In this document: positions 1 to 64,000 of the stretch, in pieces
How the letters are laid out: the number at the start of each line of letters is the position of its first letter
Numbering within the stretch: the stretch's first letter is position 1
Assembly (NCBI RefSeq): GCF_030384885.1
Contig: NZ_CP128613.1
Source: Escherichia coli
Lineage (GTDB): Bacteria > Pseudomonadota > Gammaproteobacteria > Enterobacterales > Enterobacteriaceae
Strand: one strand, 5' to 3'
Length of the DNA: 64,000 nucleotides
Notes under the pieces: generated by a model
The model's database searches: none
What the model was told of the DNA's origin: nothing
Seen by the model: only the letters and a program-made list of their open reading frames with translations
Program-made: the position numbers and the translations under genes

Positions 1-13
1 GAAGGAATAAGCC

Positions 14-1418
<1,405 letters not shown>

Positions 1419-1468
1419 TTATTTAAGCACTTGATAAATTTGGAAATATTAATTTTCGGAGAACCCGT

Positions 1469-2932
1469 ATGTCTTTAGCAAAAGATAATATATGGAAACT
1501 ATTGGCCCCACTGGTGGTGATGGGCGTCATGTTTCTTATCCCTGTCCCCGACGGTATGCCACCGCAGGCATGGCATTACTTCGCTGTGTTTGTGGCAATG
1601 ATTGTCGGCATGATCCTCGAGCCAATTCCGGCAACAGCGATCAGTTTTATTGCGGTTACTATTTGCGTTATTGGCAGTAATTACCTTCTCTTTGATGCCA
1701 AAGAATTAGCTGACCCAGCGTTTAATGCGCAAAAACAGGCGCTGAAATGGGGTCTGGCTGGTTTTTCCAGCACCACGGTATGGCTGGTATTTGGCGCATT
1801 TATTTTTGCATTAGGGTATGAAGTTTCCGGGTTAGGTCGTCGCATTGCCCTTTTCCTGGTGAAATTCATGGGCAAACGCACGCTGACGTTAGGTTATGCG
1901 ATAGTCATTATCGACATTCTGCTGGCACCGTTTACACCGTCCAACACCGCGCGTACCGGGGGTACGGTTTTTCCGGTCATTAAAAACCTGCCGCCGCTGT
2001 TTAAATCATTCCCGAACGATCCGTCCGCGCGTCGTATTGGCGGCTATTTGATGTGGATGATGGTCATTAGTACCAGTCTGAGTTCGTCCATGTTTGTCAC
2101 CGGTGCGGCACCAAACGTGCTGGGTCTGGAGTTCGTCAGCAAAATTGCCGGCATCCAGATTAGCTGGTTGCAGTGGTTCCTCTGCTTCCTGCCGGTTGGC
2201 GTTATCTTACTTATCATTGCGCCGTGGCTTTCCTACGTGCTTTACAAACCGGAAATCACACACAGTGAAGAAGTAGCAACCTGGGCGGGTGATGAACTAA
2301 AAACCATGGGTGCGCTGACACGCAGAGAGTGGACGCTGATTGGCCTTGTATTGCTCAGCTTAGGTTTGTGGGTATTTGGCAGTGAAGTCATTAATGCTAC
2401 TGCGGTAGGTCTGCTGGCAGTTTCGCTAATGCTGGCCCTGCACGTTGTGCCGTGGAAAGACATTACCCGCTATAACAGCGCATGGAACACGCTGGTCAAC
2501 CTGGCAACTTTGGTTGTGATGGCTAATGGCCTGACTCGTTCTGGCTTTATTGACTGGTTCGCCGGTACCATGAGTACGCACCTGGAAGGATTCTCACCAA
2601 ACGCAACGGTGATTGTACTGGTTCTGGTGTTCTACTTTGCGCACTACCTGTTTGCCAGCCTGTCTGCGCACACCGCAACCATGCTGCCGGTTATTCTGGC
2701 CGTCGGTAAAGGTATTCCGGGCGTACCAATGGAACAACTGTGTATCCTGCTGGTGCTGTCTATCGGTATCATGGGCTGTCTGACGCCGTATGCAACCGGT
2801 CCTGGGGTGATTATTTACGGCTGCGGCTATGTGAAATCAAAAGATTACTGGCGACTTGGTGCAATCTTCGGGGTGATTTACATCTCTATGTTGCTGTTGG
2901 TTGGCTGGCCGATTCTCGCCATGTGGAACTAA
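1469..2932 (+). CDS. citT: citrate:succinate antiporter
   Basis: 487-aa polytopic membrane protein recognised as CitT (DASS family); RBS-like GGAGAA upstream. Confidence 0.9.
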   Translation: MSLAKDNIWKLLAPLVVMGVMFLIPVPDGMPPQAWHYFAVFVAMIVGMILEPIPATAISFIAVTICVIGSNYLLFDAKELADPAFNAQKQALKWGLAGFSSTTVWLVFGAFIFALGYEVSGLGRRIALFLVKFMGKRTLTLGYAIVIIDILLAPFTPSNTARTGGTVFPVIKNLPPLFKSFPNDPSARRIGGYLMWMMVISTSLSSSMFVTGAAPNVLGLEFVSKIAGIQISWLQWFLCFLPVGVILLIIAPWLSYVLYKPEITHSEEVATWAGDELKTMGALTRREWTLIGLVLLSLGLWVFGSEVINATAVGLLAVSLMLALHVVPWKDITRYNSAWNTLVNLATLVVMANGLTRSGFIDWFAGTMSTHLEGFSPNATVIVLVLVFYFAHYLFASLSAHTATMLPVILAVGKGIPGVPMEQLCILLVLSIGIMGCLTPYATGPGVIIYGCGYVKSKDYWRLGAIFGVIYISMLLLVGWPILAMWN

Positions 2933-2962
2933 TACGTTCGCCAAACGCTGAATAAATCATCA

Positions 2963-2997
2963 CGCCCGCCAGGTAAGCCCACCTGGCGGGCTTTTTT
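2963..2997 (+). terminator. rho-independent terminator downstream of citT
   Basis: GC-rich inverted repeat cgcccgccaggt/acctggcgggc followed by a T-run (ctttttt). Confidence 0.6.
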
Positions 2998-3045
2998 ATG
3001 ATTTAATAGATAGTATTCAGTGTATGTATGAGTTCCACACCCATT

Positions 3046-3852
3046 ATGAAAGCATTCTGGCGTAACGCCGCGTTGCTCGCGGTTTCTCTGCTTCCCTTCT
3101 CTTCTGCCAACGCCGTGGCGTTGCAGGCAAAACAGTATGGCGATTTTGATCGCTATGTCCTGGCCCTCTCCTGGCAAACCGGATTTTGCCAGAGTCAACA
3201 CGATCGAAATCGTAACGAACGAGATGAATGTCGCCTGCAAACCGAAACGACCAACAAAGCTGATTTTCTGACCGTACATGGTCTATGGCCGGGATTGCCT
3301 AAATCGGTTGCGGCCCGTGGTGTTGATGAACGACGCTGGATGCGCTTTGGTTGCGCTACTCGCCCAATCCCGAATCTACCAGAGGCGCGCGCCAGCCGGA
3401 TGTGTTCATCGCCGGAAACCGGGTTATCGCTGGAAACGGCAGCTAAACTAAATGAAGTCATGCCGGGAGCTGGCGGACGTTCCTGCCTGGAACGCTACGA
3501 ATATGCCAAACACGGTGCCTGCTTTGGTTTTGATCCAGACGCATACTTCGGCACGATGGTACGCCTGAATCAAGAAATTAAAGAGAGCGAAGCCGGAAAA
3601 TTCCTTGCGGATAACTACGGTAAGACAGTGAGCCGCCGTGACTTTGACGCCGCCTTTGCCAAAAGCTGGGGAAAAGAGAACGTGAAAGCCGTTAAGCTAA
3701 CGTGCCAGGGTAACCCTGCGTATTTGACTGAAATTCAGATTTCAATCAAAGCTGACGCCATCAACGCTCCGCTTTCTGCAAACTCATTCTTGCCGCAACC
3801 ACACCCAGGCAACTGTGGCAAAACCTTTGTGATTGATAAAGCGGGTTATTAA
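3046..3852 (+). CDS. rna: periplasmic ribonuclease I (RNase T2 family)
   Basis: ORF recognised as RNase I; start chosen at MKAFWRN (signal peptide, 268 aa) rather than the upstream ATG at 3028. Confidence 0.88.
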   Translation: MKAFWRNAALLAVSLLPFSSANAVALQAKQYGDFDRYVLALSWQTGFCQSQHDRNRNERDECRLQTETTNKADFLTVHGLWPGLPKSVAARGVDERRWMRFGCATRPIPNLPEARASRMCSSPETGLSLETAAKLNEVMPGAGGRSCLERYEYAKHGACFGFDPDAYFGTMVRLNQEIKESEAGKFLADNYGKTVSRRDFDAAFAKSWGKENVKAVKLTCQGNPAYLTEIQISIKADAINAPLSANSFLPQPHPGNCGKTFVIDKAGY

Positions 3853-4000
3853 TCATCTGATTTACAAAACACGCTAATTCGTCTTCCATAAACCATGACG
3901 ATTAAGATTTATACATAATGCGCTGCATTGAGGAATTCCCTGAATGTGATGCAAATCACTTCAAAGAGTGAGCAACAGTCAGTATCATCATGTGAGTTAA

Positions 4001-4034
4001 ACCCTCGCCGCCTGACGGTGAGGGTTTTCTTTTG
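4001..4034 (+). terminator. putative intrinsic terminator in rna–rnk intergenic region
   Basis: 10-bp stem with one mismatch (accctcgccg / cggtgagggt), 5-nt loop, then a T-rich run. Confidence 0.4.
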
Positions 4035-4081
4035 GGTATGTTTATCTGCGACACTCGCAGTACCGACGACATGGAGTAAAA

Positions 4082-4492
4082 ATGTCCAGACCAACTATCA
4101 TCATTAACGACCTGGATGCCGAACGCATCGATATTCTGCTGGAGCAACCTGCCTATGCTGGTTTGCCAATCGCCGACGCGTTAAACGCAGAGTTGGATCG
4201 CGCCCAAATGTGTTCGCCAGAAGAGATGCCACACGACGTGGTGACAATGAACAGCCGGGTTAAATTCCGCAATCTTAGCGATGGCGAAGTGCGTGTGCGC
4301 ACGCTGGTGTATCCGGCTAAAATGACTGACAGCAATACTCAGCTTTCTGTTATGGCTCCGGTAGGTGCCGCACTGCTGGGGCTGCGCGTTGGCGATTCCA
4401 TTCACTGGGAACTTCCGGGCGGCGTTGCAACCCACCTTGAAGTGCTGGAACTCGAATACCAGCCAGAAGCTGCTGGCGACTACCTGCTTTAA
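4082..4492 (+). CDS. rnk: regulator of nucleoside diphosphate kinase (GreA/GreB-like)
   Basis: 136-aa ORF recognised as Rnk. Confidence 0.88.
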
Positions 4493-4847
4493 TCCCATCT
4501 GCACAAGCGACAACTCGCTTTGCCCAGAGGATGCACTCGCATCCTCTTTCCGCTCAAATATCAACCAGATTTATCATTTTGCTCTTAAGCACAGCATTCT
4601 AATCTGAACTGGTTATTCATCTGCGGAACCCCATATGAGCGAAGCTCTCAGTATCACTGCGTTTTATATATTTATAGCAGCTATTATTGTTGCTGCAGTG
4701 CTATACCTTGAACAACGCTGGTAGTACCTGGTTTTATTTATTTTCCAGATCAATCGCAAATTCAGATCGAATCAGCCTCGCAAATCATAGATTCATAATC
4801 AATAATGTGCTGTTATGTATACATGCAAAAACAAGGAGAGAATGCTT

Positions 4848-5276
4848 ATGTACAAAACAATCATTATGCCAGTGGATGTATTTGAAATGGAATTGAGCGA
4901 CAAAGCTGTTCGCCACGCTGAATTCCTCGCCCAGGATGATGGAGTTATTCATCTACTTCACGTGCTACCAGGCTCAGCCAGCCTGAGCCTGCACCGTTTT
5001 GCCGCTGATGTGCGCCGTTTTGAAGAGCATCTGCAACATGAAGCAGAAGAACGTTTGCAAACGATGGTCAGCCACTTCACCATCGATCCTTCCCGCATTA
5101 AACAACATGTCCGTTTTGGTAGTGTGCGGGATGAAGTCAATGAGTTGGCAGAAGAACTGGGGGCTGATGTTGTCGTTATCGGTTCGCGCAACCCATCGAT
5201 TTCGACCCATCTGTTAGGTTCTAACGCCTCAAGCGTTATCCGCCACGCCAATCTGCCGGTGCTGGTCGTTCGCTAA
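4848..5276 (+). CDS. uspG: universal stress protein G
   Basis: 142-aa ORF recognised as UspG; start at [10 protein letters not shown] with AAGGAGAG RBS 8 nt upstream; the longer ORF from 4815 is rejected. Confidence 0.85.
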
Positions 5277-5289
5277 TAGATAAAAGTAT

Positions 5290-5375
5290 TTATGTCGCCC
5301 TGCCCGGAGCCATCCCGGCGGGGCTTTTTATTGCAATAAAAAAGCCGCCAGGTTTGACCCCGGCGGCTAAGCAAT
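5290..5375. terminator. probable bidirectional terminator region between convergent uspG and ahpF
   Basis: two GC-rich imperfect inverted repeats (ccggcgggg-type) flanked by T-run on one side and A-run on the other. Confidence 0.4.
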
Positions 5376-5397
5376 TGCAGGTGAATCTTACTTCTTC

Positions 5398-6963
5398 TTA
5401 TGCTGTTTTGGTGCGAATCAGGTAGTCAAAAGCACTCAGAGAAGCTTTGGCACCTTCGCCAGTGGCGATGATGATCTGCTTGTACGGAACCGTCGTACAG
5501 TCACCCGCAGCGAACACGCCTTTGACGTTGGTTTCGCATTTCGCATCAATGATAATCTCGCCCATGCGGTTACGTTCGACTGCGCCTTCGAGCCAGTTGG
5601 TGTTCGGCAGCAGACCAATCTGGACGAAAATACCGGCCAGTTCGATGTTGTGAATATCGCCGCTGACACGATCTCGATATTCCAGACCTACGACTTTGCT
5701 ACCGTCGCCTTTCACTTCCGTGGTTTGCGCATTCAGAATAATGTCGACGTTTTTCAGGCTGCGCAGTTTGTCCTGCAGAACCTGGTCGGCTTTCATTTCT
5801 GGCGCAAATTCCAGCAGCGTTACGTGCTCAACGATACCCGCCAGGTCGATTGCCGCTTCCACGCCGGAGTTACCGCCGCCGATAACCGCTACGCGTTTAC
5901 CTTTAAACAGCGGGCCGTCGCAGTGCGGGCAGTAGGTCACGCCTTTGGTGCGATACTGATCTTCGCCCGGAACGTTCATGTTGCGCCATTTTGCACCGGT
6001 CGCCACGATAATGCTGCGTGCTTTCAGTACCGCGCCAGAAGCTGTTTCAATCTGATGCAGGCCACCTTCAACCGCTGCCGGGATCAGTTTGCTGGCGCTC
6101 TGGCTGTCGATCACATCAACGTCGTATTCATCAACGTGAACTTTCAGCGCACCTGCCAGTTTCTGGCCTTCGGTCTTCGGTACAGAAATGTAGTTTTCGA
6201 TATCAACGGTATCGAGGATCTGACCACCAAAACGTTCGCCCATCAAACCAGTACGGATACCTTTACGTGCGGAGTAAATTGCTGCCGCTGCACCCGCCGG
6301 GCCGGAACCGACGATTAATACGTCATAAGCATCACGCTTGTTCAGCTCTTCTGCCGCACGTTTTTCCGCGCCAGTATCAATTTTGGCGACGATTTCAGTC
6401 AACGTCATGCGACCCTGACCAAACTCTTTCCCGTTTACGAACACTGCCGGAACGCCCATCACGTTGCGATCGGTGATTTCGTTCTGGAAGGTGCCGCCGT
6501 CAATTGCAGTGTGCTTGATGCGCGGGTTCAGTACGCTCATCAGGTTCAGCGCCTGCACCACATCCGGGCAGTTGTGGCAAGAGAGCGAGTAATAGGTTTC
6601 GAATTCAAAATCACCGTCAATATGGCGAATCTGCTCCAGCAGAGACTGCGCTTCTTTCGACGGATGACCACCGGTCCACAACAACGCCAGTACCAGCGAG
6701 GTAAACTCGTGGCCCAGCGGGGAACCTGCAAAACGTGGCCCCTGGTTGGAACCTGGGTTAGTGATCAGGAAAGACGGCTTACGCACCGGCAAGCTGTTAT
6801 CTTCTTTAAAGGTGACTTTGTCTGACAGTTCTGCGATTTCAGCCAACAGTTCCTTGATTTCTGCCGATTTAGCGCTGTCATCCAGCGTGGCAATTAACTC
6901 AACAGGCTTGGTCAATTTCTCAAGGTAAGCCTTGAGTTGAGTTTTCATATTTGTGTCGAGCAT
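5398..6963 (-). CDS. ahpF: alkyl hydroperoxide reductase subunit F (flavoprotein)
   Basis: ORF recognised as AhpF; start at MLDTNMKTQ (521 aa) supported by AGGAGA RBS; upstream in-frame ATGs at 6993 lack an RBS. Confidence 0.92.
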
Positions 6964-7133
6964 GTTTATCTCCTGGGCTTTAAACATCATCATGCAAGCG
7001 GCCTCTGCGGCTACCTGGATGCAGCTTGCATCATGGTGCGGGGAAGAAAATCGGGTGCCGCAGCACCCGATTAATTAGGTGAATTTCCGAAGTATTTCGC
7101 GCCGGAGTTGGTAGCGCGAAAGACAAAGGAAAT

Positions 7134-7697
7134 TTAGATTTTACCAACCAGGTCCAGAGACGGAGCCAGAGTTGCTTCACCTTCTTTCCATTTAGCCGGG
7201 CAAACTTCACCTGGGTGAGAAGCTACGTACTGTGCTGCTTTGATTTTACGCAGCAGGTCAGACGCGTCACGGCCAATGCCTTCAGCGGTAACTTCGATTG
7301 CCTGGATGATACCCTGCGGGTCAACAACGAAGGTTGCACGGTCAGCCAGACCTTCATCTTCACGCATGTTGTCGAAGTTACGGGTCAGGGCGCCAGTCGG
7401 GTCGCCGATCATCGCATATTTGATTTTAGCGATAGTTTCAGAGCTGCTGTGCCATGCTTTGTGGGTGAAGTGAGTATCGGTAGATACTGCGTATACATCT
7501 ACGCCCAGTTTCTGCAGTTCTTCGTAGTGGTCAGCAACGTCACCCAGTTCGGTCGGGCATACGAAAGTAAAGTCAGCCGGGTAGAAGAAGAAGACACTCC
7601 AGCGGCCTTCGGTATCTTTTTCGGTGATTTCGATGAATTCGCCGTTTTTGAATGCCTGGTTTTTAAAAGGTTTAATTTTGGTGTTAATCAAGGACAT
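7134..7697 (-). CDS. ahpC: alkyl hydroperoxide reductase subunit C (peroxiredoxin)
   Basis: 187-aa ORF recognised as AhpC (2-Cys peroxiredoxin). Confidence 0.95.
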
Positions 7698-8069
7698 CTA
7701 TACTTCCTCCGTGTTTTCGATGAGATGTAAGGTAACCAATTTTTGCCGATTCGGCTAATGCGTTTCCATTATCAAATCGATAAGTTTTACCTTACAACCG
7801 TCGTAAGACAACTTTGTGAACTTTGCACCGCCAGTGGCGATAAAAAGTAAAATGGGCCCCCTTTCCAGGTGACCGTGTAATCTGAACTACCCTTTGGTAT
7901 CTTCAGCGCCTGCCTGCAGGCTGTGGTGTTGCCCTTACAAATGCAACAACGACATGGATTACAACACCCTCATAAACAAAGGGCAATCACCTGATCTAAG
8001 CTCTTACCTATGACAGTGATAGGTTATGCCTTTTACTCCATTTTTGCACTGACTGAAAAGGACAAATTA

Positions 8070-8816
8070 ATGTTAAAAAAGATACTTTTACTGGCTCTGC
8101 TTCCTACAATCGCCTTTGCAGAGGAACTTCCTGCTCCGGTAAAAGCGATTGAAAAACAGGGTATTAAGATCATCAAAACGTTCGATGCCCCCGGCGGAAT
8201 GAAAGGTTATCTCGGCAAGTATCAGGATATGGGCGTCACCATCTACCTGACTCCAGATGGTAAGCACGCTATCTCTGGTTACATGTACAACGAGAAAGGT
8301 GAAAACCTGAGTAACATGCTTATCGAAAAAGAAATTTATGCGCCAGCCGGACGCGAAATGTGGCAACGGATGGAACAATCGCACTGGCTCCTCGACGGTA
8401 AAAAAGACGCGCCAGTCATAGTCTACGTTTTCGCCGATCCGTTCTGCCCATATTGTAAACAGTTCTGGCAGCAGGCGCGCCCGTGGGTTGATTCTGGCAA
8501 AGTACAGTTGAGAACATTGTTGGTTGGGGTTATCAAACCAGAAAGTCCGGCGACAGCCGCGGCAATTCTGGCCTCTAAAGATCCCTCAAAAACCTGGCAA
8601 GAATATGAAGCCTCTGGCGGCAAACTTAAGCTAAATGTGCCTACAAACGTAAGTACAGAGCAAATGAAAGTGTTAAGCGACAACGAGAAACTCATGGACG
8701 ATCTGGGGGCAAATGTCACACCGGCTATCTATTACATGAGTAAGGAAAATACGCTGCAACAGGCCGTGGGGTTGCCCGATCAGAAAACGCTTAATATCAT
8801 TATGGGAAATAAATAG
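8070..8816 (+). CDS. dsbG: periplasmic thiol:disulfide interchange protein DsbG
   Basis: ORF recognised as DsbG with CPYC active site; start at [11 protein letters not shown] (signal peptide) with AAGGA RBS; diverges from ahpC. Confidence 0.88.
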
Positions 8817-9023
8817 AAGATAATTCATGGGTGGTTGAAATACATCCTTGCTTTTCAACCATTCTAAAAACGCATGAATTGCTTCTTCCCCTCCTGACAA
8901 CTGTGTTACTTTAGAAAAACTTAATCCAGAGTTAAGTAATAAAACATAACAAATATAAATAAAACAGTAGAATCATTGATTACAAGAATGATTTATGGAC
9001 AAGATAATATAACGGAGTATGTT

Positions 9024-9926
9024 ATGGCTAATCTTTATGATTTAAAAAAATTCGACCTCAATTTACTGGTCATATTTGAGTGCATTTATCAACACCTCAG
9101 CATTAGCAAAGCAGCAGAATCATTATATATAACGCCATCTGCCGTGAGTCAGTCGTTACAACGTTTACGCGCGCAATTTAATGACCCGTTATTCATCCGC
9201 TCAGGGAAAGGTATCGCGCCGACTACAACAGGGTTAAATCTGCATCACCATCTTGAGAAAAATCTCCGAGGCCTTGAACAAACGATCAATATCGTTAATA
9301 AGTCTGAGCTGAAGAAAAATTTTATTATCTACGGTCCTCAGCTTATTTCTTGTAGTAATAACAACATGCTAATCCGCTGTCTAAGACAAGATACTTCAAT
9401 CGATATAGAATGCCATGACATACTGCTTTCAGCTGAAAACGCCGAAGAATTGTTAGTTCAACGCAAAGCTGACCTGGCAATCACGCTACAGCCGGTGATT
9501 AGCCGCTCCGTCATCTGTATGCCATTACACACCATTCGCAATTCTCTTATTTGTAGCAATAAACATCCTCGTATTACTGATACCAGTACCCATGAACAAA
9601 TTATGGCCGAAGAATTCACCCTGCTAATATCTAAATCAGCAGGAATTGATGAAATTCAAGTAGACATAGACGAACGATTTATGAACCGTAAAATTTCGTT
9701 TCGCAGTTCCTCTTTACTCACCATAATAAATAGCATTTCTGTTACTGACTTATTGGGAATTGTCCCTACCGAGCTGTACGATTTACATCGCAATTTCCTG
9801 AAACTAAAAGAAATAAAGTTGAAGCATCCTCTTCCTGCGGTCAAGCTTTATATTTCCTATAACAAATACTCGTTAAATAATCTGGTCTTCTCCCGTTTCA
9901 TAGACCGCTTAAATGATAGCTTCTGA
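9024..9926 (+). CDS. ybdO: LysR-family transcriptional regulator
   Basis: AT-rich ORF with N-terminal LysR-type HTH region; position matches ybdO; start at MANLYDLKKF with GGAG RBS. Confidence 0.78.
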   Translation: MANLYDLKKFDLNLLVIFECIYQHLSISKAAESLYITPSAVSQSLQRLRAQFNDPLFIRSGKGIAPTTTGLNLHHHLEKNLRGLEQTINIVNKSELKKNFIIYGPQLISCSNNNMLIRCLRQDTSIDIECHDILLSAENAEELLVQRKADLAITLQPVISRSVICMPLHTIRNSLICSNKHPRITDTSTHEQIMAEEFTLLISKSAGIDEIQVDIDERFMNRKISFRSSSLLTIINSISVTDLLGIVPTELYDLHRNFLKLKEIKLKHPLPAVKLYISYNKYSLNNLVFSRFIDRLNDSF

Positions 9927-10070
9927 TTAATCATCAATGGATAATATTATATTTATACAATGAATTCATTGTATAAATATAAAATAATGTGCTCTATCTT
10001 GCTTCGTTTACCCTATAATTAGCGGATTCATCTCACGAGTCACCCAGTAACGTTCAGAGAGCGTTTTCAG

Positions 10071-11291
10071 ATGTCTATTTATAAAATCCCTCTTCCGCTG
10101 AATATTTTAGAAGCTGCACAGGAACGTATTACCTGGACACTTAACACCTTGCCCCGTGTTTGCGTTTCTTTTTCGGGGGGTAAAGATTCCGGATTAATGC
10201 TGCATCTTACCGCCGAACTTGCCAGAAAATTGGGAAAAAAAATCTGCGTTTTGTTTATCGACTGGGAAGCACAGTTCTCTTGTACCATCGACTATGTACA
10301 GTCGTTACGCGAGTTGTATACCGACGTTATTGAAGAGTTTTACTGGGTAGCACTCCCACTCAAGACGCAAAATTCCCTTTCACAATACCAACCAGAATGG
10401 CAGTGCTGGGAATCTGATGTCGAATGGGTGCGTCAGCCCCCGCAAGAAGCGATAACCGATCCTGACTTTTTCTCCTTTTACCAGCCAGGCATGACCTTCG
10501 AACAATTTGTACGTGAGTTTGCCGAATGGTTTTCACAAAAACGTCCGGCGGCGATGATGATCGGCATCCGTGCGGATGAGTCCTACAACCGTTTTGTCGC
10601 CATCGCCAGTTTAAGTAAACAACGTTTTGCCGATGATAAGCCCTGGACCACAGCCGCACCAGGCGGTCACAGCTGGTACATTTACCCCATCTACGACTGG
10701 AAAGTAGCTGATATCTGGACCTGGTATGCTAATCATAAAGCCCTATGTAACCCATTGTATAATATCATGTATCAGGCAGGCGTCCCCCTGCGTCATATGC
10801 GAATTTGCGAACCTTTTGGCCCGGAGCAACGGCAAGGATTATGGCTCTATCACGTTATCGAACCGGATCGCTGGGCTGCTATGTGCGCACGAGTTAGCGG
10901 GGTAAAAAGTGGCGGCATTTACGCCGGACATGACAATCATTTTTATGGTCATCGGAAAATCCTCAAACCAGAGCATTTAGACTGGCAAGAGTATGCATTA
11001 TTGCTGCTTGATAGCATGCCGGAGAAAACGGCTGAGCATTACCGCAACAAAATTGCCATTTACTTGCATTGGTATCAGAAAAAAGGTGTCGAGGTGCCAC
11101 AGACCCAGCACGGGGACATTGGCGCGAAAGATATCCCCTCCTGGCGGCGAATTTGCAAGGTGTTACTGAATAACGATTACTGGTGTCGGGCATTATCATT
11201 TAGCCCAACCAAAGCGAAGAATTATCAGCGTTATAACGAACGGATAAAAGTAAAACGTCAGGAGTGGGGAATACTATGCAACAACAATTAA
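10071..11291 (+). CDS. ybdN: PAPS-reductase-like (PP-loop) protein of unknown function
   Basis: 406-aa ORF; SFSGGKDS PP-loop motif near N-terminus; recognised as YbdN. Confidence 0.85.
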   Translation: MSIYKIPLPLNILEAAQERITWTLNTLPRVCVSFSGGKDSGLMLHLTAELARKLGKKICVLFIDWEAQFSCTIDYVQSLRELYTDVIEEFYWVALPLKTQNSLSQYQPEWQCWESDVEWVRQPPQEAITDPDFFSFYQPGMTFEQFVREFAEWFSQKRPAAMMIGIRADESYNRFVAIASLSKQRFADDKPWTTAAPGGHSWYIYPIYDWKVADIWTWYANHKALCNPLYNIMYQAGVPLRHMRICEPFGPEQRQGLWLYHVIEPDRWAAMCARVSGVKSGGIYAGHDNHFYGHRKILKPEHLDWQEYALLLLDSMPEKTAEHYRNKIAIYLHWYQKKGVEVPQTQHGDIGAKDIPSWRRICKVLLNNDYWCRALSFSPTKAKNYQRYNERIKVKRQEWGILCNNN

Positions 11292-11893
11292 CGCAGGATT
11301 TAACCCAATTTCTCGCCAGCTTGCCGGAAGACGATCGCATCAAAGCGATTAACGAAATCCGCCTGGCGATCCATCAGGTTAGCCCCTTTCGTGAAGAGCC
11401 AGTAGATTGTGTTCTGTGGGTTAAAAACAGCCAACTTATGCCAAATGATTACAACCCAAACAATGTGGCACCGCCCGAGAAAAAACTGTTACAAAAATCC
11501 ATTGAGATAGATGGTTTTACCCAACCTATTGTGGTCACGCACACAGATAAAAATGCTCTGGAAATCGTGGATGGCTTTCACCGTCATGAAATTGGTAAAG
11601 GCTCTAACACGTTAAAAATGCGATTAAAAGGATATTTACCGGTTACCTGTCTGGAAGGAACACGTAACGAACGCATCGCCGCGACTATTCGTCATAACCG
11701 CGCTCGTGGACGCCACCAAATCACAGCCATGTCAGAAATCGTTCGTGAACTCAGCCAGTTGGGATGGGACGACAATAAAATCGGCAAAGAGCTGGGTATG
11801 GACAGCGACGAAGTGTTGCGCCTGAAACAAATTAACGGCCTGCAAGAGTTATTTGCTGACCGTCAATATTCCCGCGCCTGGACAGTAAAATAA
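11264..11893 (+). CDS. ybdM: ParB/sulfiredoxin-like domain protein of unknown function
   Basis: 209-aa ORF overlapping ybdN 3' end by 28 nt; recognised as YbdM. Confidence 0.82.
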   Translation: MGNTMQQQLTQDLTQFLASLPEDDRIKAINEIRLAIHQVSPFREEPVDCVLWVKNSQLMPNDYNPNNVAPPEKKLLQKSIEIDGFTQPIVVTHTDKNALEIVDGFHRHEIGKGSNTLKMRLKGYLPVTCLEGTRNERIAATIRHNRARGRHQITAMSEIVRELSQLGWDDNKIGKELGMDSDEVLRLKQINGLQELFADRQYSRAWTVK

Positions 11894-13054
11894 TTACAGC
11901 TGGCGCAGGCGTTCAGCTGCCGCCAGCAACGTCGATTCCTTCTTGGCAAAACAGAGACGAATGAGCTTATGGGGGAAGGGATCGGCGCAAAATACCGACA
12001 GCGGGATCGCCGCCACGCCATGCTCCCGCGTCAGCCACTGGCAAAACTCAACGTCATCCAGCGAAGAAACCGCGCTGTAATTCACCAGCAAAAAGTAAGT
12101 GCCTTCGCAGGGTAAAATCTCCAGCCGACTCTCACTTAAGGCGTTCACCAGAATATCGCGCTTCTGGCGATAAAAGTCCGGTAACGCAAGATAGTGTTCA
12201 GGTTCTGCTCGCAGCATATCGGCAAGGGCCAGCTGCGCCGGGGTATTCACCGAAAAAGTCAGATACTGATGCACTTTGCGGATCTCGGCGCTGATGGGCG
12301 CAGGCGCAACACAATAACCCACTTTCCAGCCGGTCATATGATAAGTCTTGCCAAACGATGACACCACCACCGCCCGCTCACGCAGTTGCGGATGCGCCAG
12401 CACACTGGCATGGCCCTGCTGTGAAAAGTTGATATGCTCGTAAACTTCATCGCTAATAACAAAAATCTCGTGCCCGGCAATTGCCTGCCACAAAGCGGAA
12501 AAATCAGTCTGCTGCCAGACAGTAGCACTGGGGTTATGCGGGGTGTTAAGGATCACCAGTCGGGTGCGCTCGCTTAACAATGCGGCAAATTCCTGCCAGT
12601 CCACGCGAAAATGCGGTGGTTGCAGTGCAATACGTTTCACTATTCCACCCGCAAGCATGATGGCGGGGGCGTAACTGTCATAGCTGGGATCAAAGCAAAT
12701 CACTTCATCGCCATTGCGCACCAATGCAGTAATCGCTGCGTACAGCGCTTCCGTCGCCCCTGCTGTTACGGTGATATCGCTGTCGACATCTGGTTGATAG
12801 CCATACAGCCGTTCCGTTTTCTGAGCAATCGCCTCGCGTAATGCCGGCACGCCGGTCATGGGTGCGTATTGGTTTGCTCCCTGGGCAACGTGGTACGCCA
12901 GCCGTTCCTGCAAATAGCGCGGACCATCAAAATCAGGAAAGCCTTGCGACAGGTTAATCGCCTGGTGTTGCTGCGCCAGTGCGCTCATCTGGGTGAAAAT
13001 AGTGGTGCCAAGTTGTGGAAGTTTGCTTTGTGGAATCAGAGAGTTATTTGTCAT
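11894..13054 (-). CDS. ybdL: PLP-dependent methionine aminotransferase
   Basis: ORF recognised as YbdL (aminotransferase class I); start at MTNNSLIPQ (386 aa). Confidence 0.86.
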   Translation of the reverse strand: MTNNSLIPQSKLPQLGTTIFTQMSALAQQHQAINLSQGFPDFDGPRYLQERLAYHVAQGANQYAPMTGVPALREAIAQKTERLYGYQPDVDSDITVTAGATEALYAAITALVRNGDEVICFDPSYDSYAPAIMLAGGIVKRIALQPPHFRVDWQEFAALLSERTRLVILNTPHNPSATVWQQTDFSALWQAIAGHEIFVISDEVYEHINFSQQGHASVLAHPQLRERAVVVSSFGKTYHMTGWKVGYCVAPAPISAEIRKVHQYLTFSVNTPAQLALADMLRAEPEHYLALPDFYRQKRDILVNALSESRLEILPCEGTYFLLVNYSAVSSLDDVEFCQWLTREHGVAAIPLSVFCADPFPHKLIRLCFAKKESTLLAAAERLRQL

Positions 13055-13162
13055 TTTTATTGTGCCTGACAAAGTTGCGTGTTGAAGCCACTATAACACG
13101 ATGCTAGTATTTGGCAATCAAGACGTTTAGATGTCTAAATAAAACAATAAGGACAACACAAC

Positions 13163-14251
13163 ATGCCTCACAATCCTATCCGCGTCGTCGTTGGCCCTGC
13201 TAACTACTTTTCTCATCCCGGCAGTCTCAATCACCTGCATGATTTTTTCACTGATGAACAGCTTTCTTGCGCAGTGTGGATCTACGGTGAACGTGCACTT
13301 GCCGCGGCGCAAACCAAACTTCCAACGGCGTTTGAACTGCCAGGAGCAAAGCATATTTTGTTTCGCGGTCATTGCAGTGAAAGCAATGTGCAACAACTGG
13401 CGGCTGAGTCCGGTGACGATCGCAGCGTGGTGATTGGCGTCGGCGGCGGCGCACTGCTCGACACCGCGAAAGCCCTCGCCCGCCGTCTCGGTCTGCCGTT
13501 TGTTGCCGTTCCAACGATTGCCGCTACCTGCGCTGCCTGGACACCACTCTCTGTCTGGTACAACGATGCCGGACAGGCGCTACATTATGAGATTTTTGAC
13601 GACGCCAATTTTATGGTGCTGGTGGAACCGGAGATAATCCTCAATGCGCCGCAAGAATATCTGCTGGCAGGAATCGGTGACACGCTGGCGAAATGGTATG
13701 AAGCGGTGGTGCTGGCTCCTCAGCCAGAAACGTTGCCACTAACCGTGCGGCTGGGAATCAATAATGCGCAGGTCATTCGCGACGTCTTGTTAAACAGTAG
13801 CGAACAGGCGCTTGCCGATCAGCAAAATCAGCAGTTAACGCAATCATTTTGCGATGTGGTCGATGCGATTATCGCCGGAGGCGGAATGGTCGGTGGTCTG
13901 GGCGATCGTTTTACGCGTGTGGCGGCGGCCCATGCCGTGCATAACGGTCTGACTGTACTGCCACAAACCGAGAAATTTTTCCACGGCACCAAAGTCGCTT
14001 ACGGTATTCTGGTACAAAGCGCCTTGCTGGGTCAGGATGATGTGCTGGCGCAATTAACCGGGGCGTATCAGCGTTTTCATCTGCCGACCACGCTGGCGGA
14101 GCTGGAAGTGGATATCAATAATCAGGCAGAGATCGACAAAGTGATTGCGCACACCTTGCGTCCGGCGGAATCCATTCATTACCTGCCGGTCACGCTGACA
14201 CCAGATACGTTGCGTGCAGCGTTCGAAAAAGTGGAATCGTTTAAAGCCTGA
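13163..14251 (+). CDS. ybdH: iron-containing alcohol/hydroxycarboxylate dehydrogenase family protein
   Basis: 362-aa ORF with GGGxxxD glycerol-dehydrogenase-like motif; recognised as YbdH. Confidence 0.84.
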   Translation: MPHNPIRVVVGPANYFSHPGSLNHLHDFFTDEQLSCAVWIYGERALAAAQTKLPTAFELPGAKHILFRGHCSESNVQQLAAESGDDRSVVIGVGGGALLDTAKALARRLGLPFVAVPTIAATCAAWTPLSVWYNDAGQALHYEIFDDANFMVLVEPEIILNAPQEYLLAGIGDTLAKWYEAVVLAPQPETLPLTVRLGINNAQVIRDVLLNSSEQALADQQNQQLTQSFCDVVDAIIAGGGMVGGLGDRFTRVAAAHAVHNGLTVLPQTEKFFHGTKVAYGILVQSALLGQDDVLAQLTGAYQRFHLPTTLAELEVDINNQAEIDKVIAHTLRPAESIHYLPVTLTPDTLRAAFEKVESFKA

Positions 14252-14260
14252 CGTACAAAT

Positions 14261-14458
14261 TTAGCAGCAGCGCGCGCCGCCTTTTCCACCGTAGCGCGCG
14301 TCCTGCCGCTCACGGAAAAACTCCTCGTAGGTCATCGGCGTTTGATCGGGATGGTTAACCCGCATATGTTCGACATAGTTGTCGTAATCAGGCATACCAA
14401 TCATCAGCTTCGCCGCCTGACCTAAATATTTTCCGGCTTTTGCCAGTGAATCAAACAT
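14261..14458 (-). CDS. ybdD: small DUF466-family protein co-transcribed with cstA
   Basis: 65-aa ORF recognised as YbdD; immediately downstream of cstA on the same strand. Confidence 0.75.
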
Positions 14459-14599
14459 CAATACCTCCGGTAATCAGGTTGCTGAGAGAGTGCATTAATA
14501 GCTATCAACGCGCTCGGTCAGTCCCCTCGCCCCACCGGGGAGAGGGTTAGGGTGAGGGGGAACCCCAGGCACTACGCCAACATCCCCCTCACTCTGACT

Positions 14600-16705
14600 T
14601 TAGTGCGCGCCTTTCGCCTGCGCCTCGATCTCCTCGACATTTTCCGGCATTGGCTCATACGGCGTTTCTTTCGCCGTTGGCTTCGGATCTTTCAATGCTG
14701 CCAGTGCCGTCTTAATCGAGAACAGCGCCAGAACCACCACAACCACCATAAAGAAGATGGTTAATCCGGCATCCAGACGGTTGTTGAACACCAGTTGCGC
14801 CAGTTGTGACTCAGTATACTGCGACGGAATATTGCCGCTGTCGATCATTGCCTGGAACTTGTTAGCAATCGCCAGAAAACCGACTTTCGCATCCGGGCTA
14901 AACGCTTTCTGCCAGCCTGCGGTCAGGGTACAAATCAGCAGCCAGGCCGTTGGTACCAGCGCCACCCAGGCGTAACGTTGACGTTTCATCTTGAACAACA
15001 CCACGGCACAGAGCATCAGCGCCATCCCTGCCAGCATCTGGTTGGCAATACCAAACAGCGGCCACAGAGTGTTAATACCGCCCAGCGGATCGACCACGCC
15101 CTGATGCAGAAAGTAACCCCAAGCCAGCACGCACAGCGCCGTTGCCAGCAGGTTAGCAGGCAGTGAATCGGTCCGTTTCAGGCCCGGAGAAACCACGCCC
15201 AGCAGATCCTGCAACATAAAGCGCGCAGCACGCGTACCCGCATCCACCGCCGTCAGAATAAACAGTGCTTCAAACAGAATGGCGAAGTGATACCAGAACG
15301 CCACATCCATCATGCCACCCAGCGCGCCGTGCAGAATGTAGGCCATCCCCACCGCCAGGGTCGGCGCACCGCCCGCACGGGAAATGATCGACTGTTCACC
15401 CACTTCGCTGGCAATCTGATTTAACGTATCTGGCGTAATGCTAAAGCCCCAGCTACTCACTACCTGCGCAGCAGATGCCACTACATCCGCCGTCCCCGCC
15501 GGAGCCAGCACCGCCATCGGGCTGTTCATCGCGAAGTACACGCCCGGATCGATGATACAGGCAGAAACCAGTGCCATAATCGCCACGAAGGATTCCATCA
15601 ACATCCCGCCGTAGCCGATAAAGCACGCCTGACCTTCGTTCGCCAGCATCTTCGGTGTGGTGCCGGAAGAGATCAGCGCATGGAAGCCAGACACCGCGCC
15701 ACAGGCGATAGTAATAAACAGGAACGGGAACAGATTACCGGTCCATACCGGGCCAGTGCCATCTACAAACTTGGTCAGCGCAGGCATGGTCAGCGTCGGA
15801 CGCATAATCAAAATGCCTACCGCCAGACCGACGATAGTCCCGATTTTCAGGAAGGTAGAGAGGTAGTCACGCGGAGCCAGCAGCAACCACACCGGCAGAA
15901 CCGCCGCCACAAAACCGTAACCCACCAGCATCCAGGTCAGCTGCACGCCGGTAAAGTCAAAGTACGGTGCCCAGGTCGGGCTTTCTGCCACCCAGCCGCC
16001 AGAGATAATGGCGAAAATAAGGAATACCAGGCCAATCACCGACACTTCCCCAATGCGGCCTGGACGCAGATAGCGCAGGTAAATCCCCATGAACAGCGCC
16101 AGCGGAATGGTGAACGCAACGGTATACGTTCCCCACGGGCTATGAGTCAGGGCTTTCACCACGATCATCGCCAGTACTGCAAGAATAATGACCATGATCA
16201 TAAAGCAGGCCACCAGCGCAATCACCCCGGCGGTTGGCCCCATCTCTTCTTTAACAAGCTCGCCCAGCGAGCGACCGTCACGGCGCGTGGAAACAAACAG
16301 CACCATGAAATCCTGCACCGCACCGGCGAGAACCACCCCGGCAAGTAGCCAGATCATCCCCGGTAGGTAGCCCATTTGCGCTGCCAGTACCGGCCCCACC
16401 AACGGGCCTGCTCCGGCAATGGCCGCAAAATGGTGACCGAACAGCACTTTCTTGTCCGTCGGCACATAGTCCAGCCCGTCGTTATGGCGCACCGCTGGCG
16501 TCATACGCGTCGGGTCAACCGCCAATACATTTTTGGCGATATAAAGACCATAAAAACGGTAAGCGATCAGATAGATACAGACCGACGCCACCACAATCCA
16601 CAGCGCGTTGATCTGTTCCCCACGATTTAAAGCAATGTATCCCAGAGCAAATGCTCCCATTACAGAGAGCACTGTCCAGACGAGGTATTTCCCTGATTTG
16701 TTCAT
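14600..16705 (-). CDS. cstA: carbon starvation protein A (peptide/pyruvate transporter family)
   Basis: 701-aa polytopic membrane protein recognised as CstA. Confidence 0.92.
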   Translation of the reverse strand: MNKSGKYLVWTVLSVMGAFALGYIALNRGEQINALWIVVASVCIYLIAYRFYGLYIAKNVLAVDPTRMTPAVRHNDGLDYVPTDKKVLFGHHFAAIAGAGPLVGPVLAAQMGYLPGMIWLLAGVVLAGAVQDFMVLFVSTRRDGRSLGELVKEEMGPTAGVIALVACFMIMVIILAVLAMIVVKALTHSPWGTYTVAFTIPLALFMGIYLRYLRPGRIGEVSVIGLVFLIFAIISGGWVAESPTWAPYFDFTGVQLTWMLVGYGFVAAVLPVWLLLAPRDYLSTFLKIGTIVGLAVGILIMRPTLTMPALTKFVDGTGPVWTGNLFPFLFITIACGAVSGFHALISSGTTPKMLANEGQACFIGYGGMLMESFVAIMALVSACIIDPGVYFAMNSPMAVLAPAGTADVVASAAQVVSSWGFSITPDTLNQIASEVGEQSIISRAGGAPTLAVGMAYILHGALGGMMDVAFWYHFAILFEALFILTAVDAGTRAARFMLQDLLGVVSPGLKRTDSLPANLLATALCVLAWGYFLHQGVVDPLGGINTLWPLFGIANQMLAGMALMLCAVVLFKMKRQRYAWVALVPTAWLLICTLTAGWQKAFSPDAKVGFLAIANKFQAMIDSGNIPSQYTESQLAQLVFNNRLDAGLTIFFMVVVVVLALFSIKTALAALKDPKPTAKETPYEPMPENVEEIEAQAKGAH

Positions 16706-16885
16706 AGTTGTTATCCGTGTGCGTGTCCATAGAGATGTTACATTTTGTTTCTATAACATCTTTGTGCAATTTAACAACACAGCAACTATGTAAATCGGAG
16801 TTGAAACCAATATTTAACTTAACAATGTTAACTTGATCACTTCGTTAACTGAGTTTTCCTGCAATCTCATTTAATTCTGTCGGGT

Positions 16886-18047
<1,162 letters not shown>

Positions 18048-18048
<1 letters not shown>

Positions 18049-18905
18049 CATTTCACCTCGCGGGAGAGTAGCTTCCACCAGGCATCGATGGTCGGATTTT
18101 TCGCCAGCATGACAAAATCGATATCGCCATGCACTTTGCGCCAGCGCGCCGCCAGCGCCATCATGCGCACCGAATCCAGACCGTAATCGATCAGGTTGTC
18201 GTCATCGAACGGCTCATCGGACTCGTCCAGCAACGGCAGGATCACCTCTCGCAGCGCCGCTTTAGTTGAAGGGATCGGTGCAGGTAATAGTTCTTCGGTC
18301 ATCACCACCCGGCCAGAGCGCCCGGCTACATATTTCAGCGACATCAAATGCTCGTCACGACTGAAATCGGCCAGCGCATCTGCCACCATAAACGGTTTAA
18401 TATCGCGCATAAATGCGTCGGTTGCGGTGGTCATACAGCCAATGTGGGCGTACACCCCGGTTATAATCAGTTGGTTACGTCCACTCTCTTTGAGCATTTG
18501 TTCCAGCGGAGAACGATGAAACGCGCTGTAGCGCCACTTCACCAGCACCGTGTCGTCGGCATCTGGCGTCAGGCGATCCACCACCTTTTGCTGTTCCGGT
18601 GAACGGGTCAGGCCCGGCCCCCACATATCATTCAACAGCGCCCGATCTTCATCGCTCTGCTCTTTCGGCTGGGCGGTGTAATAAACCGGGATATTGTGCT
18701 GTTTGCAGTAGTCGCGTAGTGCCGCAATATTCGCGATCACCTGCTCCATCATCGGACAGTTCTCGCCCCAGAAGCTGACAAAATAGTCCTGCATATCATG
18801 GATTAACAACGCGGCACGTTGCGGCTCAAAGGCCCAGTTGACTTTATTCTGCGGAATATCGTGAGACTCCGGCAGTGCGTAAGCCTGTAATTTTGGAATA
18901 GCCAT
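18048..18905 (-). CDS. entB: isochorismatase / aryl carrier protein
   Basis: 285-aa ORF recognised as EntB. Confidence 0.92.
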
Positions 18906-18918
18906 CGTGTTCTCTCCT

Positions 18919-20529
18919 TCAGGCTGATGCGCGTGACGCCAGCCACTGACGTAATTGTTTTTTATCGACTTTCCCGACCGCCGTCAGCGGAAGTGAATCT
19001 ACGCACTCCACGCGATCCGGTAATTTAAATTCGGCAATACCCTGTTCACGCAGGAAACGACGCACCTGTACCGCACGCAGTGGTTCTTTTACCACCAGAT
19101 AAGCACAGCTTTTTTCGCCCATCAGCTCATCTTCCATACTCACCAGGGCGGCGTAGATCACCGCCGGATGGCGCAGTAACAGGTTTTCGATCTCTTCGGC
19201 AGCGATCTTCTCGCCGCCACGGTTGATCTGATCTTTCTCGCGCCCCTGCACGGTGATGTACCCCTCTGGATCAATAGAGATCAGATCGCCGGAACAGTAA
19301 AAACCGTTGGCATCAAAGGCGCTGGCATTGTGCTGTGGACTTTTGTAATAGCCGCGGAAGGTGTACGGCCCGCGCGTCATCAGGCGTCCAACCTCCCCTT
19401 GCGGCAGTGGATTTCCGTCAGCATCGGCAACCCACACTTCATCATCCGGACACATTGGATAGCCCTGGGTATGGATAATTTTCTCCGCGCTATCATCAAG
19501 ACGGGTGTAGTTCACCAGCCCTTCCGCCATGCCGAATACCTGCTGTAACTGGCAGCCAATCTCTGCGGGAATACGCGCCGCAAGCGTGGCAGAAAGACGT
19601 GCGCCACCGACCTGTAACAGTTTCAGCGAGGCAAGCTGCGCCCGGCTTTCACCTTCGGTCAGCGCCTGTAACCACAGGCTGACTGCTGGTGGCACCAGCG
19701 CGGTGACGTTCACCTGATGTTTTGCAATCAATGGGAAGCAGAGCGTGGCGCTAGGGTCGGCAGCCAGAACGACCGTGCCGCCAGCGAGAAAGACGCCCAG
19801 CGATCCTGGCGAACTCATGGCGTAGTTGTGAGCCGCAGGAATCGCGCACAGGTAGCGTGTCTGTTGCGTGAACTGACAAATCTCGACGCTACGACGTACG
19901 CTGTAGTAATAGTCATTGTGAGTGCGTGGGATCAGTTTCGGTGTACCGGTGGTTCCGCCGGAAAGCTGAAAATAGGCCACTTCATCGGCAGGTGACGGTG
20001 TGGCAATAAAATCCTCTGCCGGATGGTTAATCGCATCCTGCAAGTTATGTTCGCCGCTATCGTTCAGCAGTTGCACCACGCGAATGGAGGAGTGCTCTGC
20101 AACAAACGTATTAAGGAAGTCATCCCCGCTAAATAGCGCATGCTGGCGATCGGCAATCAGTAACACCGGTTTAATCTGGCTGGCATAGGCGTTCAGTTCA
20201 CTACGCTGATGGCTGAACAGCGCCAGCACCGGTGCAACGCCCAGTTTTAACAGCGCAAAAAAGGTAATATACAATTCAGCGACGTTACCCAGTTGTACCA
20301 GTGCGGTTTCACCGGGTTTAATGCCCTGACGACGCAAGCTACAGGCGAGATTATCCGCCGCCTGATTCAGTTCCCGGTAACTCAACTGACGCTCGCCGTC
20401 GATGACCGCGATGCTGTCGCTTGCGGCATGACGGGTCAGAATGTCGGTCAGCGGCAAATCCTGCCAGTAGCCTTTTTCCCGATAGCGACGGGCAAACTCT
20501 TCCGGCCAGCGGGTGAATGGAATGCTCAT
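18919..20529 (-). CDS. entE: 2,3-dihydroxybenzoate-AMP ligase
   Basis: 536-aa adenylate-forming enzyme recognised as EntE. Confidence 0.92.
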
Positions 20530-20538
20530 CCTCGCTCC

Positions 20539-21714
<1,176 letters not shown>

Positions 21715-21742
21715 ATCATCCTCCACAAAATGATAAAGGCTT

Positions 21743-21761
21743 TAATAATGATTATCATTTA
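21743..21761. promoter_or_regulatory. Fur box in divergent entC / fepB promoter region
   Basis: aataatgattatcatttat closely matches the Fur consensus GATAATGATAATCATTATC. Confidence 0.6.
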
Positions 21762-21902
21762 TATTTTCGGTCGCTAACCTAAAAGCAAACGAGCACTATG
21801 TCAACTCTTGAGGTAACGCAATCTGCAAGTCGGGGTTGCATCTGCTTGTGGTTACAATGAAAATGAGAAGCATTAACTTCATTAATAACAGGAAGCTGAT
21901 TT

Positions 21903-22859
21903 GTGAGACTCGCCCCGCTCTACCGCAACGCCCTTCTTTTAACCGGAATTTTGCTTTCAGGAATATCCGCAGTTCAGGCTGCCGACTGGCCGCGTCAGAT
22001 TACTGACAGTCGTGGTACTCATACCCTGGAAAGCCAGCCGCAACGTATTGTTTCCACCAGCGTCACCTTGACCGGCTCACTGCTGGCGATTGATGCACCA
22101 GTGATCGCCAGCGGCGCGACCACGCCGAATAACCGCGTAGCGGATGACCAGGGTTTTTTACGCCAGTGGAGCAAGGTAGCGAAAGAACGCAAACTGCAAC
22201 GTCTCTATATCGGCGAACCGAACGCCGAAGCAGTAGCCGCACAAATGCCAGATCTGATTTTAATTAGCGCGACCGGCGGCGATTCAGCGCTGGCGCTATA
22301 CGATCAGCTTTCCACTATCGCACCAACGTTAATCATCAATTACGACGATAAAAGCTGGCAGTCGCTGTTAACGCAACTTGGCGAAATTACCGGGCATGAG
22401 AAACAAGCGGCAGAGCGGATTGCACAGTTTGATAAGCAACTGACGGCGGCGAAAGAGCAAATCAAATTACCGCCGCAGCCGGTCACTGCCATTGTCTATA
22501 CCGCCGCCGCGCACAGTGCCAATCTCTGGACAGCTGAATCAGCACAAGGGCAGATGCTGGAACAACTCGGCTTTACGCTGGCCAGGTTGCCCGCAGGCTT
22601 AAACGCCAGCCAAAGCCAGGGCAAACGCCATGACATCATTCAGCTTGGTGGGGAAAATCTGGCGGCAGGGTTAAATGGCGAGTCGCTATTCCTGTTCGCC
22701 GGTGATCAGAAAGACGCCGATGCGATTTATGCCAATCCACTGCTCGCGCACCTGCCTGCAGTACAAAACAAGCAGGTTTATGCGCTGGGAACCGAGACGT
22801 TCCGACTGGATTACTACAGCGCCATGCAAGTGCTGGATCGGCTTAAGGCGCTGTTCTAA
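21903..22859 (+). CDS. fepB: ferric enterobactin periplasmic binding protein
   Basis: 318-aa ORF recognised as FepB; apparent GTG start. Confidence 0.9.
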
Positions 22860-22862
22860 GCA

Positions 22863-24113
22863 TTAACTGTCAGACGCTGTCACCTGCGGCGGCGTCTGGC
22901 GAAAACGACGCAACTCCACCAGTACCAGCAACAACAACACGCCGATAATCAACAAACCAAAACCACTCGCGCTTGCGGAGGCCACCGGCGTCATCATCGC
23001 TCCCAGACCGCCCAACAGCGCTGCGCCTATAGCATCGCCCGTCACGTTTTGTGCCGTCCACAAACCGTTAATCCGCCCTAACATCGCTTCCGGGGTTTGC
23101 GTTTGCAGCATTGTGTATTGCAGCAACGAACTAACCGCGCTCAGCCAGCCGAACAGCGCCAGGCAAACCACGCCTAAAATCCACATCGGCATCAGGCCAA
23201 ACAAACCAATGGCGAGGAACGATCCCAGCGTGGAGAGCAGCATCAATAACCCTGGTCGCGCGCTATGTGCCAGCTTCCCGCTGGTTAACGCGCCAATAGC
23301 TGCACCGAGCGGGATCGCCGCATAGAGAAAACCAATCTGTGCCGCCGACATCTGCCAGTTGCCAGCCAGCGCCGGATACAGTACCCGTACCGCGCTCGCC
23401 ATCGTCAATAAACCACCCAGCAACGCAATCCCTCCCACCAGCGGGCTGGCAAGCAGAAAACGAAATCCTGCCAGTAATGATTTCAACGGATGCTCACGCG
23501 GTTGCGGTGGCGGAGGTAGCGCCGGAAGGCTTAACAATGGCAGCAAGGTAATAAACGTGCCCGCCGCCGCCAGCCCGTAGTTCCAGGCTACGCCGCCAGT
23601 CGCCAGCAGTAAGCCGCCAATCATGGGCGAAATTACCGATCCCAGCCGCACAGTCAACATGGTGATTGCCCCGGCCTGCATTAAATTTTCACGCCCAACT
23701 AATGCCGGAGTCGCCGCCAGCAGCGCCGTAACGCCAAGTGACGCGAAAAAGCCATCCCATAATCCGAGTAAATAGATTGCCAGCAAAGACGGCTCCGGCA
23801 GCAACGCGTTCAGGCACAGACCAATGAAGCCAATGCCACAGGTGCCGCGCGCCAGCAAAATCACTTTTTTGCGCTCATAGCGATCCGCCAGCACACCGCC
23901 GACCATCAAGCCGACAAACATCGCCCCGCCGGTCAGCGTCACCGAAAGCCCCACCTGCCAGGTAGAATGCGTCATCATCTGGATCTGCACTGGCACCGCG
24001 ACGCCGAGCAAACCCAGAGAAACAATAGAGATAAAACGAGCGAGGAATACTGCGCGAAACGCCGGGTGCGTTTTCAACAGGCTGAGGTTAAGCAGCCAGG
24101 ATTGTTTATTCAT
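22863..24113 (-). CDS. entS: enterobactin exporter (MFS)
   Basis: 416-aa MFS transporter recognised as EntS. Confidence 0.9.
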
Positions 24114-24186
24114 TACAATGCCTTGCCATCAAATATTTTAAATACCTATTCTTAGGCTGCACATGCTAACATATCCAAATAAGATC

Positions 24187-24213
24187 GATAACGATAATTA
24201 ATTTCATTATCAT
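24187..24213. promoter_or_regulatory. Fur box(es) in divergent entS / fepD promoter region
   Basis: gataacgataattaatttcattatc resembles overlapping Fur hexamer repeats. Confidence 0.55.
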
Positions 24214-24223
24214 GGAAGTTCGT

Positions 24224-25228
24224 ATGTCTGGTTCTGTTGCCGTGACACGCGCCATTGCCGTGCCCGGATTGCTGTTATTACTGATTATCGCGACGGCATT
24301 AAGCCTGCTCATTGGAGCAAAATCACTCCCCGCTTCCGTAGTGCTGGAGGCCCTCTCCGGCACCTGCCAGAGCGCCGACTGCACCATCGTGCTCGACGCG
24401 CGACTGCCGCGTACCCTTGCCGGTTTACTGGCAGGCGGCGCGCTTGGCCTTGCCGGGGCGTTAATGCAAACCCTCACCCGAAACCCACTTGCCGACCCCG
24501 GCTTGCTTGGCGTGAACGCCGGAGCCAGCTTTGCCATTGTGCTGGGCGCGGCGCTGTTTGGTTACTCATCCGCGCAGGAACAACTGGCGATGGCCTTCGC
24601 CGGGGCGCTGGTGGCCTCGTTGATTGTTGCCTTTACCGGCAGCCAGGGCGGCGGGCAGTTAAGTCCGGTGCGTTTAACCCTGGCGGGCGTGGCACTGGCG
24701 GCGGTGCTGGAAGGGCTGACCAGCGGCATCGCCCTGCTTAATCCCGACGTCTACGATCAACTGCGTTTCTGGCAAGCCGGTTCGCTGGATATTCGTAATT
24801 TACACACCTTAAAAGTGGTGCTGATCCCGGTGCTGATCGCCGGAGCAACTGCGCTATTACTGAGCCGCGCACTGAACAGTTTAAGCCTCGGCAGTGACAC
24901 CGCGACGGCGCTGGGCAGTCGCGTAGCACGCACGCAGTTGATTGGCCTACTGGCGATTACCGTGCTTTGTGGTAGTGCGACGGCGGTAGTTGGCCCGATT
25001 GCCTTTATTGGCCTGATGATGCCGCATATGGCGCGCTGGCTGGTAGGTGCCGATCATCGCTGGTCGCTGCCCGTCACGCTGCTCGCCACACCTGCCCTGC
25101 TGCTGTTTGCCGATATTATCGGGCGGGTGATTGTTCCCGGCGAACTGCGCGTTTCTGTAGTCAGTGCCTTTATTGGCGCACCAGTGCTGATCTTCCTTGT
25201 ACGACGTAAAACGCGAGGTGGCGCATGA
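24224..25228 (+). CDS. fepD: ferric enterobactin ABC transporter permease
   Basis: ORF recognised as FepD; start at MSGSVAVTRA (334 aa). Confidence 0.9.
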   Translation: MSGSVAVTRAIAVPGLLLLLIIATALSLLIGAKSLPASVVLEALSGTCQSADCTIVLDARLPRTLAGLLAGGALGLAGALMQTLTRNPLADPGLLGVNAGASFAIVLGAALFGYSSAQEQLAMAFAGALVASLIVAFTGSQGGGQLSPVRLTLAGVALAAVLEGLTSGIALLNPDVYDQLRFWQAGSLDIRNLHTLKVVLIPVLIAGATALLLSRALNSLSLGSDTATALGSRVARTQLIGLLAITVLCGSATAVVGPIAFIGLMMPHMARWLVGADHRWSLPVTLLATPALLLFADIIGRVIVPGELRVSVVSAFIGAPVLIFLVRRKTRGGA

Positions 25229-26217
25229 TTTACGTCTCTCGTCGATTAATTATCACCTGTCTGCTGTTGCTAATAGCTTGTGTGATGGCAAGCGTGTGGG
25301 GATTACGCAGCGGTGCCGTCACGCTGGAAACCTCTCAGGTATTTGCCGCGCTGATGGGTGACGCGCCGCGCAGTATGACAATGGTGGTCACCGAATGGCG
25401 TTTACCGCGGGTACTAATGGCACTGTTGATTGGTGCGGCACTGGGCGTCAGCGGCGCGATTTTTCAGTCGTTGATGCGTAACCCACTCGGCAGCCCTGAC
25501 GTAATGGGCTTTAACACCGGAGCGTGGAGCGGCGTGCTGGTGGCGATGGTGCTGTTTGGTCAGGACCTGACGGCTATCGCGCTGGCAGCAATGGCGGGCG
25601 GCATTATCACTTCGCTGCTGGTCTGGTTGCTTGCCTGGCGTAACGGTATCGACACCTTTCGGTTGATTATTATCGGCATCGGCGTTCGCGCCATGCTGGT
25701 GGCCTTTAATACCTGGCTGTTGCTGAAAGCGTCTTTAGAAACGGCGTTAACAGCGGGTTTGTGGAATGCCGGATCGCTCAATGGCCTGACGTGGGCAAAA
25801 ACCTCGCCCTCCGCGCCCATCATTATATTGATGCTAATTGCCGCCGCCTTACTGGTAAGGCGGATGCGCTTGCTGGAGATGGGTGATGACACCGCGTGTG
25901 CGTTAGGCGTCAGCGTCGAACGTTCACGGCTGTTAATGATGCTGGTGGCGGTGGTGCTTACCGCTGCAGCAACGGCCCTTGCCGGACCGATTTCCTTTAT
26001 TGCTTTAGTCGCGCCACACATTGCCCGCCGCATCAGCGGCACCGCTCGCTGGGGGCTAACCCAGGCGGCGCTGTGCGGTGCGCTGTTACTGCTGGCAGCC
26101 GATCTCTGTGCTCAGCAACTGTTTATGCCGTATCAACTTCCGGTTGGCGTCGTTACCGTCAGCCTCGGCGGTATTTACCTTATCGTCTTGTTAATTCAGG
26201 AGTCTCGCAAAAAATGA
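25225..26217 (+). CDS. fepG: ferric enterobactin ABC transporter permease
   Basis: 330-aa ORF recognised as FepG; ATGA overlap with fepD. Confidence 0.9.
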   Translation: MIYVSRRLIITCLLLLIACVMASVWGLRSGAVTLETSQVFAALMGDAPRSMTMVVTEWRLPRVLMALLIGAALGVSGAIFQSLMRNPLGSPDVMGFNTGAWSGVLVAMVLFGQDLTAIALAAMAGGIITSLLVWLLAWRNGIDTFRLIIIGIGVRAMLVAFNTWLLLKASLETALTAGLWNAGSLNGLTWAKTSPSAPIIILMLIAAALLVRRMRLLEMGDDTACALGVSVERSRLLMMLVAVVLTAAATALAGPISFIALVAPHIARRISGTARWGLTQAALCGALLLLAADLCAQQLFMPYQLPVGVVTVSLGGIYLIVLLIQESRKK

Positions 26218-27029
26218 CCGAATCAGTAGCCCGTTTGCGCGGCGAACAGTTAACCCTCGGATATGGCAAATATATCGTTGCGGAAAATCTGACTGTAGAA
26301 ATTCCTGATGGTCACTTCACGGCAATTATCGGGCCAAATGGCTGCGGTAAATCCACGTTACTGCGTACCTTAAGCCGCCTGATGACGCCTGCTCACGGGC
26401 ATGTCTGGCTGGATGGCGAGCACATTCAACATTACGCCAGTAAAGAGGTCGCACGCCGGATTGGTTTACTGGCGCAAAACGCCACCACGCCGGGAGATAT
26501 CACCGTGCAGGAGTTAGTAGCGCGCGGGCGTTACCCGCATCAACCGCTGTTTACCCGCTGGCGTAAAGAAGATGAAGAAGCGGTAACGAAAGCGATGCAG
26601 GCCACAGGAATAACTCATCTGGCAAATCAAAGCGTTGATACCCTCTCCGGTGGGCAACGTCAGCGAGCGTGGATCGCGATGGTGCTGGCCCAGGAAACGG
26701 CAATTATGCTACTCGACGAACCCACCACCTGGCTGGATATCAGTCATCAGATTGATTTGCTGGAATTGTTAAGCGAACTGAACCGCGAGAAAGGCTATAC
26801 CCTGGCGGCGGTACTGCACGATCTTAATCAGGCCTGTCGGTACGCTAGTCATTTGATTGCATTACGTGAAGGGAAAATTGTCGCTCAGGGAGCACCGAAA
26901 GAGATTGTCACTGCTGAATTGATCGAGCGTATTTATGGTTTGCGTTGCATGATCATTGACGATCCGGTAGCCGGAACTCCGCTTGTGGTGCCGCTCGGAC
27001 GAACGGCACCTTCAACCGCGAAGATTTAA
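26214..27029 (+). CDS. fepC: ferric enterobactin ABC transporter ATP-binding protein
   Basis: ORF recognised as FepC with Walker A GPNGCGKST; start at MTESVARLRG (271 aa); the 377-aa ORF from 25896 is an N-terminal over-extension into fepG. Confidence 0.9.
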   Translation: MTESVARLRGEQLTLGYGKYIVAENLTVEIPDGHFTAIIGPNGCGKSTLLRTLSRLMTPAHGHVWLDGEHIQHYASKEVARRIGLLAQNATTPGDITVQELVARGRYPHQPLFTRWRKEDEEAVTKAMQATGITHLANQSVDTLSGGQRQRAWIAMVLAQETAIMLLDEPTTWLDISHQIDLLELLSELNREKGYTLAAVLHDLNQACRYASHLIALREGKIVAQGAPKEIVTAELIERIYGLRCMIIDDPVAGTPLVVPLGRTAPSTAKI

Positions 27030-28159
27030 ACTAAGTGGTCTGCCATCATGGCATCCTGTTTTCTGGATGCCATGGCATGGCGCAACAGCACGCTACCACA
27101 AGCCACCATACCGCCGATCAACGCAGAAAGGATCACGATAATCGCCTTACCCGGACCGTCTTTTTTTACCGGTAATGACGGACGCAACTGATATTTAAAC
27201 GGCGTAAAATTCACATCGTTGACATTTGTTTTTGTTAATTGCTCGACTAGATACTGACGATTACGTAATTCACCATTCAGCTCCGCAACGTCAGTGACCG
27301 CTTTTTCAATTTCCAGTTTACGTTCAATACCGTCTGCGCCGAGAGAAATAGAAAAGTCGGGGTCATCTTTAACTGCCTGACCATTGCTATAAACGGGCTT
27401 TTTAATTCCTGCCGCGTTGGCAATGTCGAGTGAATAATTGAGGCGCTGAATGTTTGCATCAAGTTGGTTTTTCGTTTTAATGCGATCCTGAGCCAGTTTT
27501 TCTTTTTCAAACTGGGTTTTGATTTCCAGTTTATTACGGACGTTTTCTAGCGACTCTTTCACCACCAACGCAGAGATATAATCGATATACCCGCTCAAAA
27601 CGGTCTGCGCCTCTTCACTGGTTGGCGCGGTAAAACTTAGCGTCCAGGAGGTATACAGTGACGGTTCATCTTTTTTCTTACTGGCATTGTCATCAACCGC
27701 TTTCATTTTTTCGCTCAATGCGACAATTGCGCGATGCAAATCCAGTTCGTCGATTTTCGCCTCTTTTAATTGGTCCATCACATAAGGTGATGAGCGCAGG
27801 TACTCTTCCAGTAAGCTAATAGACTGAAACTTCTTGATAAATAGATTAAATACTCCATTACGATCGAGATTAACATCAAGATCCAGAACGCGCAGTTTAG
27901 TAAAGTTTTTCTCGAGGTCCTGCCACTGAATAGCCTCAGCGGGAGTAATGACGGCAGAGCTGGTCCATTTTTGCGGCAGGATGAAAGAGATCAGCAATCC
28001 TGTGCAGGCAAACGCAAAAACGACCGCCATGACCGTTTTTTTTGCTCGCCATAAAACGCCGATTAGATTAAGTAAATCAATTTCATTATTACTGGGCGAC
28101 GCCAGAGGATACTCGGGGAAATGAGCGTCACTTCCCTGTTTAATATTCAGTGATGACAT
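27026..28159 (-). CDS. fepE: polysaccharide co-polymerase (Wzz-like) protein
   Basis: ORF recognised as FepE; start at MSSLNIKQGS (377 aa). Confidence 0.86.
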   Translation of the reverse strand: MSSLNIKQGSDAHFPEYPLASPSNNEIDLLNLIGVLWRAKKTVMAVVFAFACTGLLISFILPQKWTSSAVITPAEAIQWQDLEKNFTKLRVLDLDVNLDRNGVFNLFIKKFQSISLLEEYLRSSPYVMDQLKEAKIDELDLHRAIVALSEKMKAVDDNASKKKDEPSLYTSWTLSFTAPTSEEAQTVLSGYIDYISALVVKESLENVRNKLEIKTQFEKEKLAQDRIKTKNQLDANIQRLNYSLDIANAAGIKKPVYSNGQAVKDDPDFSISLGADGIERKLEIEKAVTDVAELNGELRNRQYLVEQLTKTNVNDVNFTPFKYQLRPSLPVKKDGPGKAIIVILSALIGGMVACGSVLLRHAMASRKQDAMMADHLV

Positions 28160-28325
28160 GCGGTATAACCTGAAATGGGTCCAATAAGAGTAAATCTCCA
28201 CGGCCCCCACTTTACCAGTTGGTGAGATTTATCCGAAGCTGAAGTTTGTAAATTCCTCCCACTGAATGCAACATTCACTCTATTTCAGAGAAATATCCGT
28301 TAAATTGATAAATTAAATAAATAAT

Positions 28326-28358
28326 AAACCCATAATCATTTATTGTAATTATGGGTTT
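28326..28358 (-). terminator. AT-rich hairpin between entF and fepE (possible terminator/attenuator)
   Basis: perfect 11-bp inverted repeat aaacccataat / attatgggttt with 11-nt loop, U-rich tract downstream on the minus strand. Confidence 0.35.
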
Positions 28359-28373
28359 ATAGATAATATAAAT

Positions 28374-31300
28374 TTACTTATTTAGCGCCGCACGAATAAT
28401 TGGCCCTATTTTTTCAAACGCCATCGGCGAGATAATATCCACATGCGCGCAATCATGACGATAGATATCCAGCTCCGCAATCCATGGTGCCCAGGCCCGT
28501 TCGGGAGTCATCCCCTCCTGAAGCGTGCGTTCGGCAACAAACAGCGTCGCTTTTCCATCAAACGGAACACTATGGGCAGTGGTCAACAAGCGCACTGCAT
28601 CAGCGTAGTTGCCTTCAATGGTGGTAAACAGCTCCGTTGAAGTATTTCCCTGCTGTGCCGCCAGGAAAGCTTCACGTTCGCGGTTAATCTCCGCCAACAC
28701 TTCCGGGTCCAGACCATTAGCTTCTTTTTCCTGCCAGTTCTGCGTTTCTGGCGGCCAGGTATCCAGCAAGCCAAGAAATGCCACCTGTTCGCCACGCGCA
28801 CGCAGCCGTGCCGCAATCCCCTGCGCCAGCGTACCGCCCAGCGAATACCCCAGCAGGTAATAAGGGCCGTGCGGTTGTTGTTCAAGTAACGTTGCCAGAT
28901 GCGCTTCGCAGACTTCATCCAGGTTTGCCGCCGTCTGCATGGGGCCATGAGGACGCGGAGACTGGATGCCAATAATCGACCATTGAGGATCGAGATAACG
29001 CGAGAGCACGCTAAACTGCCAGGCAAAACCAGATGCTGGATGGAAACAAAACAGCGTCGGGCCATTACCTTCACGCAACGGCAGGATGGTTTCAAATCCC
29101 ATGCGCTGGGTGCTGTCTTCTTCACCATCAATAACCGTTGCCAGTTTGGCGACGGTTGACGCGACCATCACCTGCCCCGGCGTCACCTGACGGGCAAACT
29201 GTCGACTAAGTTGTGCTGCCAGTTTCATTGCCAGTAGCGAATGACCGCCAAGCGCGAAGAAATCAGCGTCAGCATCCTGCACGTCACAACCCAGCAATGA
29301 CGAGAACGCCGCGGCGATCATCGTTTCACTGCCCATTTTCGGCGCACGCCCCGGCGCTTGTGCCTTCAGTTCCGGCAACGGTAAGGCTTTGCGATCCAGC
29401 TTACCGTTGGCGCTAAGTGGTAACTGTGGCAGTTGCAGCAGAACCACGGGCACCATATGCGGAGGCAATTTTTCGCGAAGCTGCGCCTGCAATGCGCTGG
29501 TATCCAGCGGCAGGCCCGATTGCGACACCAGATAGCCCACCAGTTGACGTGCATCCCCTCCGGTGGCTGCCGCCTGATTAATCACACAAGCGTGGGTAAC
29601 TGCTTGCTCGACATCCGGCAGCGCCTGCATCACACGATCGATTTCGCCCAGTTCAATCCGCTGACCACGAATTTTTAGCTGATCATCACTACGCCCGAGA
29701 TACTCCACCGCGCCGTTATCCAGCCAGCGGGCAACATCTCCGGTACGGTACATGCGTTCACCGGGCGCGAAAGGATCGGCAATAAAGCGGCTGGCTGTCA
29801 GATCGGGTCGTCCAAGATACCCCTGCGCCAGTTGAATACCGGTGAGATAGAGATCGCCTGCCACACCCGGCGGCACCGGATGCATCATCGCATCGAGAAT
29901 GCGCAGGCCCGTGTTCCACACCGGGTAGCCAATCGGCACACTGCTGCCGCGTACCGCTGCAAGTTCAGCACCAAAGGCTGGATACCAGCTCACATCCACC
30001 GCCGCTTCCGTCGGGCCATAAAGATTATGTAACGGCGCGCCGGTTAACTGTTGCCATTCGCGACATAAATCGGCTGGTAAGGCTTCTCCGCTACAGAAAA
30101 CCTGTTTCAACGTCGCGCAACTCTGGCGAGCGGTTTCCGGCGTCAACGAAGCAACAAACGCCGCCAGCATCGACGGTACAAAATGCGTGGTCGTTACGCC
30201 ATATTCGGCAAAGAATTGCTGCATAGCGAGCGGATCGCGGTGCGCTTCCGGTTCAGCCATCACCAGTTTCGCCCCGGCAATAAACGGCCAGAAAAACTCC
30301 CACACCGAGACATCAAAACTGCACGGCGTTTTTTGGGCAACGACATCTTCGCCTGTAAGCGGGTAGTGGTTTTGCATCCAAAGCAGGCGGTTAACGATAG
30401 CCGTCTGCCCGACCATTACCCCTTTCGGCCTGCCGGTGGAACCGGAGGTAAAGATGATATAAGCCGTGTGGTGCGGTTGTGAAAGTTGCAGCGGCGCACT
30501 GCCCTGCGGTGTAAGCGGGGCGTTATAGCAAAGACTGGTTAAATTGGGGATATCGCTAAAGCGCGGCAGTTGATCATCGGTGGTGATTAACAGTGACGGA
30601 CGCGCATCTTCCAGCATCATTTTCAGGCGATCGTCCGGATAGCCCGTATCCAGCGGTAGCCAGGCCGCACCTGCTTCAACTATCGCATGTAGCGCCATAG
30701 TCAAAAAGACCGAGCGCGGTAGTGCCACCGCTACGCTGTCGCCAGGTTTAACGCCGCGCTCACGCAGCAGATTCGCCAGCGCCACCACCTGCTCGCGCAT
30801 TTCCCGATAACTGAACTGGTAACGCACATCTGCCAGTGCCGGAGCATCCGGCGTTTTTGCCGCCTGTTCTGCCACCAGCGCGCTCAGTGTGGTTTCTGGA
30901 ATCTCAACCTGAGTGGCGTTGATCTGCGCCAGCTGTGCATACTCTTCTGGCAGCATAATATCGACATCGCCGCACAACCGCGCCGGATCCGCGGCAAACT
31001 GCACCGTCAGCATTTTCAGCCGTTCAGCATGCTGGATTAGCGTTGGCTCATCGTAACGCTGTTTATTGGCGAGGATCTCAATACTCAAATCACCGTTTTC
31101 ATCCGGGAAAAGGGCCAGTTCAAGGTCATTAACCGGACCGGTTGCCAGGGTATGGGTTTGCGCCTGTACCCCCGGAATATCTAACTGATAATCAAATACT
31201 TTAATATTGAGCACCGGACCGAACAGCGGTTCCTCTCCCGCCGCGCGCCCGCTGTCACGGACAATTTGTTCGGCATCGTAACGTTGATGACGACGCATTT

Positions 31301-32255
31301 TTTTCAGTTGTGCCGCTAGTCGGGCTGCCAGTTGCGGCAATGTTTCTTGTGCCTCAATGTGAATACCCAACGGCAACACGTTGAGCACGGGTCCGGTAGC
31401 CGTCAGCGCCGCTGAGCCCAGTCGACGCATAAAGATAAATCCGGCGGCGTAGTCCATGCGGTTGCACAATCGCCCCAGCCACAAAGCCGCCAGCGCAAGG
31501 GCTATATCGGTACGCTGCACACCTGAAAGTTGCGTAGCCAACTGGCGGAATTCCCCGCCGTTAAATTCCAGTTTCAGACGCAAAATATCTGCCGAGGCGC
31601 TGCGCCCCGGTAAAGGGGCTGGAGAAAGTGACGCGGGCGGTGGTAGTTGACGACGCTGTTCCGCCCAGAATGCCGCATCACGCTGCCAGGCTTCGCTTTC
31701 GCGGTACTGCTGGTACTCTTCCACTACCTCAGCGAAAGGCGTAAACGGCGAAGCCGGTGTTGGTTCGCCACACCCCCATGCACAGTAAATGTTGGCGATC
31801 TGGCGGGTAATGACCGGGAAACTGAAGCCATCGACCAGCAAATGGTGGTAACGCTGATACCAGTACCAGCGGTTATCTGCCACCTGTATCAGTTGATGAA
31901 AAACCAGAGGTTTACCGCTATCGACGCGCAGATCTTGTTGCAAATCCGCCTGCATTAATGCCTGCGCAGTACCGTGCGGATCAATGTTGGTTCGCAGGTC
32001 GATAATTTCTGGCAGTTCGAACGTCAGCGCATCATCGACCCATTGCCAGACTTCGCCGTTATCTTCCGTAAAACGCATCCGCAGCGTATCTGCTTGCGCT
32101 AATCCGGCAACCACCGCGCGAGCCAGTAATGGCGCATCAACATCTCCGGTTAACTCAACGTAATGCGCCACGCTCCAGGCGGAGGGTAAATCCGACAGTT
32201 TTTCTGCCATCCAGATGCCGGGCTGTGCGGCAACTAAAGGTAAATGCTGGCTCAT
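28374..32255 (-). CDS. entF: enterobactin non-ribosomal peptide synthetase (C-A-PCP-TE)
   Basis: ORF recognised as EntF; start at MSQHLPLVAAQPGIWMAEKL (1293 aa); the ORF-track start at 32393 is an over-extension. Confidence 0.94.
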   Translation of the reverse strand: MSQHLPLVAAQPGIWMAEKLSDLPSAWSVAHYVELTGDVDAPLLARAVVAGLAQADTLRMRFTEDNGEVWQWVDDALTFELPEIIDLRTNIDPHGTAQALMQADLQQDLRVDSGKPLVFHQLIQVADNRWYWYQRYHHLLVDGFSFPVITRQIANIYCAWGCGEPTPASPFTPFAEVVEEYQQYRESEAWQRDAAFWAEQRRQLPPPASLSPAPLPGRSASADILRLKLEFNGGEFRQLATQLSGVQRTDIALALAALWLGRLCNRMDYAAGFIFMRRLGSAALTATGPVLNVLPLGIHIEAQETLPQLAARLAAQLKKMRRHQRYDAEQIVRDSGRAAGEEPLFGPVLNIKVFDYQLDIPGVQAQTHTLATGPVNDLELALFPDENGDLSIEILANKQRYDEPTLIQHAERLKMLTVQFAADPARLCGDVDIMLPEEYAQLAQINATQVEIPETTLSALVAEQAAKTPDAPALADVRYQFSYREMREQVVALANLLRERGVKPGDSVAVALPRSVFLTMALHAIVEAGAAWLPLDTGYPDDRLKMMLEDARPSLLITTDDQLPRFSDIPNLTSLCYNAPLTPQGSAPLQLSQPHHTAYIIFTSGSTGRPKGVMVGQTAIVNRLLWMQNHYPLTGEDVVAQKTPCSFDVSVWEFFWPFIAGAKLVMAEPEAHRDPLAMQQFFAEYGVTTTHFVPSMLAAFVASLTPETARQSCATLKQVFCSGEALPADLCREWQQLTGAPLHNLYGPTEAAVDVSWYPAFGAELAAVRGSSVPIGYPVWNTGLRILDAMMHPVPPGVAGDLYLTGIQLAQGYLGRPDLTASRFIADPFAPGERMYRTGDVARWLDNGAVEYLGRSDDQLKIRGQRIELGEIDRVMQALPDVEQAVTHACVINQAAATGGDARQLVGYLVSQSGLPLDTSALQAQLREKLPPHMVPVVLLQLPQLPLSANGKLDRKALPLPELKAQAPGRAPKMGSETMIAAAFSSLLGCDVQDADADFFALGGHSLLAMKLAAQLSRQFARQVTPGQVMVASTVAKLATVIDGEEDSTQRMGFETILPLREGNGPTLFCFHPASGFAWQFSVLSRYLDPQWSIIGIQSPRPHGPMQTAANLDEVCEAHLATLLEQQPHGPYYLLGYSLGGTLAQGIAARLRARGEQVAFLGLLDTWPPETQNWQEKEANGLDPEVLAEINREREAFLAAQQGNTSTELFTTIEGNYADAVRLLTTAHSVPFDGKATLFVAERTLQEGMTPERAWAPWIAELDIYRHDCAHVDIISPMAFEKIGPIIRAALNK

Positions 32256-32470
32256 TGCGCCTCCTGCTGCTGGATGAAATTCGCCGGTGTCAGAGTACGC
32301 CAGTGGGCGTCCAGCCACTGCTGGCAGGACGCCTGTGACTGCGGCTGACACACAACATCCCAGCCTGCCGGTAAGGCGCACTGTTGCGGCCACAGACTGA
32401 ATTGCCCCTGCGCATTGCGTAAAATGTAAAACACGCCCTGCGGATCATCGAAGGGATTACTGAATGCCAT
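32252..32470 (-). CDS. ybdZ: MbtH-like protein
   Basis: 72-aa ORF recognised as YbdZ; stop overlaps entF start. Confidence 0.85.
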   Translation of the reverse strand: MAFSNPFDDPQGVFYILRNAQGQFSLWPQQCALPAGWDVVCQPQSQASCQQWLDAHWRTLTPANFIQQQEAQ

Positions 32471-32472
32471 AT

Positions 32473-33675
32473 TCAACTCCTGTCATGGAAAAGTGGTTGC
32501 CAGAGGTCGATTAGCCCCTGCATCAAGCCACCGCGCCAACAAAGCGCATCATGTCCGCCGTCAACCTGACGCCAGAAAATGGATTCTTTTAGGGGGGTTA
32601 ATTGCGCATACAGCGCCTGATTGGCCCGCATGATCATCGGCTCGCGAATACCTGCTTCCAGCACAATGCGCAGACCTTCGGCGCTAACTTCACCAGCTTT
32701 GAGCTGTTCAAGTAACACGCCCTCTTGCTGCCCGCCCCGATGCGGCCACCAGTACGATCCCGACTGGCTTAATACACAGCCAAAGCGTTCAGGCCAGCGC
32801 AGTCCGGCATACAGCGCGGAAAGTCCACCAAAACTCTGCCCTGCGACCACGGAGCGATCGGCGCGATCGCTAAAGGGGGCGATAGTTTTCACCTGGGGTA
32901 ATAACTCTTGCTGTACTGCCAGCCAGAAATCCGCATTACATGGCAGTTCGTGGGCACGTTGCGTGGTGTCGATAGCGTCGATCAACACGTACACGGCGGG
33001 AGGAAGTTGCTGACGATGGGTCAACGAAGTCAGCACAGGCCAGACGGGCATACTCTGCGCCCAAAATTCGCCATCAAGTAAAACTGCCAGCGGACGTTCT
33101 TCTGCTGTTGCATCGCCGGTGGTAAAAATCCATACACGGCGTGAATTTTTCAACCGTTCACTTTTCCAGATAATTTCTTTGGCAGGCGTTTCTGGCGCTT
33201 GCGGACAATCCCATCCTGGTTGCAGGGGCGCTTGCGGCATTTCGAGTGCAGAAACAGCGTGCCCTCGCCCGCCTTTCCAGCTTTGTGGATTTAGCGGATC
33301 GGCTATCGCCTGGGGTAATAGTTTTCGCCAGCCTTCGCGCAATTCGAGGCGATCAGGTGATGGTGCAGAAAAAATGTCATCACGTTCGGTAGGAATAAAA
33401 CAGTAGCTGCCGCGCCAGTTGGCATTGAGTTGTGTCGTCCACTGCCAGACATCGGTCCCTGCAATTCGCTGCATCGACTGGGGCTGGCTGTTCCGATGGT
33501 GATCGGTCACGCCAGTGATATAGACCCATACGCGCTTTATCGTCGAGTGGTCTTCAGAACCTTGTGGATCACGCCACCAGAAAGTGACCTGATACATTTC
33601 GTCATTCAGACGCTGACATTCCGGGCCATGTTTCGACTGCCACCAGCTCTCACTTCCTACTTTTAACGCCATCAC
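32473..33675 (-). CDS. fes: enterochelin (ferric enterobactin) esterase
   Basis: 400-aa ORF recognised as Fes; first gene of fes-ybdZ-entF-fepE. Confidence 0.9.
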   Translation of the reverse strand: MMALKVGSESWWQSKHGPECQRLNDEMYQVTFWWRDPQGSEDHSTIKRVWVYITGVTDHHRNSQPQSMQRIAGTDVWQWTTQLNANWRGSYCFIPTERDDIFSAPSPDRLELREGWRKLLPQAIADPLNPQSWKGGRGHAVSALEMPQAPLQPGWDCPQAPETPAKEIIWKSERLKNSRRVWIFTTGDATAEERPLAVLLDGEFWAQSMPVWPVLTSLTHRQQLPPAVYVLIDAIDTTQRAHELPCNADFWLAVQQELLPQVKTIAPFSDRADRSVVAGQSFGGLSALYAGLRWPERFGCVLSQSGSYWWPHRGGQQEGVLLEQLKAGEVSAEGLRIVLEAGIREPMIMRANQALYAQLTPLKESIFWRQVDGGHDALCWRGGLMQGLIDLWQPLFHDRS

Positions 33676-33726
33676 ACCATAACCCCATGTTTACTGTGCA
33701 ATTTTTCATTGATTGCAGAAATATAT

Positions 33727-33751
33727 TGATAATATTATTGATAACTATTTG
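33727..33751. promoter_or_regulatory. Fur box(es) in divergent fes / fepA promoter region
   Basis: gataatattattgataactatttgc contains tandem Fur-like hexamers. Confidence 0.55.
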
Positions 33752-33917
33752 CATTTGCAATAGCGTAATGGCGCGCCGTGGGAAGCGCGGACATTAATTA
33801 ACCAACTGCACTGCGTGTCTTTCAGGATCAAAGGTTTTCGCGGTAGCGGGATACGTCGTATTGATGACGACTACGCCCGACAGTTGCAATTCGTGGCAAA
33901 AATGCAGGAATAAAACA

Positions 33918-36158
33918 ATGAACAAGAAGATTCATTCCCTGGCCTTGTTGGTCAATCTGGGGATTTATGGGGTAGCGCAGGCACAAGAGCCAACCGATAC
34001 TCCTGTTTCACATGACGATACTATTGTCGTTACCGCCGCCGAGCAGAACTTGCAGGCGCCTGGCGTTTCGACCATCACCGCAGATGAAATCCGCAAAAAC
34101 CCGGTTGCCCGCGATGTATCGGAGATCATTCGTACCATGCCTGGCGTTAATCTGACAGGTAACTCCACCAGTGGTCAGCGTGGTAATAACCGCCAGATTG
34201 ATATTCGCGGCATGGGTCCGGAAAACACGCTGATTTTGATTGACGGTAAGCCTGTCAGCAGCCGTAACTCGGTGCGTCAGGGCTGGCGTGGCGAGCGTGA
34301 TACCCGTGGTGATACCTCCTGGGTGCCGCCTGAAATGATTGAACGTATTGAAGTTCTGCGTGGTCCGGCAGCTGCGCGTTATGGCAACGGCGCGGCGGGC
34401 GGCGTGGTTAACATCATTACCAAAAAAGGCAGCGGCGAGTGGCACGGCTCATGGGATGCTTATTTCAATGCGCCAGAGCATAAAGAGGAAGGTGCCACCA
34501 AACGCACCAACTTCAGCTTGACCGGTCCGCTGGGCGACGAATTCAGCTTCCGTTTATATGGCAACCTCGACAAAACTCAGGCTGATGCATGGGATATTAA
34601 CCAGGGCCATCAGTCAGCGCGTGCCGGAACGTATGCCACGACGTTACCAGCCGGGCGCGAAGGGGTGATCAACAAAGATATCAATGGCGTGGTGCGTTGG
34701 GACTTCGCCCCTATGCAATCACTCGAACTTGAAGCGGGCTACAGCCGCCAGGGTAACCTGTATGCAGGTGATACCCAAAACACCAACTCCGATTCCTATA
34801 CGCGCTCGAAATATGGCGATGAAACCAACCGCCTGTATCGCCAGAACTACTCGCTGACCTGGAACGGTGGCTGGGATAACGGCGTGACCACCAGCAATTG
34901 GGTGCAGTACGAACACACCCGTAACTCGCGTATACCGGAAGGTTTGGCGGGCGGCACCGAAGGGAAATTTAACGAAAAAGCGACACAAGATTTCGTCGAT
35001 ATCGATCTTGATGACGTGATGTTGCACAGCGAAGTTAACCTGCCGATTGATTTCCTCGTTAACCAGACGCTGACGCTGGGGACTGAGTGGAATCAGCAGC
35101 GGATGAAGGACTTAAGTTCCAACACCCAGGCGCTGACCGGAACGAATACCGGCGGTGCTATTGATGGTGTGAGTGCCACCGACCGTAGCCCATATTCAAA
35201 GGCAGAAATTTTCTCGCTATTTGCCGAAAACAACATGGAGCTGACTGACAGCACCATCGTAACGCCGGGGCTGCGTTTCGATCATCACAGCATTGTCGGC
35301 AATAACTGGAGTCCGGCGCTGAATATATCGCAAGGTTTAGGCGATGACTTCACGCTGAAAATGGGCATCGCCCGTGCTTATAAAGCGCCGAGCCTGTACC
35401 AGACTAACCCGAACTACATTCTCTACAGTAAAGGTCAGGGCTGCTATGCCAGCGCGGGCGGCTGCTATCTGCAAGGTAATGATGACCTGAAAGCGGAAAC
35501 CAGCATCAACAAAGAGATTGGTCTGGAGTTCAAACGCGACGGCTGGCTGGCGGGCGTCACCTGGTTCCGTAACGATTATCGCAATAAGATTGAAGCGGGC
35601 TATGTGGCTGTAGGGCAAAACGCAGTCGGCACCGATCTCTATCAGTGGGATAACGTGCCGAAAGCGGTGGTTGAAGGTCTGGAAGGATCGTTAAACGTAC
35701 CGGTTAGCGAAACGGTGATGTGGACCAATAACATCACTTATATGCTGAAGAGTGAAAACAAAACCACGGGCGACCGTTTGTCGATCATCCCGGAGTATAC
35801 GTTGAACTCAACGCTGAGCTGGCAGGCGCGGGAAGATTTGTCGATGCAAACGACCTTCACCTGGTACGGCAAGCAGCAGCCGAAGAAGTACAACTATAAA
35901 GGCCAGCCAGCGGTTGGACCGGAAACCAAAGAAATTAGCCCTTACAGCATTGTTGGCCTGAGCGCGACCTGGGATGTGACGAAGAATGTCAGTCTGACCG
36001 GCGGCGTGGACAACCTGTTCGACAAGCGTTTGTGGCGTGCGGGTAATGCCCAGACCACGGGCGATTTGGCAGGAGCCAACTATATCGCGGGTGCCGGCGC
36101 GTATACCTATAACGAGCCGGGACGTACGTGGTATATGAGCGTAAACACTCACTTCTGA
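33918..36158 (+). CDS. fepA: TonB-dependent ferric enterobactin outer membrane receptor
   Basis: ORF recognised as FepA; start at MNKKIHSLALLVNLGIYGVAQA signal peptide (746 aa); C-terminal aromatic residue. Confidence 0.92.
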   Translation: MNKKIHSLALLVNLGIYGVAQAQEPTDTPVSHDDTIVVTAAEQNLQAPGVSTITADEIRKNPVARDVSEIIRTMPGVNLTGNSTSGQRGNNRQIDIRGMGPENTLILIDGKPVSSRNSVRQGWRGERDTRGDTSWVPPEMIERIEVLRGPAAARYGNGAAGGVVNIITKKGSGEWHGSWDAYFNAPEHKEEGATKRTNFSLTGPLGDEFSFRLYGNLDKTQADAWDINQGHQSARAGTYATTLPAGREGVINKDINGVVRWDFAPMQSLELEAGYSRQGNLYAGDTQNTNSDSYTRSKYGDETNRLYRQNYSLTWNGGWDNGVTTSNWVQYEHTRNSRIPEGLAGGTEGKFNEKATQDFVDIDLDDVMLHSEVNLPIDFLVNQTLTLGTEWNQQRMKDLSSNTQALTGTNTGGAIDGVSATDRSPYSKAEIFSLFAENNMELTDSTIVTPGLRFDHHSIVGNNWSPALNISQGLGDDFTLKMGIARAYKAPSLYQTNPNYILYSKGQGCYASAGGCYLQGNDDLKAETSINKEIGLEFKRDGWLAGVTWFRNDYRNKIEAGYVAVGQNAVGTDLYQWDNVPKAVVEGLEGSLNVPVSETVMWTNNITYMLKSENKTTGDRLSIIPEYTLNSTLSWQAREDLSMQTTFTWYGKQQPKKYNYKGQPAVGPETKEISPYSIVGLSATWDVTKNVSLTGGVDNLFDKRLWRAGNAQTTGDLAGANYIAGAGAYTYNEPGRTWYMSVNTHF

Positions 36159-36197
36159 TGCTAACGTCAGATTGTTGACAAAGTGCGCGTCGTTCAT

Positions 36198-36296
36198 GCC
36201 GGATGCGGCGTGAACGCCTTATCCGGCCTACAAAAATCTTGCCAATTCAATATATTGCAGGATAGTGTAGGCCTGATAAGCGTAGCGCATCAGGCA
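36198..36296. repeat. REP/BIME element: two inverted REP units in fepA–entD intergenic region
   Basis: gccggatgcggcgtgaacgccttatccggcctac and inverted gtaggcctgataagcgtagcgcatcaggc match canonical E. coli REP sequences. Confidence 0.8.
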
Positions 36297-36323
36297 GTTT
36301 TGCGTTTGTCATCAGTCTCTAAT

Positions 36324-36953
36324 ATGGTCGATATGAAAACTACGCATACCTCCCTCCCCTTTGCCGGACATACGCTGCATTTTGTTGAGTTCGATCCAGC
36401 AAGTTTTCACGAACAGGATTTACTCTGGCTGCCGCACTACGCTCAACTGCAACACACTGGACAGAAACGCAAAACAGAGCATTTAGCCGGACGGATCGCT
36501 GCTGTTTATGCCTTGCGGGAATGTGGCCTTAAATGTGTGCCCGCAATCGGCGATCTACGCCAACCTATGTGGCCTGCGGGGGTATTTGGCAGTATCAGCC
36601 ACTGCGGGACTACGGCATTGGCAGTGGTATCCCGTCAACCCATTGGCATTGATATCGAAGAGATTTTCTCTGTACAAACCGCAAGAGAATTGACAGACAA
36701 CATTATTACACCAGCAGAACACGAGCGACTCGCAGAATGCGGTTTAACCTTTTCTCTGGCGCTGACACTGGCATTTTCCGCCAAAGAGAGCGCATTTAAG
36801 GCAAGCAAGATACAGGCCGCTCAAGGTTTTCTGGATTATCAGATAATTAGCTGGAATAAACAGCAGATCATCATTCGACTAGAGGATGAGCAGTTTGCTG
36901 TGCACTGGCAGATAAAAGAAAAAATAGTCATAACGCTGTGCCAACACGATTAA
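36324..36953 (+). CDS. entD: 4'-phosphopantetheinyl transferase (enterobactin synthetase component D)
   Basis: ORF recognised as EntD; start placed at MVDMKTTHTSLPFAG; the upstream part of the 256-aa ORF covers the REP element; start uncertain by a few codons. Confidence 0.82.
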   Translation: MVDMKTTHTSLPFAGHTLHFVEFDPASFHEQDLLWLPHYAQLQHTGQKRKTEHLAGRIAAVYALRECGLKCVPAIGDLRQPMWPAGVFGSISHCGTTALAVVSRQPIGIDIEEIFSVQTARELTDNIITPAEHERLAECGLTFSLALTLAFSAKESAFKASKIQAAQGFLDYQIISWNKQQIIIRLEDEQFAVHWQIKEKIVITLCQHD

Positions 36954-37074
36954 TTGACAACATCTGGTACGATTCGCCCGCAGCCATCACTGACCACGGG
37001 CGAAAGTGTAAAGCAGGTGCCTTACCATCCTGACCTGACAACCGGATATGCGGGGATTACTCCCCGCACAACGG

Positions 37075-37227
37075 CTACTTCTTCGGTTCGTAAGCGAGAA
37101 CAGCCCTGAACTCAATATTACGTTCCTTTACGGTGAACTCACACAGCGAGTCGCCGACCAGAAGCGTAAATCCCAGCACTGTCAAACACAGCACTATGAC
37201 CGCCACAAGGGCATATTTCGTCAGCAT
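37075..37227 (-). CDS. Hok-family membrane toxin (copy 1)
   Basis: 50-aa [50 protein letters not shown]; ATG verified at 37225-37227 (cat on plus strand). Confidence 0.78.
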
Positions 37228-37576
37228 GTTTATATTGCCTCCATGCGAAGAAGGGACTACCATCCAAATTGTCTGGTTTGGAGTGGCGGCCCCAGGGTTG
37301 ATAGAAATATCTCCTGGGGCTTCATCTTTCCAGACCTCAGAGTTAACCTGAAACCGGAAAGCTTCAGGCACCCGCCGTTATCTTACCCTTCCTTAGCAAA
37401 ATGGCTGTTTATTTATACAGTAAATCCTGTTCCGGACTTTTCATTAGTATTATCGCCCATGCCAGTTAAACGAAATCGCCCGCAGCCATTGCTGACCGCG
37501 GGCGAAAATGTAAAGCAGGTGCCTTACCATCCTGACCTGACAACCGGATATGCGGGGATTACTCCCCGCACAACGG

Positions 37577-37729
37577 CTACTTCTTCGGTTCGTAAGCGAG
37601 AACAGCCCTGAACTCAATATTACGTTCCTTTACGGTGAACTCACACAGCGAGTCGCCGACCAGAAGCGTAAATCCCAGCACTGTCAAACACAGCACTATG
37701 ACCGCCACAAGGGCATATTTCGTCAGCAT
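37577..37729 (-). CDS. Hok-family membrane toxin (copy 2)
   Basis: identical 50-aa Hok sequence, one repeat period downstream of copy 1. Confidence 0.78.
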
Positions 37730-37874
37730 GTTTATATTGCCTCCATGCGAAGAAGGGACTACCATCCGAGTTGTTGAGGTTCGGAGTGGCAGCCCCAGGG
37801 TTGATAGAAATATCTCCTGGGGCTTCATCTTTCCAGACCTCAGAGTAAACCTGAAACCGGAAAGCTTCAGGCAC
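37641..37874 (-). CDS. mok-like overlapping reading frame (copy 2)
   Basis: 77-codon ORF overlapping the hok start in a different frame, as for mok in hok/sok loci. Confidence 0.45.
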
Positions 37875-38079
37875 CCGCCGTTATCTTACCCTTCCTTAGC
37901 AAAATAGCTGTTTATTTATACAGTAAATCCTGTTTCGGACTTCTGTTGGCAAAACTGATCATTGCCCTTAAAACGACATCGCCCGCAGCCATCACTGACC
38001 GCGGGCGAAAGTGTAAAGCAGATGCCTTACCATCCTGACCTGACAACCGGATATGCGGGGATTGCTCCCCGCACAACGG

Positions 38080-38232
38080 CTACTTCTTCGGTTCGTAAGC
38101 GAGAACAGCCTTAAACTCAATATTACGTTCCTTCACCGTAAACTCACACAGCGAGTCTCCGACCAGAAGCGTAAATCCCAGCACCGTCAAACACAGCACT
38201 ATGACTGCCACAAGGGCATATTTCGTCAGCAT
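38080..38232 (-). CDS. hokE: Hok-family membrane toxin (copy 3, ybdK-proximal)
   Basis: 50-aa Hok with ...[14 protein letters not shown]; occupies the hokE position next to ybdK. Confidence 0.82.
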
Positions 38233-38377
38233 GTTTATATTGCCTCCATGCGAAGAAGGGACTACCATCCAAATTGTTCGGGTTTGGAGTGGCAGCCCCA
38301 GGGTTGATAGAAATATCTCCTGGGGCTTCATCTTTCCAGTCCTCAGAGTAAACCTGAAACCGGAAAGCTTCAGGCAC
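38144..38377 (-). CDS. mok-like overlapping reading frame (copy 3)
   Basis: 77-codon ORF overlapping the hok start, paralogous to copy 2. Confidence 0.45.
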
Positions 38378-38673
38378 CCGCCGTTATCTTACCCTTCCTT
38401 AGCAAAATGGCTGTTTATTTATACAGTTGGTCTTATTTCGGACTTCTCACTACGCATTAGATCAACCGAAACTAAGCCAGTTTTTCCTTCGCCCCTCAAT
38501 CGTCAAAATTCTCCGCCGCCAGCCAGCTCTGCCATAACTTGGCACATTGCAAAAGTAGCCAAACTTCTTCAGTCACAATCAGTTCACCATCTCCAAAAAA
38601 AGAAATATTCCAGAACTTCCGCATCTCCCCCGGCCGCTCCCACTTCTATACTGAAATGAAAACGCCAACATAA

Positions 38674-39801
<1,128 letters not shown>

Positions 39802-39866
39802 GTCGGGAATTGCCTTACAGAAGAATATCCCTGACAATGGTGTTTTAACTTACATTTAACAATGTT

Positions 39867-40115
39867 ATGAAACACCCTTTAGAAACCTTAACCACCGCAG
39901 CAGGCATTTTGCTGATGGCTTTCCTCTCTTGCCTGCTGCTGCCCGCCCCCGCACTGGGACTGACGCTGGCACAAAAACTGGTGAACACGTTCCATCTGAT
40001 GGATCTTAGCCAGCTTTACACTTTATTGTTTTGCCTGTGGTTTTTAGTGCTGGGCGCAATTGAGTATTTTGTTCTGCGCTTTATCTGGCGACGCTGGTTC
40101 TCTGCGGCGGACTAA
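39867..40115 (+). CDS. ybdJ: small inner-membrane protein (DUF1158)
   Basis: 82-aa hydrophobic ORF recognised as YbdJ. Confidence 0.78.
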
Positions 40116-40179
40116 ACGTCGATTATCACCGTACTTCACGGCATACTTTGCTTATTCTCCTTCGCCTAAAGGAACGTTT

Positions 40180-40548
40180 ATGGATAAGCAATCACTGCAC
40201 GAAACGGCGAAACGCCTGGCCCTTGAGTTACCCTTTGTCGAGCTTTGCTGGCCTTTTGGCCCGGAGTTCGATGTCTTTAAAGTTGGCGGCAAGATTTTTA
40301 TGCTGTCGTCGGAGCTGCGCGGCGTCCCCTTTATCAATTTGAAGTCCGATCCACAAAAATCCCTGTTAAATCAGCAGATATACCCGAGCATTAAGCCAGG
40401 GTATCACATGAATAAGAAGCACTGGATTTCAGTGTATCCCGGCGAGGAAATCTCCGAAGCGTTACTTAGCGATCTGATCAACGATTCGTGGAATCTGGTG
40501 GTTGATGGCTTATCTAAACGCGATCAAAAAAGAGTGCGCCCAGACTAA
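40180..40548 (+). CDS. ybdF: DUF419/MmcQ-YjbR family protein
   Basis: ORF recognised as YbdF; start at [14 protein letters not shown] (122 aa). Confidence 0.8.
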
Positions 40549-40642
40549 AAGCGAAAATCTATAGCGCATTTTTCTCGCTTACCATTTCTCGTTGAACCTT
40601 GTAATCTGCTGGCACGCAAAATTACTTACACATGGAGTCTTT

Positions 40643-41296
40643 ATGGATATCATTTCTGTCGCCTTAAAGCGTCATTCCACTAAGGCATTTGATGCCAGCA
40701 AAAAACTTACCCCGGAACAGGCCGAGCAGATCAAAACGCTGCTGCAGTACAGCCCATCCAGCACCAACTCCCAGCCGTGGCATTTTATTGTTGCCAGCAC
40801 GGAAGAAGGCAAAGCGCGTGTTGCCAAATCCGCTGCCGATAATTACGTGTTCAACGAGCGCAAAATGCTTGATGCCTCGCACGTCGTGGTGTTCTGCGCG
40901 AAAACCGCGATGGACGATGCCTGGCTGAAACAGGTTGTTGACCAGGAAGATGCCGATGGCCGCTTTGCCACGCAGGAAGCGAAAGCCGCGAACGATAAAG
41001 GTCGCAAATTCTTCGCCGATATGCACCGTAAAGATCTGCAAGATGATGCTGAGTGGATGGCAAAACAGGTTTACCTCAACGTCGGTAACTTCCTGCTGGG
41101 CGTTGCGGCGCTGGGTCTGGACGCGGTACCCATCGAAGGTTTTGACGCCGCAATCCTCGATGAAGAATTCGGTTTGAAAGAGAAAGGCTACACCAGCCTG
41201 GTGGTGGTTCCAGTGGGCCATCATAGCGTAGAGGATTTTAACGCGACTCTGCCGAAATCTCGTCTGCCGCAAAGTATCACCTTAACCGAAGTGTAA
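40643..41296 (+). CDS. nfsB: oxygen-insensitive NAD(P)H nitroreductase
   Basis: ORF recognised as NfsB; start at [17 protein letters not shown] (217 aa) with GGAG RBS. Confidence 0.92.
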
Positions 41297-41355
41297 TTCT
41301 CCTTTGCCGGGCATCCGCCCGGCTATTTCCCCTCAGATTATCCTGATTTGCATAA

Positions 41356-42651
<1,296 letters not shown>

Positions 42652-42653
42652 TT

Positions 42654-42690
42654 AAAAAACCGCTCTCATCGAATGGATGAGAGCGGTTTA
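42654..42690. terminator. bidirectional intrinsic terminator between convergent mscM and pheP
   Basis: A-run, 11-bp stem ccgctctcatc / gatgagagcgg with 5-nt loop, then T-rich. Confidence 0.6.
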
Positions 42691-42730
42691 GGATGGTTGA
42701 CATCGTTTTGTCGGATGTAGCGTGAACGCC

Positions 42731-44107
42731 TTATTTCCGACGCAGCGTTTTAAACGCCACAAACAGGAATACAATCCACACCGGCAGCAAAATTGCCGAC
42801 AAGCGCATATCATCCAACGTGCACATCAGCAGCAAAATCATGCCGAGGAAGGCAATGCAGAGATAGTTGCCGAACGGATAGAGCAGCGCTTTAAACTGTG
42901 TTTCTCGCCCCTGACGTCGCATCGCCGCGCGAAAACGCAGATGCGCCAGACAGATCATAATCCAGTTCAACAGCAGCGTTGCCACCACCAGCGCCATCAG
43001 CAGACCAAACGCTTTTTGCGGCAGCAGATAGTTGATCAGCACCACCAGCGAAGTGATAGCCCCAGAAAGCATCAGCGAGTTAATCGGCACGCCGCGACGG
43101 CTGACGCGAGTCAAAAACTTCGGCGCATTACCCTGCACAGAAAGGCCAAACAGCATGCGGCTGTTGGAATAAACCCCACTGTTATAGACCGACAACGATG
43201 CCACCAGAATGACGAAGTTCAGCGCAGAAGCCACCACATTGCTGTCAAGATTATGGAAAATCATCACAAACGGGCTACTGTTAGATTTCACTTCCACCCA
43301 CGGATAGAGCGCCAGTAAAACCACCAGTGAACCGATATAAAACAGCAGGATGCGATAAACCACCTGATTTACCGCTTTTGGAATACTTTTTTCCGGATCG
43401 CGCGCTTCAGCGGCAGTAATCCCAATCAGCTCCAGCCCGCCGAAGGAAAACATGATCACCGCCAGGGACAAAATCAGCCCATTCCAGCCCGTGGCGAAGA
43501 AACCACCGTAGCGCCAGAGGTTGTCGATACTGGCTTTCTCACCGCCGTGACCAGAAAACAGCAGCCACAGGCCAAAGCCGATCATACCGATGATCGCCAA
43601 CACTTTAATCAGCGCAAACCAGAACTCAGTTTCGCCATATAAGCGCACGTTCACCAGGTTAACAGCATTGATGATAATAAAGAAGGCGGCAGCCCAGATC
43701 CACGTTGGAACATCCGGGAACCAGTACTGCATATAGATGCCCGCAGCGGTCAGCTCAGCCATCCCCACCAGTACGAACATCACCCAGTAGTTCCAGCCTG
43801 AGAGGAAGCCCGCAAACGGTCCCCAGTATTTATAGGCAAAGTGGGCAAACGAACCGGATACCGGCTCCTCAACCACCATCTCGCCAAGCTGGCGCATAAT
43901 CAGGAAAGCAATGATCCCGGCGACGCCGTAGCCCAACAATACAGCCGGACCTGCCATCTGAATCGCCGGGCCAATGCCAAGAAACAGACCAGTACCAATA
44001 GCGCCACCCAGCGCAATCAGTTGAATATGACGGTTATGTAATCCGCGATGAAGCGTCGGCTCTTTATTCGACGCAGTATCTTCCGATACGGTTGACGCGT
44101 TTTTCAC
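42731..44107 (-). CDS. pheP: phenylalanine-specific permease (APC family)
   Basis: ORF recognised as PheP; start placed at (V/M)KNASTVSEDTAS (458 aa, GTG); an alternative upstream ATG lies at 44143. Confidence 0.9.
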   Translation of the reverse strand: MKNASTVSEDTASNKEPTLHRGLHNRHIQLIALGGAIGTGLFLGIGPAIQMAGPAVLLGYGVAGIIAFLIMRQLGEMVVEEPVSGSFAHFAYKYWGPFAGFLSGWNYWVMFVLVGMAELTAAGIYMQYWFPDVPTWIWAAAFFIIINAVNLVNVRLYGETEFWFALIKVLAIIGMIGFGLWLLFSGHGGEKASIDNLWRYGGFFATGWNGLILSLAVIMFSFGGLELIGITAAEARDPEKSIPKAVNQVVYRILLFYIGSLVVLLALYPWVEVKSNSSPFVMIFHNLDSNVVASALNFVILVASLSVYNSGVYSNSRMLFGLSVQGNAPKFLTRVSRRGVPINSLMLSGAITSLVVLINYLLPQKAFGLLMALVVATLLLNWIMICLAHLRFRAAMRRQGRETQFKALLYPFGNYLCIAFLGMILLLMCTLDDMRLSAILLPVWIVFLFVAFKTLRRK

Positions 44108-44208
44108 GCCTTTCCCCTGTGTGTCTTTTTTGTTGAGGGGCACCTTTTAACATTTAGTGCCCATCGTCGCAAGACACAATCCACGCGGTTAAACCGGGTA
44201 TCCTGCTT

Positions 44209-47200
44209 TTATTTCCGTACCCGATGTCGGTGCAGCCACATCAGCTTATACGCCGCCGGGATAATAAACAGCGACAGCAAAGGTGCGGTGATCATGCCGC
44301 CAATCATCGGCGCGGCAATCCGGCTCATCACCTCTGAACCTGCCCCCGTTCCCCACAAAATCGGCAGCAGACCCGCGATAATCACCGCCACCGTCATCGC
44401 TTTCGGGCGCACGCGCAGTACCGCGCCGTGATATAACGCTTCATCCAGCTTCTGCTCGCTGAATGTTTGCGGGTTATCCAGGGATGGCTCTGCCTCTATG
44501 GCGTGACGTAAATACATCAGCATCACCACGCCAAATTCGGCGGCGACTCCCGCGAGGGCGATAAAGCCAGTGCCCGTTGCCACGGAAAGATGAAAGCCCA
44601 TCCACCACAGCAACCAGATGCCGCCCACCAGCGCAAACGGTACGCTGCTGATAATCAGCAACGCTTCGCCCACGCGACGGAACGCCAGATACAACAGCAC
44701 GAAGATGATCATCAACGTCATCGGCACCATGAGTTTCAGCTTATGGTTGGCGCGCTCCAGTAGCTCGAACTGCCCGGAGAATGCCACGCTGGTGCCCGGT
44801 TTTAACTGCACTTTCTCGGCAATCGCTTTTTGCAAATCGTGAACCACCGACACCATGTCACGATCGCGGGCATCGATATAAATCCAGCTCGTCGGGCGCG
44901 CATTCTCGGTTTTCAGCATCGACGGTCCAGTGGAGACTTTAACGTCGGCCACATCCGCCAGGGTGATTTGCTGCTTCATCGGCGTCAGGATCGGTAGCTG
45001 GCGCAGCGCCTGTGGGCTATCGCGCCAGCTTTGCGGATAACGCAGATTAATTGGATAACGGGCAATCCCTTCCACCGTTTCACCAACCATCGCCCCGCCC
45101 ACCGCAGATGTCACAAACAACTGCACATCCGCCACCGTCATACCGTAACGGGCGGCTTTTTCACGGTTGATCTCAACGTTGATATAGCGCCCACCTTCCA
45201 GACGTTCAGCAAGGGCTGAAGCCACGCCTGGCACCGTTCGCGCCACTTCTTCAATTTGCTCCGCCATCGCGTCGATATCCGCCAGCACAGTGCCGGAAAC
45301 TTTAATGCCGATGGGGCTTTTAATGCCAGTCGAGAGCATATCGATACGGTTACGGATTGGCGGCACCCACAGATTCGCCAGCCCCGGCAGACGCACGGTG
45401 TTGTCCAGTTCCTCAATGATTTTGTCCATCGTCATGCCTGGCCGCCACTGATCCTGTGGCTTAAGCTGAATGGTCGTTTCTACCATCTCCAGCGGAGCAG
45501 AATCGGTGGCGGTTTCCGCTTTCCCGGTTTTGCCAAACACCCGCGCCACTTCCGGCACGCTCATAATCAGCTTGTCGGTTTTTTGCAGCATACTCGCCGC
45601 CTCTGCTGCGGAAATCCCCGGCAGCGTCGATGGCATATACAACAAGTCGCCTTCATTGATCTGCGGTAAAAATTCTCCGCCAACTTTATTGAGCGGCCAG
45701 AGAACCGTCAGTACCGAAAGCGCCGCCACCAACAGCGTGGTTTTAGGCCAGTGCAGTACTTTCAGCAACAGCGGATGATAAACACGAATCAAAAAGCGAT
45801 TGAGCGGATTACTGCTTTCTGGTGGAATTTTGCCACGGATCCAGTAGCCCATCAGGATGGGGATCACTACGATCGCCAGCAGCGCCGCGCCCGCCATCGC
45901 ATACGTTTTGGTGAACGCCAGCGGGCCAAACAGACGCCCTTCCTGCCCTTCCAGGGTGAAGATCGGGATAAACGACAGCGTGATAATCAGCAGACTGATA
46001 AACAGCGCTGGCCCCACTTCAACAGATGCATCGGTGATCACCTGCCAGCGCGTTTTATTATCCAGCGTGGCGTCAGGATGCTGGTGCTGCCACTCTTCCA
46101 GCCGTTTATGCGCATTCTCGATCATGACGATAGCGGCATCGACCATCGCCCCGACGGCAATCGCAATACCGCCCAGCGACATAATATTGGCATTCAGCCC
46201 CTGGAAGTGCATGATAATAAAAGCAATACACAACCCCAGCGGCAACGAAATAATCGCCACCAGTGCCGAGCGCACATGCCAGAGAAACAGCGCGCAGACA
46301 ACCGCCACCACAATAAACTCTTCCAGCAACTTGCTGCTGAGGTTGTCGATGGCGCGGTCAATGAGCTGGCTGCGATCGTATGTTGTAACTATCTCCACGC
46401 CTTCCGGCAGACTGCTTTTCAGCGTTTCCAGTTTGTCCTTCACGGCGGCGATCACTTCACGGGCGTTTTTGCCGGAGCGCAGGATCACCACCCCGCCCGC
46501 CACTTCGCCTTCACCATTGAGTTCGGCAATGCCCCGGCGCATCTCCGGGCCAATCTGGACCTTCGCAACATCACGCAGATAAACGGGCACGCCATTTTCG
46601 CTGGCTTTTAAAACGATGTGATTAAAGTCGTCGAGCGTTTGCAGATAGCCGCTGGCGCGCACCATATATTCCGCTTCCGCCAGTTCGATCGACGAACCGC
46701 CCGCTTCCTGGTTTGAAGCATCCAGCGCATTTTTCACTTCGGCGAGACTGATGCCATACTGCGCCAGGCGCTGAGGATCGATAACCACCTGATACTCTTT
46801 CACCACACCGCCCACCGACGCCACTTCCGCAACGTCAGGGATGGTTTTCAGCTCATATTTGAGAAACCAGTCCTGCAATGAACGTAAATCGGCCAGATCG
46901 TGCTTACCGCTGCGATCCACCAGCGCGTATTCATAGATCCAGCCAACACCCGTGGCATCTGGCCCCAACTCGGCGCTGACTCCCGCAGGCAGCTTACCCT
47001 GTACCTGGTTGAGGTACTCCAGCACCCGCGAGCGCGCCCAGTACGGATCGGTGCCATCTTCGAAAATGACATATACATAAGAGTCGCCAAACTGCGAGAA
47101 ACCGCGCACAGTCTTCGCGCCAGGTACTGACAACATGGTGGTGGTTAGTGGATAAGTCAACTGATTTTCAACGATTTGCGGTGCCTGACCGGGATAGCTG

Positions 47201-47352
47201 GTTTTAATAATCACCTGCACATCGGAGAGATCCGGCAGCGCATCCACTGGCGTGTTAATGATAGTCCAGGTGCCCCAGATACTCAGAAACAACGCGCCGA
47301 TCAGCACCAGAAAACGGTTCGCCACCGAGCGACGAATAATCCATTCAATCAT
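44209..47352 (-). CDS. cusA: Cu(I)/Ag(I) efflux RND transporter
   Basis: 1047-aa RND pump recognised as CusA. Confidence 0.95.
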
Positions 47353-47363
47353 TGGTTATTCCC

Positions 47364-48587
47364 TCAATGCGCATGGGTAGCACTTTCAGAGCGCATCCGC
47401 TCCAGTGCGCCAGAAATATTGGCTTCAGAATCAATCAGGAACAGGCCGCTGGAAACCACCTTTTCACCTTCCGCCAGACCAGAACGTAGCGCGGTGACGC
47501 CTTGCGACGCCTGGAAAACAGCAACGCGTTTCGGTACAAAGCGCCCGTCGGCATCAACGGTAATCACCCGCTGTTCGTTACCAGTATCAATCAGTGCCTG
47601 TGACGGAATGAGCAGCATCGGTTCGCTGGCGGTGTTGAGTTGCAACCAGGCGTTCATTCCCGGTTTTAGCGCCTCGTCGGCGTTGTCGACTTCCAGACGC
47701 AGTTGTAGCGTGCGGGTCGCGGCATCCACGCCAGGTAGCAGCGTCCATTTGCGGATGGTGAGTGTTTTATCCGGTCGTGCCGGAACGGTGAGCGTAAACT
47801 GCGAGGCATCTTTCACCAGCCAGGCGATGGACTCCGGGATCGCTGCAGTGACCCACACCGGGTCCATACCCTGAATTTTCGCGACCACGTTATCTTTGGC
47901 GATATTCATTCCCGCACGCAGATCAAACGCGGTGATCACGCCATCAATGGGCGCTTTGAGCGTAAAGCGAGTCTGGATTTTTTGCGTGGCGATCAGGCGG
48001 CGAATATCCGCCTCCGGCATTCCCGCCAGCCGCAGGCGTTCAAGAATGCCTTCAGTCTGGGTCGCCGTACCGCCGGTTTCGCGCAGCAGTAAATACTCAC
48101 TCTGCGCTTCCACCCAGTCGGGAATGGTCAGGTCGAGAAGCGGTGTGCCCTTTTGCACTTTATCGCCCACGGTGAGCGGATACACCTTGTCGATAAACCC
48201 GGCGGCGCGGGCCTGCACAATGGCAAACTGATACTCGTTGTAACTGACATTCGCTGGGAAACTCTGGGCAAAAGTCAGCGGCCCGCGCGTGACGGTCGCC
48301 GTTTTCACCCCCAGATTTTGCGTCTGGGTCGGGTCAATGCGCACACCAGACGCAGAACTCTCTTCATCGGCATATTTCGGCACCAGATCCATATCCATAA
48401 ACGGCGATTTACCTGGTTTATCGAACCGCGTATTGGGATACATCGGGTCGTACCAGAATAATATTTTACGTTCTGCGGTCGGCGTTTTTTCTGCGGGCGG
48501 TTCAGCCTTTGCAAACCAGGTAAAACCTGCCGCAGAAATAATACCGCCCGCGATCATGCTGCCGATAATAAGCGCGATTTTTTTCAT
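47364..48587 (-). CDS. cusB: Cu(I)/Ag(I) efflux membrane fusion protein
   Basis: 407-aa ORF recognised as CusB. Confidence 0.93.
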   Translation of the reverse strand: MKKIALIIGSMIAGGIISAAGFTWFAKAEPPAEKTPTAERKILFWYDPMYPNTRFDKPGKSPFMDMDLVPKYADEESSASGVRIDPTQTQNLGVKTATVTRGPLTFAQSFPANVSYNEYQFAIVQARAAGFIDKVYPLTVGDKVQKGTPLLDLTIPDWVEAQSEYLLLRETGGTATQTEGILERLRLAGMPEADIRRLIATQKIQTRFTLKAPIDGVITAFDLRAGMNIAKDNVVAKIQGMDPVWVTAAIPESIAWLVKDASQFTLTVPARPDKTLTIRKWTLLPGVDAATRTLQLRLEVDNADEALKPGMNAWLQLNTASEPMLLIPSQALIDTGNEQRVITVDADGRFVPKRVAVFQASQGVTALRSGLAEGEKVVSSGLFLIDSEANISGALERMRSESATHAH

Positions 48588-48602
48588 CTCATTAAACCTG
48601 GG

Positions 48603-48935
48603 TTACTGGCTGACTTTAATATCCTGTAATAAAGAAAGGTTGCCCTGCTGGACAAAATTAAACGCTACTTTGTCGCCAGTTTTAATTTCACTCATTTTCG
48701 TCTGCGGGGTGATGGTAAAGCGCATGGTCATCTCCGGCCAGTTCACGGCGGCAATCGGATCGTGGTGGATGGTGATTTTTTTGCTTTCCAGATCAATAGT
48801 TTTTACCACACCGGTGGCGCTAATGACCTGTGGTTGTGCCTCGCTCATGGTTTCATGATGATGTTCGTTAGCCTGGGCATTAAAGCCAATAACAGTAAAC
48901 AGACTGAACATTGCGACTTGCAGTGCTTTTTTCAT
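48603..48935 (-). CDS. cusF: periplasmic Cu(I)/Ag(I) metallochaperone
   Basis: 110-aa ORF with signal peptide and His/Met-rich segment; recognised as CusF. Confidence 0.92.
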   Translation of the reverse strand: MKKALQVAMFSLFTVIGFNAQANEHHHETMSEAQPQVISATGVVKTIDLESKKITIHHDPIAAVNWPEMTMRFTITPQTKMSEIKTGDKVAFNFVQQGNLSLLQDIKVSQ

Positions 48936-48958
48936 TTATTCTCTCCTGAAGTTAAAAA

Positions 48959-50341
48959 TTATTGCTGCCAACCGCCCCCTAAGGCGGTATATAAAGAAAT
49001 TTCGTTAACCTGACGGGCATAATTCAGGTCGAGTAAAGTTTGTCGGGTTGCAAATAAGGAACGCTCGGCATCCAGCACTTCCAGATAACTTACCGCGCCG
49101 TGCTGATATAATGCCCGCGCCCGTTGCAACGTAATTTGCAGCGACGCCAGATAACGCTGCTGGGCGCTGATTTGATCGTTCAGGCTTTGACGTAATGCCA
49201 GCGCATCTGCCACTTCTTTAAAGGCGTTCTGAATTTTCTGTTCATAATTCACCACCGACTGCTGCTGGCGAATTTCGGCGATATCCAGATTGGCCTGGTT
49301 GCGTCCGGCATTAAAAATGGGGATCTGAATTTTGGGAATAAAATTCCACATCCCGCTGCTGGCGTTAAATAATGATGACAGATCGCTGCTGGCGGTTGAT
49401 ATTCCACTGGTCAGGCTTATAGACGGGAAAAATGCCGCACGCGCAGCACCAATATTGGCATTGGCCGCCATTAACGCGTGTTCAGCTTCCATAATATCCG
49501 GGCGCTGCAATAAGATTTGCGACGACAAGCCCGCCGGTAATTTAACGCTTTGCAGGCTGTCGCTGTTTACTGTCTGCGCTTGCGGCAGCTTGCCGTAGTT
49601 TCCCAATAACAGTTGCAATGCATTATTCGCCTGCGCCAGTTCCCCCTGACGTTTAGCGATATCACTGCGGGTACTTTCTATCACCCCGCGAGCCTGTTCC
49701 AGCGCCAGAACATTGCTGCTACCGGTCAACAGTTGTTTTTCAACAAACGCATATGACTGCTGATAATTACGCAGCGTTTCTTCGGCTATTTGTAATTGCG
49801 CATAAGCCAGTTGCTGATTGAAATAGCTTTGCGCGACATTAGAAACTAGCAGAATATGCACCGCGCGCTGAGCTTCCTCAGTGGCTAAATAATTTTGTCG
49901 CTCGGCTTCGCTCATGTTCTTTAAGCGACCGAAAAAATCGAGATCAAAGCTGGCGTTAAGGCCAGTCGAGAACTCCCGCGTCGTGGCTGAATCGCCTTTA
50001 AGATTGCCGCTCCAGCTGCCGCTACCCTCGCCATTGAGCTGCGGGTAGCGGTCGGCATCGGTCAGACGATATTGCGCCCGTGCCTCCTGCACTTTCAGTG
50101 TCGCCATGCGCAAATCCCGGTTATTCACCAGCGCCTCGCTAATCAGCGTCTTCACCTGATTATCAACAAAAAAGGTGCGCCAGCCCGCGTTCTGGTAGTT
50201 ATCTACCGCGTTAACCAGGCCGTTCTGGCTGAGTGAGAACTGCTGCGGCACGGGCATTGCCGGACGCTGATAATCCGGTGCCAGTGAACAACCGGTTAGC
50301 GCAAGGGCCACACAAAATGGCAGAAGTTTACAAGGAGACAT
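48959..50341 (-). CDS. cusC: Cu(I)/Ag(I) efflux outer membrane factor (lipoprotein)
   Basis: ORF recognised as CusC; start at MSPCKLLPFCVALALTGC lipobox; the ORF-track start at 50347 is a GTG two codons upstream. Confidence 0.9.
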   Translation of the reverse strand: MSPCKLLPFCVALALTGCSLAPDYQRPAMPVPQQFSLSQNGLVNAVDNYQNAGWRTFFVDNQVKTLISEALVNNRDLRMATLKVQEARAQYRLTDADRYPQLNGEGSGSWSGNLKGDSATTREFSTGLNASFDLDFFGRLKNMSEAERQNYLATEEAQRAVHILLVSNVAQSYFNQQLAYAQLQIAEETLRNYQQSYAFVEKQLLTGSSNVLALEQARGVIESTRSDIAKRQGELAQANNALQLLLGNYGKLPQAQTVNSDSLQSVKLPAGLSSQILLQRPDIMEAEHALMAANANIGAARAAFFPSISLTSGISTASSDLSSLFNASSGMWNFIPKIQIPIFNAGRNQANLDIAEIRQQQSVVNYEQKIQNAFKEVADALALRQSLNDQISAQQRYLASLQITLQRARALYQHGAVSYLEVLDAERSLFATRQTLLDLNYARQVNEISLYTALGGGWQQ

Positions 50342-50410
50342 AGGCACATAATTTCTGGTGATTTTATGCCGCCAACTTTACACGCCAGGCTCTGATTTTC
50401 CGGTGACAGG

Positions 50411-50432
50411 AAAATGACAAAATTGTCATTTT
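50411..50432. promoter_or_regulatory. CusR-box-like palindrome in divergent cusC / cusR promoter region
   Basis: aaaatgacaaaattgtcatttt is a perfect palindrome of the AAAATGACAA..TTGTCATTTT type. Confidence 0.6.
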
Positions 50433-50497
50433 GCCAATAAGCGATTGCCATCTGATCCCGCTACTCTAGAATTGCCCGGGCAACATGCGGAGGAAAT

Positions 50498-51181
50498 ATG
50501 AAACTGTTGATTGTCGAAGATGAAAAGAAAACCGGCGAATACTTAACCAAAGGGTTAACCGAGGCCGGTTTTGTGGTTGATTTGGCCGATAACGGGCTGA
50601 ATGGATATCATCTGGCGATGACAGGTGATTATGACCTGATAATCCTCGATATTATGCTGCCGGACGTGAACGGCTGGGATATTGTGCGCATGTTGCGTTC
50701 CGCCAATAAAGGGATGCCGATTCTGTTGCTTACCGCGCTTGGCACCATTGAACATCGCGTCAAGGGGCTGGAGCTGGGAGCGGATGACTATCTGGTGAAG
50801 CCGTTCGCTTTTGCTGAACTGCTGGCACGGGTGCGCACTCTACTGCGGCGCGGGGCGGCGGTAATTATCGAAAGTCAGTTTCAGGTTGCCGATTTAATAG
50901 TTGATCTGGTCAGCCGCAAAGTCACCCGCAGCGGCACGCGCATCACTTTGACCAGTAAAGAATTTACTCTGCTGGAGTTTTTCCTCCGCCATCAGGGTGA
51001 AGTGCTGCCCCGCTCGCTTATCGCCTCGCAGGTGTGGGACATGAATTTCGACAGCGACACTAACGCTATTGATGTGGCGGTGAAGCGGCTACGCGGCAAA
51101 ATCGACAATGATTTCGAGCCAAAGTTAATTCAGACCGTACGCGGCGTAGGTTACATGCTTGAGGTGCCGGATGGCCAGTAA
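50498..51181 (+). CDS. cusR: copper-responsive two-component response regulator (OmpR family)
   Basis: 227-aa ORF recognised as CusR; GGAGGA RBS. Confidence 0.93.
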
Positions 51182-52619
51182 GCCGTTTCAGCGCCCGTTT
51201 TCGCTGGCAACCCGCCTGACCTTTTTTATCAGCCTTGCCACCATTGCAGCGTTTTTCGTCTTTGCCTGGATCATGATCCACTCGGTAAAAGTGCATTTTG
51301 CCGAGCAGGATATTAATGATTTAAAAGAGATTAGCGCCACATTCAGGCGTGTTCTTAATCATCCCGAAGAGACACAAGCCCGACGCTTAATGACGCTGGA
51401 AGATATCGTCAGTGGTTATTCCAACGTGTTGATTTCTCTGGCAGATAGCCACGGTAAAACGGTGTATCACTCCCCCGGTGCGCCGGATATCCGCGAGTTT
51501 GCACGTGATGCCATACCCGATAAAGACGCTCGGGGCGGCAAGGTGTATCTCCTTTCCGGCCCGACAATGATGATGCCAGGCCACGGTCACGGGCATATGG
51601 AACACAGCAACTGGCGGATGATTAACTTGCCGGTTGGCCCGTTGGTGGACGGCAAACCGATTTATACGCTCTACATCGCGCTGTCTATCGATTTTCATCT
51701 TCATTACATTAATGATTTGATGAATAAACTTATTATGACCGCATCGATCATCAGCATCCTGATCGTCTTTATCATGCTGTTGGCGGTACATAAAGGCCAC
51801 GCGCCAATTCGCAGCGTCAGCCGTCAAATCCAGAACATTACCTCGAAAGATCTCGACGTTCGCCTTGACCCGCAGACCGTGCCGATTGAGCTGGAACAGC
51901 TGGTACTGTCGTTCAACCATATGATCGAGCGTATTGAGGATGTCTTTACCCGCCAGTCCAATTTCTCAGCGGATATCGCTCACGAAATTCGTACGCCAAT
52001 TACGAATCTCATTACGCAAACGGAAATCGCCCTCAGCCAGTCGCGCAGCCAGAAGGAGCTGGAAGATGTGCTCTACTCTAATCTCGAAGAGCTGACGCGA
52101 ATGGCGAAAATGGTCAGCGATATGCTGTTTCTCGCTCAGGCCGATAACAACCAGTTAATCCCCGAAAAGAAAATGCTCAACCTGGCGGATGAAGTTGGCA
52201 AAGTGTTCGATTTTTTCGAGGCGTTAGCGGAAGATCGCGGCGTAGCACTACGGTTTGTTGGCGACAAATGTCAGGTTGCGGGCGATCCGCTGATGCTGCG
52301 TCGGGCGCTAAGCAACCTGCTTTCTAACGCTCTGCGTTATACGCCGCCCGGAGAGGCAATTGTAGTGCGCTGCCAGACGGTCGATCACCAGGTGCAAGTT
52401 ACCGTCGAAAACCCCGGTACGCCCATTGCGCCCGAGCATTTACCGCGTTTGTTTGACCGTTTCTACCGCGTTGATCCTTCCCGCCAGCGAAAAGGTGAAG
52501 GTAGCGGCATTGGGCTGGCGATAGTGAAATCGATTGTTGTCGCGCATAAAGGCACGGTTGCAGTAACGTCAGATGCGCGGGGAACAAGGTTTATGATCAA
52601 ACTACCGGAGAAAGGTTAA
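51171..52619 (+). CDS. cusS: copper-sensing two-component histidine kinase
   Basis: ORF recognised as CusS; start placed at ATG 51171 ([10 protein letters not shown]), overlapping cusR end; the ORF-track start at 51159 is TTG. Confidence 0.88.
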
Positions 52620-53283
52620 TTAGTTAGTTCAAACTCAAAGAGTGATGTATCGCCTTCTGTTATTATTTATCAATAAAACAGGGAAGACCTTATTGGTCGT
52701 CTGAAATCGACGGTTATTCATTTTCGGATATTTACGAGATATTTAGATATGCAATTTAATCAAATTCGTGTTTCTACCAATTGTAGAGCACAATGCTATT
52801 ACTAAATTTTCATCACTATAAAAGAATCGGCTATAATATAAAGCGCAGTCAGGCATCATTAATCTCTATATTATTCACACAATCTATTTATCAAGTGAAT
52901 TTGATAAATTCCTAATTTAAAATATTCACTATTAAGCCAGCGTCTAACGACGTTAAGATGGCAATGTGCAGATCATGTTATCAGGGTGGGGCGGTAGCGT
53001 ATATTCCTTATACAAACCATCATTCATTTCAATAATGTTTATTGAGTTATTTATTATTGTGAATAAAAAGACATTACAAATATTGGTTTGACTTTGCATA
53101 TCAGGTGTTTTTTTTGTTACTCGATGTAATATACGAGCCTGTCCTTAATAACATCGTGAACCCGTCAGTTGAGTTTGTGATTATTTTGTTGAGTCAACAG
53201 CCCCCTGTTTCTCTGAAGTAAAATCCCGGACAAAATCATCACATAACCATGACACTTTTCTGATATTCCCCGGTAACGCCTGA

Positions 53284-54534
53284 AGCCTGCCCGCTTACCT
53301 GAAGGCGCAGTCTGCGGGCAGGCACCGGATAAGTGAAGAGACTGACCAGTATGCCGGAGGCCACCGGCTGAAACAGGCCGGAAACACGCAGTATGACTAT
53401 GACGCCGCAGGCCGGATGGTCAGCCGCACCAGGCACCGTGACGGCTACCGCCCGGAAACAGAGCGGTTCCGGTGGGACAGCCGGGACCAGCTGACCGGGT
53501 ATTGCAGCGCACTGGGGGTGCAGTGGGAATACCGCCACGACGCCAGCGGCAGACGGACGGAAAAACGCTGCGACCGGAAGAAAATCCGTTTTACGTACCT
53601 GTGGGACGGCGACAGTATTGCGGAAATGCGGGAATACCGGGATGATAAACTGTACAGCGTACGGCACCTGGTGTTTAACGGCTTTGAGCTGCTGAGTCAG
53701 CAGTTCAGCCGGGAAAGGCAGCCGCATCCGTCCGTGGCCCCGCAGTGGGTGACGCGGACGAGCCATGCGGTAAGCGACCTGACAGGCCGCCCGGTGATGC
53801 TCTTTAACAGTGAAGGTAAAACCGTCTGGCGGCCGGGACAGACCAGCCTGTGGGGGCTGGCACTCAGCCTGCCCGCAGACACCGGCTACCCGGACCCGCG
53901 CGGGGAACTGGACCCGGAAGCCGACCCCGGCCTGCTGTATGCAGGACAGTGGCAGGATGCAGAATCCGGGCTGTGCTATAACCGGTTCCGGTACTACGAG
54001 CCGGAAACCGGGATGTACCTGGTGAGTGACCCCCTGGGGCTGGCCGGGGGGGAGCAGACTTACCGGTATGTGCCTAATCCATGTGGGTATGTTGATCCTT
54101 TGGGATTAGCAACGTGTCCCATAATCAGACAGCGGGTGCTTGCTAACCTCGAAGCCAGTCGGGCAGCAAGAGTTACATCAAATTTTGGTAAGCCTCTGGT
54201 TCAGGGAAATAAAACGATTGGCGATAAAGTAAGGGATATAATTGCCAAAGAGAGGGGAACCACTCTAATTGAACAAAATTATAGAGTGACAGGAGGATTA
54301 AGGCGTATTGACGTTGTTGATGGAGTAACGGGTATTGAATCTAAAGTCGGTCGAACAGGGATAACTGCCCGAGTACGGCAAGAGGTAGCCCGTGATATTA
54401 AGATTTTGAGAAGTGGGCAACTTGATCAAATTGAATGGGTGTTTACAAGAAGTCCAACTACAGGGAAGATTGGGCCAACTAAACCACTTGAAGATCTGTT
54501 AAATAAACATGGTATACCGATTATTTATCGATAA
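53284..54534 (+). pseudogene. 5'-truncated Rhs remnant: ~275 aa of Rhs core C-terminus plus a ~141-aa polymorphic C-terminal toxin domain (orphan rhs-CT)
   Basis: open frame from 53284 with YD-repeat-like residues and the terminal DPxGL(x)nDPLGL motif; C-terminal domain begins at 54109 where GC content drops; first ATG at 53416; the >1000-aa N-terminal part of a full Rhs is absent. Confidence 0.7.
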
Positions 54535-54545
54535 GGAGTGATAGT

Positions 54546-55103
54546 GTGAAACTCAAACCGATTGGTGATTTTTTAATTAATAGTGGGTTCGTGAAAAATA
54601 GTGACACTGACTTTTATAAAGTGCATGATAAGTTTGTATACTGTATAAATTTTCAAAAAAAGAGCACGGGTGATATTTTTTTTATAAACACAGGTGTTCA
54701 TCCTATATTCGAAGGTTTTTGCAATGAACTACCAACAAAAGAAATAGATTGCTACATTCGTAATCGTGTGTGTGATGGACTAAGTATATCTTTGCTGAAT
54801 TCTTTTGAAGGTGATGAATTTGTTATCAATGAGATAAAGGATAAAGCGTTTTGTTTTTTTGAATACTTTGATTCATTGAATAAAATATTCGATAGTATTC
54901 GTGTTGTCGATATTGAAGAGAGAAATATTTGCGATGAGCTAAGTAATGTAAGTAGCGTAAGATTAGCTTTGATGTGTATGAACTACCAATATGAGAAAAA
55001 AAATTTGGGACTTGCTTCAGATTTTGCGAACTATGGTCTTGCTATATCTAGAGGCCCGGTACCGAAAAAAGCATTTAAGGATATGATAAAAAAAATAGAG
55101 TGA
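54546..55103 (+). CDS. putative cognate immunity protein of the Rhs-CT toxin
   Basis: 185-aa AT-rich ORF starting with GTG 7 nt after an AGGAG RBS and 12 nt after the rhs-CT stop; typical position and composition of Rhs immunity genes; no recognisable domain. Confidence 0.5.
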   Translation: MKLKPIGDFLINSGFVKNSDTDFYKVHDKFVYCINFQKKSTGDIFFINTGVHPIFEGFCNELPTKEIDCYIRNRVCDGLSISLLNSFEGDEFVINEIKDKAFCFFEYFDSLNKIFDSIRVVDIEERNICDELSNVSSVRLALMCMNYQYEKKNLGLASDFANYGLAISRGPVPKKAFKDMIKKIE

Positions 55104-55109
55104 TATCTA

Positions 55110-55425
55110 ATCCGCTGTAATGCCAATTGTCTGTGTACAGAGAAGGTTAACGGCCTGGATGAGACAATCGTCTACACATGGGACGCTGCAGGCCGCCTGG
55201 CAGAAATCATCGCCCCGGAAGGGAAAACGCAGTACGCGTATGACAAATCCGGCAGGCTGACGGGTATCTTCAGCCCGGACGGCATATCACAGCGCACCGG
55301 CTACGACGAACGCGGGCGGGTGAATGTCGCCACGCAGGGCAGACGGGCCATTGAATACCACTACCCAGGGAAAGATCACGTAACGCTGCTTTTTTGTACT
55401 AAACAATTCGAATTTTATGTTTAAA
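55110..55425 (+). pseudogene. internal Rhs core fragment (YD-repeat segment) without start codon
   Basis: translates to ...VYTWDAAGRLAEIIAPEGKTQYAYDKSGRLTGIFSPDGISQRTGYDERGR..., i.e. Rhs YD repeats, ending in a short divergent tail; GC-rich. Confidence 0.5.
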
Positions 55426-55509
55426 AATTGAGATATTCCTCATTACCTGAAGCTGTTTTTTATTGCTTATACATGATCAAATACTCCTTACATAATTAAG
55501 GAGAACAAA

Positions 55510-56643
55510 ATGGAACTTAAAAAATTGATGGAACATATTTCTATTATCCCCGATTACAGACAAGCCTGGAAAGTGGAACATAAATTATCGGACATTCTAC
55601 TGTTGACTATTTGCGCCGTTATTTCGGGTGCAGAAGTTTGGGAAGATATAGAGGATTTTGGGGAAACACATCCCGATTTTTTGAAGCAATATGGTGATTT
55701 TGAAAATGGTATTCCTGTTCACGATACCATTGCCAGAGTTGTATCCTGTATCAGTCCTGCAAAATTTCACGAGTGCTTTATTAACTGGATGCGTGACTGC
55801 CATTCTTCAGATGATAAAGACGTCATCGCAATTGATGGAAAAACACTCCGGCATTCTTATGACAAGAGTCGCCGCAAGGGAGCGATTCATGTCATTAGTG
55901 CGTTCTCAACAATGCACAGTCTGGTCATCGGACAGATCAGGACGGATGAGAAATCCAATGAAATTACAGCTATCCCAGAACTTCTTAACATGCTGGATAT
56001 TAAAGGAAAAATCATCACAACTGATGCGATGGGTTGCCAGAAAGATATTGCAGAGAAGATACAAAAACAGGGAGGTGATTATTTATTCGCTGTAAAAGGA
56101 AACCAGGGGCAGCTAAATAAAGCCTTTGAGGAAAAATTTCCGCTGAAAGAATTAAATAATCCAGAGCATGACAGTTACGCAATGAGTGAAAAGAGTCACG
56201 GCAGAGAAGAAATCCGTCTTCATATTGTTTGCGATGTCCCTGATGAACTTATTGATTTCACGTTTGAATGGAAAGGTCTGAAGAAATTATGCGTGGCAGT
56301 CTCTTTTCGGTCAATAATAGCAGAACAAAAGAAAGAGCCAGAAATGACGGTCAGATATTATATCAGTTCTGCTGATTTAACCGCAGAGAAGTTCGCCACA
56401 GCAATCCGAAACCACTGGCACGTGGAGAATAAGCTGCACTGGCGTCTGGACGTGGTAATGAATGAAGACGACTGCAAAATAAGAAGAGGAAATGCAGCAG
56501 AATTATTTTCAGGGATACGGCACATCGCTATTAATATTTTGACGAATGATAAGGTATTCAAGGCAGGGTTAAGACGTAAGATGCGAAAAGCAGCCATGGA
56601 CAGAAACTATCTGGCGTCAGTCCTTGCTGGGAGCGGGCTTTAG
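55510..56643 (+). CDS. H-repeat-associated protein (ISAs1-family transposase)
   Basis: 377-aa ORF recognised as YhhI/YdcC/YbfD-type H-rpt protein; AAGGAGAA RBS; sits downstream of the Rhs fragments as in Rhs elements. Confidence 0.85.
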
Positions 56644-56681
56644 TGAGTAGGCCACCGGAACCTCCCCGACAGCCTCTCGCA

Positions 56682-56715
56682 GAACCGTACGTGAAACTCT
56701 CGCTTCATACGGCTC
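56682..56715 (-). ncRNA. group II intron catalytic domain V
   Basis: minus-strand sequence GAGCCGUAUGAAGCGAGAGUUUCACGUACGGUUC matches the domain V consensus (AGC triad, GUAU...ACGUAC helix) just 3' of the RT stop. Confidence 0.75.
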
Positions 56716-56718
56716 CCG

Positions 56719-58041
56719 TCAGGCAAACGCGCTTCCTGGTCCTGCTTTCCAGTGGGCAAACAACTCCGGCTTCTCTTTTGACAGCCTTTCCATTAGCTGA
56801 CACGCCTTCGTCTTTCTATACCGCAGGGTTTTATATTTCTTTCTCGCCCACGCAATCAGCGTCAGATTAATATATCTGCATACTTTCTTCATCGCTGATT
56901 TGTGGTATCTCGCGTAATAATTCAGCCACCCCGATATTATCGGATTCAGCCACTTCGCAATATCTTCGAGACTCATCTCCACCCTGCGTCTGATCCACAG
57001 TTTCCTGAGTTTTCCAATCATGCCTTTCTGCGCACGGTTACTCGCCGCCGGGCTGAAACTCGTAAAGAGGTTCCCCCGCCGGTGGTTACGTGCTCTTCGC
57101 GCTCTGAACGTATACCCCAGAAAATCAAACTGCACTGTTTCATGGTTCGCCTGTCGTTCGCTGTCTTTGCAGTAAACTATTTTCGTTTTCTCCGGATGTA
57201 ATTCCAGTCCACATTCCTGAAAACGTTTTGCCAGCTTATTCAGTAATTCCTCTGCCTGTTGTTTACTGCCACAATGAATTAATCCATCATCTGCATAACG
57301 GCACCAGGGAATTTCCGGATAATGTAACGTCAGCCATTTATCAAACACATAGTGCAGAAATAAATTCGCCAGTACCGGGCTGATGACTCCACCCTGTGGC
57401 GTACCTTTATTTCTTTCCTTCAGTGTTCCATCCGGCATCTGCACCGGCGCTGTCAGCCAGCGGCGAATAGACAGTCTTACCCATTTATCCGCACAATGTT
57501 TATCTACTGCCCTGAGTAATAAATCGTGGGGGATATTATCGAATAACCCTTTAATATCAAACTCAAGACACCAGTCGTATTGCCAGCAACGTTTTCTGGT
57601 GACTGCTATTGCATCCAGCGCTGATTTTCCATGCCGGTATCCGTATGAATCATTCAGGAAATAACGCTCCACTAATGGTTCAAACGTTACCAGCACCGTC
57701 ATCTGCGCTATTCGATCGCTTACTGTCGGTATTCCTAAAAGTCTTTTGCTGCCATCCTTCTTCGGAATTTCCACCGCACGCACTGGCGGCGGCATCCAGC
57801 TTCCCGACGATAACCTGTTCCAGATTTTGTACAGATTTCCTTTCAGATCCCGCTCAAAATCTTTCAGCGTCTGGTTATCCACTCCGGCAGCTCCGGCATT
57901 CGCCTTTATCCGCCGGTACGCTTCCACCACATGCAATTTACTGACCTGAAACGGTTTTGTCTGTTCACACACAGCCTCCTCCTGCCTACAGTTGGGCTGT
58001 GATGCAGACTGCCCGACGCTGTCCCTTCGCTCCACGTTCAT
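56719..58041 (-). CDS. group II intron-encoded reverse transcriptase/maturase
   Basis: RT motifs including GAAGVD, GTPQGGVISP and YADD; start placed at MNVERRDS (about 440 aa); the 505-aa ORF to 58236 probably over-extends into intron domains I–III. Confidence 0.82.
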   Translation of the reverse strand: MNVERRDSVGQSASQPNCRQEEAVCEQTKPFQVSKLHVVEAYRRIKANAGAAGVDNQTLKDFERDLKGNLYKIWNRLSSGSWMPPPVRAVEIPKKDGSKRLLGIPTVSDRIAQMTVLVTFEPLVERYFLNDSYGYRHGKSALDAIAVTRKRCWQYDWCLEFDIKGLFDNIPHDLLLRAVDKHCADKWVRLSIRRWLTAPVQMPDGTLKERNKGTPQGGVISPVLANLFLHYVFDKWLTLHYPEIPWCRYADDGLIHCGSKQQAEELLNKLAKRFQECGLELHPEKTKIVYCKDSERQANHETVQFDFLGYTFRARRARNHRRGNLFTSFSPAASNRAQKGMIGKLRKLWIRRRVEMSLEDIAKWLNPIISGWLNYYARYHKSAMKKVCRYINLTLIAWARKKYKTLRYRKTKACQLMERLSKEKPELFAHWKAGPGSAFA

Positions 58042-58543
58042 TACAAACGCTTCCTCACTACTACGAACAGCTCTGCCCCGGTTTCGCACATCGATACTCT
58101 CATACTCATAATTTCGGTTATTTGTATTTCTCTCTTGACATTGCGACGACCGGTTCCCGTAGTTCCTGCAAAGAGCCCGATACAGCGTCATGCCTGCTAT
58201 ACACCGGACATCATTCACGCAGCATTCGGAATTCACCCGTAAATTAATCCCGGCGGTATCACGAAACCTCCGGTTTTGATGTCACTTAGGACTAACGACG
58301 TTTCAACACAGGTTCGGGTTTACTCATCTCACTGTATCTCACATAGGATCAGATCTCGTCTGATCGTTCCCCCTGCGCTCACTACCATGGCTCTTTACCA
58401 CAGCAGCCGGGGTTGTTTGGGACCGACTTCCGACAGCAGATCCCGGTGGGCCTGCCACCATCTCTTCACAAGCTTATGCTTATTACATGCAAAACGTCCC
58501 GTTTTGCATCTTTGTGCCTACGGCACACCGTAATCTTTCCCTG

Positions 58544-59300
58544 TGTCATTAGTGCGTTCTCAACAATGCACAGTCTGGTTATCGGACAGATCAAGACGGA
58601 TGAGAAATCCAATGAAATTACAGCTATCCCTGAACTTCTTAACATGCTGGATATTAAAGGAAAAATCATCACAACTGATGCGATGGGTTGCCAGAAAGAT
58701 ATTGCAGAGAAGATACAAAAACAGGGCGGTGATTATTTATTCGCTGTAAAAGGAAATCAGGGGCGGCTTAATAAAGCCTTTGAGGAAAAATTTCCACTGA
58801 AAGAATTAAATAATCCAGAGCATGACAGTTACGCCATTAGTGAAAAGAGTCACGGCAGAGAAGAAATCCGTCTTCATATTGTTTGCGATGTCCCTGATGA
58901 ACTTATTGATTTCACGTTTGAATGGAAAGGTCTGAAGAAATTATGCGTGGCAGTCTCCTTTCGGTCAATAATAGCAGAACAAAAGAAAGAGCCAGAAATG
59001 ACGGTCAGATATTATATCAGTTCTGCTGATTTAACCGCAGAGAAGTTCGCCACAGCAATCCGAAACCACTGGCACGTGGAGAATAAGCTGCACTGGCGTC
59101 TGGACGTGGTAATGAATGAAGACGACTGCAAAATAAGAAGAGGAAATGCAGCAGAATTATTTTCAGGGATACGGCACATCGCTATTAATATTTTGACGAA
59201 TGATAAGGTATTCAAGGCAGGGTTAAGACGTAAGATGCGAAAAGCAGCCATGGACAGAAAGTATCTGGCGTCAGTCCTTGCGGGGAGCGGGCTTTCGTAA
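58544..59300 (+). pseudogene. 5'-truncated second copy of the H-repeat transposase gene
   Basis: near-identical to residues ~129-377 of the 55510-56643 ORF from [11 protein letters not shown] onward; lacks the N-terminal third. Confidence 0.8.
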
Positions 59301-59557
59301 TCTTTCCCTGCCCTGCTCACCTCCTCCAGGCACTTCCACAACATGATGACCTGATCGGTTGCCGCCTATCCTCCTCACTATGACCTTCACCTCCGCGCTT
59401 TTGCCTACATCCTGCACAATCGGCAACTTTTATAACCAGTGTAAAAATAACGTGCCGCAATAATCCTACCTATTAATGATAAAAAGCTGTCACAATTCAT
59501 AAAAAACTTTAATATACGCCACCCTAAACATAACCAGCGTTAATGTAAGGTTTTTGT

Positions 59558-61795
59558 GTGGACTGGCTTCTTGATGTTTTTGCAACCTGGCTATATGGCT
59601 TAAAAGTAATCGCGATAACGTTAGCGGTCATCATGTTCATCAGCGGGCTGGACGATTTTTTTATTGATGTCGTCTACTGGGTACGCCGCATTAAACGCAA
59701 GTTGAGTGTTTATCGCCGCTACCCGCGAATGAGTTACCGCGAACTGTATAAACCAGATGAAAAACCGTTAGCGATTATGGTTCCGGCGTGGAATGAAACG
59801 GGCGTCATCGGCAATATGGCCGAGCTGGCGGCGACCACGCTCGACTATGAAAACTATCATATCTTTGTTGGCACCTACCCCAACGACCCCGATACTCAGC
59901 GTGATGTTGACGAAGTGTGCGCTCGCTTCCCAAACGTGCATAAGGTAGTCTGCGCGCGTCCTGGCCCCACCAGCAAAGCCGACTGCCTGAACAACGTGCT
60001 GGACGCCATCACCCAGTTTGAGCGTAGCGCCAATTTCGCTTTTGCTGGTTTTATTCTGCATGACGCCGAAGACGTAATTTCACCGATGGAATTGCGTCTG
60101 TTCAACTATCTGGTCGAGCGTAAAGATCTGATTCAGATCCCGGTATACCCATTCGAACGCGAATGGACGCACTTCACCAGCATGACTTACATTGATGAGT
60201 TTTCAGAACTGCATGGCAAAGATGTTCCGGTGCGTGAAGCCCTCGCCGGACAAGTGCCCAGCGCAGGCGTCGGTACTTGTTTCAGCCGCCGCGCCGTGAC
60301 CGCACTGTTAGCTGACGGTGACGGTATTGCTTTCGACGTGCAGAGTCTTACTGAAGATTACGACATTGGTTTCCGCCTGAAAGAAAAAGGTATGACGGAA
60401 ATTTTTGTCCGTTTTCCGGTGGTGGACGAAGCCAAAGAACGCGAGCAGCGTAAATTTTTACAGCACGCGCGGACGTCAAACATGATCTGCGTGCGCGAAT
60501 ATTTCCCCGATACCTTTTCGACGGCGGTTCGACAAAAGTCTCGCTGGATCATCGGCATTGTTTTCCAGGGCTTTAAAACCCATAAATGGACCTCCAGCCT
60601 GACGCTGAACTACTTTCTCTGGCGCGACCGCAAAGGGGCAATCAGTAACTTTGTCAGCTTCCTCGCGATGCTGGTGATGATCCAGCTTTTGCTGTTACTG
60701 GCGTATGAAAGTTTGTGGCCCGATGCCTGGCATTTCCTTTCTATTTTCAGCGGCAGCACATGGTTAATGACCCTGCTGTGGCTAAACTTTGGTTTGATGG
60801 TTAACCGCATCGTGCAGCGGGTGATTTTTGTCACTGGCTACTACGGTCTGACGCAGGGGCTGCTATCTGTCCTGCGTCTTTTCTGGGGCAACCTGATTAA
60901 CTTCATGGCCAACTGGCGCGCGTTAAAACAGGTGCTTCAACACGGCGATCCACGTCGCGTCGCGTGGGATAAAACAACGCATGACTTCCCCAGCGTCACT
61001 GGCGATACCCGCTCGTTGCGCCCGTTAGGTCAAATTCTGCTGGAAAATCAGGTCATCACTGAAGAACAACTCGATACGGCACTGCGTAATCGTGTCGAAG
61101 GTCTACGCCTGGGCGGTTCAATGCTGATGCAGGGGCTGATTAGCGCCGAACAGCTGGCACAGGCACTGGCAGAGCAAAACGGCGTGGCGTGGGAGTCCAT
61201 CGATGCCTGGCAGATCCCTTCTTCGCTGATTGCCGCGATGCCGGCCTCCGTGGCGCTGCATTATGCGGTGCTACCGCTGCGTCTGGAAAATGATGAGTTA
61301 ATTGTCGGCAGTGAAGATGGTATTGACCCGGTTTCGCTGGCAGCCCTGACGCGTAAAGTTGGACGCAAAGTGCGTTACGTCATTGTTCTGCGAGGACAAA
61401 TTGTCACCGGATTACGTCACTGGTATGCACGCCGACGCGGTCACGATCCGCGGGCAATGTTGTACAATGCGGTTCAGCATCAGTGGCTCACGGAACAGCA
61501 GGCCGGTGAAATCTGGCGGCAATATGTGCCGCATCAGTTCCTGTTCGCCGAAATACTGACCACGCTCGGTCATATTAATCGTTCAGCAATTAACGTGTTG
61601 TTATTGCGCCATGAACGCAGTTCTCTGCCGCTCGGCAAGTTTTTGGTCACCGAAGGCGTTATCAGCCAGGAAACGTTGGATCGCGTCCTGACAATTCAAC
61701 GCGAATTACAAGTTTCGATGCAATCACTATTACTCAAAGTAGGTTTAAACACAGAACAGGTTGCGCAACTGGAGTCCGAAAATGAAGGAGAATAA
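59558..61795 (+). CDS. nfrB: bacteriophage N4 adsorption protein B (family-2 glycosyltransferase, c-di-GMP-binding)
   Basis: 745-aa ORF recognised as NfrB; apparent GTG start. Confidence 0.92.
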   Translation: MDWLLDVFATWLYGLKVIAITLAVIMFISGLDDFFIDVVYWVRRIKRKLSVYRRYPRMSYRELYKPDEKPLAIMVPAWNETGVIGNMAELAATTLDYENYHIFVGTYPNDPDTQRDVDEVCARFPNVHKVVCARPGPTSKADCLNNVLDAITQFERSANFAFAGFILHDAEDVISPMELRLFNYLVERKDLIQIPVYPFEREWTHFTSMTYIDEFSELHGKDVPVREALAGQVPSAGVGTCFSRRAVTALLADGDGIAFDVQSLTEDYDIGFRLKEKGMTEIFVRFPVVDEAKEREQRKFLQHARTSNMICVREYFPDTFSTAVRQKSRWIIGIVFQGFKTHKWTSSLTLNYFLWRDRKGAISNFVSFLAMLVMIQLLLLLAYESLWPDAWHFLSIFSGSTWLMTLLWLNFGLMVNRIVQRVIFVTGYYGLTQGLLSVLRLFWGNLINFMANWRALKQVLQHGDPRRVAWDKTTHDFPSVTGDTRSLRPLGQILLENQVITEEQLDTALRNRVEGLRLGGSMLMQGLISAEQLAQALAEQNGVAWESIDAWQIPSSLIAAMPASVALHYAVLPLRLENDELIVGSEDGIDPVSLAALTRKVGRKVRYVIVLRGQIVTGLRHWYARRRGHDPRAMLYNAVQHQWLTEQQAGEIWRQYVPHQFLFAEILTTLGHINRSAINVLLLRHERSSLPLGKFLVTEGVISQETLDRVLTIQRELQVSMQSLLLKVGLNTEQVAQLESENEGE

Positions 61796-64000
61796 CCTTA
61801 ATCGCGTCATCGGATGGTCTGGTTTACTGCTGACGTCTTTATTGAGTACCAGCGCACTCGCAGACAATATCGGCACCAGCGCAGAAGAGCTGGGGCTGAG
61901 CAATTATCGCCATTTTGTTATTTATCCCCGTCTCGATAAGGCGCTGAAGGCACAGAAAAATAACGACGAAGCAACCGCCATCCGCGAATTTGAATATATA
62001 CACCAGCAGGTGCCGGATAATATTCCGCTGACTTTATACCTTGCGGAAGCCTATCGCCATTTTGGTCATGATGACCGGGCGCGGCTGTTGCTTGAGGATC
62101 AACTGAAACGTCACCCAGGAGATGCCCGACTTGAGCGCAGTCTGGCGGCTATTCCAGTTGAAGTGAAAAGCGTTACGACTGTTGAAGAACTGCTTGCCCA
62201 GCAAAAAGCGTGCGACGCTGCGCCGACCCTGCGTTGTCGCAGTGAAGTCGGGCAGAATGCCCTGCGGCTGGCACAATTACCTGTCGCCAGAGCGCAACTG
62301 AACGATGCGACGTTTGCTGCATCGACGGAAGGAAAAACGCTGCGAACCGATCTGCTGCAACGCGCAATCTACCTGAAACAATGGTCCCAGGCAGATACGC
62401 TATACAATGAAGCACGCCAGCAGAACACATTAAGCGCGGCAGAACGCCGTCAGTGGTTTGACGTGCTTCTTGCCGGGCAGCTGGATGATCGGATCCTGGC
62501 GCTGCAATCACAGGGGATCTTCACCGATCCACAGTCATATATTACTTACGCGACCGCGCTGGCTTATCGTGGCGAGAAAGCACGCCTCCAGCATTATCTC
62601 ATTGAAAATAAGCCGCTGTTTACCACGGACGCACAAGAGAAAAGTTGGCTCTATCTGTTATCTAAATACAGCGCCAACCCCGTTCAGGCGTTGGCGAATT
62701 ATACGGTACAGTTTGCCGATAACCGCCAGTATGTTGTTGGCGCGACGCTACCGGTGCTGTTAAAAGAAGGTCAGTACGACGCAGCGCAAAAACTGCTCGC
62801 CACCCTCCCCGCCAATGAAATGCTTGAGGAGCGTTATACCGTTAGCGTAGCGACCCATAACAAGGCTGAAGCTCTGCGTCTGGCACGATTGCTATATCAG
62901 CAAGAACCGGCAAATCTTACCCGCCTGGATCAACTGACCTGGCAACTGATGCAGAACGAGCAGTCACGCGAAGCTGCCGATTTATTGCTGCAACGCTATC
63001 CTTTCCAGGGCGATGCGCGTGTCAGCCAGACTTTAATGGCGCGACTGGCGTCTCTGCTGGAAAGTCATCCTTACCTGGCAACTCCGGCGAAGGTGGCGAT
63101 TTTATCGAAACCCTTACCGCTGGCGGAGCAACGTCAGTGGCAAAGTCAGTTGCCGGGTATTGCAGATAATTGCCCGGCAATAGTTCGCTTGCTGGGCGAT
63201 ATGTCGCCTTCCTACGATGCTGCCGCCTGGAACCGTCTGGCAAAGTGTTATCGGGACACGCTACCCGGTGTGGCGTTGTATGCATGGCTTCAGGCCGAAC
63301 AACGGCAACCGAACGCCTGGCAACATCGTGCGGTAGCCTATCAGGCGTATCAGGTTGAGGATTACGCCACCGCACTGGCGGCCTGGCAGAAAATCAGTCT
63401 TCACGACATGAGCAATGAGGATCTGCTTGCTGCTGCCAATACCGCCCAGGCGGCAGGAAATGGTGCGGCTCGCGATCGCTGGCTTCAGCAGGCAGAACAA
63501 CGTGGGCTGGGAAACAATGCCCTCTACTGGTGGCTGCATGCGCAACGTTACATTCCTGGTCAGCCGGAACTCGCACTGAACGATCTCACGCGCTCAATCA
63601 ATATTGCGCCTTCTGCCAACGCTTACGTTGCGCGGGCGACAATTTATCGCCAACGTCATAATGTCCCGGCGGCGGTGAGTGATTTGCGCGCCGCTCTGGA
63701 ACTGGAACCGAATAATAGCAACACCCAGGCAGCGCTCGGTTACGCCTTGTGGGATAGCGGTGATATCGCACAGTCGCGGGAAATGCTCGAACAGGCGCAT
63801 AAAGGGCTACCGGACGATCCGGCACTTATCCGACAACTGGCCTACGTGAACCAGCGTCTGGATGATATGCCTGCGACGCAGCACTACGCCCGGCTGGTGA
63901 TTGATGACATTGATAATCAGGCGCTGATAACCCCACTGACCCCAGAGCAAAATCAGCAACGCTTCAATTTCCGCCGTCTGCATGAGGAGGTCGGTCGCCG
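61782..64000 (+). CDS. nfrA: bacteriophage N4 adsorption protein A (outer membrane, TPR-containing); 3'-partial, continues beyond the window
   Basis: ATG at 61782 overlapping nfrB end; signal peptide MKENNLNRVIGWSGLLLTSLLSTSALA; open frame to window end. Confidence 0.9.
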   Translation, partial: MKENNLNRVIGWSGLLLTSLLSTSALADNIGTSAEELGLSNYRHFVIYPRLDKALKAQKNNDEATAIREFEYIHQQVPDNIPLTLYLAEAYRHFGHDDRARLLLEDQLKRHPGDARLERSLAAIPVEVKSVTTVEELLAQQKACDAAPTLRCRSEVGQNALRLAQLPVARAQLNDATFAASTEGKTLRTDLLQRAIYLKQWSQADTLYNEARQQNTLSAAERRQWFDVLLAGQLDDRILALQSQGIFTDPQSYITYATALAYRGEKARLQHYLIENKPLFTTDAQEKSWLYLLSKYSANPVQALANYTVQFADNRQYVVGATLPVLLKEGQYDAAQKLLATLPANEMLEERYTVSVATHNKAEALRLARLLYQQEPANLTRLDQLTWQLMQNEQSREAADLLLQRYPFQGDARVSQTLMARLASLLESHPYLATPAKVAILSKPLPLAEQRQWQSQLPGIADNCPAIVRLLGDMSPSYDAAAWNRLAKCYRDTLPGVALYAWLQAEQRQPNAWQHRAVAYQAYQVEDYATALAAWQKISLHDMSNEDLLAAANTAQAAGNGAARDRWLQQAEQRGLGNNALYWWLHAQRYIPGQPELALNDLTRSINIAPSANAYVARATIYRQRHNVPAAVSDLRAALELEPNNSNTQAALGYALWDSGDIAQSREMLEQAHKGLPDDPALIRQLAYVNQRLDDMPATQHYARLVIDDIDNQALITPLTPEQNQQRFNFRRLHEEVGR

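Follow-up and report, generated by a model that had tools for sequence, protein, structure and literature searches.

The window analysed here is a stretch of 64,000 nucleotides of Escherichia coli DNA in which rnk, coding for a nucleoside diphosphate kinase regulator (4082–4492, plus strand; 136 aa; Pfam Rnk_N and GreA_GreB), is followed by uspG, coding for universal stress protein G (4848–5276, plus strand; 142 aa; Pfam Usp). Both are read as uninterrupted ORFs. Upstream neighbours in the window include citX, citG, citT and rna, and those downstream are ahpF, ahpC and dsbG. The stop codon of rnk occupies 4490–4492 and the ATG of uspG begins at 4848, which leaves a spacer of 355 bp (4493–4847) with a GC content of 40.0% against 51.5% in the whole window.

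At this locus E. coli 2013C-4282 (NZ_CP027579.1, a complete RefSeq chromosome of 5.03 Mb) has the same sequence as the window (100% identity), with the annotated gene order rna-rnk-yldA-uspG-ahpF. This strain is a completely sequenced member of cryptic clade I that carries stx1 (PMC10100065). K-12 and the source strain have the same Rnk protein, WP_000089731.1, as the window. Both outer spacings are native, just as an earlier note on this DNA had observed: rna and rnk lie 229 bp apart in both the window and K-12, and uspG and ahpF are separated by 121 bp here versus 120 bp in K-12.

The same note took the spacer for about 355 bp of AT-rich non-coding DNA. Its length and its 40% GC were as described, but the spacer is not all non-coding: it contains a terminator hairpin of rnk, the small gene yldA and a conserved block upstream of uspG. 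The terminator-like hairpin (4526–4547, plus strand) has a 9-bp stem (AGAGGATGC/GCATCCTCT) and a 4-nt loop and is followed by TTTCC. Its folding energy is about −15 kcal/mol (z = −3.6 against shuffled sequences), and among 18 loci from several genera the stem is invariant while the loop varies. A consensus terminator scan did not flag this hairpin because its T run is short.

The gene yldA (4635–4724, plus strand; 29 codons plus stop) encodes a small membrane protein, MSEALSITAFYIFIAAIIVAAVLYLEQRW, in what we call the window-type allele. Its identification comes from the RefSeq annotation of the identical sequence and from the NCBIfam equivalog model NF041476, against which the window protein scores 57.9 bits (cutoff 45) and the K-12 allele the same; with Pfam PF23689 it reaches 26.5 bits, just below the cutoff of 27. 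In all 36 of the 36 loci with a detectable yldA, the ORF has 29 codons and sits in the same place, downstream of rnk and on the same strand. Eight codon changes between the window and E. albertii are synonymous and one is non-synonymous; judged by its codons, yldA appears to be under purifying selection.

The window and K-12 alleles of yldA differ at 41 of 90 nucleotides and 14 of 29 residues. The K-12 allele has been detected as a protein by chromosomal epitope tagging (PMC6001520), and in K-12 yldA and ybdR have been listed as a convergent 'excludon' pair (PMC12288877). The yldA of the window points at uspG, 123 bp away. Additionally, both YldA alleles weakly match the NCBIfam model of the small membrane protein YoaI (30.2 and 22.5 bits, cutoff 45), a hint that YldA and YoaI may be relatives.

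The third element of the spacer is the conserved block at 4780–4847 (plus strand). It is near-invariant among the window, E. albertii, related Citrobacter and an E. fergusonii-type contig, whereas the 55 bp before it (4725–4779) diverge. The last of these, a single contig in a publicly available assembly of sequencing reads (Logan SRR14004275), is named after its Rna protein, called E. fergusonii by NCBI. From this conservation we infer that the uspG promoter and the Shine-Dalgarno sequence probably lie within the block. A Shine-Dalgarno motif (GGAG) is found at 4835–4838, and a possible extended −10 element is formed by TG at 4811–4812 and TATGTA at 4814–4819. Consensus scans gave no sigma-70 match in the spacer and no terminator between yldA and uspG. 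An Rfam scan of the spacer returned no family at threshold, only sub-threshold chance matches to snoRNAs.

In K-12 MG1655, at the b0610–b0607 region, the annotated order is rna-rnk-yldA-ybdR-uspG-ahpF, with ybdR on the minus strand and 1,689 bp between rnk and uspG. The K-12 order that the earlier note had given, with ybdR at this site, is thus the annotated one. YbdR of K-12 is a Zn-dependent alcohol dehydrogenase of about 412 aa, in which we found the Pfam domains ADH_N and ADH_zinc_N. The note's central statement, that ybdR is absent between rnk and uspG in the window, was borne out by the list of ORFs, which shows no alcohol dehydrogenase ORF of this kind in 4493–4847, and by the RefSeq annotation. 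It had also proposed a tblastn search with YbdR and a comparison of the interval across phylogroups. The former, run with the K-12 protein against the whole 64-kb window, gave nothing better than E = 0.27; the latter is described below.

We then took 23 loci that carry ybdR, made an nhmmer profile of them and searched for ybdR remnants; none was found in any window-type locus. The same profile detected the known remnant in Enterobacter asburiae TN152, which served as a positive control (E = 6e-11), and additionally the spacer in E. soli and in a Citrobacter MAG. A stretch at 4760–4800, which by eye resembled the 3′ end of ybdR or the region of its GHE motif, was dropped since the profile gave no match there.

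A BLASTN comparison of the window with K-12 delimits the difference sharply. Homology runs through the rnk terminator to 4553 (99% identity), which makes the hairpin the last element in common on the left side, and it returns at 4830, with the ribosome-binding site and start of uspG. Between these points lies a haplotype-specific segment of 276 bp (4554–4829, 36% GC) that has no similarity to the 1,611 bp of K-12 at the same place: nothing significant aligned even at word size 7 with dust filtering off. Within those 1,611 bp, ybdR lies between the divergent K-12 allele of yldA and a uspG upstream region unlike that of the window. Outside the haplotype limits, the window and K-12 are 97–100% identical.

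The divergence of the two YldA alleles, taken together with the gap in BLASTN similarity at 4554–4829, argues that the difference between the window and K-12 is a replacement and not a clean insertion or deletion. Its right border falls within the first ~30 nt of uspG (about 4853–4874). In a multi-strain alignment, K-12 shares bases with Salmonella and some Citrobacter only at nucleotides 6, 9 and 27 of uspG and is E. coli-like beyond. Low identity between the window and K-12 had suggested a divergent tract across the whole of uspG; the alignment shows clade I and mosaic variation instead, and we discarded that idea.

The K-12 segment does not have the features of a mobile-element insertion. 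A repeat search at its junctions revealed no insertion-sequence, terminal-repeat or tRNA signature, only short flanking repeats at chance level, and the annotation of the K-12 locus lists no mobility genes. The GC content of K-12 ybdR is 50.1%, like that of its neighbours.

To see how the two forms are distributed, we used a sample of 5,426 complete E. coli genomes, 5,422 of which matched the rnk-uspG query. In 1,816 genomes the match is unbroken, as in the window, and the 276-bp window-type segment occurs in 1,818, always on the chromosome; ybdR is present in 3,605, including O157:H7, O104:H4 and O111:H8 strains. As the genome sets with ybdR and with the window-type segment sum to the total, the two states are essentially exclusive. 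The K-12-type haplotype has an internal diversity of at most about 2%. Identity of at least 99% to the window in the spacer was seen in only 18 genomes, among them the clade I strain EC42405.

Two simple readings of the missing gene can be set against these counts. It is extremely improbable that ybdR dropped out in a misassembly or sits at another place in the source genome. Over the whole region the window matches a complete RefSeq chromosome at 100% identity, and 1,816 independent assemblies have the same junction. The near-complete lack of overlap between the haplotype sets makes a second copy of ybdR very unlikely, and no YbdR-like sequence is found in the 64 kb of the window, out of a 5.03-Mb chromosome.

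That this strain, or clade I, descends from a K-12-like ancestor and lost ybdR recently is also very unlikely. The bare absence of ybdR relative to K-12 is all that speaks for it. The sequence between the breakpoints cannot be aligned with K-12 and is not K-12 minus ybdR, and the same haplotype is present in the 1,816 genomes as well as in five other Escherichia lineages. The window is neither collinear with K-12 nor carries a ybdR remnant, and the absence of the gene is not confined to a single lineage. The lineage-specific deletion, one of two origins that the earlier note had offered, consequently fails on the spread of the haplotype and on the profile search.

Its other option, an insertion specific to K-12, came closer to the truth than the deletion. 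The ybdR-bearing form does appear to be the derived one. It is not specific to K-12, however, being found in 3,605 of the 5,426 genomes, and it is not a simple insertion, since ~0.3 kb seem to have been replaced by ~1.6 kb.

The phylogroup comparison relies on a handful of individually checked reference strains (from A, B1, B2, D, E and F). Strains SMS-3-5, IAI39, 042 and UTI89 are ybdR-free, the last three of which belong to phylogroups F, D and B2, respectively. Those bearing ybdR are K-12, EDL933 and the O104:H4 and O111:H8 strains, which belong to A, E and B1, respectively. SMS-3-5 is a phylogroup F strain (PMC10100065). In general, the tested B2, D and F strains lack ybdR and the A, B1 and E strains carry it, and this distribution fits a single event on one deep branch. 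In the literature searched, no paper combined ybdR with phylogroup.

The only overlap that we noticed between the haplotype sets is strain HH97 (NZ_CP116409.1; locus L003, 3827–4494). Its spacer and its yldA as far as codon 26 are of the K-12 type; ~78 nt of window type come next, with a 91% match to the B2/D/F spacer, followed by a ~190-nt remnant of the 5′ end of ybdR annotated as a pseudogene. The mismatches in this record lean strongly toward G (A>G 19, C>G 18) and toward deletions. Given this bias, we do not use it as evidence of an intermediate third haplotype, which it first seemed to be; it is probably a poor or chimeric consensus.

Two further kinds of variation were seen among E. coli strains. 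Length variants of ybdR (426 aa and 395 aa, 94–96% identical to K-12) occupy the same site between yldA and uspG and seem to reflect internal indels or different choices of start codon. The ahpF-ahpC spacer (6964–7133 of the window; mismatch at ~7080–7155 versus K-12) has at least three lengths: 170 bp in the window and UTI89, 244 bp in K-12 and 042, and 128 bp in SMS-3-5 and IAI39. The distribution of these lengths does not match the ybdR dimorphism.

Outside E. coli, we scanned species-representative genomes for Rnk and screened the resulting 80 loci by tblastn. E. albertii, Escherichia sp. MOD1-EC7003 and 'E. coli' SCPM-O-B-8794 (a separate species representative) are ybdR-free and have a YldA 93–97% identical to that of the window. 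The E. fergusonii-type contig likewise has the order rnk-yldA-uspG, a window-type spacer and no ybdR. Relative to the window, the 276-bp segment is 94.6–95.7% identical in E. coli B2/D/F, 91.7–92.8% in other Escherichia and 84.9% in E. albertii. The identity of ahpF falls in parallel (about 98, 95 and 91%), and rna behaves likewise. That the segment keeps step with ahpF and rna points to vertical descent of the window type within Escherichia.

The E. fergusonii-type contig (locus L095, 5396–8416) is peculiar in other respects. In it dcuC adjoins rna, with neither the citCDEFXGT operon nor dpiAB of E. coli in between. Its divergence from the window is sharply mosaic, with ahpF and ahpC at 97–99% identity, rna at ~76% and rnk at ~85%.

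Every sampled branch of Escherichia outside the A, B1 and E strains is ybdR-free, and on the simplest reading this type is ancestral in the genus. We consider it likely that the native ybdR-free spacer is indeed the ancestral state in Escherichia and that the K-12 form was derived by homologous replacement from another enteric lineage. The haplotype without ybdR would go back to the ancestor that the Escherichia lineages sampled here have in common and would have been inherited vertically by E. albertii, the E. fergusonii-type contig, the two other Escherichia lineages, clade I and the tested B2/D/F strains. Positions 4493–4847 of the window would accordingly be an intact ybdR-free spacer, with nothing deleted in the lineage of this strain.

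On the branch that gave rise to the A, B1 and E strains, ~0.3 kb would then have been swapped for ~1.6 kb by a homologous double crossover. The left crossover may be placed in the conserved 3′ end of rnk and its terminator, and the right one in the first ~30 nt of uspG. The swap would have brought in ybdR, another yldA allele and another uspG upstream region. The putative donor is another enteric lineage whose yldA segment groups with Citrobacter. We infer the direction of the event and its recombination mechanism from the comparisons given here.

The wider family offers evidence of more than one kind on the origin of ybdR. The gene occupies this site, in the orientation that it has in K-12, in Salmonella, C. 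sedlakii, Intestinirhabdus, many Enterobacter, Leclercia, Silvania and Pseudenterobacter; at this site it is missing from many Citrobacter, Lelliottia, Kosakonia, Phytobacter and Kluyvera. K-12 ybdR is ~79.5% identical at the DNA level to that of Salmonella and C. sedlakii, and the flanking genes show similar values (rnk 82%, uspG 79%, ahpF 83–86%). In a protein search, the closest YbdR proteins outside E. coli were those of Salmonella (91–92%) and C. sedlakii (93%); no close non-E. coli source for K-12 ybdR emerged. Matches of 96% identity, first considered as a possible donor, are E. coli length variants at the same site. The 6,656-member protein cluster of YbdR contained, where sampled, only E. 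coli and Salmonella.

YbdR-like proteins of 395–397 aa with 79–82% identity were also found in Klebsiella, Kosakonia, Kluyvera, Yokenella, Phytobacter and C. amalonaticus, all of which have an rnk-uspG site without ybdR. In the genera lacking ybdR at the site, these genes presumably sit elsewhere in the genome. The enzyme family is thus not simply absent there.

The site and orientation of K-12 ybdR and its divergence from other enterics (~79.5% in DNA, 91–93% in amino acids) are what vertical inheritance would predict, which counts against an import. The ybdR-free state could then be a very old deletion with a decayed scar, or the two haplotypes could have coexisted for long. In the first case, the stem of Escherichia would have inherited rnk-yldA-ybdR-uspG from a common ancestor with Salmonella and Citrobacter and lost ybdR once; the window type would be the decayed product, and K-12-type strains would have regained ybdR or kept it through an unsampled lineage. 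As a whole, we find this sequence of events possible but doubtful.

The presence of ybdR at one site and in one orientation across the seven taxa listed above, with species-like divergence, agrees with such a loss. Clean secondary losses do occur here, as in TN152, which keeps ~65 bp of the 3′ end of ybdR. Against it, no window-type locus has a detectable ybdR remnant, and in a tree of the yldA region the window type groups with ybdR-free loci and with none that carry the gene. It is worth noting that an old loss would touch only history deeper than the genus; the content of the window is the same under it.

The tree in question was built by neighbour joining from yldA and the 60 nt upstream of it (about 150 nt) and midpoint-rooted. 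The window type clusters in it with ybdR-free loci of some Citrobacter, Kosakonia and Phytobacter, while K-12 falls with C. sedlakii and two Citrobacter loci, in a group that mixes ybdR-bearing and ybdR-free members. The tree is suggestive, at the depth that such a short alignment and a midpoint root may offer.

In the second case, both haplotypes would be old in Escherichia, Citrobacter and their relatives and would move between species by homologous recombination, perhaps maintained by a coupling of uspG/yldA regulation to the presence or absence of ybdR. This agrees with the existence of two sequence classes for both the yldA region and the uspG upstream region, each class spread over more than one genus, with the difference in class between two strains named C. 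amalonaticus, and with a K-12 segment that has no close donor. On the other hand, the window type follows the species tree within Escherichia, and we saw the K-12 type in no strains but those of A, B1 and E, with at most about 2% diversity, a pattern that one import fits better. We judge a long-lived dimorphism of this kind, together with its proposed cause, to be unlikely.

Bolder still is the idea that the spacer between rnk and uspG is an ancient two-state cassette swapped among Escherichia, Citrobacter and related genera and kept by selection, which at present strikes us as quite improbable. If it held, the two states would be yldA running into uspG with one upstream region, or the other yldA with a convergent ybdR and the other upstream region. 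The cassette would then rewire the expression of uspG and yldA between the block of B2, D, F and clade I and that of A, B1 and E.

The two strains named C. amalonaticus, AUH and S646, have different yldA and spacer classes under one species name. In addition, each carries an insertion of its own. In AUH (locus L019, ~6430–6640), ~170 bp follow rnk between two copies of the rnk terminator hairpin, perhaps as a small element whose target is the hairpin or which duplicates it. In S646 (locus L015, ~6760–6880), ~120 bp lie directly upstream of the ribosome-binding site of uspG.

To return to the replacement that we favour, its possible regulatory consequences concern both yldA and uspG. Since the window lacks a convergent ybdR and any predicted terminator downstream of yldA, transcripts of yldA could extend into uspG in the window type. 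With yldA and ybdR convergent in K-12, and yldA directed toward uspG with no predicted terminator in the window, the transcriptional context of the two genes would differ between the haplotypes. In clade I and the tested B2/D/F strains, the sequence upstream of uspG is completely different from that of K-12, and for this reason what is known of uspG and yldA regulation in K-12 may not transfer to those strains.

K-12 should not be taken as the reference state at this locus. If the ybdR-bearing form is derived within Escherichia, the absence of the gene by comparison with K-12 is no sign of a deletion. Moreover, as yldA shows, a spacer that seems to be non-coding may contain the gene of a validated small protein. 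The difference as such is an ordinary, common and already annotated dimorphism of an accessory gene and its intergenic surroundings.

Among known loci, the closest comparison is the K-12 rnk-yldA-ybdR-uspG locus itself. The two share the flanking genes, the outer spacings, the rnk terminator, the position and orientation of the 29-codon yldA and uspG from about nucleotide 30 onward. The K-12 locus differs in the presence of ybdR, in a yldA 41 of 90 nucleotides apart, and in an rnk-yldA spacer and a uspG upstream region that cannot be aligned with the window. Its yldA converges on ybdR, whereas that of the window faces uspG.

The ybdR deletion in Enterobacter asburiae TN152, seen by comparison with INSAq146, ends in the same order, rnk-yldA-uspG, with a spacer of similar length. 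Unlike the window type, which has neither, TN152 keeps ~65 bp of the 3′ end of ybdR and the cognate uspG-proximal spacer, and it is these that make the deletion demonstrable.

Finally, the exchange resembles the 'switched' intergenic regions, or horizontal regulatory transfer, of E. coli, a concept that the Piggy paper presents and attributes to its reference 17 (PMC5890482). As in those cases, two non-homologous alternatives with no significant BLASTN match lie between the same core genes, the borders are sharp, as homologous recombination in the flanks would leave them, and the exchange takes in the upstream region of a core gene, uspG. It differs from them in that the exchange between rnk and uspG also carries an accessory gene, ybdR, and an allele of a small protein, and in that its distribution so far agrees with deep phylogroup structure and is not obviously incongruent. 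Judged by these sequence comparisons, the exchange between rnk and uspG appears to belong to the class of switched intergenic regions and horizontal regulatory transfer.

Follow-up and report, generated by a model that had tools for sequence, protein, structure and literature searches.

Pairs made up of a ParB/Srx-superfamily protein and a PP-loop enzyme of the PAPS-reductase family are known from the Dnd (DndB/DndC) and Ssp (SspB/SspD) systems, and BrxP of type 4 BREX is likewise PAPS-reductase-like. DndC holds a [4Fe-4S] cluster on three cysteines and, in addition, a cysteine dyad (PMC10853773). ParB-like modules are also joined to DNA-modifying enzymes in the ParB-domain DNA methyltransferases of phages and in the 7-deazaguanine Dpd system, where the ParB-like ATPase DpdB is needed for base insertion (PMC12839542). 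Closest to the locus considered here are IbrA and IbrB, from the IbrAB island of E. coli ECOR-9, a PAPS_reduct plus DUF3440 protein and an overlapping ParB-like protein, which are reported to co-activate the eib genes of prophages (Sandt 2002, cited in PMC7649339). We found no biochemical characterisation of YbdN, YbdM, DUF3440 or IbrAB in the searchable literature, in agreement with the statement of an earlier note on this DNA that the function of the pair is unassigned; papers on JSS1_004 were set aside because their subject is a gp0.7-like kinase.

The window analysed is a stretch of 64,000 nucleotides from E. coli (contig NZ_CP128613.1). Positions 9024-11893 carry citR (ybdO), ybdN and ybdM, all known E. 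coli genes with intact open reading frames (Table 1), and the neighbours of the pair in the window are dsbG, citR, ybdL and hcxA. Like ibrA and ibrB, ybdN encodes a PAPS_reduct plus DUF3440 protein and is followed on the same strand by a gene for a ParB-like protein. The IbrAB-type pair differs in being accessory (2146 of 5426 E. coli genomes, or 40%) and in having no LysR gene, whereas ybdNM is a core locus with a LysR regulator of its own: the order dsbG-citR-ybdN-ybdM-ybdL is syntenic and present in 5420 of the 5426 genomes, as well as in other Enterobacteriaceae.

Layout and control of the locus

The earlier note placed the LysR regulator ybdO beside the pair, and the product is indeed CitR (Pfam HTH_1, 8e-19, and LysR_substrate, 4e-10), scoring 456.5 bits against a cut-off of 400 for the NCBIfam CitR equivalog. 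The gene is low in G+C (35-40%) and is repressed by H-NS (PMC4720273). In a ChIP-exo and RNA-seq study, ybdN rose 2^5.5-fold in a citR mutant, and CitR is reported to be a repressor of ybdNM (PMC9068703); cassette read-through could also have produced the rise. The pair is kept off in E. coli by H-NS and, reportedly, by CitR, and it is preserved by selection; comparison of the window allele with K-12-like or E2348/69 alleles gave dN/dS values of 0.04-0.11 at dS 0.36-0.47, indicating strong purifying selection. The locus annotation (CitR; "IbrB-like" as the RefSeq name for YbdM), the H-NS silencing and the reported CitR repression were already on record, so that to describe the system as "hiding" in the core genome, as the note did, was an overstatement.

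Table 1. Features of the citR-ybdN-ybdM region (window coordinates)
Feature	Position (nt)	Strand	Description
citR (ybdO)	9024-9926	+	LysR-type regulator, 300 aa; from ORF, Pfam and NCBIfam
citR-ybdN intergenic region	9927-10070	.	Palindrome and candidate ybdN promoter; from sequence, inverted-repeat scan and three-allele alignment
ybdN	10071-11291	+	406 aa; PP-loop ATP-pyrophosphatase fold (aa 1-250) and helical DUF3440 (aa ~237-402)
PP-loop SGGKDS	10173-10190	+	YbdN S35-S40
ybdM	11264-11893	+	209 aa from annotated GTG; ParB/Srx N-terminal domain and C-terminal helix-turn-helix-like region
ybdN/ybdM out-of-frame overlap	11264-11291	+	28 nt from GTG; 16 nt (11276-11291) from ATG
YbdM DGFHR motif (D103-R107)	11570-11584	+	Position of ParB box II (GERR)
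YbdM RHNRARG motif (R143-G149)	11690-11710	+	No variation across phyla; may bind a nucleotide or DNA

The intergenic region contains a 48-bp palindromic stretch (9941-9988) with GAATTC at its centre. A three-allele alignment shows that the K-12 allele does not preserve this palindrome and that the last ~70 nt before ybdN are conserved; a TATAAT at 10014-10019 is retained, as is the 5′ leader as far as the ybdN ATG, and together these may constitute the ybdN promoter. A promoter and terminator scan returned no excess over the shuffled expectation, and an Rfam search over positions 7000-14500 gave no match.

The 28-nt overlap described earlier holds when ybdM is read from its annotated GTG (11264), which an AGGAG immediately abuts. 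The ATG at 11276 has the AGGAG 11 nt upstream and yields a product of 205 aa, the length of the majority of orthologues; given this spacing and these lengths, the ATG is the more likely start and the true overlap is probably 16 nt. The genes overlap out of frame from either start, an arrangement compatible with translational coupling.

Two protein families in a mobile module

YbdN matches Pfam PAPS_reduct (2.5e-15) and DUF3440 (1.6e-32). Its SGGKDS motif, recognised in the earlier note, occupies residues 35-40, and in an alignment of 211 sequences each of its residues is 98-100% conserved; the conserved set also includes D64, E66, R167, E170, S171, D209, W210 and D214. The SGGxDS loop and Rossmann-like fold place YbdN in the PP-loop ATP pyrophosphatase (AANH) superfamily, within the subgroup of PAPS reductase, FAD synthase and CysD. 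For the DUF3440 domain the PDB match lists contain no structural analogue, for which reason DNA binding by YbdN itself stays hypothetical, and the fusion proteins among its distant homologues contained no informative additional Pfam domain.

The assignment of YbdM to the ParB/Srx superfamily is also borne out, at the level of the family. On its own YbdM falls short of the ParB_N gathering score (24.2 bits against 26.3); of 30 family members, however, 28 match this model (best 4e-10), and a family profile reaches PDB structures of Noc, ParB and Spo0J at 6e-7 to 6e-4, consistent with a ParB N-terminal fold. Weak matches of the same profile include the serine kinases SbnI and SerK. YbdM also matches PHROG 2159 (2e-69) and, at 8.8e-10, the ParB-like N-terminal part of phrog_498, a family of phage DNA methyltransferases. 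Within DGFHR, D103, G104 and R107 never vary and H106 hardly does; the motif resembles DGQHR/DGQQR, known from DndB and DUF262. We rejected YbdM as a canonical ParB partition CTPase: its ParB_N score is sub-threshold, GERR is replaced by DGFHR, there is no ParA neighbour, and the chain ends after the helix-turn-helix.

Searches of PDB sequences with YbdN and YbdM singly gave marginal matches only. When the two were fused by a 30-residue Gly/Ser linker and modelled with AF2 from 25 paired sequences, the result (pTM 0.54, pLDDT 76) did not amount to a confident prediction of a complex; the sole hint in that model was that additional beta-strands formed at the N-terminus of YbdN and the C-terminus of YbdM.

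The pairing itself is widespread. Among 80 genome loci from distant phyla (Proteobacteria, Bacteroidota, Firmicutes, Verrucomicrobia, Actinobacteria and one Heimdallarchaeota MAG), 73 have the two genes adjacent in the order N then M (median gap -8 nt), and a tight junction is kept in 71 of these 73 pairs, in keeping with the close coupling suggested earlier. The seven exceptions are contig ends or loci with the order M-small-N. With such persistence the adjacency is not due to chance. In other lineages the pair acquires a further component, which is an SNF2 helicase in some and a GNAT-like protein or a small uncharacterised domain in others. A ~415-aa SNF2/Helicase_C protein lies upstream at 16 bacterial and 18 viral loci; SNF2-GNAT fusions occur (Acetyltransf_10, 4.9e-10), and a Bacteroidales protein upstream of the pair is homologous to the fused GNAT domain (hhalign 98%, E 2.6e-13).

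The module is also abundant on mobile elements, being carried in 224 phage records, more than 240 IMG/VR contigs and 854 plasmids. Phage copies adjoin genes for replication and recombination (exonuclease, RecT, DnaB, DnaD/O-like and NinG). The paralogues lie in H-NS-type islands, where regulators of the PerC family and genes for virulence or siderophores are their neighbours, and the island and plasmid pair has 57-58% amino-acid identity to YbdN. In strain TW08637 the island pair adjoins a PerC-family gene, as ibrB does according to PMC7649339. Taken with the RefSeq name of YbdM, this supports the kinship with IbrA/IbrB proposed in the earlier note, the comparator being the island/plasmid pair.

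A possible role in DNA modification or gene activation

We tentatively suggest that ybdNM is a domesticated, silent module of mobile-element origin, directed at DNA and acting by adenylating modification or by gene activation, a reading that may well be right while falling short of probable. The pair would be the chromosomal copy of an IbrA/IbrB-type two-gene module whose other copies travel on phages, plasmids and genomic islands. YbdM, with its ParB/Srx fold, putative nucleotide binding and helix-turn-helix tail, would bind DNA and position YbdN. YbdN belongs to a subgroup (CysD, FAD synthase, APS/PAPS reductase) whose enzymes form or use adenylyl-oxyanion bonds; it would spend ATP on adenylating a nucleic-acid group, which would then be substituted or otherwise altered, and this chemistry would proceed without sulfur. 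The pair is joined in other lineages by a DNA translocase of the SNF2 type, by a GNAT-like acyltransferase or by a small uncharacterised domain. The DNA might thereby acquire an epigenetic-type mark or be remodelled, allowing a mobile element to escape restriction or silencing; this would also explain why IbrAB switches on silenced prophage eib genes. DNA as the probable substrate, the adenylation and the biological outcome are all things that we infer.

The SNF2 and GNAT-like partners, the position of phage copies in replication and recombination regions, and the analogy with ParB-domain methyltransferases together strengthen the lead that this is a nucleic-acid-modifying system. As in those methyltransferases and the Dpd system, a ParB-like module accompanies a presumptive DNA-modifying enzyme; the setting is the early or replication region of phages, and helicases of the SNF2 type are sometimes present. 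Unlike them, and unlike DpdA/DpdB, ybdNM has a PP-loop ATP-pyrophosphatase as its catalytic partner in place of a methyltransferase or transglycosylase, and it is not known to make a modified base. A more specific proposal is possible, although we consider it doubtful: that YbdN/YbdM (IbrA/IbrB), like their relatives with SNF2 or GNAT partners, put a new kind of covalent, sulfur-free mark on DNA by PP-loop adenylation; that phages and plasmids use the mark to escape restriction or xenogeneic silencing; and that the core genomes of Enterobacteriaceae, of Listeria and of Bacteroides each domesticated the module separately. To our knowledge the well-studied DNA of E. coli K-12 shows no such modification, and ybdNM is nearly silent there. 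The substrate could also be RNA, protein or a small molecule; ParB/Srx folds include serine kinases as well.

VirB is a CTP-dependent ParB-like anti-silencer, and YbdM/IbrB could be a protein of the same kind, loading onto DNA in a nucleotide-dependent manner and displacing H-NS, with YbdN/IbrA as an ATP-using helper (a loader or regulator) and no modification of DNA at all. Activation of eib by IbrAB is the sole phenotype reported for the family (as cited in PMC7649339), and transcriptional activation needs no covalent modification. The position of the paralogues in H-NS-type islands would suit such a non-covalent co-activator, as would the ParB-like boxes and helix-turn-helix tail that YbdM retains. 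Nevertheless, we think this explanation unlikely. The PP-loop catalytic residues are all invariant across more than 200 sequences, a pattern that favours real chemistry; the SNF2/GNAT partners and the place of the module among phage replication genes fit a DNA-modifying enzyme better than a regulator; and YbdM, judged by its secondary structure, is without the ParB-type C-terminal dimerisation domain.

Defence, sulfur and the meaning of the family

The earlier note likened the pair to DNA-sulfur-modification (DndC/DndB-like) modules and considered a role in defence; neither Dnd/Ssp-like sulfur chemistry nor a defence system is supported here. A host anti-phage system kept in the core genome, acting either by abortive infection through ATP/NTP depletion or by Dnd/Ssp-like modification and restriction, is in our judgement very unlikely, despite the DndB/DndC and SspB/SspD pairs and despite BrxP. 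Every match is far below its family cut-off. YbdN scores 22.2 bits against the DndC equivalog TIGR03183 (cut-off 290.4), and in PADLOC-DB 2.0 no component was matched significantly by ybdNM, the marginal hits being partial and at noise level: DndC at 21.7 bits (2e-5) and BrxP at 19.8 bits (4.6e-5, PP-loop only). The Ssp models gave no match, nor did DndB at E<=0.1 in PADLOC, in spite of the DGFHR motif of YbdM. Among five cysteine positions tracked in 211 homologues of YbdN, C372 in the C-terminal domain alone is widely conserved, so that there is neither a conserved Fe-S triad nor a cysteine dyad; at position 94, E. coli has Ala where 84% of a 55-sequence alignment have Cys. No gene for a cysteine desulfurase, DndD/E, SspC, PglZ or BrxC/L lies beside ybdNM in the window, and no Dnd, Ssp or BREX partner and no nuclease-like family recurs among the neighbours, grouped by sequence similarity alone, at 80 bacterial and 80 viral loci. 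We therefore rejected (i) YbdN as DndC, on its score, its cysteines and the lack of DndA/IscS, DndD and DndE partners; (ii) YbdM as DndB, there being no dnd operon at the locus; and (iii) the pair as SspABCD or type 4 BREX, there being no SspA/B/C or PglZ/BrxC/BrxL partners. YbdN is further set apart from the enzymes of those systems by DUF3440. The module is common within phages themselves, and its carriage on phages and plasmids points to element-borne modification, anti-defence or regulation rather than to host defence.

Least likely of all is a role in ordinary sulfur metabolism (as a true PAPS/APS reductase or ATP sulfurylase) or as a tRNA- or RNA-modifying PP-loop enzyme: the PAPS_reduct match, closest folds that run from APS/PAPS reductases and CysD to TilS, the RefSeq name, many phage "auxiliary metabolic gene" annotations and the rise of Cys-regulon genes in a citR mutant (PMC9068703) are outweighed by CysH equivalog scores of ~10-25% of the cut-offs (NF002537, 35.9 against 154 bits; TIGR02057, 35.5 against 254), by an extra domain of 170 residues, by the absence of an invariant cysteine from the core domain (Cys246 is present in 53%), by an obligate ParB-like partner with a helix-turn-helix, and by SNF2 helicase partners that favour DNA over tRNA or sulfate. 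Compared with CysH, CysD and FAD synthase, YbdN aligns over only ~170 of its 406 residues, lacks a catalytic C-terminal cysteine motif and lies in a different gene context. E. coli, moreover, already has cysH and cysDN.

It is very likely that the label "PAPS reductase" is wrong for DUF3440-bearing proteins of the YbdN/IbrA type (phrog_2302), a label on which phage papers base claims for auxiliary sulfur-metabolism genes. The ybdNM pair is among the few strongly conserved, clearly enzymatic modules of E. coli K-12 that have no assigned reaction, and its relatives number in the thousands in gut bacteria, phages and virulence plasmids. If the module modifies DNA or relieves H-NS silencing, the old IbrAB phenotype would be explained, and the family would represent a new class of enzyme in the conflict among phage, plasmid and host.

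The citR-ybdN-ybdM locus and its alleles

The genes lie in the order ahpF-ahpC, dsbG, citR (ybdO), ybdN, ybdM, ybdL (minus strand) and hcxA, followed by the ent-fep cluster. Open reading frames, domains and profiles confirm the earlier note's description of a LysR-type regulator gene beside a PP-loop protein bearing SGGKDS and a ParB/Srx-like partner. YbdM alone matches ParB_N under the gathering score; 28 of 30 members of its family match that domain, and the family profile finds the structures of Noc, ParB and Spo0J at 6e-7 to 6e-4. The 28-nt overlap claimed for ybdN and ybdM holds if the annotated GTG is used. Since AGGAG is immediately adjacent to that GTG, with zero spacer, whereas it stands 11 nt upstream of a later ATG, and since orthologues are mostly 205 aa, the true overlap is probably 16 nt. 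No Rfam family was found in 7000-14500.

Coordinates of features in the window and, where a locus is named, in compared loci
Feature	Coordinates	Description
yldA-uspG interval	~4700-4850 (L002 3417-4655)	ybdR (zinc-dependent alcohol dehydrogenase) absent from window strain and E2348/69, present in K-12-like genome
dsbG-to-ent block	8070-20500	91-98% identity gene by gene; ahpCF 98-99%
citR with both flanking intergenic regions	8817-10070	Anciently diverged citR alleles
Gap in E. coli G8	~8860-11600 (L004 8248-9295)	IS1 replaces citR, ybdN and 5' part of ybdM
citR (ybdO)	9024-9926	Pfam HTH_1 and LysR_substrate; NCBIfam CitR equivalog 456 bits (cut-off 400)
Difference from 2013C-4282	9925	G in window, T in 2013C-4282
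Palindrome	9941-9988	Just past citR stop; near-perfect, AT-rich, centred on GAATTC
ybdN	10071-11291	PAPS_reduct (2.5e-15), DUF3440 (1.6e-32)
PP-loop SGGKDS	10173-10190	YbdN residues 35-40
ybdM	11264-11893	From annotated GTG
Probable ybdM start	11276	ATG
ent/fep genes	16900-36000	~5 kb from core ybdNM
hokE region	~37075-38232	Three tandem hokE type I toxin genes annotated in near-identical 2013C-4282, frameshifted ORFs between
Type VI secretion effector island	~53360-64000	At window end: vgrG, DcrB-related gene, 4.8-kb RHS core protein, second RHS fragment
fecIA/iroBCDN interval, Klebsiella virulence plasmid pKP1677	L005 10580-19102	Pair copy
TonB-dependent receptor context	L169 8999-13369	Pair copy
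iucABCD context	L170 8936-19790	Pair copy
Phage module versions, SNF2-GNAT fusions and ~130-150-aa domain	L153 4208-5980, L151, L154 (IMG/VR); L108 5633-6019; L121 4799-5968

RefSeq already names citR, calls ybdN a 'phosphoadenosine phosphosulfate reductase' and ybdM an 'IbrB-like domain-containing protein', and among 5426 complete E. coli genomes, 5420 carry citR-ybdNM, with 80% or more of the locus retained in 5114. ybdO is bound and repressed by H-NS and is a published example of between-strain sequence diversification (PMC4720273); its renaming to CitR followed a ChIP-exo peak upstream of citR-ybdNM (PMC9068703). Expression in a citR mutant climbed by log2 5.5 for ybdN and log2 2.5 for ybdM, having started very low (PMC9068703); because the text of that paper does not state how the mutant was constructed, read-through from a resistance cassette may be an alternative cause.

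When the K-12-like allele is compared with those of the window or E2348/69, citR dS is ~1.9 (dN/dS 0.03), and identity to the K-12-like allele reaches just 64-79% in the flanking intergenic regions. Genomes with more than 95% identity to the window's citR-ybdNM allele are rare (18 of 5420 in E. coli). Strain 2013C-4282 differs from the window across 8000-13000 at a single position, where its T abolishes the citR stop codon and gives the annotated 306-aa CitR. The palindrome beyond that stop, with two overlapping 26-nt arms that are 92% complementary, is degenerate in the K-12-like allele and could be an operator or terminator-like element. The gap in G8 looks like a deletion linked to IS1; with less than 80% of citR-ybdNM in about 306 of 5420 genomes, the locus can be lost. 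For ybdN and ybdM, comparing the window allele with its K-12-like and E2348/69 counterparts gives a dN/dS of 0.04-0.07 at a dS of 0.36-0.47 (ahpC, 0.02-0.05), and this low ratio despite high dS indicates that the silent ybdNM genes are maintained by selection.

A coupled pair in cells and mobile elements

We searched 1.84 billion representative proteins exhaustively with HMMER and obtained 1687 YbdN-related clusters (50% identity), 219 of them below 1e-30. We sampled 80 genome loci from Proteobacteria, Bacteroidota, Firmicutes, Verrucomicrobia, Actinobacteria and one Heimdallarchaeota MAG. A YbdM homologue lies directly downstream of the YbdN gene on the same strand in 73, with a median gap of -8 nt and an overlap or a gap of at most 15 nt in 71 of these; of the remaining seven loci, five stop no more than 320 nt beyond the YbdN gene, and two are ordered M, small domain, N. 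The two genes form a module that is both ancient and fixed. Orthologues in Citrobacter, Enterobacter, Kluyvera and others keep the synteny dsbG-(citR)-ybdN-ybdM-ybdL. The YbdM family is unusually conserved (motifs NxYNPNxVAPPE..LL..SI..DG.T.P.V, VDGFHR, TIRHNRARG.H and LGMD.DE.LRLKQI.GL..LF), and YbdN homologues keep SGGKDS, D64, E66, R167, E170, S171, R174, D209, W210 and D214, with many Trp and Arg in both domains.

Loci from outside the Enterobacteriaceae have one of two kinds of gene immediately upstream: a ~415-aa SNF2/Helicase_C protein (16 loci) or, in 16 Bacteroidales loci, a ~137-aa protein. The SNF2 gene recurs in 18 loci on IMG/VR contigs, three of which carry an SNF2-GNAT fusion (Acetyltransf_10, 4.9e-10), and the Bacteroidales protein is homologous to the fused GNAT domain (hhalign 98%, E 2.6e-13). 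Proteobacterial phages encode the non-enterobacterial relatives nearest to E. coli YbdN (40-54% identity); these phage versions bring an extra ~130-150-aa domain with motifs W..W..G.Y and LTN...N..AW.GQA, free-standing or fused C-terminally to the ParB-like protein; it is absent from the enterobacterial locus and had no match in Pfam or PHROG. Phage module neighbours include exonuclease, RecT, DnaB, DnaD/O-like and NinG genes; the module follows lysis genes in a Streptococcus thermophilus Brussowvirus phage and adjoins a methyltransferase and terminase in Arthrobacter phage Laroye. YbdN belongs to PHROG 2302 (4e-77) and YbdM to PHROG 2159 (2e-69); a further YbdM match is to the ParB-like N-terminus of phrog_498, a phage DNA methyltransferase family (8.8e-10). 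YbdN relatives turned up in 224 phage records and also on 854 plasmids, among them Klebsiella virulence plasmids and IncF plasmids of E. coli.

The suggested kinship with IbrA/IbrB is borne out by the RefSeq name of ybdM and by a paralogous island pair (57-58% identity), which is an IbrAB-type copy; it occurs in 2146 of 5426 E. coli genomes, at up to four places per genome, for example beside a PerC-family gene and iuc genes or beside a TonB-dependent receptor. A passage of PMC7649339 cites IbrA/IbrB as activators of prophage eib genes. Our literature search found no reaction assigned to YbdN, YbdM, DUF3440 or IbrAB; in phage papers it is generally presented as an 'auxiliary metabolic gene' for sulfur. 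Both the locus and its relationship to IbrAB had been recognised before.

Of five E. coli and Klebsiella contexts examined, four place a copy of the pair close to iron-uptake genes; in the remaining one, on E. coli IncF plasmid L006 (gene table incomplete), an autotransporter gene is there instead. SbnI, a ParB/Srx protein, regulates a staphylococcal siderophore. Proximity to iron genes may merely reflect the typical cargo of virulence islands.

A proposed DNA-directed reaction and its rivals

In the PAPS-reductase subgroup, adenylyl-oxyanion bonds are made or used by all of the nearest enzymes (adenylyl-sulfate; adenylyl-phosphate in the case of FAD). ParB/Srx proteins depend on nucleotides and act in DNA binding or phosphotransfer. 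SNF2 proteins are translocases of double-stranded DNA, and Mom of phage Mu is a GNAT-fold enzyme that modifies DNA. Coupling of a ParB-like module to a DNA-modifying enzyme is a recurrent theme, seen in ParB-methyltransferase fusions, DndB/DndC and DpdB/DpdA. This chemistry, the ParB, SNF2 and GNAT links and the position in phage replication modules favour a DNA-directed reaction, the part of the earlier modification-or-defence proposal that gains support. We tentatively suggest that YbdM would bind DNA and recruit YbdN, which would adenylate a target group and so lead to a non-sulfur change, and that mobile elements would thereby evade restriction or H-NS-type silencing; escape from such silencing would account for the IbrAB phenotype. 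Modelling did not predict a YbdN-YbdM complex with confidence (pTM 0.54). The main rival, that the pair is a non-covalent, VirB-like anti-silencer, seems to us unlikely.

Defence by abortive infection is improbable: PADLOC gave marginal partial matches only (YbdN to DndC and BrxP, YbdM to a ParB-domain methyltransferase), and no nuclease-like family, desulfurase, DndD/E, SspC or PglZ recurs around 160 loci whose neighbours were grouped by sequence similarity. We give ordinary sulfur or RNA metabolism equally little credence. On curated models YbdN falls far short of the cut-offs, with 22 bits against 290 for DndC, 36 against 154 for CysH and 35.5 against 254 for PAPS reductase. In the window, ybdNM is not adjoined by any desulfurase, DndD/E, SspC or PglZ gene. 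DndC is defined by three cysteines that hold a [4Fe-4S] cluster and by a cysteine dyad (PMC10853773); when five cysteine positions were followed through 211 YbdN homologues, C372 alone proved widely conserved, and position 94, Cys in 84% of a 55-sequence alignment, is Ala in all Enterobacteriaceae. Sub-cut-off scores, cysteine pattern and missing partners thus contradict three readings: Dnd/Ssp-type sulfur insertion, genuine PAPS reduction, and defence by a pair resembling restriction-modification.

With universal N-M coupling, SNF2, GNAT and small-domain partners, a phage replication context, no conserved cysteines and purifying selection, the data speak for an enzymatic module directed at DNA and against readings based on sulfur or defence.

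Follow-up and report, generated by a model that had tools for sequence, protein, structure and literature searches.

A single family of G-rich repeats has been described in enterobacterial genomes under several names: BoxC (Bachellier and colleagues, 1990s), PIT, for potential intrastrand triplex (Hoyne & Maher 2000/2002), and TMECO (Holder 2015, PMC4666352). HPG1/HPGQ is the same sequence family viewed as a putative G-quadruplex (Kaplan 2016, PMC5100583). BoxC is a non-autonomous repeat that is dispersed through the intergenic regions of Enterobacteriaceae. Copies are divided by their second loop into type A (TTA) and type B (CCG), with mm marking one mismatched triplet, and type A mm is the commonest subtype in K-12 (Holder 2015, PMC4666352). 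In the same study the copies had no consistent orientation, gene distance or gene class, and TMECO loci were more variable than control intergenic sites; the term 'palindrome effect' was used there for the hairpin-only remnant products.

The structural properties of the repeat have been studied in vitro. Consensus oligonucleotides form an intrastrand purine triplex, as observed by CD and NMR (Holder 2015, PMC4666352), and a G-quadruplex or a hairpin depending on the ion (Kaplan 2016, PMC5100583). The triplex was not detected by DMS footprinting in vivo, and a duplex forms when the complementary strand is present (Holder 2015, PMC4666352). Reporter tests of PIT elements by Hoyne & Maher, in so far as they are relayed by Holder 2015 (PMC4666352), revealed activity neither as promoter nor as terminator, and RNA polymerase was unaffected.

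The element that we describe here resembles BoxC/PIT/TMECO in being intergenic and multi-copy, with shared flanks, an inverted pair with a conserved spacer, and a locus that varies between strains. It also resembles the REP/BIME elements, being likewise palindromic, short and dispersed, situated between tandem genes, variably present between strains, and able to give RNA hairpins lacking a U-tract; blocking of exonucleases and damping of read-through would be a plausible role in both cases. To our knowledge no dedicated transposase (RAYT) exists for BoxC, and we know of no demonstration that BoxC has a regulatory effect.

We have analyzed a window of 64,000 nucleotides of Escherichia coli DNA that includes the spacer between cstA and ybdD. 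The pyruvate/proton symporter gene cstA occupies 14600-16705 on the minus strand, with its stop codon at 14600-14602. It is followed on the same strand by ybdD (14261-14458), with an ATG at 14456-14458 and a Shine-Dalgarno sequence GGAGG within 14459-14475; a TTG at 14459-14461 that appears in the list of open reading frames is not the annotated start. YbdD is a small protein that works with CstA (Hwang 2018). An earlier reading made from the sequence alone had described the two genes as co-oriented, which is correct, and had supposed them to be co-transcribed. The latter is not the view of RegulonDB, which, in the portion quoted by Kaplan 2016 (PMC5100583), lists cstA and ybdD each as a single-gene operon. 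Hwang 2018 and Gasperotti 2020 are silent on direct evidence of co-transcription, and no full-length cstA-ybdD transcript was found in the SMRT-Cappable-seq and TERMITe supplements, which mention neither gene. A promoter scan found no sigma-70-like promoter for ybdD.

The spacer contains a perfect 10-bp inverted repeat, in which GTGAGGGGGA (14552-14561) pairs with TCCCCCTCAC (14583-14592) around a loop of 21 nt (14562-14582), and the G/C tracts CCCCTCGCCCC and GGGGAGAGGG lie immediately upstream of it. Both had been noticed in the sequence-only reading, and the coordinates proved to be exact. Pairing can be extended to 16 nt with two mismatches (88% complementarity), so that the complete arms on the plus strand are 14546-14561 on the ybdD side and TCCCCCTCACTCTGAC at 14583-14598 on the cstA side. 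An inner mini-hairpin GGCA...UGCC is predicted within the loop. A perfect 10-bp hairpin is by itself weak evidence, because dinucleotide-preserving shuffles yield 1.7 perfect hairpins of at least 10 bp per window, compared with the 12 observed. The stem is nevertheless present in four other Escherichia species-level genomes, and this conservation, together with the match to the BoxC consensus described below, led us to reject a chance repeat. The stem-loop in the cstA-ybdD spacer is a real feature. The window has further long perfect inverted repeats at 9947-9982 (16 bp, AT-rich), 42657-42689 (14 bp), 28324-28360 (13 bp, AT-rich) and 2964-2991 (11 bp, GC-rich). Two small plus-strand open reading frames across the element (14440-14550 and 14552-14764) arise incidentally from the repeat and from cstA sequence read antisense.

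The ybdD-side arm belongs to a larger sequence. Positions 14524-14558 (+) exactly fit the BoxC pattern CCCTCNCCC-N3-6-GGGNGAGGG-N3-GGGNGAGGG[G/T/C/-], with a G at 14559. This 35-nt pattern has one match in the 64-kb window and 0 in 100 shuffles. The core (14524-14559, plus strand) comprises block 1 CCCTCGCCC (14524-14532), followed by the loop CACCG; block 2 GGGAGAGGG (14538-14546), followed by the loop TTA (14547-14549); and block 3 GGGTGAGGGG (14550-14559), which with the next GA provides the perfect part of the stem arm. Since the second loop is TTA, and block 1 CCCTCGCCC stands opposite GGGAGAGGG with one mismatched triplet, the copy is of type A mm. An ungapped comparison of 13 type-A copies, that of the window and 12 from K-12, shows that what they share extends beyond the 36-nt core. 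About 20 nt are conserved to the left of block 1 (consensus AAaAa.G.GC.CG.aCgGTC), corresponding in the window to the flank ATCAACGCGCTCGGTCAGTC at 14504-14523 (+), which adjoins the block, and about 14 nt are conserved past block 3.

The other half of the stem is explained by the way in which BoxC copies are paired. Several type-A copies in K-12 face a type-B copy on the opposite strand, with the third blocks pointing together across a conserved spacer. The 21-nt loop of the window, AACCCCAGGCACTACGCCAACAT, is homologous to the right flank and is recognizably related to the paired-copy spacers of K-12, AACAGGCCAGCACTGGTGCGAACATT. In the K-12 pairs the partner starts ACCCTCACCCC, at a distance from the type-A copy equal to that of the window's cstA-side arm. 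That arm, CCCCCTCAC, corresponds to a partner start, with a stub of about 9 nt (CCCCTCAC) that ends 1-8 nt before the cstA stop codon. We regard it as practically certain that the G-rich stem-loop represents a BoxC copy to which the stub of an inverted partner is attached. From these alignments the stem-loop is identified as the center of a degenerate BoxC pair, consisting of one full copy, a spacer and the 9-nt stub, and the region from about 14504 to 14598 as a degenerate composite BoxC element. The BoxC-derived part then makes up about 95 of the approximately 140 nt of the spacer. The 10-bp stem had been taken as the unit, and this has to be revised; it is really the junction between block 3 and the stub. 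In contrast to the BoxC family as described, the window retains only about 9 nt of the partner, and the pair survives as a central hairpin plus one full copy.

The sequence-only reading had listed a small dispersed repeat among its options and proposed a search for the motif elsewhere in the genome. Such a search finds BoxC-like matches in 5425 of 5426 complete E. coli genomes, the median number of places being 18, with 11 places in the genome closest to the window; these counts are approximate, as they come from a loose blastn search (E<=10) with an 82-nt query. The dispersed-repeat option is therefore well founded.

Both the repeat family and the copy at cstA-ybdD are already in the literature. 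The K-12 copy between these genes is HPGQ 19, with midpoint 632058 on the minus strand (Kaplan 2016 Table 1, PMC5100583). An identical 36-mer, CCCTCGCCCCACCGGGGAGAGGGTTAGGGTGAGGGG, is recorded in LF82 (604718-604683) and NRG857C (600518-600483) as TMECO nos. 264 and 543 (Holder 2015 Table S8, PMC4666352). These positions fall within our BLAST matches to the cstA-ybdD spacer in the two genomes. A search of the supplements of Holder 2015 by gene name returned nothing, and it was the search by sequence that found the 36-mer. The K-12 copy is absent from the table of 23 in that study because its block 3 reads GGGTGAGAGGG. RefSeq annotates nothing at the site in the window, and both the BoxC and the REP of the K-12 spacer are likewise unannotated. 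Since the family and this copy have been published, the element carries little weight as a discovery. Its practical use lies in annotation: such G-rich palindromes, where they occur in enterobacterial spacers, should be labeled BoxC/TMECO and not presented as new regulators.

We may now ask at what level the element might act. The copy contains a G-quadruplex motif, GGGGAGAGGGTTAGGGTGAGGGGG, at 14537-14560 (+), preceded by the C-rich CCCTCGCCCC. It has four G3+ tracts, short loops and a 5' C-rich tract, as in HPG1, which is the same family seen from the G-quadruplex side. It is the sole (G3+ N1-7)x4 motif in the 64-kb window, and lies on the template strand of cstA and ybdD. The copy differs from the triplex-forming consensus oligonucleotides only in loop 1. 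One explanation is thus that the element works as DNA: the G-rich strand, when single, would fold into a purine triplex or G-quadruplex, stall polymerases and provoke rearrangement, the RNA hairpins being incidental. The folding of the oligonucleotides in vitro, the variability of TMECO loci relative to controls and the position of the window's only G-quadruplex motif at the BoxC copy agree with this, as does the polymorphism of the cstA-ybdD locus itself, which at the DNA level is a hotspot of small insertions and deletions. Yet the triplex escaped detection in vivo, and hairpin-only alleles that have no potential for either structure are found in four outgroups and account for 22% or more of E. 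coli. We therefore consider an action at the DNA level rather unlikely, while giving it more weight than any of the other alternatives discussed below. Moreover, unlike the HPG1 switch, a quadruplex here could form only in DNA or in antisense RNA. The cstA/ybdD mRNA carries the C-rich strand, and thus neither a G-quadruplex nor a purine triplex is possible in that RNA.

The variation at the locus is extensive. At least seven alleles are present in eight sampled E. coli genomes, and a 539-bp query over the locus gives matches of 510-580 bp. The differences consist of a 12-bp duplication within the loop, a REP that is present or absent, mutations in the blocks and loss of the core. The window-type allele, taken as coverage of at least 80% of a 138-nt query, occurs in 374 genomes. 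K-12-type alleles have an extra REP element and the loop duplication, which is the 12-bp tandem repeat GGATGTTGGCGA; on alignment of K-12 (L001 632000-632181) with window positions 14459-14599, a canonical REP is seen between BoxC and ybdD. One E. coli allele lacks 7 nt of the core. The EC2257-type allele lacks the core altogether while keeping the hairpin and the BoxC left flank, and, with an identity of at least 95%, is found in 1189 of the 5426 genomes. In EC2257 itself (L006 198-309) the REP is also missing, and the hairpin kept on the ybdD-proximal side is AAGCCCTCTTAATTCAGGAGGGCATTTG, which closely resembles the single hairpin in the Citrobacter and Salmonella spacers. In the KKa019-type allele only the hairpin and a REP are present. 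The same arrangement is seen in E. albertii and E. whittamii and in two more Escherichia genomes.

The window allele itself is unrelated in sequence to REP. It lacks the motif GCCGGATAAGGCG...GCATCCGGC, and the REP consensus palindrome GCCGGATAAGGCG...CGCATCCGGC is absent from its spacer. The REP of the K-12 and outgroup spacers appears as an extra block of 29 nt, part of a REP of about 38 nt. A third stem-loop predicted for the window allele, CUGACCGAGCGCGUUGAUAGCUAUUAAUGCACUCUCUCAG (14482-14521, minus strand; palindrome search, RNA fold and K-12 alignment), occupies the site of this REP.

The hairpin is retained throughout, and its cstA-side arm does not vary among the 12 Escherichia sequences compared (8 E. 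coli and 4 outgroups). Since hairpin-only alleles have been kept, what is conserved at the locus is the hairpin between the two facing ends of the BoxC pair, and not the three-block motif with its triplex or G-quadruplex potential. This goes beyond what the literature has reported.

The direction of change is less straightforward. The four outgroups share the junction CCCCT(C/T)ACTCTCAGC, and in the outgroups and in KKa019 the hairpin-only forms share the junction CTCTCAGC followed by the REP; the common junction favors an old hairpin-only state. A simple gain of a full copy is opposed by the left flank without a core in EC2257, and by the BoxC-derived loop of the hairpin. This loop and this flank show that the hairpin-only forms are themselves BoxC remnants. 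The hairpin-only state of the outgroups and of the KKa019 and EC2257 types suggests that the hairpin predates the full copy, or at any rate does not depend on it. Most E. coli may either have kept the full copy or have regained it, perhaps through gene conversion with the remnant as anchor. The AAGCCCTCTTAATTCAGGAGGGCATTTG hairpin of EC2257, which is similar to BoxC blocks 1 and 2, may represent the ancestral structure in the enterobacteria. No clean filled-versus-empty junction was found at this locus among the E. coli alleles and Escherichia outgroups compared. A second difference in BoxC presence occurs in the fepB-entC spacer (window 21727-21902, junction about 21872-21876). It lacks a segment of about 186 bp in which K-12 has an inverted BoxC pair (TMECO 7/8 = HPGQ 17/18), and the gap is bounded only by TAA-type microhomology.

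Structures in the same spacer were also compared across other genera. Full BoxC pairs are present in Enterobacter, Leclercia, Lelliottia, Phytobacter and Pluralibacter. In six sequences (L018, L021, L064, L067, L068 and L074) the pairs have the opposite arrangement, with the first blocks facing. As orthologous spacers hold complete pairs, a single intergenic site carries BoxC in several genera, arranged unlike that of Escherichia. The Citrobacter and Salmonella spacers have simple CCCTCTCC/GGAGAGGG hairpins, those of Atlantibacter (GACUCCCCGGCUUAACGGCUGGGGAGUUUUUGG) and Buttiauxella have canonical terminators, and those of some other genera have REP-like palindromes. A stable hairpin of one kind or another (BoxC, REP-like or terminator-like) is thus kept here by nearly every Enterobacteriaceae genus examined.

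The terminators of Atlantibacter and Buttiauxella raise the question of whether the strong GC-rich stem directly 3' of the cstA stop codon is itself a Rho-independent terminator, or an attenuator, separating cstA from ybdD. It has the position and the GC-rich stem of an intrinsic terminator. However, the loop is 21 nt long and there is no U-tract: CCUAACCC follows the stem on the mRNA strand, where the tail reads CCUAACC, and the antisense tail is UCUGACUUUAG, with only UUU there. The stem is thus not an intrinsic terminator. A scan of 14100-14900 for terminators was negative on both strands, and PIT elements lacked terminator activity in the reporter tests as relayed by Holder 2015 (PMC4666352). 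The sequence-only reading had already doubted a simple terminator, and on this it was right. Its attenuator option fares badly, as we see no credible Rfam family and no sign of a ligand- or leader-type switch. An Rfam scan of 13800-15200 at permissive E-values gave sub-threshold chance matches only, the best of which was an unrelated frameshift element from eukaryotes, at 21.2 bits (E = 0.13) where the threshold is 40. Termination or attenuation at this hairpin is accordingly a reading in which we place next to no belief.

We then consider the RNA. The sense transcript of the spacer folds with a calculated free energy of -62.9 kcal/mol (z = -2.95). Two adjacent GC-rich hairpins are predicted straight after the cstA stop codon, first GAGUGAGGGGGA/UCCCCCUCAC and then CCCUCUCCCC-GGU-GGGGCGAGGG, with the weaker stem-loop at 14482-14521 as the third. 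Where an allele lacks the core, the sense RNA forms the more stable hairpin, by a margin of 4-13 kcal/mol over the antisense. Natural variants in the stem include five that form a G.U wobble in the sense RNA and a mismatch in the antisense, and two for which the reverse is true; the excess could arise from a C-to-T mutation bias on the C-rich arm, and not from selection.

Term-seq data are available for K-12. Supplementary files 1 and 3 of Adams 2021 place a sense 3' end at 632098(+), which is 10 nt beyond the hairpin of the BoxC copy. By homology this corresponds to the window's position 14513 (minus strand), the K-12 allele differing in having also a REP and a mutated block 3. It is a small peak of 1686 reads, found in one of three conditions, LB at OD 2.0 (Adams 2021), the stationary-phase condition at which cstA is induced. 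At lldD, a 'primary' Term-seq 3' end in K-12 lies 3 nt past the hairpin of a BoxC copy in the same orientation. For two K-12 type-A copies, RNA 3' ends are thus found 3-10 nt after the hairpin. The sequence-only reading had suggested an element of RNA processing or stability. The position of the cstA 3' end lends this some support, and the negative PIT reporters count against it.

A possible mechanism is provided by REP elements, among which the repeat REP325 of yjdMN is documented as a stabilizer and partial terminator (bioRxiv 10.64898/2026.03.23.713779). The likeliest role of the two spacer hairpins would be that of REP hairpins in 3' UTRs. They would block 3'-to-5' exonucleases, thereby defining and protecting the 3' end of cstA, and perhaps provide a weak factor-dependent pause site. 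As no U-tract follows the hairpins, polymerase would continue into ybdD, and the read-through would tune the ratio of CstA to YbdD rather than switch either gene. In our judgment there is close to an even chance, perhaps slightly less, that a hairpin barrier sets or protects the 3' end of the cstA mRNA while allowing read-through into ybdD. That the published 3'-end maps show RNA ends just after two BoxC hairpins is a modest addition to what has been written on the repeat, and it hints at such a role in mRNA stability or read-through; the earlier reporter assays may have missed it.

The antisense strand offers another explanation. The gene hcxA (13163-14251, plus strand) converges on ybdD, with 9 nt between the stop codons (14251-14261). 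No terminator is predicted between hcxA, which ends at 14251, and ybdD, ending at 14261, and hence read-through from hcxA would be antisense to the whole of ybdD. The hairpin might then mark the end of such transcripts, which would be stopped by Rho inside the 3' end of cstA and trimmed back to the stem, making this a bidirectional element. A Rho region antisense to cstA has been reported in K-12, with its peak at 631994(-) (Rho score 4.49, p = 8e-6; Adams 2021). This is 13 nt past the stem, at about 14605(+) of the window, a position that is imprecise because the score uses coverage in 800-nt windows. In the window allele the plus-strand hairpin is the more stable (-34.3 versus -26.8 kcal/mol). 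Nevertheless, no Term-seq 3' end is listed on the antisense strand in K-12 (Adams 2021), and the antisense hairpin is much weaker in alleles without the BoxC core. Such a marking of hcxA read-through seems improbable to us.

It might also be supposed that the element is a neutral relic, a decaying selfish or passively copied repeat of no consequence for cstA, ybdD or hcxA. BoxC is unbiased in orientation, gene distance and gene class, and this lack of consistent placement speaks against selection of the family for a general function. The reporter assays, as relayed by Holder 2015 (PMC4666352), were negative, and many alleles coexist within E. coli. A relic does not readily account for the retention of some stable hairpin in nearly every genus examined, for the invariance of the cstA-side arm within Escherichia, or for the coincidence of RNA 3' ends with two BoxC hairpins, and we find it more improbable still than the antisense end-marker. 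Returning to the hairpin barrier in the cstA mRNA, a broader proposal would be that the center of the BoxC pair has been taken over as a conserved 3' UTR structure of cstA across Escherichia and that, generally, BoxC hairpins transcribed as the C-rich strand set mRNA 3' ends. This wider proposal is speculative and on balance doubtful. If true, a repeat that has been classed as 'function unknown' for 30 years would gain a role like that of REP, adjusting the relative expression of neighboring genes, here CstA and YbdD.

Searches of phage and plasmid sequences revealed no meaningful association of BoxC with mobile elements. Matches in phages were essentially absent (3 records), and the E. coli 'plasmid' matches listed are mostly to chromosome-sized or very large records. 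The Campylobacter phages A18a and A11a (MG065686.1 and MG065691.1) contain a 59-nt match with 90% identity to an E. coli BoxC unit, which one would not expect in phages of Campylobacter and which suggests contamination or misassembly of the records. Outside Enterobacteriaceae, plasmid matches are found in Rhizobium, Sinorhizobium, Azospirillum and Shinella. More than 200 alphaproteobacterial megaplasmids or chromids match a 95-nt BoxC query at 74-90%, often several times per record, and the degree of similarity points to a repeat of G/C blocks that would be either related or convergent.

Follow-up and report, generated by a model that had tools for sequence, protein, structure and literature searches.

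Between entD (plus strand, ending at 36953) and ybdK (plus strand, starting at 38683), the stretch of Escherichia coli DNA analysed here (64,000 nucleotides in its whole length, hereafter the window) carries a row of small toxin genes where K-12 has one hokE, and the question is what such a row represents: a set of working toxin-antitoxin modules, a series of relics, the recent or artefactual multiplication of a single unit, or the outcome of repeated capture. An earlier note on this DNA described three tandem, diverged Hok-encoding units on the minus strand, a description that the repeats, the open reading frames and the Rfam matches all bear out. The chromosome of E. coli 2013C-4282 (NZ_CP027579.1) matches the window at 100% identity and already carries the PGAP/RefSeq names entD, three times hokE, and ybdK; the array thus lies at the hokE locus between these two flanking genes.

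The hokE array runs on the minus strand over 36974-38428 as three head-to-tail units with a period of 502/503 bp. A repeat search of the window recovered two three-copy families of direct repeats, at 36958-38262 and 37272-38452, with start-to-start distances of 502/503; Tandem Repeats Finder reported no array, because the period of 503 exceeds the longest period it allows, 500. Unit 1, proximal to entD and of leader type gamma, has a predicted hok mRNA of 400 nt (36974-37373, minus strand), whose 5′ end was set at position 1 of the Rfam model RF01794 and whose 3′ end was set at the hairpin 36974-37003. Unit 2, in the middle and of leader type beta, and unit 3, proximal to ybdK and of the K-12-like leader type alpha, each have a predicted hok mRNA of 401 nt (37476-37876 and 37979-38379, respectively, both on the minus strand), delimited by Rfam match, fold and hairpin. 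Each unit thus ends in a terminal hairpin, as had been claimed (36974-37003, 37476-37505 and 37979-38008 in units 1, 2 and 3, minus strand). Those of units 2 and 3 are terminator-like with a T run; that of unit 1 has no T run, which we count against the explanation favoured below.

The cores of the units, 450 nt counted from the LexA box through the terminal hairpin, are 95.3-97.1% identical, and the transcribed parts show 12-19 differences per ~400 positions. Identity between the 53-nt spacers is only 58-68%, where shuffled sequence gives 49 ± 3.7%. Units 3 and 2 are joined by spacer J-a (37926-37978, minus strand), a common type that 724 of 5,426 genomes contain, and units 2 and 1 by spacer J-b (37423-37475, minus strand), a rare type present in 9 of the 5,426; the identity of J-b to J-a, 68.5%, is higher than in every shuffle. 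The units had been described as nearly identical except at their promoter-distal ends. The divergence is real, but it is not promoter-distal: the diverged ~35-53 nt are the inter-unit spacer, which lies between the terminator hairpin of the preceding unit and the LexA box of the next, directly upstream of the promoter. Nor does the array reach 38481, as had been supposed; the repeated DNA stops near 38452.

Each unit encodes a 50-aa Hok protein on the minus strand, at 37075-37227 in unit 1, 37577-37729 in unit 2 and 38080-38232 in unit 3, all three being open reading frames that PGAP calls hokE. The Hok ORF matches Pfam PF01848 (HOK_GEF) with E = 3.9e-8 over residues 5-46 and hence belongs to the small Hok/Gef toxins. 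Units 1 and 2 have the same coding sequence, in nucleotides as well as in protein, with R41 (WP_000956467.1 for unit 1). In unit 3 (WP_000956465.1), seven changes from this sequence are synonymous and one, K41 for R41, is not; this confirms the single K/R difference noticed earlier in the third copy and places it at residue 41. Comparing unit 3 with the other two gives a dS of 0.21 and a dN of 0.009, hence a dN/dS of ~0.04, and stop codons are absent from all 24 hokE units examined. On these figures, the Hok coding sequences are evidently under strong purifying selection.

The leaders of the three mRNAs give full-length matches to RF01794, scoring 86.8, 83.6 and 81.8 bits in units 3, 2 and 1, with a gathering score of 59 and E values of about 1e-17 to 1e-18; although this model bears the name "sok", it describes the hok mRNA leader, on the hok strand. 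All three units thus have the structured hok leader. In the minimum free energy (MFE) structure of each ~400-nt mRNA, nt 1-8 (GGGUGCCU) are paired with nt 352-360 (AGGCACCU; AGGCAUCU in unit 3), the partner in unit 1 being nt 352-359. Placed on the window (minus strand), the fbi-like element AGGCACCT of unit 1 at 37015-37022 pairs with the tac-like 5′ end GGGTGCCT at 37366-37373, the corresponding predicted pair of unit 2 is 37517-37524 with 37869-37876, and the fbi-like element AGGCATCT of unit 3 at 38020-38027 pairs with 38372-38379, where the fold-back is retained with one G-U pair. In unit 2 it appears in both the MFE and the centroid structure, with z = -7.2 against shuffles. The fold-back helix is also kept in the RNAalifold consensus of 20 distinct hokE mRNAs from 13 strains, in which the Sok-target hairpin shows one compensatory pair (A-U to G-C), and its partners covary between families, being GGCGCUU/AAGCGCC in an R1-like hok/sok locus (L015) and GGGUGCCU/AGGCACCU in hokE. 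In silico, a tac/fbi-type 5′-3′ fold-back is therefore predicted in all three mRNAs. Further along the 3′ UTR lies a hairpin, GCGGGGAGTAATCCCCGC (37050-37067, 37552-37569 and 38055-38072 in units 1, 2 and 3, minus strand), which is the exact IS421/IS186 site of K-12 and other strains; the site is unoccupied in all three window units.

On the opposite, plus strand each unit carries a Sok-like gene, at 37235-37331, 37737-37834 and 38240-38337 in units 1, 2 and 3. The gene of unit 1 has a promoter-like TTGCCT-17-TACCAT at 37235-37263 and a predicted RNA of ~62 nt at 37270-37331; the promoter-like elements of units 2 and 3 are at 37737-37765 and 38240-38268, and their predicted RNAs at 37772-37834 and 38275-38337. 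With start points inferred from sequence, the predicted Sok RNAs are 62-63 nt long and end in a terminator hairpin, GCCCCAGG...CCTGGGGC, followed by a U-rich tail. The promoter-like hexamers and the terminator hairpin are the same in all three window units, and the hexamers, the hairpin with its tail and the hok Shine-Dalgarno sequence (SD) are invariant across 20 distinct units. These promoters were placed by positional homology with the R1-like locus L015 (TTGCGC-17-TATCCT), not by consensus strength; a sigma-70 consensus scan gave no promoter of 9/12 or better, with the Sok promoter at 8/12, and this too counts against the favoured explanation. Each Sok RNA is perfectly matched to its own mRNA, and the three differ only in their 5′ tails. 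Complementary to the tail is the Sok-target hairpin of the mRNA (minus strand; 37259-37287, 37761-37790 and 38264-38293 in units 1, 2 and 3), the sole segment that tells the alpha, beta and gamma types apart. The predicted fold-back and the Sok promoter-like elements, which the earlier note had allowed might be missing, are thus present in all three units, as is the terminator layout of Sok.

A pattern search with the LexA 18-mer TACTGTATAAATAAACAG gave three matches with 0-1 mismatch, where 0 were expected. These LexA boxes, all on the minus strand, are TACTGTATAAATAAACAGCC at 37403-37422 in unit 1, TACTGTATAAATAAACAGCT at 37906-37925 in unit 2 and AACTGTATAAATAAACAGCC at 38409-38428 in unit 3, and they occupy -49 to -30 relative to the predicted hok mRNA starts. 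The hok promoters themselves have a -10-like TAAGAT (37380-37385, 37883-37888 and 38386-38391) and no recognisable -35, again a point against the favoured explanation. As judged by these matches, each hok promoter has the LexA box typical of the SOS regulon. hokE is listed among the SOS-induced toxin genes having a Lex box (PMC2826370), and ciprofloxacin induces hokE in EHEC (PMC11125564).

The overlapping mok-like frame claimed for each unit is correct only in part. In every unit, the frame in the register of R1 mok runs through the hok start without a stop, but an R1-type mok start, with its SD (GAGG) and AUG, was searched for in the hokE leader and not found, which we likewise count against the favoured explanation. 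In that register, units 1 and 3 have a UUG as their sole start, and unit 2 has lost it. An alternative leader AUG lies within the motif GGAAAGATGAAGCC (37323-37325, 37826-37828 and 38329-38331 in units 1, 2 and 3, minus strand); it shares the hok frame in units 2 and 3, whereas a frameshift separates it from hok in unit 1.

The sequence elements, their predicted folds, the family to which the units belong, the signs of purifying selection and the distribution among genomes are what we observed. They are best explained, with a probability of roughly 85%, if the region is the chromosomal hokE locus in its fullest form, made of three intact hok/Sok modules, each most likely working by itself, that are old paralogs from an ancient duplication. 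By homology with R1 hok/sok and K-12 hokE, each unit would have its own transcripts, processing, RNase III decay, toxicity and SOS induction. In each of them, a weak promoter overlapped by the LexA box would give a hok mRNA of ~400 nt, whose extreme 5′ end GGGUGCCU would pair ~350 nt downstream (AGGCAC/UCU) and shut the mRNA, so that it would be neither translated nor bound by Sok. Gradual trimming from the 3′ end would then open it. The ~62-nt antisense Sok, transcribed from a promoter inside the hok leader, would pair with that leader and lead to decay, and the 50-aa Hok membrane toxin would be made only upon exhaustion of Sok or a surge of hok transcription, for example during SOS. The mechanism of R1 hok/sok is summarised in PMC9841398, and what we propose for each unit is the same with LexA control added. 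As to its history, an ancient tandem duplication would have founded the array, with later gene conversion, and with unequal crossing-over adding and removing units. Chromosomal hok loci reportedly show no post-segregational killing and have been proposed to be inactive (bioRxiv 10.1101/2025.08.07.668861), and we count this against our explanation.

That statement leads to the strongest rival, namely that the units are evolutionary relics, structurally intact and functionally silent, kept because they are hard to delete or neutral. The missing R1-type mok start and the weak promoter matches would fit such silence, as would a copy number that varies freely from 1 to 3 between strains and the frequent disruption of units by IS421. 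Against it stand the dN/dS of ~0.04 over a dS of 0.21, with 0 stop codons in 24 units, and the preservation of the RNA elements: in 20 units and in other Escherichia species, fold-back, Sok promoter, Sok terminator, hok SD and LexA box either do not vary or vary with compensation. Purifying selection on the protein and retention of these elements would together argue that the units are not mere relics. The SOS induction of hokE in EHEC (PMC11125564) and the appearance of over-expressed HokE among the toxic controls listed in a preprint (bioRxiv 10.1101/2025.08.07.668861) also speak against silence, and we regard this rival as unlikely.

How ordinary three copies are can be read from other genomes. 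Of 5,426 complete E. coli genomes, 5,407 contain matches to a 300-nt core query; these amount to 8,360 places, 8,351 of them chromosomal, and the median genome has two. Two places were found in 30 of the 60 records of a systematic sample and one in 28, and 17 of the 40 records of a second sample have two annotated hokE genes. About half of E. coli thus has two tandem units and ~46% has one, like K-12. Three tandem units occur in 2013C-4282, EC42405, MFDS1022581, MFDS1019527, R32_14_1F and 2020CK-00188, and a seventh three-unit version, IS-riddled and partly inverted, in 2017-02-2CC, which makes at least 7 of 5,426 genomes (~0.13%). MS 145-7, which showed three places, was considered as a further three-copy strain and rejected, as it has two units plus an IS150 and no third tandem copy. 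The three-unit arrays of the R32 type have a junction pair other than that of the window; therefore, three-unit arrays have either several origins or arose by unequal crossing-over between two-unit alleles. Three copies are a rare allele of a usually duplicated locus, real but ordinary. The earlier note was hence right that K-12 has one hokE, but its comparison with K-12 makes the array look more unusual than it is, as the E. coli median is two. The K-12 copy is cut by IS421/IS186. Since two copies are commonest, the lone IS-disrupted copy of K-12 is a poor reference.

These genomes also bear on the second rival, a recent local amplification that boosts toxin dosage, or an assembly artefact that inflates one unit. 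The regular head-to-tail copies with their period of 502/503, and the identical coding sequences of units 1 and 2, are what it would predict. Yet 12-19 of ~400 transcribed positions vary between the units, their spacers look unrelated, the leader type of each unit is present in other species, and arrays that repeat a single type are very rare. As each of the two junctions is unique sequence, an assembly could not mix up the units, and the suspicion of a single-unit artefact was checked against three other independent assemblies, EC42405, MFDS1022581 and MFDS1019527, which show the same three-unit array with J-a and J-b at 98% identity. We consider both forms of this rival very improbable.

The age of the array is seen best in its leaders. 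Three leader types can be told apart: alpha (CCAAACCCGAACAATTTGG), in window unit 3 and in K-12; beta (CCGAACCTCAACAACTCGG), in window unit 2; and gamma (CCAAA-CCAGACAATTTGG), in window unit 1. The type-specific 38-39-mers of the three were found in 2224 genomes (2234 places), 1246 genomes (1253 places) and 1120 genomes (1122 places), that is, about once per genome; therefore, arrays nearly always mix types. The types also occur elsewhere in Escherichia: E. albertii has a single beta unit, whose beta segment is identical to that of E. coli, E. whittamii has a gamma and an alpha unit, and two further Escherichia species carry them as well. Taken with the dS of 0.21 and the mixed-type arrays, their presence across species upholds the earlier view that this is no trivial recent duplication. 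An ancestral alpha-beta-gamma array reduced by deletions was considered as well, and fails for the gamma-beta order of O157:H7 and the gamma-alpha order of E. whittamii. Fixed differences between types are confined to alignment columns 96-110 of about 400; outside these columns, all common polymorphisms are common to several types, and several arrays combine identical coding sequences with unlike leader types. Such shared polymorphisms and identical coding sequences behind unlike leaders point to gene conversion between hokE units.

The earlier note's suggestion of repeated capture, here in the form of independent captures of mobile hok/sok cassettes at a single hot spot, is the least probable of all and can practically be dismissed: hok/sok is common on plasmids (at least 5,000 plasmid records match R1 Hok) and IS elements are drawn to the hokE locus, but the units belong to a single hokE family with at least 95% identity and a shared orientation and phase, their spacers are homologous to one another, 8,351 of 8,360 places are chromosomal, E. 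albertii and E. whittamii have units at this very core-genome site, and neither an integrase nor repeat scars were found around the units. Taken together, the results exclude recent amplification, assembly artefact and repeated capture.

A further idea concerns the specificity of the antitoxins, and we hold it only tentatively, as rather unlikely: the ancient, cross-Escherichia array of up to three modules may be one in which selection keeps the Sok tails and their target segments distinct, especially beta from alpha and gamma, while gene conversion evens out the rest, so that partly orthogonal antitoxins, and not one common pool, would gate the three SOS-inducible toxins. The units differ most densely within 17 nt, those of the Sok 5′ tail and its target; within arrays, binomial P values range from 1e-3 to 4e-6 when beta is compared with alpha or gamma, this 17-nt segment having been chosen post hoc. 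In some arrays identical coding sequences stand beside unlike recognition segments, and the rarity of homotypic arrays, the identity of the beta segment in E. albertii and E. coli and the confinement of fixed type differences to columns 96-110 can be read in the same direction. On the other side, only the beta tail is strongly unlike the other two, alpha and gamma differing at 2-3 positions, and predicted non-cognate duplexes are still very stable: non-cognate tails carry a predicted penalty of 8-18 kcal/mol and leave extensive pairing. Ancestry by itself could account for the mixed-type arrays, and ancestry together with a tolerant loop could equally well account for the clustered differences. 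Discrimination between paralogous antitoxins was reportedly described for the Sib RNAs by Han and co-workers in 2010; we know of no such discrimination test for hokE units.

Compared with known systems, the array is of a known kind, already annotated as three hokE genes, and tandem hok islets are already published. Its closest relative is K-12 hokE/sokE, at the same site between entD and ybdK and of the same family, with the alpha leader as in unit 3; LexA box, Hok ORF, fold-back and Sok layout match those of the window units. K-12-type records are 94-95% identical to the window units, and their Hok proteins are 1-2 residues apart: residue 8 is V in the window proteins and A in K-12, and R41 is a further difference in units 1 and 2. 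In K-12, however, there is one unit, whose 3′-UTR hairpin is split by IS421/IS186 with removal of the fbi element and the terminator, whereas the window has three uninterrupted units. Intact, IS-free strains with all three types, such as 2013C-4282, offer a natural system for tests of activity, SOS-inducibility and insulation, and measurements of SOS-linked persistence could be influenced by the number of hokE units and their leader types, which vary between lineages.

R1 hok/mok/sok (parB) and its IncF relatives share with the units the Hok/Gef toxin, the Rfam leader and the tac/fbi-type fold-back, as well as a -10 followed after 6 nt by a G-rich mRNA start. The putative Sok promoter, which overlaps the region of the hok SD, and the predicted terminator hairpin of Sok are also placed as in R1. 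Unlike R1, which has a mok SD (GAGG) and AUG without counterpart in hokE, hokE is chromosomal, LexA-regulated and tandemly arrayed. LexA control of a toxin gene whose translation is gated by a constitutive antisense or small RNA is also the design of tisB/istR-1 and symE/symR; these belong to other toxin families, have other RNA architectures and are single-copy. Local duplication has produced islets of 2-6 Hok homologs spaced by less than 2 kb, to which about 10% of Hok genes belong (bioRxiv 10.1101/2025.08.07.668861), and the three genes here, 502/503 bp apart, with proteins differing by at most one residue and with homologous spacers, form such an islet. Other tandem type I loci are ldr/rdl, ibs/sib and zor/orz. 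Type I loci are often tandemly duplicated and evolutionarily stable (PMC2887945), and the hokE array of the window matches that description exactly.

The 3'-UTR hairpin GCGGGGAG(T/C)AATCCCCGC, which occurs once per hokE unit on the minus strand (37050-37067, 37552-37569 and 38055-38072), is in every hokE unit a precise hot spot for insertion of IS421/IS186 (window and comparison loci L010, L013 and L014). The position of the element, directly after GGGGAGYAATCCC, is identical in K-12 J53, in E200086 and in each of the three units of 2017-02-2CC, and among these strains the IS is found either way round. Insertion deprives the unit of both its terminator and the fbi element, the 3' partner of the mRNA 5' end in the closing fold-back. 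In the window, none of the three sites is occupied. The array of 2017-02-2CC (NZ_AP027764.1 3515000-3521000) is the product of IS-mediated rearrangement: a gamma, a beta and an alpha-variant unit are each followed by IS421, and one of the units lies inverted with an IS copy on either side.

A leader AUG that may stand in for mok, preceded by GGAAAG, lies on the minus strand at 37323-37325, 37826-37828 and 38329-38331. In units 2 and 3 it shares the frame of hok and opens an 83-aa ORF; unit 1 carries a 1-nt deletion that puts the AUG out of the hok frame, and its reading frame ends at a UAG about 35 nt upstream of the hok AUG. The three-unit array of EC42405 matches that of the window except in its entD-proximal unit 1 (L002:475-867), which may be defective because a deletion has removed 7 nt (mRNA nt 19-25) from its first leader hairpin; unit 1 of the window is full-length. 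In some units of two-unit arrays from other strains (comparison loci L007, L006 and L008), Hok itself carries substitutions in or near its transmembrane helix that might weaken the toxin, namely L18P in the ybdK-proximal unit of O157:H7, L13Q in 24A16CRGN010 and G25R in VCSW7. None of the three is present in the Hok of any window unit.

Opposite the hok leaders, RefSeq places two plus-strand pseudogenes (37196-37469 and 38201-38460; "hypothetical protein, frameshifted"). These appear to be artefacts that the annotation drew from long antisense ORFs, not genes. Between unit 3 and ybdK lies a 42-aa minus-strand ORF (38496-38624), to which the annotation of some strains gives the name hypothetical protein (L003, WP_001225242.1; L008, WP_001225246.1). 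Rfam gives short matches in the fepA–entD interval (36187-36274): ES036 scores 44.4 bits, which exceeds its gathering score, and naRNA4 falls below threshold. They look like a REP/BIME-type repeat and have no connection to the hokE array.

Finally, A-to-I editing of hokE mRNA by TadA has been described in a preprint as recoding position 46 to Cys (bioRxiv 10.1101/2025.08.07.668861). The GCTTACGAACC context around the Tyr46 codon (minus strand, 37085-37095, 37587-37597 and 38090-38100) is invariant in all units, and each of the three window copies retains the editing site.

Follow-up and report, generated by a model that had tools for sequence, protein, structure and literature searches.

Organization of the entD-ybdK interval

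The DNA considered here is a stretch of 64,000 nucleotides from Escherichia coli (the window), in which the genes fes (-), fepA (+, ending at 36158) and entD (+), three tandem repeat units and the gene ybdK (+) follow each other in this order (Table 1). The entD gene closes with a TAA stop codon at 36951-36953, and the spacer that separates it from the first repeat unit, TTGACAACATCTGGTACGAT, is the same in K-12 and, according to the alignment, nearly the same in other Escherichia species. Homology among the three units of approximately 503 bp begins at 36974, as found by repeat search and by MAFFT alignment. On the other side of entD, a cluster of REP-like palindromes is located in the gap towards fepA (36160-36290), and one of these palindromes (36233-36274) reaches the Rfam gathering score for the ES036 (CssrF) sRNA. 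This match probably represents a repeat element and not a dedicated sRNA gene.

Table 1. Coordinates of the features of the entD-ybdK interval, given as positions in the window.
Feature	Position	Strand	Basis or remark
entD (phosphopantetheinyl transferase) CDS	36333-36953	+	ORF list; PGAP of near-identical genome; Pfam 4PPT_N and ACPS
Spacer, entD stop to first hok unit	36954-36973		20 bp, unique sequence; interval flagged in the earlier note
hokE/sokE unit 1	36974-37475	-	502 bp; repeat families D1/D2; alignment; Rfam sok at 37219-37373
Predicted fbi element, unit 1	37014-37022	-	pairs with predicted mRNA 5′ end, 37366-37374
Unoccupied IS186 target GGGGATTACTCCCC, unit 1	37052-37065		hairpin just 3′ of hok stop; K-12 junctions and alignment
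hok CDS, unit 1	37075-37227	-	50 aa plus stop; Pfam HOK_GEF
sokE-equivalent antisense RNA region, unit 1	37275-37329	+	55 of 60 nt aligned to K-12 sokE, 98%
hokE/sokE unit 2	37476-37978	-	503 bp; repeats, Rfam, alignment
Predicted fbi element, unit 2	37516-37524	-	pairs with 37869-37877
GGGG(N6)CCCC motif, unit 2 equivalent	37554-37567		unoccupied
hok CDS, unit 2	37577-37729	-	protein same as unit 1
sokE-equivalent region, unit 2	37778-37832	+	alignment to NC_000913.3 sokE
hokE/sokE unit 3	37979-38452	-	repeats, Rfam, alignment
Predicted fbi element, unit 3	38019-38027	-	pairs with 38372-38380; one G-U pair
GGGG(N6)CCCC motif, unit 3 equivalent GGGGATTGCTCCCC	38057-38070		unoccupied
hok CDS, unit 3	38080-38232	-	R replaced by K at one residue compared with the other two units
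sokE-equivalent region, unit 3	38276-38335	+	60/60 identical to K-12 sokE
ybdK, conserved right-hand flank of hok array	38683-39801	+	ORF list; PGAP

The units are spaced by 502 and 503 bp from start to start, and they are 91-94% identical to one another (6-9% difference in the alignment). Tandem Repeats Finder returned no repeat at the hok array, because the longest period it considers is 500 and the units measure 502-503 bp. In regard to their content, all three hok ORFs were annotated as hokE by PGAP in a near-identical genome, with Pfam PF01848 (HOK_GEF) scores of 33-34 bits for units 1 and 3 (cut-off 22), and a full-length match to Rfam RF01794 (sok) was found in each unit at 82-87 bits (gathering score 59). 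The sok regions of the three units share 98-100% identity with the annotated sokE of K-12. The recognition of HOK_GEF and sok in the units supports the identity of the locus as hokE/sokE, a type I toxin-antitoxin system located on the chromosome. PGAP of the near-identical genome additionally placed pseudogenes labelled "hypothetical protein, frameshifted" opposite hok, across the sok/mok region (approximately 37196-37470 and 38201-38460, both on the + strand), and they seem to be artefacts that the highly structured hok leader produces in annotation.

The units differ in some details of their organization. In units 2 and 3, a mok-like ORF (MKPQEIF...) located upstream of hok is in frame with it. 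This ORF is out of the hok frame in unit 1 and ends there about 30 nt short of the hok start, due to a 1-nt deletion near 37274 (37270-37276) in comparison with units 2 and 3 and with K-12, and the same deletion is located at the 5′ end of the sokE-equivalent region of this unit. Unit 1 may be differently regulated, or it may be defective. At the other end of the units, the terminal hairpin of unit 1 (36974-37003) has no T-run, while terminator-like hairpins are located at 37476-37505 in unit 2, with a T-run, and at 37979-38008 in unit 3. A simple sigma-70 consensus scan of 36900-38700 returned no promoter-like site, so the consensus lends no confirmation to the hok and sok promoters.

The IS186 insertion of K-12 and its unoccupied counterpart

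According to the earlier note, K-12 carries a copy of IS186 between entD and hokE. This copy is IS186B (insL2, b0582; PGAP label "IS421 family"), IS186 being a member of the IS4 family, and in NC_000913.3 it is annotated at 608007-609351, between hokE at 607836-607988 and entD at 609459-610079. A resequenced MG1655 carries IS186 here just as the reference does, and a transposase CDS of 1,113 nt lies between entD and hokE in K-12. Both ends of the element were found in K-12 (positions 2465 and 3781 of the extracted locus) and in the strain RM9513, and the junction sequences give a length of 1,339 bp from one inverted repeat to the other in K-12.

In the window, the 23-bp terminal inverted repeat of IS186, CATAAGCGCTAACTTAAGGGTTG, and its 17-bp core both gave zero matches on both strands over the whole 64 kb. 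The ORF list holds no ORF longer than 100 aa in 36954-37075, and thus no InsL transposase gene in this segment. Alignment with the K-12 entD-ybdK interval led to the same result, with IS186 present in K-12 and none in the window, where entD is followed by the first hok unit after 20 bp, just as had been read from the letters alone.

The position of the insertion is nevertheless different from the one first supposed. IS186 does lie between entD and hokE, but not in the flagged spacer, as its site is found about 100 bp beyond, at 37052-37065. In K-12, entD likewise reaches the hok tail within 20 bp, and the first 90 bp or so of this tail, like the spacer, match the window exactly, with 110 bp separating IS186 from the entD stop and 21 bp separating it from the hokE stop. 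Since the spacer and the tail of approximately 90 bp are unchanged, the K-12 element is located inside the hok locus, in its 3′ UTR, and not between entD and the locus. The element has GGGGATTACTCC at one flank and GGATTACTCCCC at the other, with about 10 bp of the target duplicated; the duplicated segment, GGATTACTCC, corresponds to window positions 37054-37063 and is present on both sides of IS186 in K-12. In the window no such duplication was found, and GGGGATTACTCCCC occurs in one copy, at 37052-37065. When IS186 and one copy of the target are taken out of the K-12 sequence, its alignment to unit 1 runs across the junction without gaps. The single K-12 unit is closest to unit 1 at the entD end and, from the hok reading frame upstream, to unit 3, which is expected when a single unit is compared with a tandem array.

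The hot spots of IS186 reportedly follow the consensus GGGG(N6/N7)CCCC, attributed to SaiSree et al. in 2001. The target GGGGATTACTCCCC fits this consensus. IS186 has entered the GGGG(N6)CCCC hairpin in K-12 and in about a third of sequenced E. coli, approximately 10-20 bp past the hokE stop and 100-110 bp from entD, duplicating about 10 bp upon insertion. In this way, the hok reading frame would be parted from the 3′ fold-back-inhibition (fbi) element and from the terminator of the mRNA, a separation that is the classic account of the crippled K-12 hokE, with the functional effect taken from the literature.

The predicted structure of the transcripts is consistent with this account. For each unit, the presumed full-length hok mRNA was folded with ends that we infer by analogy with hok of plasmid R1, from which the position of the 5′ end was set. 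The nine nucleotides at the 5′ end of the mRNA are predicted, in each of the three minimum-energy folds, to pair with AGGCACCUG or AGGCAUCUG, approximately 50 nt from the 3′ end. In unit 1, the same 9-bp pairing between the 5′ and 3′ ends is also present in the centroid structure, and the fold has a z-score of -6.0 against shuffled sequences, which are much less stable. The predicted pairing would represent the long-range tac/fbi pairing characteristic of hok mRNAs. The IS186 target lies between the predicted fbi elements and the hok reading frame, so hokE of K-12 would be detached from both fbi and the terminal hairpin; in the folding, a K-12 transcript running into IS186 loses its fbi partner. 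In each unit of the window, the hok ORF, the sok region, the predicted 5′/3′ pairing and the terminal hairpin are unbroken, and the hokE locus of this strain can, judging by its sequence, be considered structurally complete in all three units.

Distribution of junction types and ancestral state

The frequency of the uninterrupted junction was inspected in 5,426 complete E. coli genomes by means of junction queries anchored in entD. The junction was uninterrupted in 2,899 of them, IS186 was present in the K-12 orientation in 1,648 and, at the same site but reversed (e.g., RM9513), in 225, while 629 genomes held an islet of approximately 11 kb exactly at the boundary between entD and the hok unit. 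These four configurations account for 5,401 of the 5,426 genomes (99.5%), and IS186 in either orientation for 1,873, about a third (approximately 35%), although such percentages are not population frequencies, because laboratory and clinical lineages are strongly over-represented in the collection. The occurrence of both orientations points to at least two independent insertions of IS186 into one hairpin. Furthermore, with 629 genomes holding the islet, the entD/hok boundary, and with it the flagged 20-bp interval, is itself variable in the pan-genome. BL21 and ATCC 8739 also carry IS186 here and, as shown by the 1,873 genomes occupied by it, the element at this site is not a marker of K-12. 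Its absence rules out K-12, while its presence would not have identified K-12.

In a systematic sample of E. coli genomes, one unit was found in roughly 55-60% and two units in 40%. Collinear arrays of three units were present in at least six genomes among the best 60 of the ranked complete-genome matches. The latter count comes from collinear matches in a single piece; counts of the inter-unit junction queries at 80% coverage were set aside, because non-collinear pieces within approximately 565 bp were joined and the two junctions have diverged.

Outgroups were sought among species-representative genomes by a scan with one exact 24-mer, which returned five Escherichia loci and misses species with an altered hokE word, possibly including E. 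fergusonii and E. marmotae. In E. albertii, which has one unit, entD is followed by the same 20-bp spacer and the hok tail. The succession of entD, spacer and hok tail is also found in E. whittamii (two units), in Escherichia sp. E1V33 (one unit) and in a divergent E. coli representative (two units), and IS186 is absent at the site in all four. In E. albertii, the site reads GGAGATGACTCCCC and does not have the GGGG(N6)CCCC form. The fifth locus, that of Escherichia sp. MOD1-EC7003, holds the islet. The IS-free adjacency of entD and hok is the ancestral one, since E. albertii, E. whittamii and Escherichia sp. E1V33 have it as well. The earlier note had considered the hok array to be in an uninterrupted and probably ancestral context, and both properties of the context hold. 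The ancestral state does not extend to the array itself: the three-unit array is rare and derived, as the outgroups hold one or two units.

Closest relative of the source genome

The closest match of the window is E. coli 2013C-4282, isolated from human stool in the USA, with 99.97% identity over 16.4 kb. Window 36867-53297 differs from it by 5 mismatches in these 16.4 kb, and the entD-hok-ybdK interval by one SNP in 2.65 kb, at 37906. A segment of 8.9 kb with vgrG, DcrB-like and rhs genes, present in NZ_CP027579.1 (positions 16432-25378 of the extract), is missing in the window at 53296-53297; this difference is probably a deletion or a rearrangement between Rhs repeats. Exact identity of the window with 2013C-4282 was rejected, given the 5 SNPs in 16.4 kb and the 8.9-kb vgrG-rhs difference. 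Further along the window, in the regions 56642-58459 (-) and 58544-59295, group II intron domains recognized by Rfam (D1-D4 and the catalytic domain) bracket an ltrA-type reverse transcriptase gene that is annotated likewise in 2013C-4282. An ISAs1-like segment adjoins it, and K-12 has no equivalent at this position. The earlier reading that the source is not a K-12 derivative is borne out by an identity to K-12 of approximately 94% in the entD-ybdK interval and by three hok units against one, and the source is a wild-type, non-K-12 E. coli closely related to 2013C-4282.

Origin of the uninterrupted junction

Taking all this into consideration, the flagged interval is almost certainly the ordinary 20-bp junction between entD and the 3′ end of hokE/sokE, in a non-K-12 strain in which IS186 never inserted here. 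An empty site could alternatively be secondary, if IS186 had once been present and had later been removed through precise excision or replaced when the locus recombined with an empty allele. Such a history would fit a site that is a recurrent target of IS186 in both orientations, in a species in which recombination between lineages is common and at an array whose three units are mosaics differing by 6-9%. However, the target is present in the window once and cleanly, without a scar, E. albertii, E. whittamii and Escherichia sp. E1V33 have the unoccupied site and the spacer as well, and most E. coli genomes are in the empty state (2,899/5,426), so that a secondary loss is very unlikely.

It is also conceivable that a repeated IS was collapsed or skipped during assembly, as IS elements and tandem repeats of 503 bp are typical places of mis-assembly. 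This explanation is highly improbable in view of the closed genome of 2013C-4282, where this structure recurs with a single SNP over 2.65 kb, of five other complete genomes with collinear three-unit arrays among the best 60 matches, and of the uninterrupted junction in the further 2,899 complete genomes. IS-free derivatives of K-12 exist, and an engineered strain of this kind, from which IS186B was removed, would also present an empty site; yet the identity to K-12 is only about 94%, there are three hok units and not one, and the group II intron and Rhs/ISAs1 sequences of the window are arranged as in 2013C-4282, which leaves a practically negligible probability for such an origin. A further and rather doubtful proposal can be made, that the hokE hairpin is a recurrent IS186 trap in which selection for uncoupling hok from its 3′ control, and not target preference alone, could be at work, or, conversely, that the rare intact three-unit arrays could be functional expansions of an active locus.

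Relation to known hok loci

K-12 MG1655 (NC_000913.3, 607733-610079) and the window have in common the ybdK and entD flanks, the 20-bp spacer, the hok 3′ tail and the hok/sok architecture. They differ in the number of units, one against three, and in IS186B, which in K-12 is located in the 3′ UTR at the equivalent of 37052-37065. K-12 has a second hok locus of this kind, hokC (gef), where IS186 is also located just downstream of the reading frame, although hokC is at another chromosomal site and encodes another Hok paralogue than the locus of the window. The fbi element of hokC/gef is presumed to be disrupted by this downstream copy of IS186 (PMC3562002). With hokC/gef as the second K-12 case, hok 3′ ends are shown to be preferred targets of IS186.

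Likewise, tandem copies of hokE approximately 500 bp apart and without IS were described in NRG857c (hok-2.1/2.2), E. coli W and O157:H7 (PMC7232551; PMC3032704), and "Hok islets" of 2-6 homologues arising via local duplication are described in a recent preprint (bioRxiv 10.1101/2025.08.07.668861). Compared with these duplicated hokE loci, where most genomes have one or two units, the window has three. The hok/sok system of plasmid R1 resembles the window locus in its Hok/Gef toxin of approximately 50 aa, the antisense Sok RNA, the tac/fbi pairing (predicted here) and the terminal hairpin. On the other hand, the locus of the window is on the chromosome and has little similarity to R1 in primary sequence, and units 2 and 3 have the mok-like ORF in the frame of hok.

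An uninterrupted locus is not equivalent to an active one, since chromosomal hok loci, even when structurally intact, are reported not to mediate post-segregational killing, according to the same preprint (bioRxiv 10.1101/2025.08.07.668861). The empty IS186 site beside entD is an already documented and ordinary state in most E. coli, and as such it is known biology with little importance beyond bookkeeping. The tally of the four states describes a small hypervariable spot, and it extends, without overturning, the 1999 description of IS-inactivated hok loci in K-12. A structurally complete hokE locus could be of use in work on chromosomal hok/sok, because the K-12 copy is broken by IS186.

Variants of the junction in other genomes

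In RM9513 (2646-3983 of the extracted locus), IS186 is located in the same hokE hairpin, in the orientation opposite to that of K-12, and the target copies flanking it differ by one base (GGATTGCTCC and GGATTACTCC). This mismatch may be the result of IS-mediated or unit-to-unit recombination after the insertion. An IS150 is also located just upstream of this hokE. The islet at the entD/hok boundary is a sugar-utilisation islet, seen in EcPF18 and in Escherichia sp. MOD1-EC7003 at the equivalent of window position 36973/36974. It holds genes for transketolase subunits, a sugar-binding regulator, an FGGY kinase, a ribose-type ABC transporter, a DUF2291 protein and two SDR oxidoreductases.

Follow-up and report, generated by a model that had tools for sequence, protein, structure and literature searches.

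Remains of a T6SS Rhs effector island, probably decayed in place, between cusS and nfrB of Escherichia coli

The junction between cusS and nfrB in Escherichia coli is catalogued as Rhs "position 4" (Table 3 in Jackson et al., 2009; PMC2935791). Among 5,426 complete E. coli genomes the site is empty in 2,328, including K-12, in which the two genes are spaced by 149 bp, while in 2,386 cusS is followed by a full leader that is contiguous with vgrG. The stretch of DNA analyzed here, 64,000 nucleotides of contig NZ_CP128613.1 (assembly GCF_030384885.1) and called the window in the following, carries accessory DNA at this junction, and its flanks align both to K-12 and to island-bearing genomes, which confirms the location between cusS and nfrB. 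Measured against the empty site, the accessory DNA extends over 52607–59408 (about 6.8 kb): at the left end the final few codons of cusS, from about 52607, are replaced and are of the island type rather than the K-12 type, and the right end stops 149 bp short of nfrB. A preliminary description of this DNA had assumed a short K-12 gap, which is correct, and had placed an insert of ∼6.9 kb, foreign to K-12-like genomes, at 52620–59557; the insert is indeed at the junction and the K-12-like sites are empty, but its bounds have to be moved to those given above. The locus is a known, catalogued Rhs locus, real but ordinary, an occupied site being found in roughly half of E. coli. A literature search for vgrG together with cusS and rhs turned up nothing useful.

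Coordinates, GC content and profile matches show all of the components that had been listed beforehand, from the AT-rich stretch through the partial H-repeat, in the order given. The intron, which had been listed between two H-repeats, is present as well but is seated inside the first of them, 15 bp from its right terminus. The features of the interval and its flanks are:

51171–52619, plus strand: cusS, the left flanking core gene (coordinates transferred from the 2013C-4282 locus annotation)
52620–53295, plus strand: AT-rich leader, equivalent to the cusS–vgrG intergenic region of the intact island; 34% GC, without a long ORF
53296–53297, no strand: deletion junction with a TA microhomology of 2 bp (blastn coordinates and junction alignment)
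53296–54108, plus strand: orphan Rhs core tail with YD repeats; 63% GC; its translation matches Pfam RHS_repeat and RHS and NCBIfam Rhs_assc_core (1e-18)
54109–54534, plus strand: Rhs C-terminal toxin domain (CT), 141 aa (54109–54531) and a stop codon; predicted PD-(D/E)xK nuclease; 42% GC
54546–55103, plus strand: candidate immunity gene, intact; 185 aa, GTG start, 31% GC; Pfam DUF4304, 4.9e-9
55104/55112–55365, plus strand: Rhs core scrap with YD repeats (254 bp), cut by the ISAs1 insertion; 88–92% identity to internal core segments of 2013C-4282 and of loci L003 and L006
55366–58543, plus strand: ISAs1-family insertion sequence (H-rpt, ISEc1-like), copy A; NCBIfam transpos_ISAs1 (NF033564), 3e-124
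56642–58528, minus strand: group II intron, assigned to E.c.I9, 1,887 nt, inside copy A and antisense to the transposase gene
56719–58041, minus strand: ltrA, reverse transcriptase/maturase of 440 aa; NCBIfam group_II_RT_mat (TIGR04416), 4.6e-128, 427 bits (cut-off 300)
58544–59310, plus strand: 5′-truncated ISAs1, copy B, equivalent to copy A positions 525–1276; 98.3% identity to 55890–56641
59311–59408, plus strand: island right-end flank, missing from the empty site; 86–88% identity to the equivalent position in loci L006, L015, L008, and L009
59409–61795, plus strand: native upstream region of nfrB (149 bp) and nfrB itself (59558–61795), the right flanking core DNA; aligns with the empty sites L005 and L018 from 59409 on

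Strain 2013C-4282 carries a complete island at the same site, with the same leader, a main Rhs protein of 1,601 aa containing prePAAR/PAAR and, distal to the island's main part, exactly the content of the window: orphan Rhs-CT, immunity gene, core scrap, ISAs1, and nfrB. Both loci are 99.9% (52000–53297) and 100% (53296–60200) identical on the two sides of the one gap between them, which measures 8,947 bp, so that the junction in the window fuses position 6431 of the 2013C-4282 locus to position 15379. The missing segment comprises vgrG (TIGR03361, 6.6e-188), the DcrB/DUF1795 chaperone gene (PF08786, 1.7e-27), the main rhs encoding the prePAAR/PAAR effector (prePAAR_I and PAAR_motif), the immunity gene of that effector, and the 5′ portion of the first orphan rhs. 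Neither vgrG nor the chaperone gene is found in the window, and both are present at the homologous place in 2013C-4282, within the gap. The leader is retained except for its final 66 bp, which include the vgrG ribosome-binding site; it is 99.9% identical to positions 5754–6431 of the 2013C-4282 locus and about 85% identical to the common allele (loci L002, L003, and L006), and the leader/vgrG allele of the window is a rare one, matched at 99% or more in only one complete genome. Since the window differs from 2013C-4282 only by the 8,947-bp deletion, being otherwise 99.9–100% identical, the locus is read as decayed in situ. The preliminary description had left open a decayed or a relocated island, of which the former holds and the latter is not needed, and its view that a distal Rhs part remains here without a main rhs or vgrG is borne out by the genome comparison, in which 2013C-4282 holds a full rhs at this junction. 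We consider it very probable that the interval is the in situ wreck of a T6SS effector island at Rhs position 4, the distal tail of which was left after the deletion. The opposite direction, a full island arising by insertion into a window-like ancestor, was rejected, as the complete leader runs straight into vgrG in the 2,386 genomes, under either leader allele.

The exact junction of the window occurs in no other genome of the 5,426-genome collection, outside of which the source genome lies, and therefore rests on one assembly; when metagenomes at large were scanned for the pattern of leader-N(0-30)-TACCTGAAGGCGCAG junctions, there were 0 matches. This private junction, together with the repetitive nature of Rhs cores and ISAs1 copies, well-known trouble spots in assembly, would fit a full island in the source strain that was collapsed by the assembler. 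However, the unique leader joins the core with only 2 bp in common, which leaves no repeat to collapse across, the part comprising ISAs1, intron and ISAs1 matches an independent complete genome base for base, and similar vgrG-less alleles are known from other complete genomes, all of which makes an artefact very improbable.

The same island has decayed independently in other lineages, namely in A3019, AR_0061, BKQWHE, NCCP12480, and TUM12355. Three vgrG-less alleles, those of the window, NCCP12480, and TUM12355, share the core breakpoint nucleotide (GGC/TACCTGAAGG) and differ in leader allele, in the left breakpoint, with a spread of 24 bp, and in the downstream CT module. A leader broken at almost the same place is found in RhsE of K-12 (yncG–pptA, Jackson position 6), where a vgrG-type leader, 90.7% identical to 52885–53280 of the window (about the last 400 bp of the leader), likewise abuts a 5′-truncated rhs core; as in the window, an immunity-like gene (ydcD) comes next, along with a pair of H-rpt/ISAs1 copies. 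RhsE differs from the window in its chromosomal site, in belonging to another core subfamily without a nucleotide match to the window core, in its core breakpoint, and in having no intron. The leader end and the core at GGC/TACCTGAAGG might form a recurrent, mechanistically favored deletion pair that disarms vgrG-Rhs islands and parks orphan modules behind a vgrG leader, a generalization that we regard as rather unlikely. In the common allele an imperfect homology of 14 nt (CAGTTGTACGGTAC versus CAGTTGTGGCTAC) could explain how the TUM12355 junction arose, but not how that of the window did.

The single core start nucleotide of these three alleles could also resemble a cassette boundary, and Rhs C-terminal tips and orphan modules are described to swap between loci (PMC2935791), which would fit an orphan CT/immunity cassette that was acquired or relocated next to the leader in a lineage that never had the full island. 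Against this stand the identity to the full island, 100% along 6.9 kb of its distal part and 99.9% in the leader, the full leader–vgrG arrangement as the majority state in both leader alleles, and the orphan modules of full islands, which start elsewhere than at that nucleotide. We hardly give credit to such a relocation and retain decay in place. As a separate point, TACCTG was considered as a general left boundary of orphan cassettes and was rejected, the orphans of 2013C-4282 and O157 beginning 1,014 bp and 219 bp upstream, respectively.

Only 271 core codons are left in the orphan Rhs tail, which is without its native start and ends in the PxxxxDPxGL core-end motif (YVPNPCGYVDPLGL). An open frame extends from 53284 to 54534, with an in-frame stop at 53281 and the first ATG at 53416, and Pfam and NCBIfam profiles revealed no PAAR domain in the translated Rhs core of the window. 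At the boundary of core and CT the GC content drops from 63 to 42%. The residues D68, E77, and K79, as well as E55, are invariant across 26 CT sequences, giving a conserved D...(D/E)xK pattern, and the predicted order of the core elements, alpha-beta-beta-beta-alpha-beta, corresponds to a restriction-endonuclease fold. The CT is without a match in Pfam or NCBIfam and could not be assigned to a described Tox-REase family, its homologues carry no precomputed Pfam domain, and a search of PDB sequences gave only chance matches with E of 0.1 or worse. With the Tox-REase families, the CdiA-CT of EC869, and TseT it has in common the alpha-beta-beta-beta-alpha-beta core with the invariant D...ExK, the C-terminal place on a delivery protein, and a small adjoining immunity gene. 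The surviving orphan toxin is predicted to be a PD-(D/E)xK DNase that is missing the start codon, PAAR, and the greater part of the Rhs shell. No full-length Rhs bearing this CT was seen in E. coli, the module being orphan again wherever it was examined, and the same CT is also 5′-truncated in other lineages.

The DUF4304 ORF starts 11 bp 3′ of the CT and accompanies it in all of 114 genomes; its product is 100% identical to WP_000769434.1 of 2013C-4282. Compared with AR_0067, dN/dS is 0.29 for this gene and 0.37 for the CT, and the junction of core scrap and ISAs1 that follows is the same in AR_0067. The DUF4304 gene is a candidate immunity gene and was most likely kept against relatives that still fire this toxin; what counts against this rationale of immunity to armed kin is that no full-length Rhs with this CT was seen in E. 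coli, the attacker thus being hypothetical. One could also regard the remnant as a working toxin–immunity pair, an addiction or defence module in which a leader promoter would drive the Rhs fragment from the ATG at 53416 together with the immunity gene: the frame is open, the catalytic residues are preserved, with a dN/dS of 0.37 that speaks for purifying selection, and the deletion sets the module directly behind the vgrG leader. However, the fragment has neither a recognizable ribosome-binding site nor a native start, for export it has neither PAAR nor an N-terminal shell, a fusion to upstream sequence is ruled out by the in-frame stop at 53281, and the CT is 5′-truncated in other lineages, too. 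Promoter-like sites are at background level: a promoter/terminator scan of 52500–55600 found 11 of them compared to 6.5 ± 2.5 expected, which is near chance, and such scans are uninformative in AT-rich DNA. A working pair is thus improbable, and a remainder of the decayed island is preferred. Orphan modules of this type are reportedly also found in Salmonella Typhimurium (Koskiniemi et al., 2014), where rhs-orphan, a 5′-truncated core tail with CT and immunity gene, lies downstream of the main rhs; they are said to be silent alone and to become usable after recombination with the main core. Unlike there, the locus in the window has no main rhs, and reactivation would need recombination with an rhs elsewhere in the genome.

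The H-rpt end of the interval consists of two ISAs1 copies. Copy A contains a DDE-type transposase ORF (55510–56643; 414 bits against a cut-off of 70 for NF033564) and starts with a left inverted repeat of 15 bp (55366–55380, CAGGGAAAGATCACG); its body continues up to 56641 and is followed by the intron and by the displaced right inverted repeat at 58529–58543, which, as that of copy B at 59296–59310, reads CAGGGAAAGATTACG (15 bp) in reverse complement. No direct repeat was found on either side of copy A, and this lack of a target-site duplication is consistent with later recombination or deletion. The left junction of copy A and the right junction of copy B, the latter contiguous with the nfrB flank, are both ancestral and common to other islands. 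Identity to the ISAs1 that other islands carry at this site is 97.3–98.3% for copy A and 96.9–98.1% for copy B, overlapping ranges that do not discriminate the resident copy.

The intron has its true ends at 58528 and 56642 and is flanked by ...GGGCTTT and CGTAATCTTTCCCTG of ISAs1. Its domains V/VI (56642–56717) match Rfam RF00029 with 62.8 bits (gathering score 40) and D1–D4 match RF01999 at 58342–58459 with 93.1 bits (gathering score 36), and the TIGR04416 match spans residues 37–403 of the 440 in LtrA, leaving no room for an endonuclease domain. The 5′ end, GTGTG, directly follows the inverted repeat, the intron-less target can be rebuilt exactly from copy B, and the ISAs1 inverted-repeat target would be CAGGGAAAGATYACG^. 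A candidate EBS1, CGUGAU at intron nucleotide 266, pairs with AUCACG or AUUACG; for EBS2 there is no convincing candidate, the best 7-nt match pairing in part with the non-conserved flank. E.c.I9 is reported to home into Rhs insertion sequences (ISEc1-5), right after the 15-bp ISAs1 inverted repeat as in the window, and its relics E.c.I9-tr1 and -tr2 have been described (Leclercq and Cordaux, 2012; PMC3522654). The assignment made here is by relics that match these descriptions and not by a reference intron sequence: 5′ relics of 193 and 159 nt in Rhs regions are 99% identical to the 5′ end of the window's intron, and they show the same junction of inverted repeat and intron, as does the copy in FCI56. 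These relics and the FCI56 copy sit at the left inverted repeat, whereas the intron of the window is full-length and occupies the right inverted repeat, in antisense orientation to the transposase gene. A copy covering at least 80% of the intron is present in only 83 of the 5,426 genomes. Searching the literature for group II introns in H-rpt, H-repeat, or ISAs1 by those terms yielded nothing useful.

In the intact island, of which 2013C-4282 is an example, the leader is followed by vgrG and the DcrB/DUF1795 chaperone gene; then come the class I prePAAR/PAAR-Rhs toxin and its immunity gene, the orphan Rhs-CT with the DUF4304 immunity gene, and finally the core scrap and the H-rpt, up to nfrB. 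In the lineage of the window, one illegitimate deletion of 8,947 bp at the TA microhomology would have fused the leader to the mid-core of the orphan rhs, leaving the locus unable to load a toxin onto the VgrG spike. The H-rpt end was presumably remodeled separately from the deletion, in an order of events that we infer: an ISAs1 already bearing E.c.I9 at the homing site of its right inverted repeat may have inserted into the resident ISAs1 or recombined with it. This would have produced a complete copy with the intron inside, behind which the 3′-terminal 767 bp of the resident ISAs1 remain.

All remaining parts are known kinds of element, and in annotation the label for the interval should be that of a degraded T6SS Rhs effector island (Rhs position 4) instead of a new element, with the strain scored as one that has lost the effector but retains a single orphan immunity gene. 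The full-length and apparently intact E.c.I9 lies within the right inverted repeat of an ISAs1 element that seems to have moved with the intron aboard. Of specialist interest is the orphan CT family, which would represent predicted PD-(D/E)xK toxins without a Pfam model that are partnered with a DUF4304 immunity protein.

The accessory DNA lies between cusS and nfrB, in a region that is collinear with that of K-12 but runs in the opposite direction. The preliminary description gave a short cusS–nfrB gap for K-12, and the spacing measured there is 149 bp only. Compared with the empty site of strain RM14723, homology ends at ~52606 and restarts at 59409, so that the accessory DNA amounts to ~6.8 kb; it also replaces the last few cusS codons. 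All components named in that description were found, in the order stated.

Features of the cusS–nfrB site
50498-51181, plus strand: cusR
51171-52619, plus strand: cusS
53416-54534 (frame open from 53284): orphan Rhs tail ORF, a 5'-truncated rhs core tail with RHS/YD repeats and an Rhs-associated core domain (Pfam; NCBIfam TIGR03696, 1e-18; translation), followed by the C-terminal toxin domain (CT)
54546-55103: immunity candidate, a DUF4304 protein in the canonical immunity position
55104-55365: core scrap, with YD repeats on translation and an 88-92% match to internal core sequence
55510-56643: ISAs1-family transposase ORF
56642-58528, minus strand: group II intron with domains I-IV and V/VI (Rfam), encoding a 440-aa reverse transcriptase/maturase
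59558-61795, plus strand (as cusS): nfrB

The Rhs-associated core domain of the orphan tail terminates in YVPNPCGYVDPLGL. Segment-wise GC content is strongly mosaic along the interval (leader 34%, Rhs core tail 63%, CT 42%, small ORF 31%, core scrap 59%, ISAs1 40%, intron 49%).

Among 5,426 complete E. coli genomes a single near-identical relative was found, strain 2013C-4282, which carries the full island (locus L004). By local blastn, window 52000-53297 corresponds to L004:5134-6431 at 99.92% and window 53296-60200 to L004:15379-22283 at 100%, with a junction overlap of 2 bp (TA). What sets the window apart is only the absence of L004:6432-15378 (8,947 bp).

Content of the lost segment in 2013C-4282
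final 66 bp of the leader
vgrG (TIGR03361, 6.6e-188)
DcrB-family gene of the DUF1795/Eag chaperone class (PF08786, 1.7e-27)
1,601-aa Rhs with class I prePAAR and PAAR motifs
immunity ORF of the 1,601-aa Rhs
approximately the first 1,014 bp of the orphan core

Since the missing vgrG-side segment is known from 2013C-4282, the AT-rich stretch of the window that contains no long ORF is the conserved cusS–vgrG leader; it is ~85% identical to the common leader allele, and the leader of K-12 RhsE is 90.7% identical to its last 400 bp. This comparison supports the earlier reading as the distal part of an Rhs element devoid of vgrG and full rhs, and what remains here is the distal part of a complete T6SS effector island, decayed in situ. 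The deletion also created a 9-bp inverted repeat, CCTGCCCGC ... GCGGGCAGG, with a 19-nt spacer astride the junction (window 53277-53329), one arm being leader-derived and the other Rhs core-derived.

The leader and vgrG allele of the window/2013C-4282 lineage (L004 6019-7400) is ~91.8% identical to a paralogous vgrG locus of many genomes but only ~86-87% to the common cusS-locus allele, which may reflect earlier exchange between Rhs loci. From ybcH to citR, window and K-12 (locus L018) are collinear, at an identity of only 90-98% (94-96% across most of the ent/fep/cus region), and near-identity at the island is limited to one complete genome, 2013C-4282; the source thus seems to belong to a divergent E. 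coli lineage that has been little sampled. The window has three tandem copies of the K-12 hokE segment (L018 20076-20467) (37053-37443, 37555-37944 and 38058 to ~38450; period ~503 bp, 94.6-95.9% identity to K-12), and the IS421/IS186-type element neighbouring hokE in K-12 is absent from the window.

The nfrB/cusS site is listed as conserved Rhs position 4 (Jackson et al., 2009; PMC2935791). An empty junction was found in 2,328 of the 5,426 genomes, K-12, BW25113 and DH1 included, so these K-12-like genomes do not share the insert; cusS–leader–vgrG is intact in 2,386 and the ISAs1–nfrB right end is present in 2,462. A full rhs gene occupies this site in 2013C-4282, and O157:H7 carries a complete island, although with a different orphan, a zincin toxin. 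Independent decay of the island is frequent: in A3019, AR_0061 and BKQWHE only a vgrG stub (174-345 bp) is left, joined to core fragments, and in NCCP12480 and TUM12355 vgrG is entirely absent. The CT/DUF4304 module of the window is present in 114 genomes, at ~92.7% identity in 113 of them and at 100% in 2013C-4282 only. In AR_0067, the one module-bearing genome inspected, it is again the final orphan, followed by core scrap and ISAs1. Relative to the AR_0067 copy, the CT has a dN/dS of 0.37 and the candidate immunity gene one of 0.29; thus both frames are maintained.

In the window, NCCP12480 and TUM12355 the leader is joined to the core tail at the identical core nucleotide, after ...GGC and before TACCTGAAGGCGCAG, which is a codon boundary. 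The three alleles differ in leader allele and downstream toxin, their left breakpoints are spread over 24 bp, and the core copy involved is orphan 1 in the window, the main rhs in NCCP12480 and another orphan in TUM12355. The breakpoint shared by the three vgrG-less alleles reads GGC/TACCTGAAGG; in K-12 RhsE the homologous leader breaks off no more than ~16 bp from where it does in the window. The positions compared are window 53295/53296, L007 ~7390, L008 ~7405 and L011 ~3392. For the TUM12355 junction, an imperfect homology of 14 nt between leader (CAGTTGTACGGTAC) and core (CAGTTGTGGCTAC) in the common allele would be an explanation, and the NCCP12480 type could be derived from that junction by a 17-bp secondary deletion; at the window junction TA is the only shared sequence. 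A start of orphan cassettes at this point was rejected, as in 2013C-4282 and O157 the orphans begin 1,014 and 219 bp further upstream, and a metagenome scan for leader–core junctions of this kind found none. Because the alleles were found by searching with the window's own junction, ascertainment is biased and we treat the shared breakpoint as a curiosity rather than a finding.

At the nfrB side, the H-repeat, group II intron and partial H-repeat of the preliminary description are all present, and the junction sequences place the intron within the first ISAs1 copy (copy A, 55366-58543) instead of free-standing beside it. An uninterrupted ISAs1 right end has the sequence ...GGGCTTT CGTAATCTTTCCCTG, which the 5'-truncated copy B shows at 59289-59310. 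Copy A has the intron precisely between these two parts, with GGGCTTT ending at 56641 and CGTAATCTTTCCCTG occupying 58529-58543. Reading the minus strand across it gives CAGGGAAAGATTACG^GTGTGCC...CTCACT^AAAGCCC. The intron therefore lies 15 bp inside the ISAs1 right end, antisense to the transposase gene, which loses its last residue only. Strain FCI56 carries the same intron, at 96% identity, 3' of the left inverted repeat (IR) CAGGGGAAGATCACG, in sense orientation. A plausible EBS1 (CGUGAU, intron nt 266) is complementary to the IR end; no EBS2 was located in the intron. A copy with at least 80% coverage occurs in only 83 of the 5,426 genomes. About 2,300 complete E. coli genomes carry a 5' relic of 208 or 174 nt, comprising a lone ISAs1 IR and the first 193 or 159 intron nt (99% identical to the window's intron), directly followed by a complete ISAs1. 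At L013 3001-3209 and L014 3001-3175, beside other Rhs loci, relics are fused to the left IR of a complete ISAs1. This arrangement suggests that an intron, once homed into an older IS end, was cut short by repeated insertion of ISAs1 or by adjacent deletion. Relic lengths and Rhs context agree with E.c.I9-tr1 and -tr2, and E.c.I9 is reported to target Rhs IS (Leclercq and Cordaux, 2012; PMC3522654); we therefore call the intron a probable E.c.I9.

The right IR of copy A adjoins position 525 of copy B (58544-59310); copy B and the corresponding part of copy A share 98.3% identity. The left junction of copy A with the core scrap is common to AR_0067, and the right junction of copy B with the nfrB flank to many islands. 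In the simplest history, whose order of events we infer, an ISAs1 loaded with the intron would have inserted into a resident ISAs1 copy, and the duplicated 5' 524 bp would then have recombined, collapsing the left part.

Overall, the site holds a decayed version of an E. coli Rhs/T6SS island that is already catalogued and very common. All component elements are of known kinds; new are only this particular deletion allele and a CT family without a Pfam model. As vgrG, chaperone, PAAR domain, N-terminal shell and start codon are all lacking, the locus is unable to deliver its toxin, and the in-frame stop at 53281 precludes fusion with anything upstream. Scanning 52500-55600 for promoters yielded 11 candidate sites, with 6.5 ± 2.5 expected, which is close to background for such AT-rich DNA. 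From established knowledge of orphan Rhs modules, its residual function is likely immunity conferred by the DUF4304 gene, and the module may be a reservoir for recombination with rhs genes at other loci of the genome.
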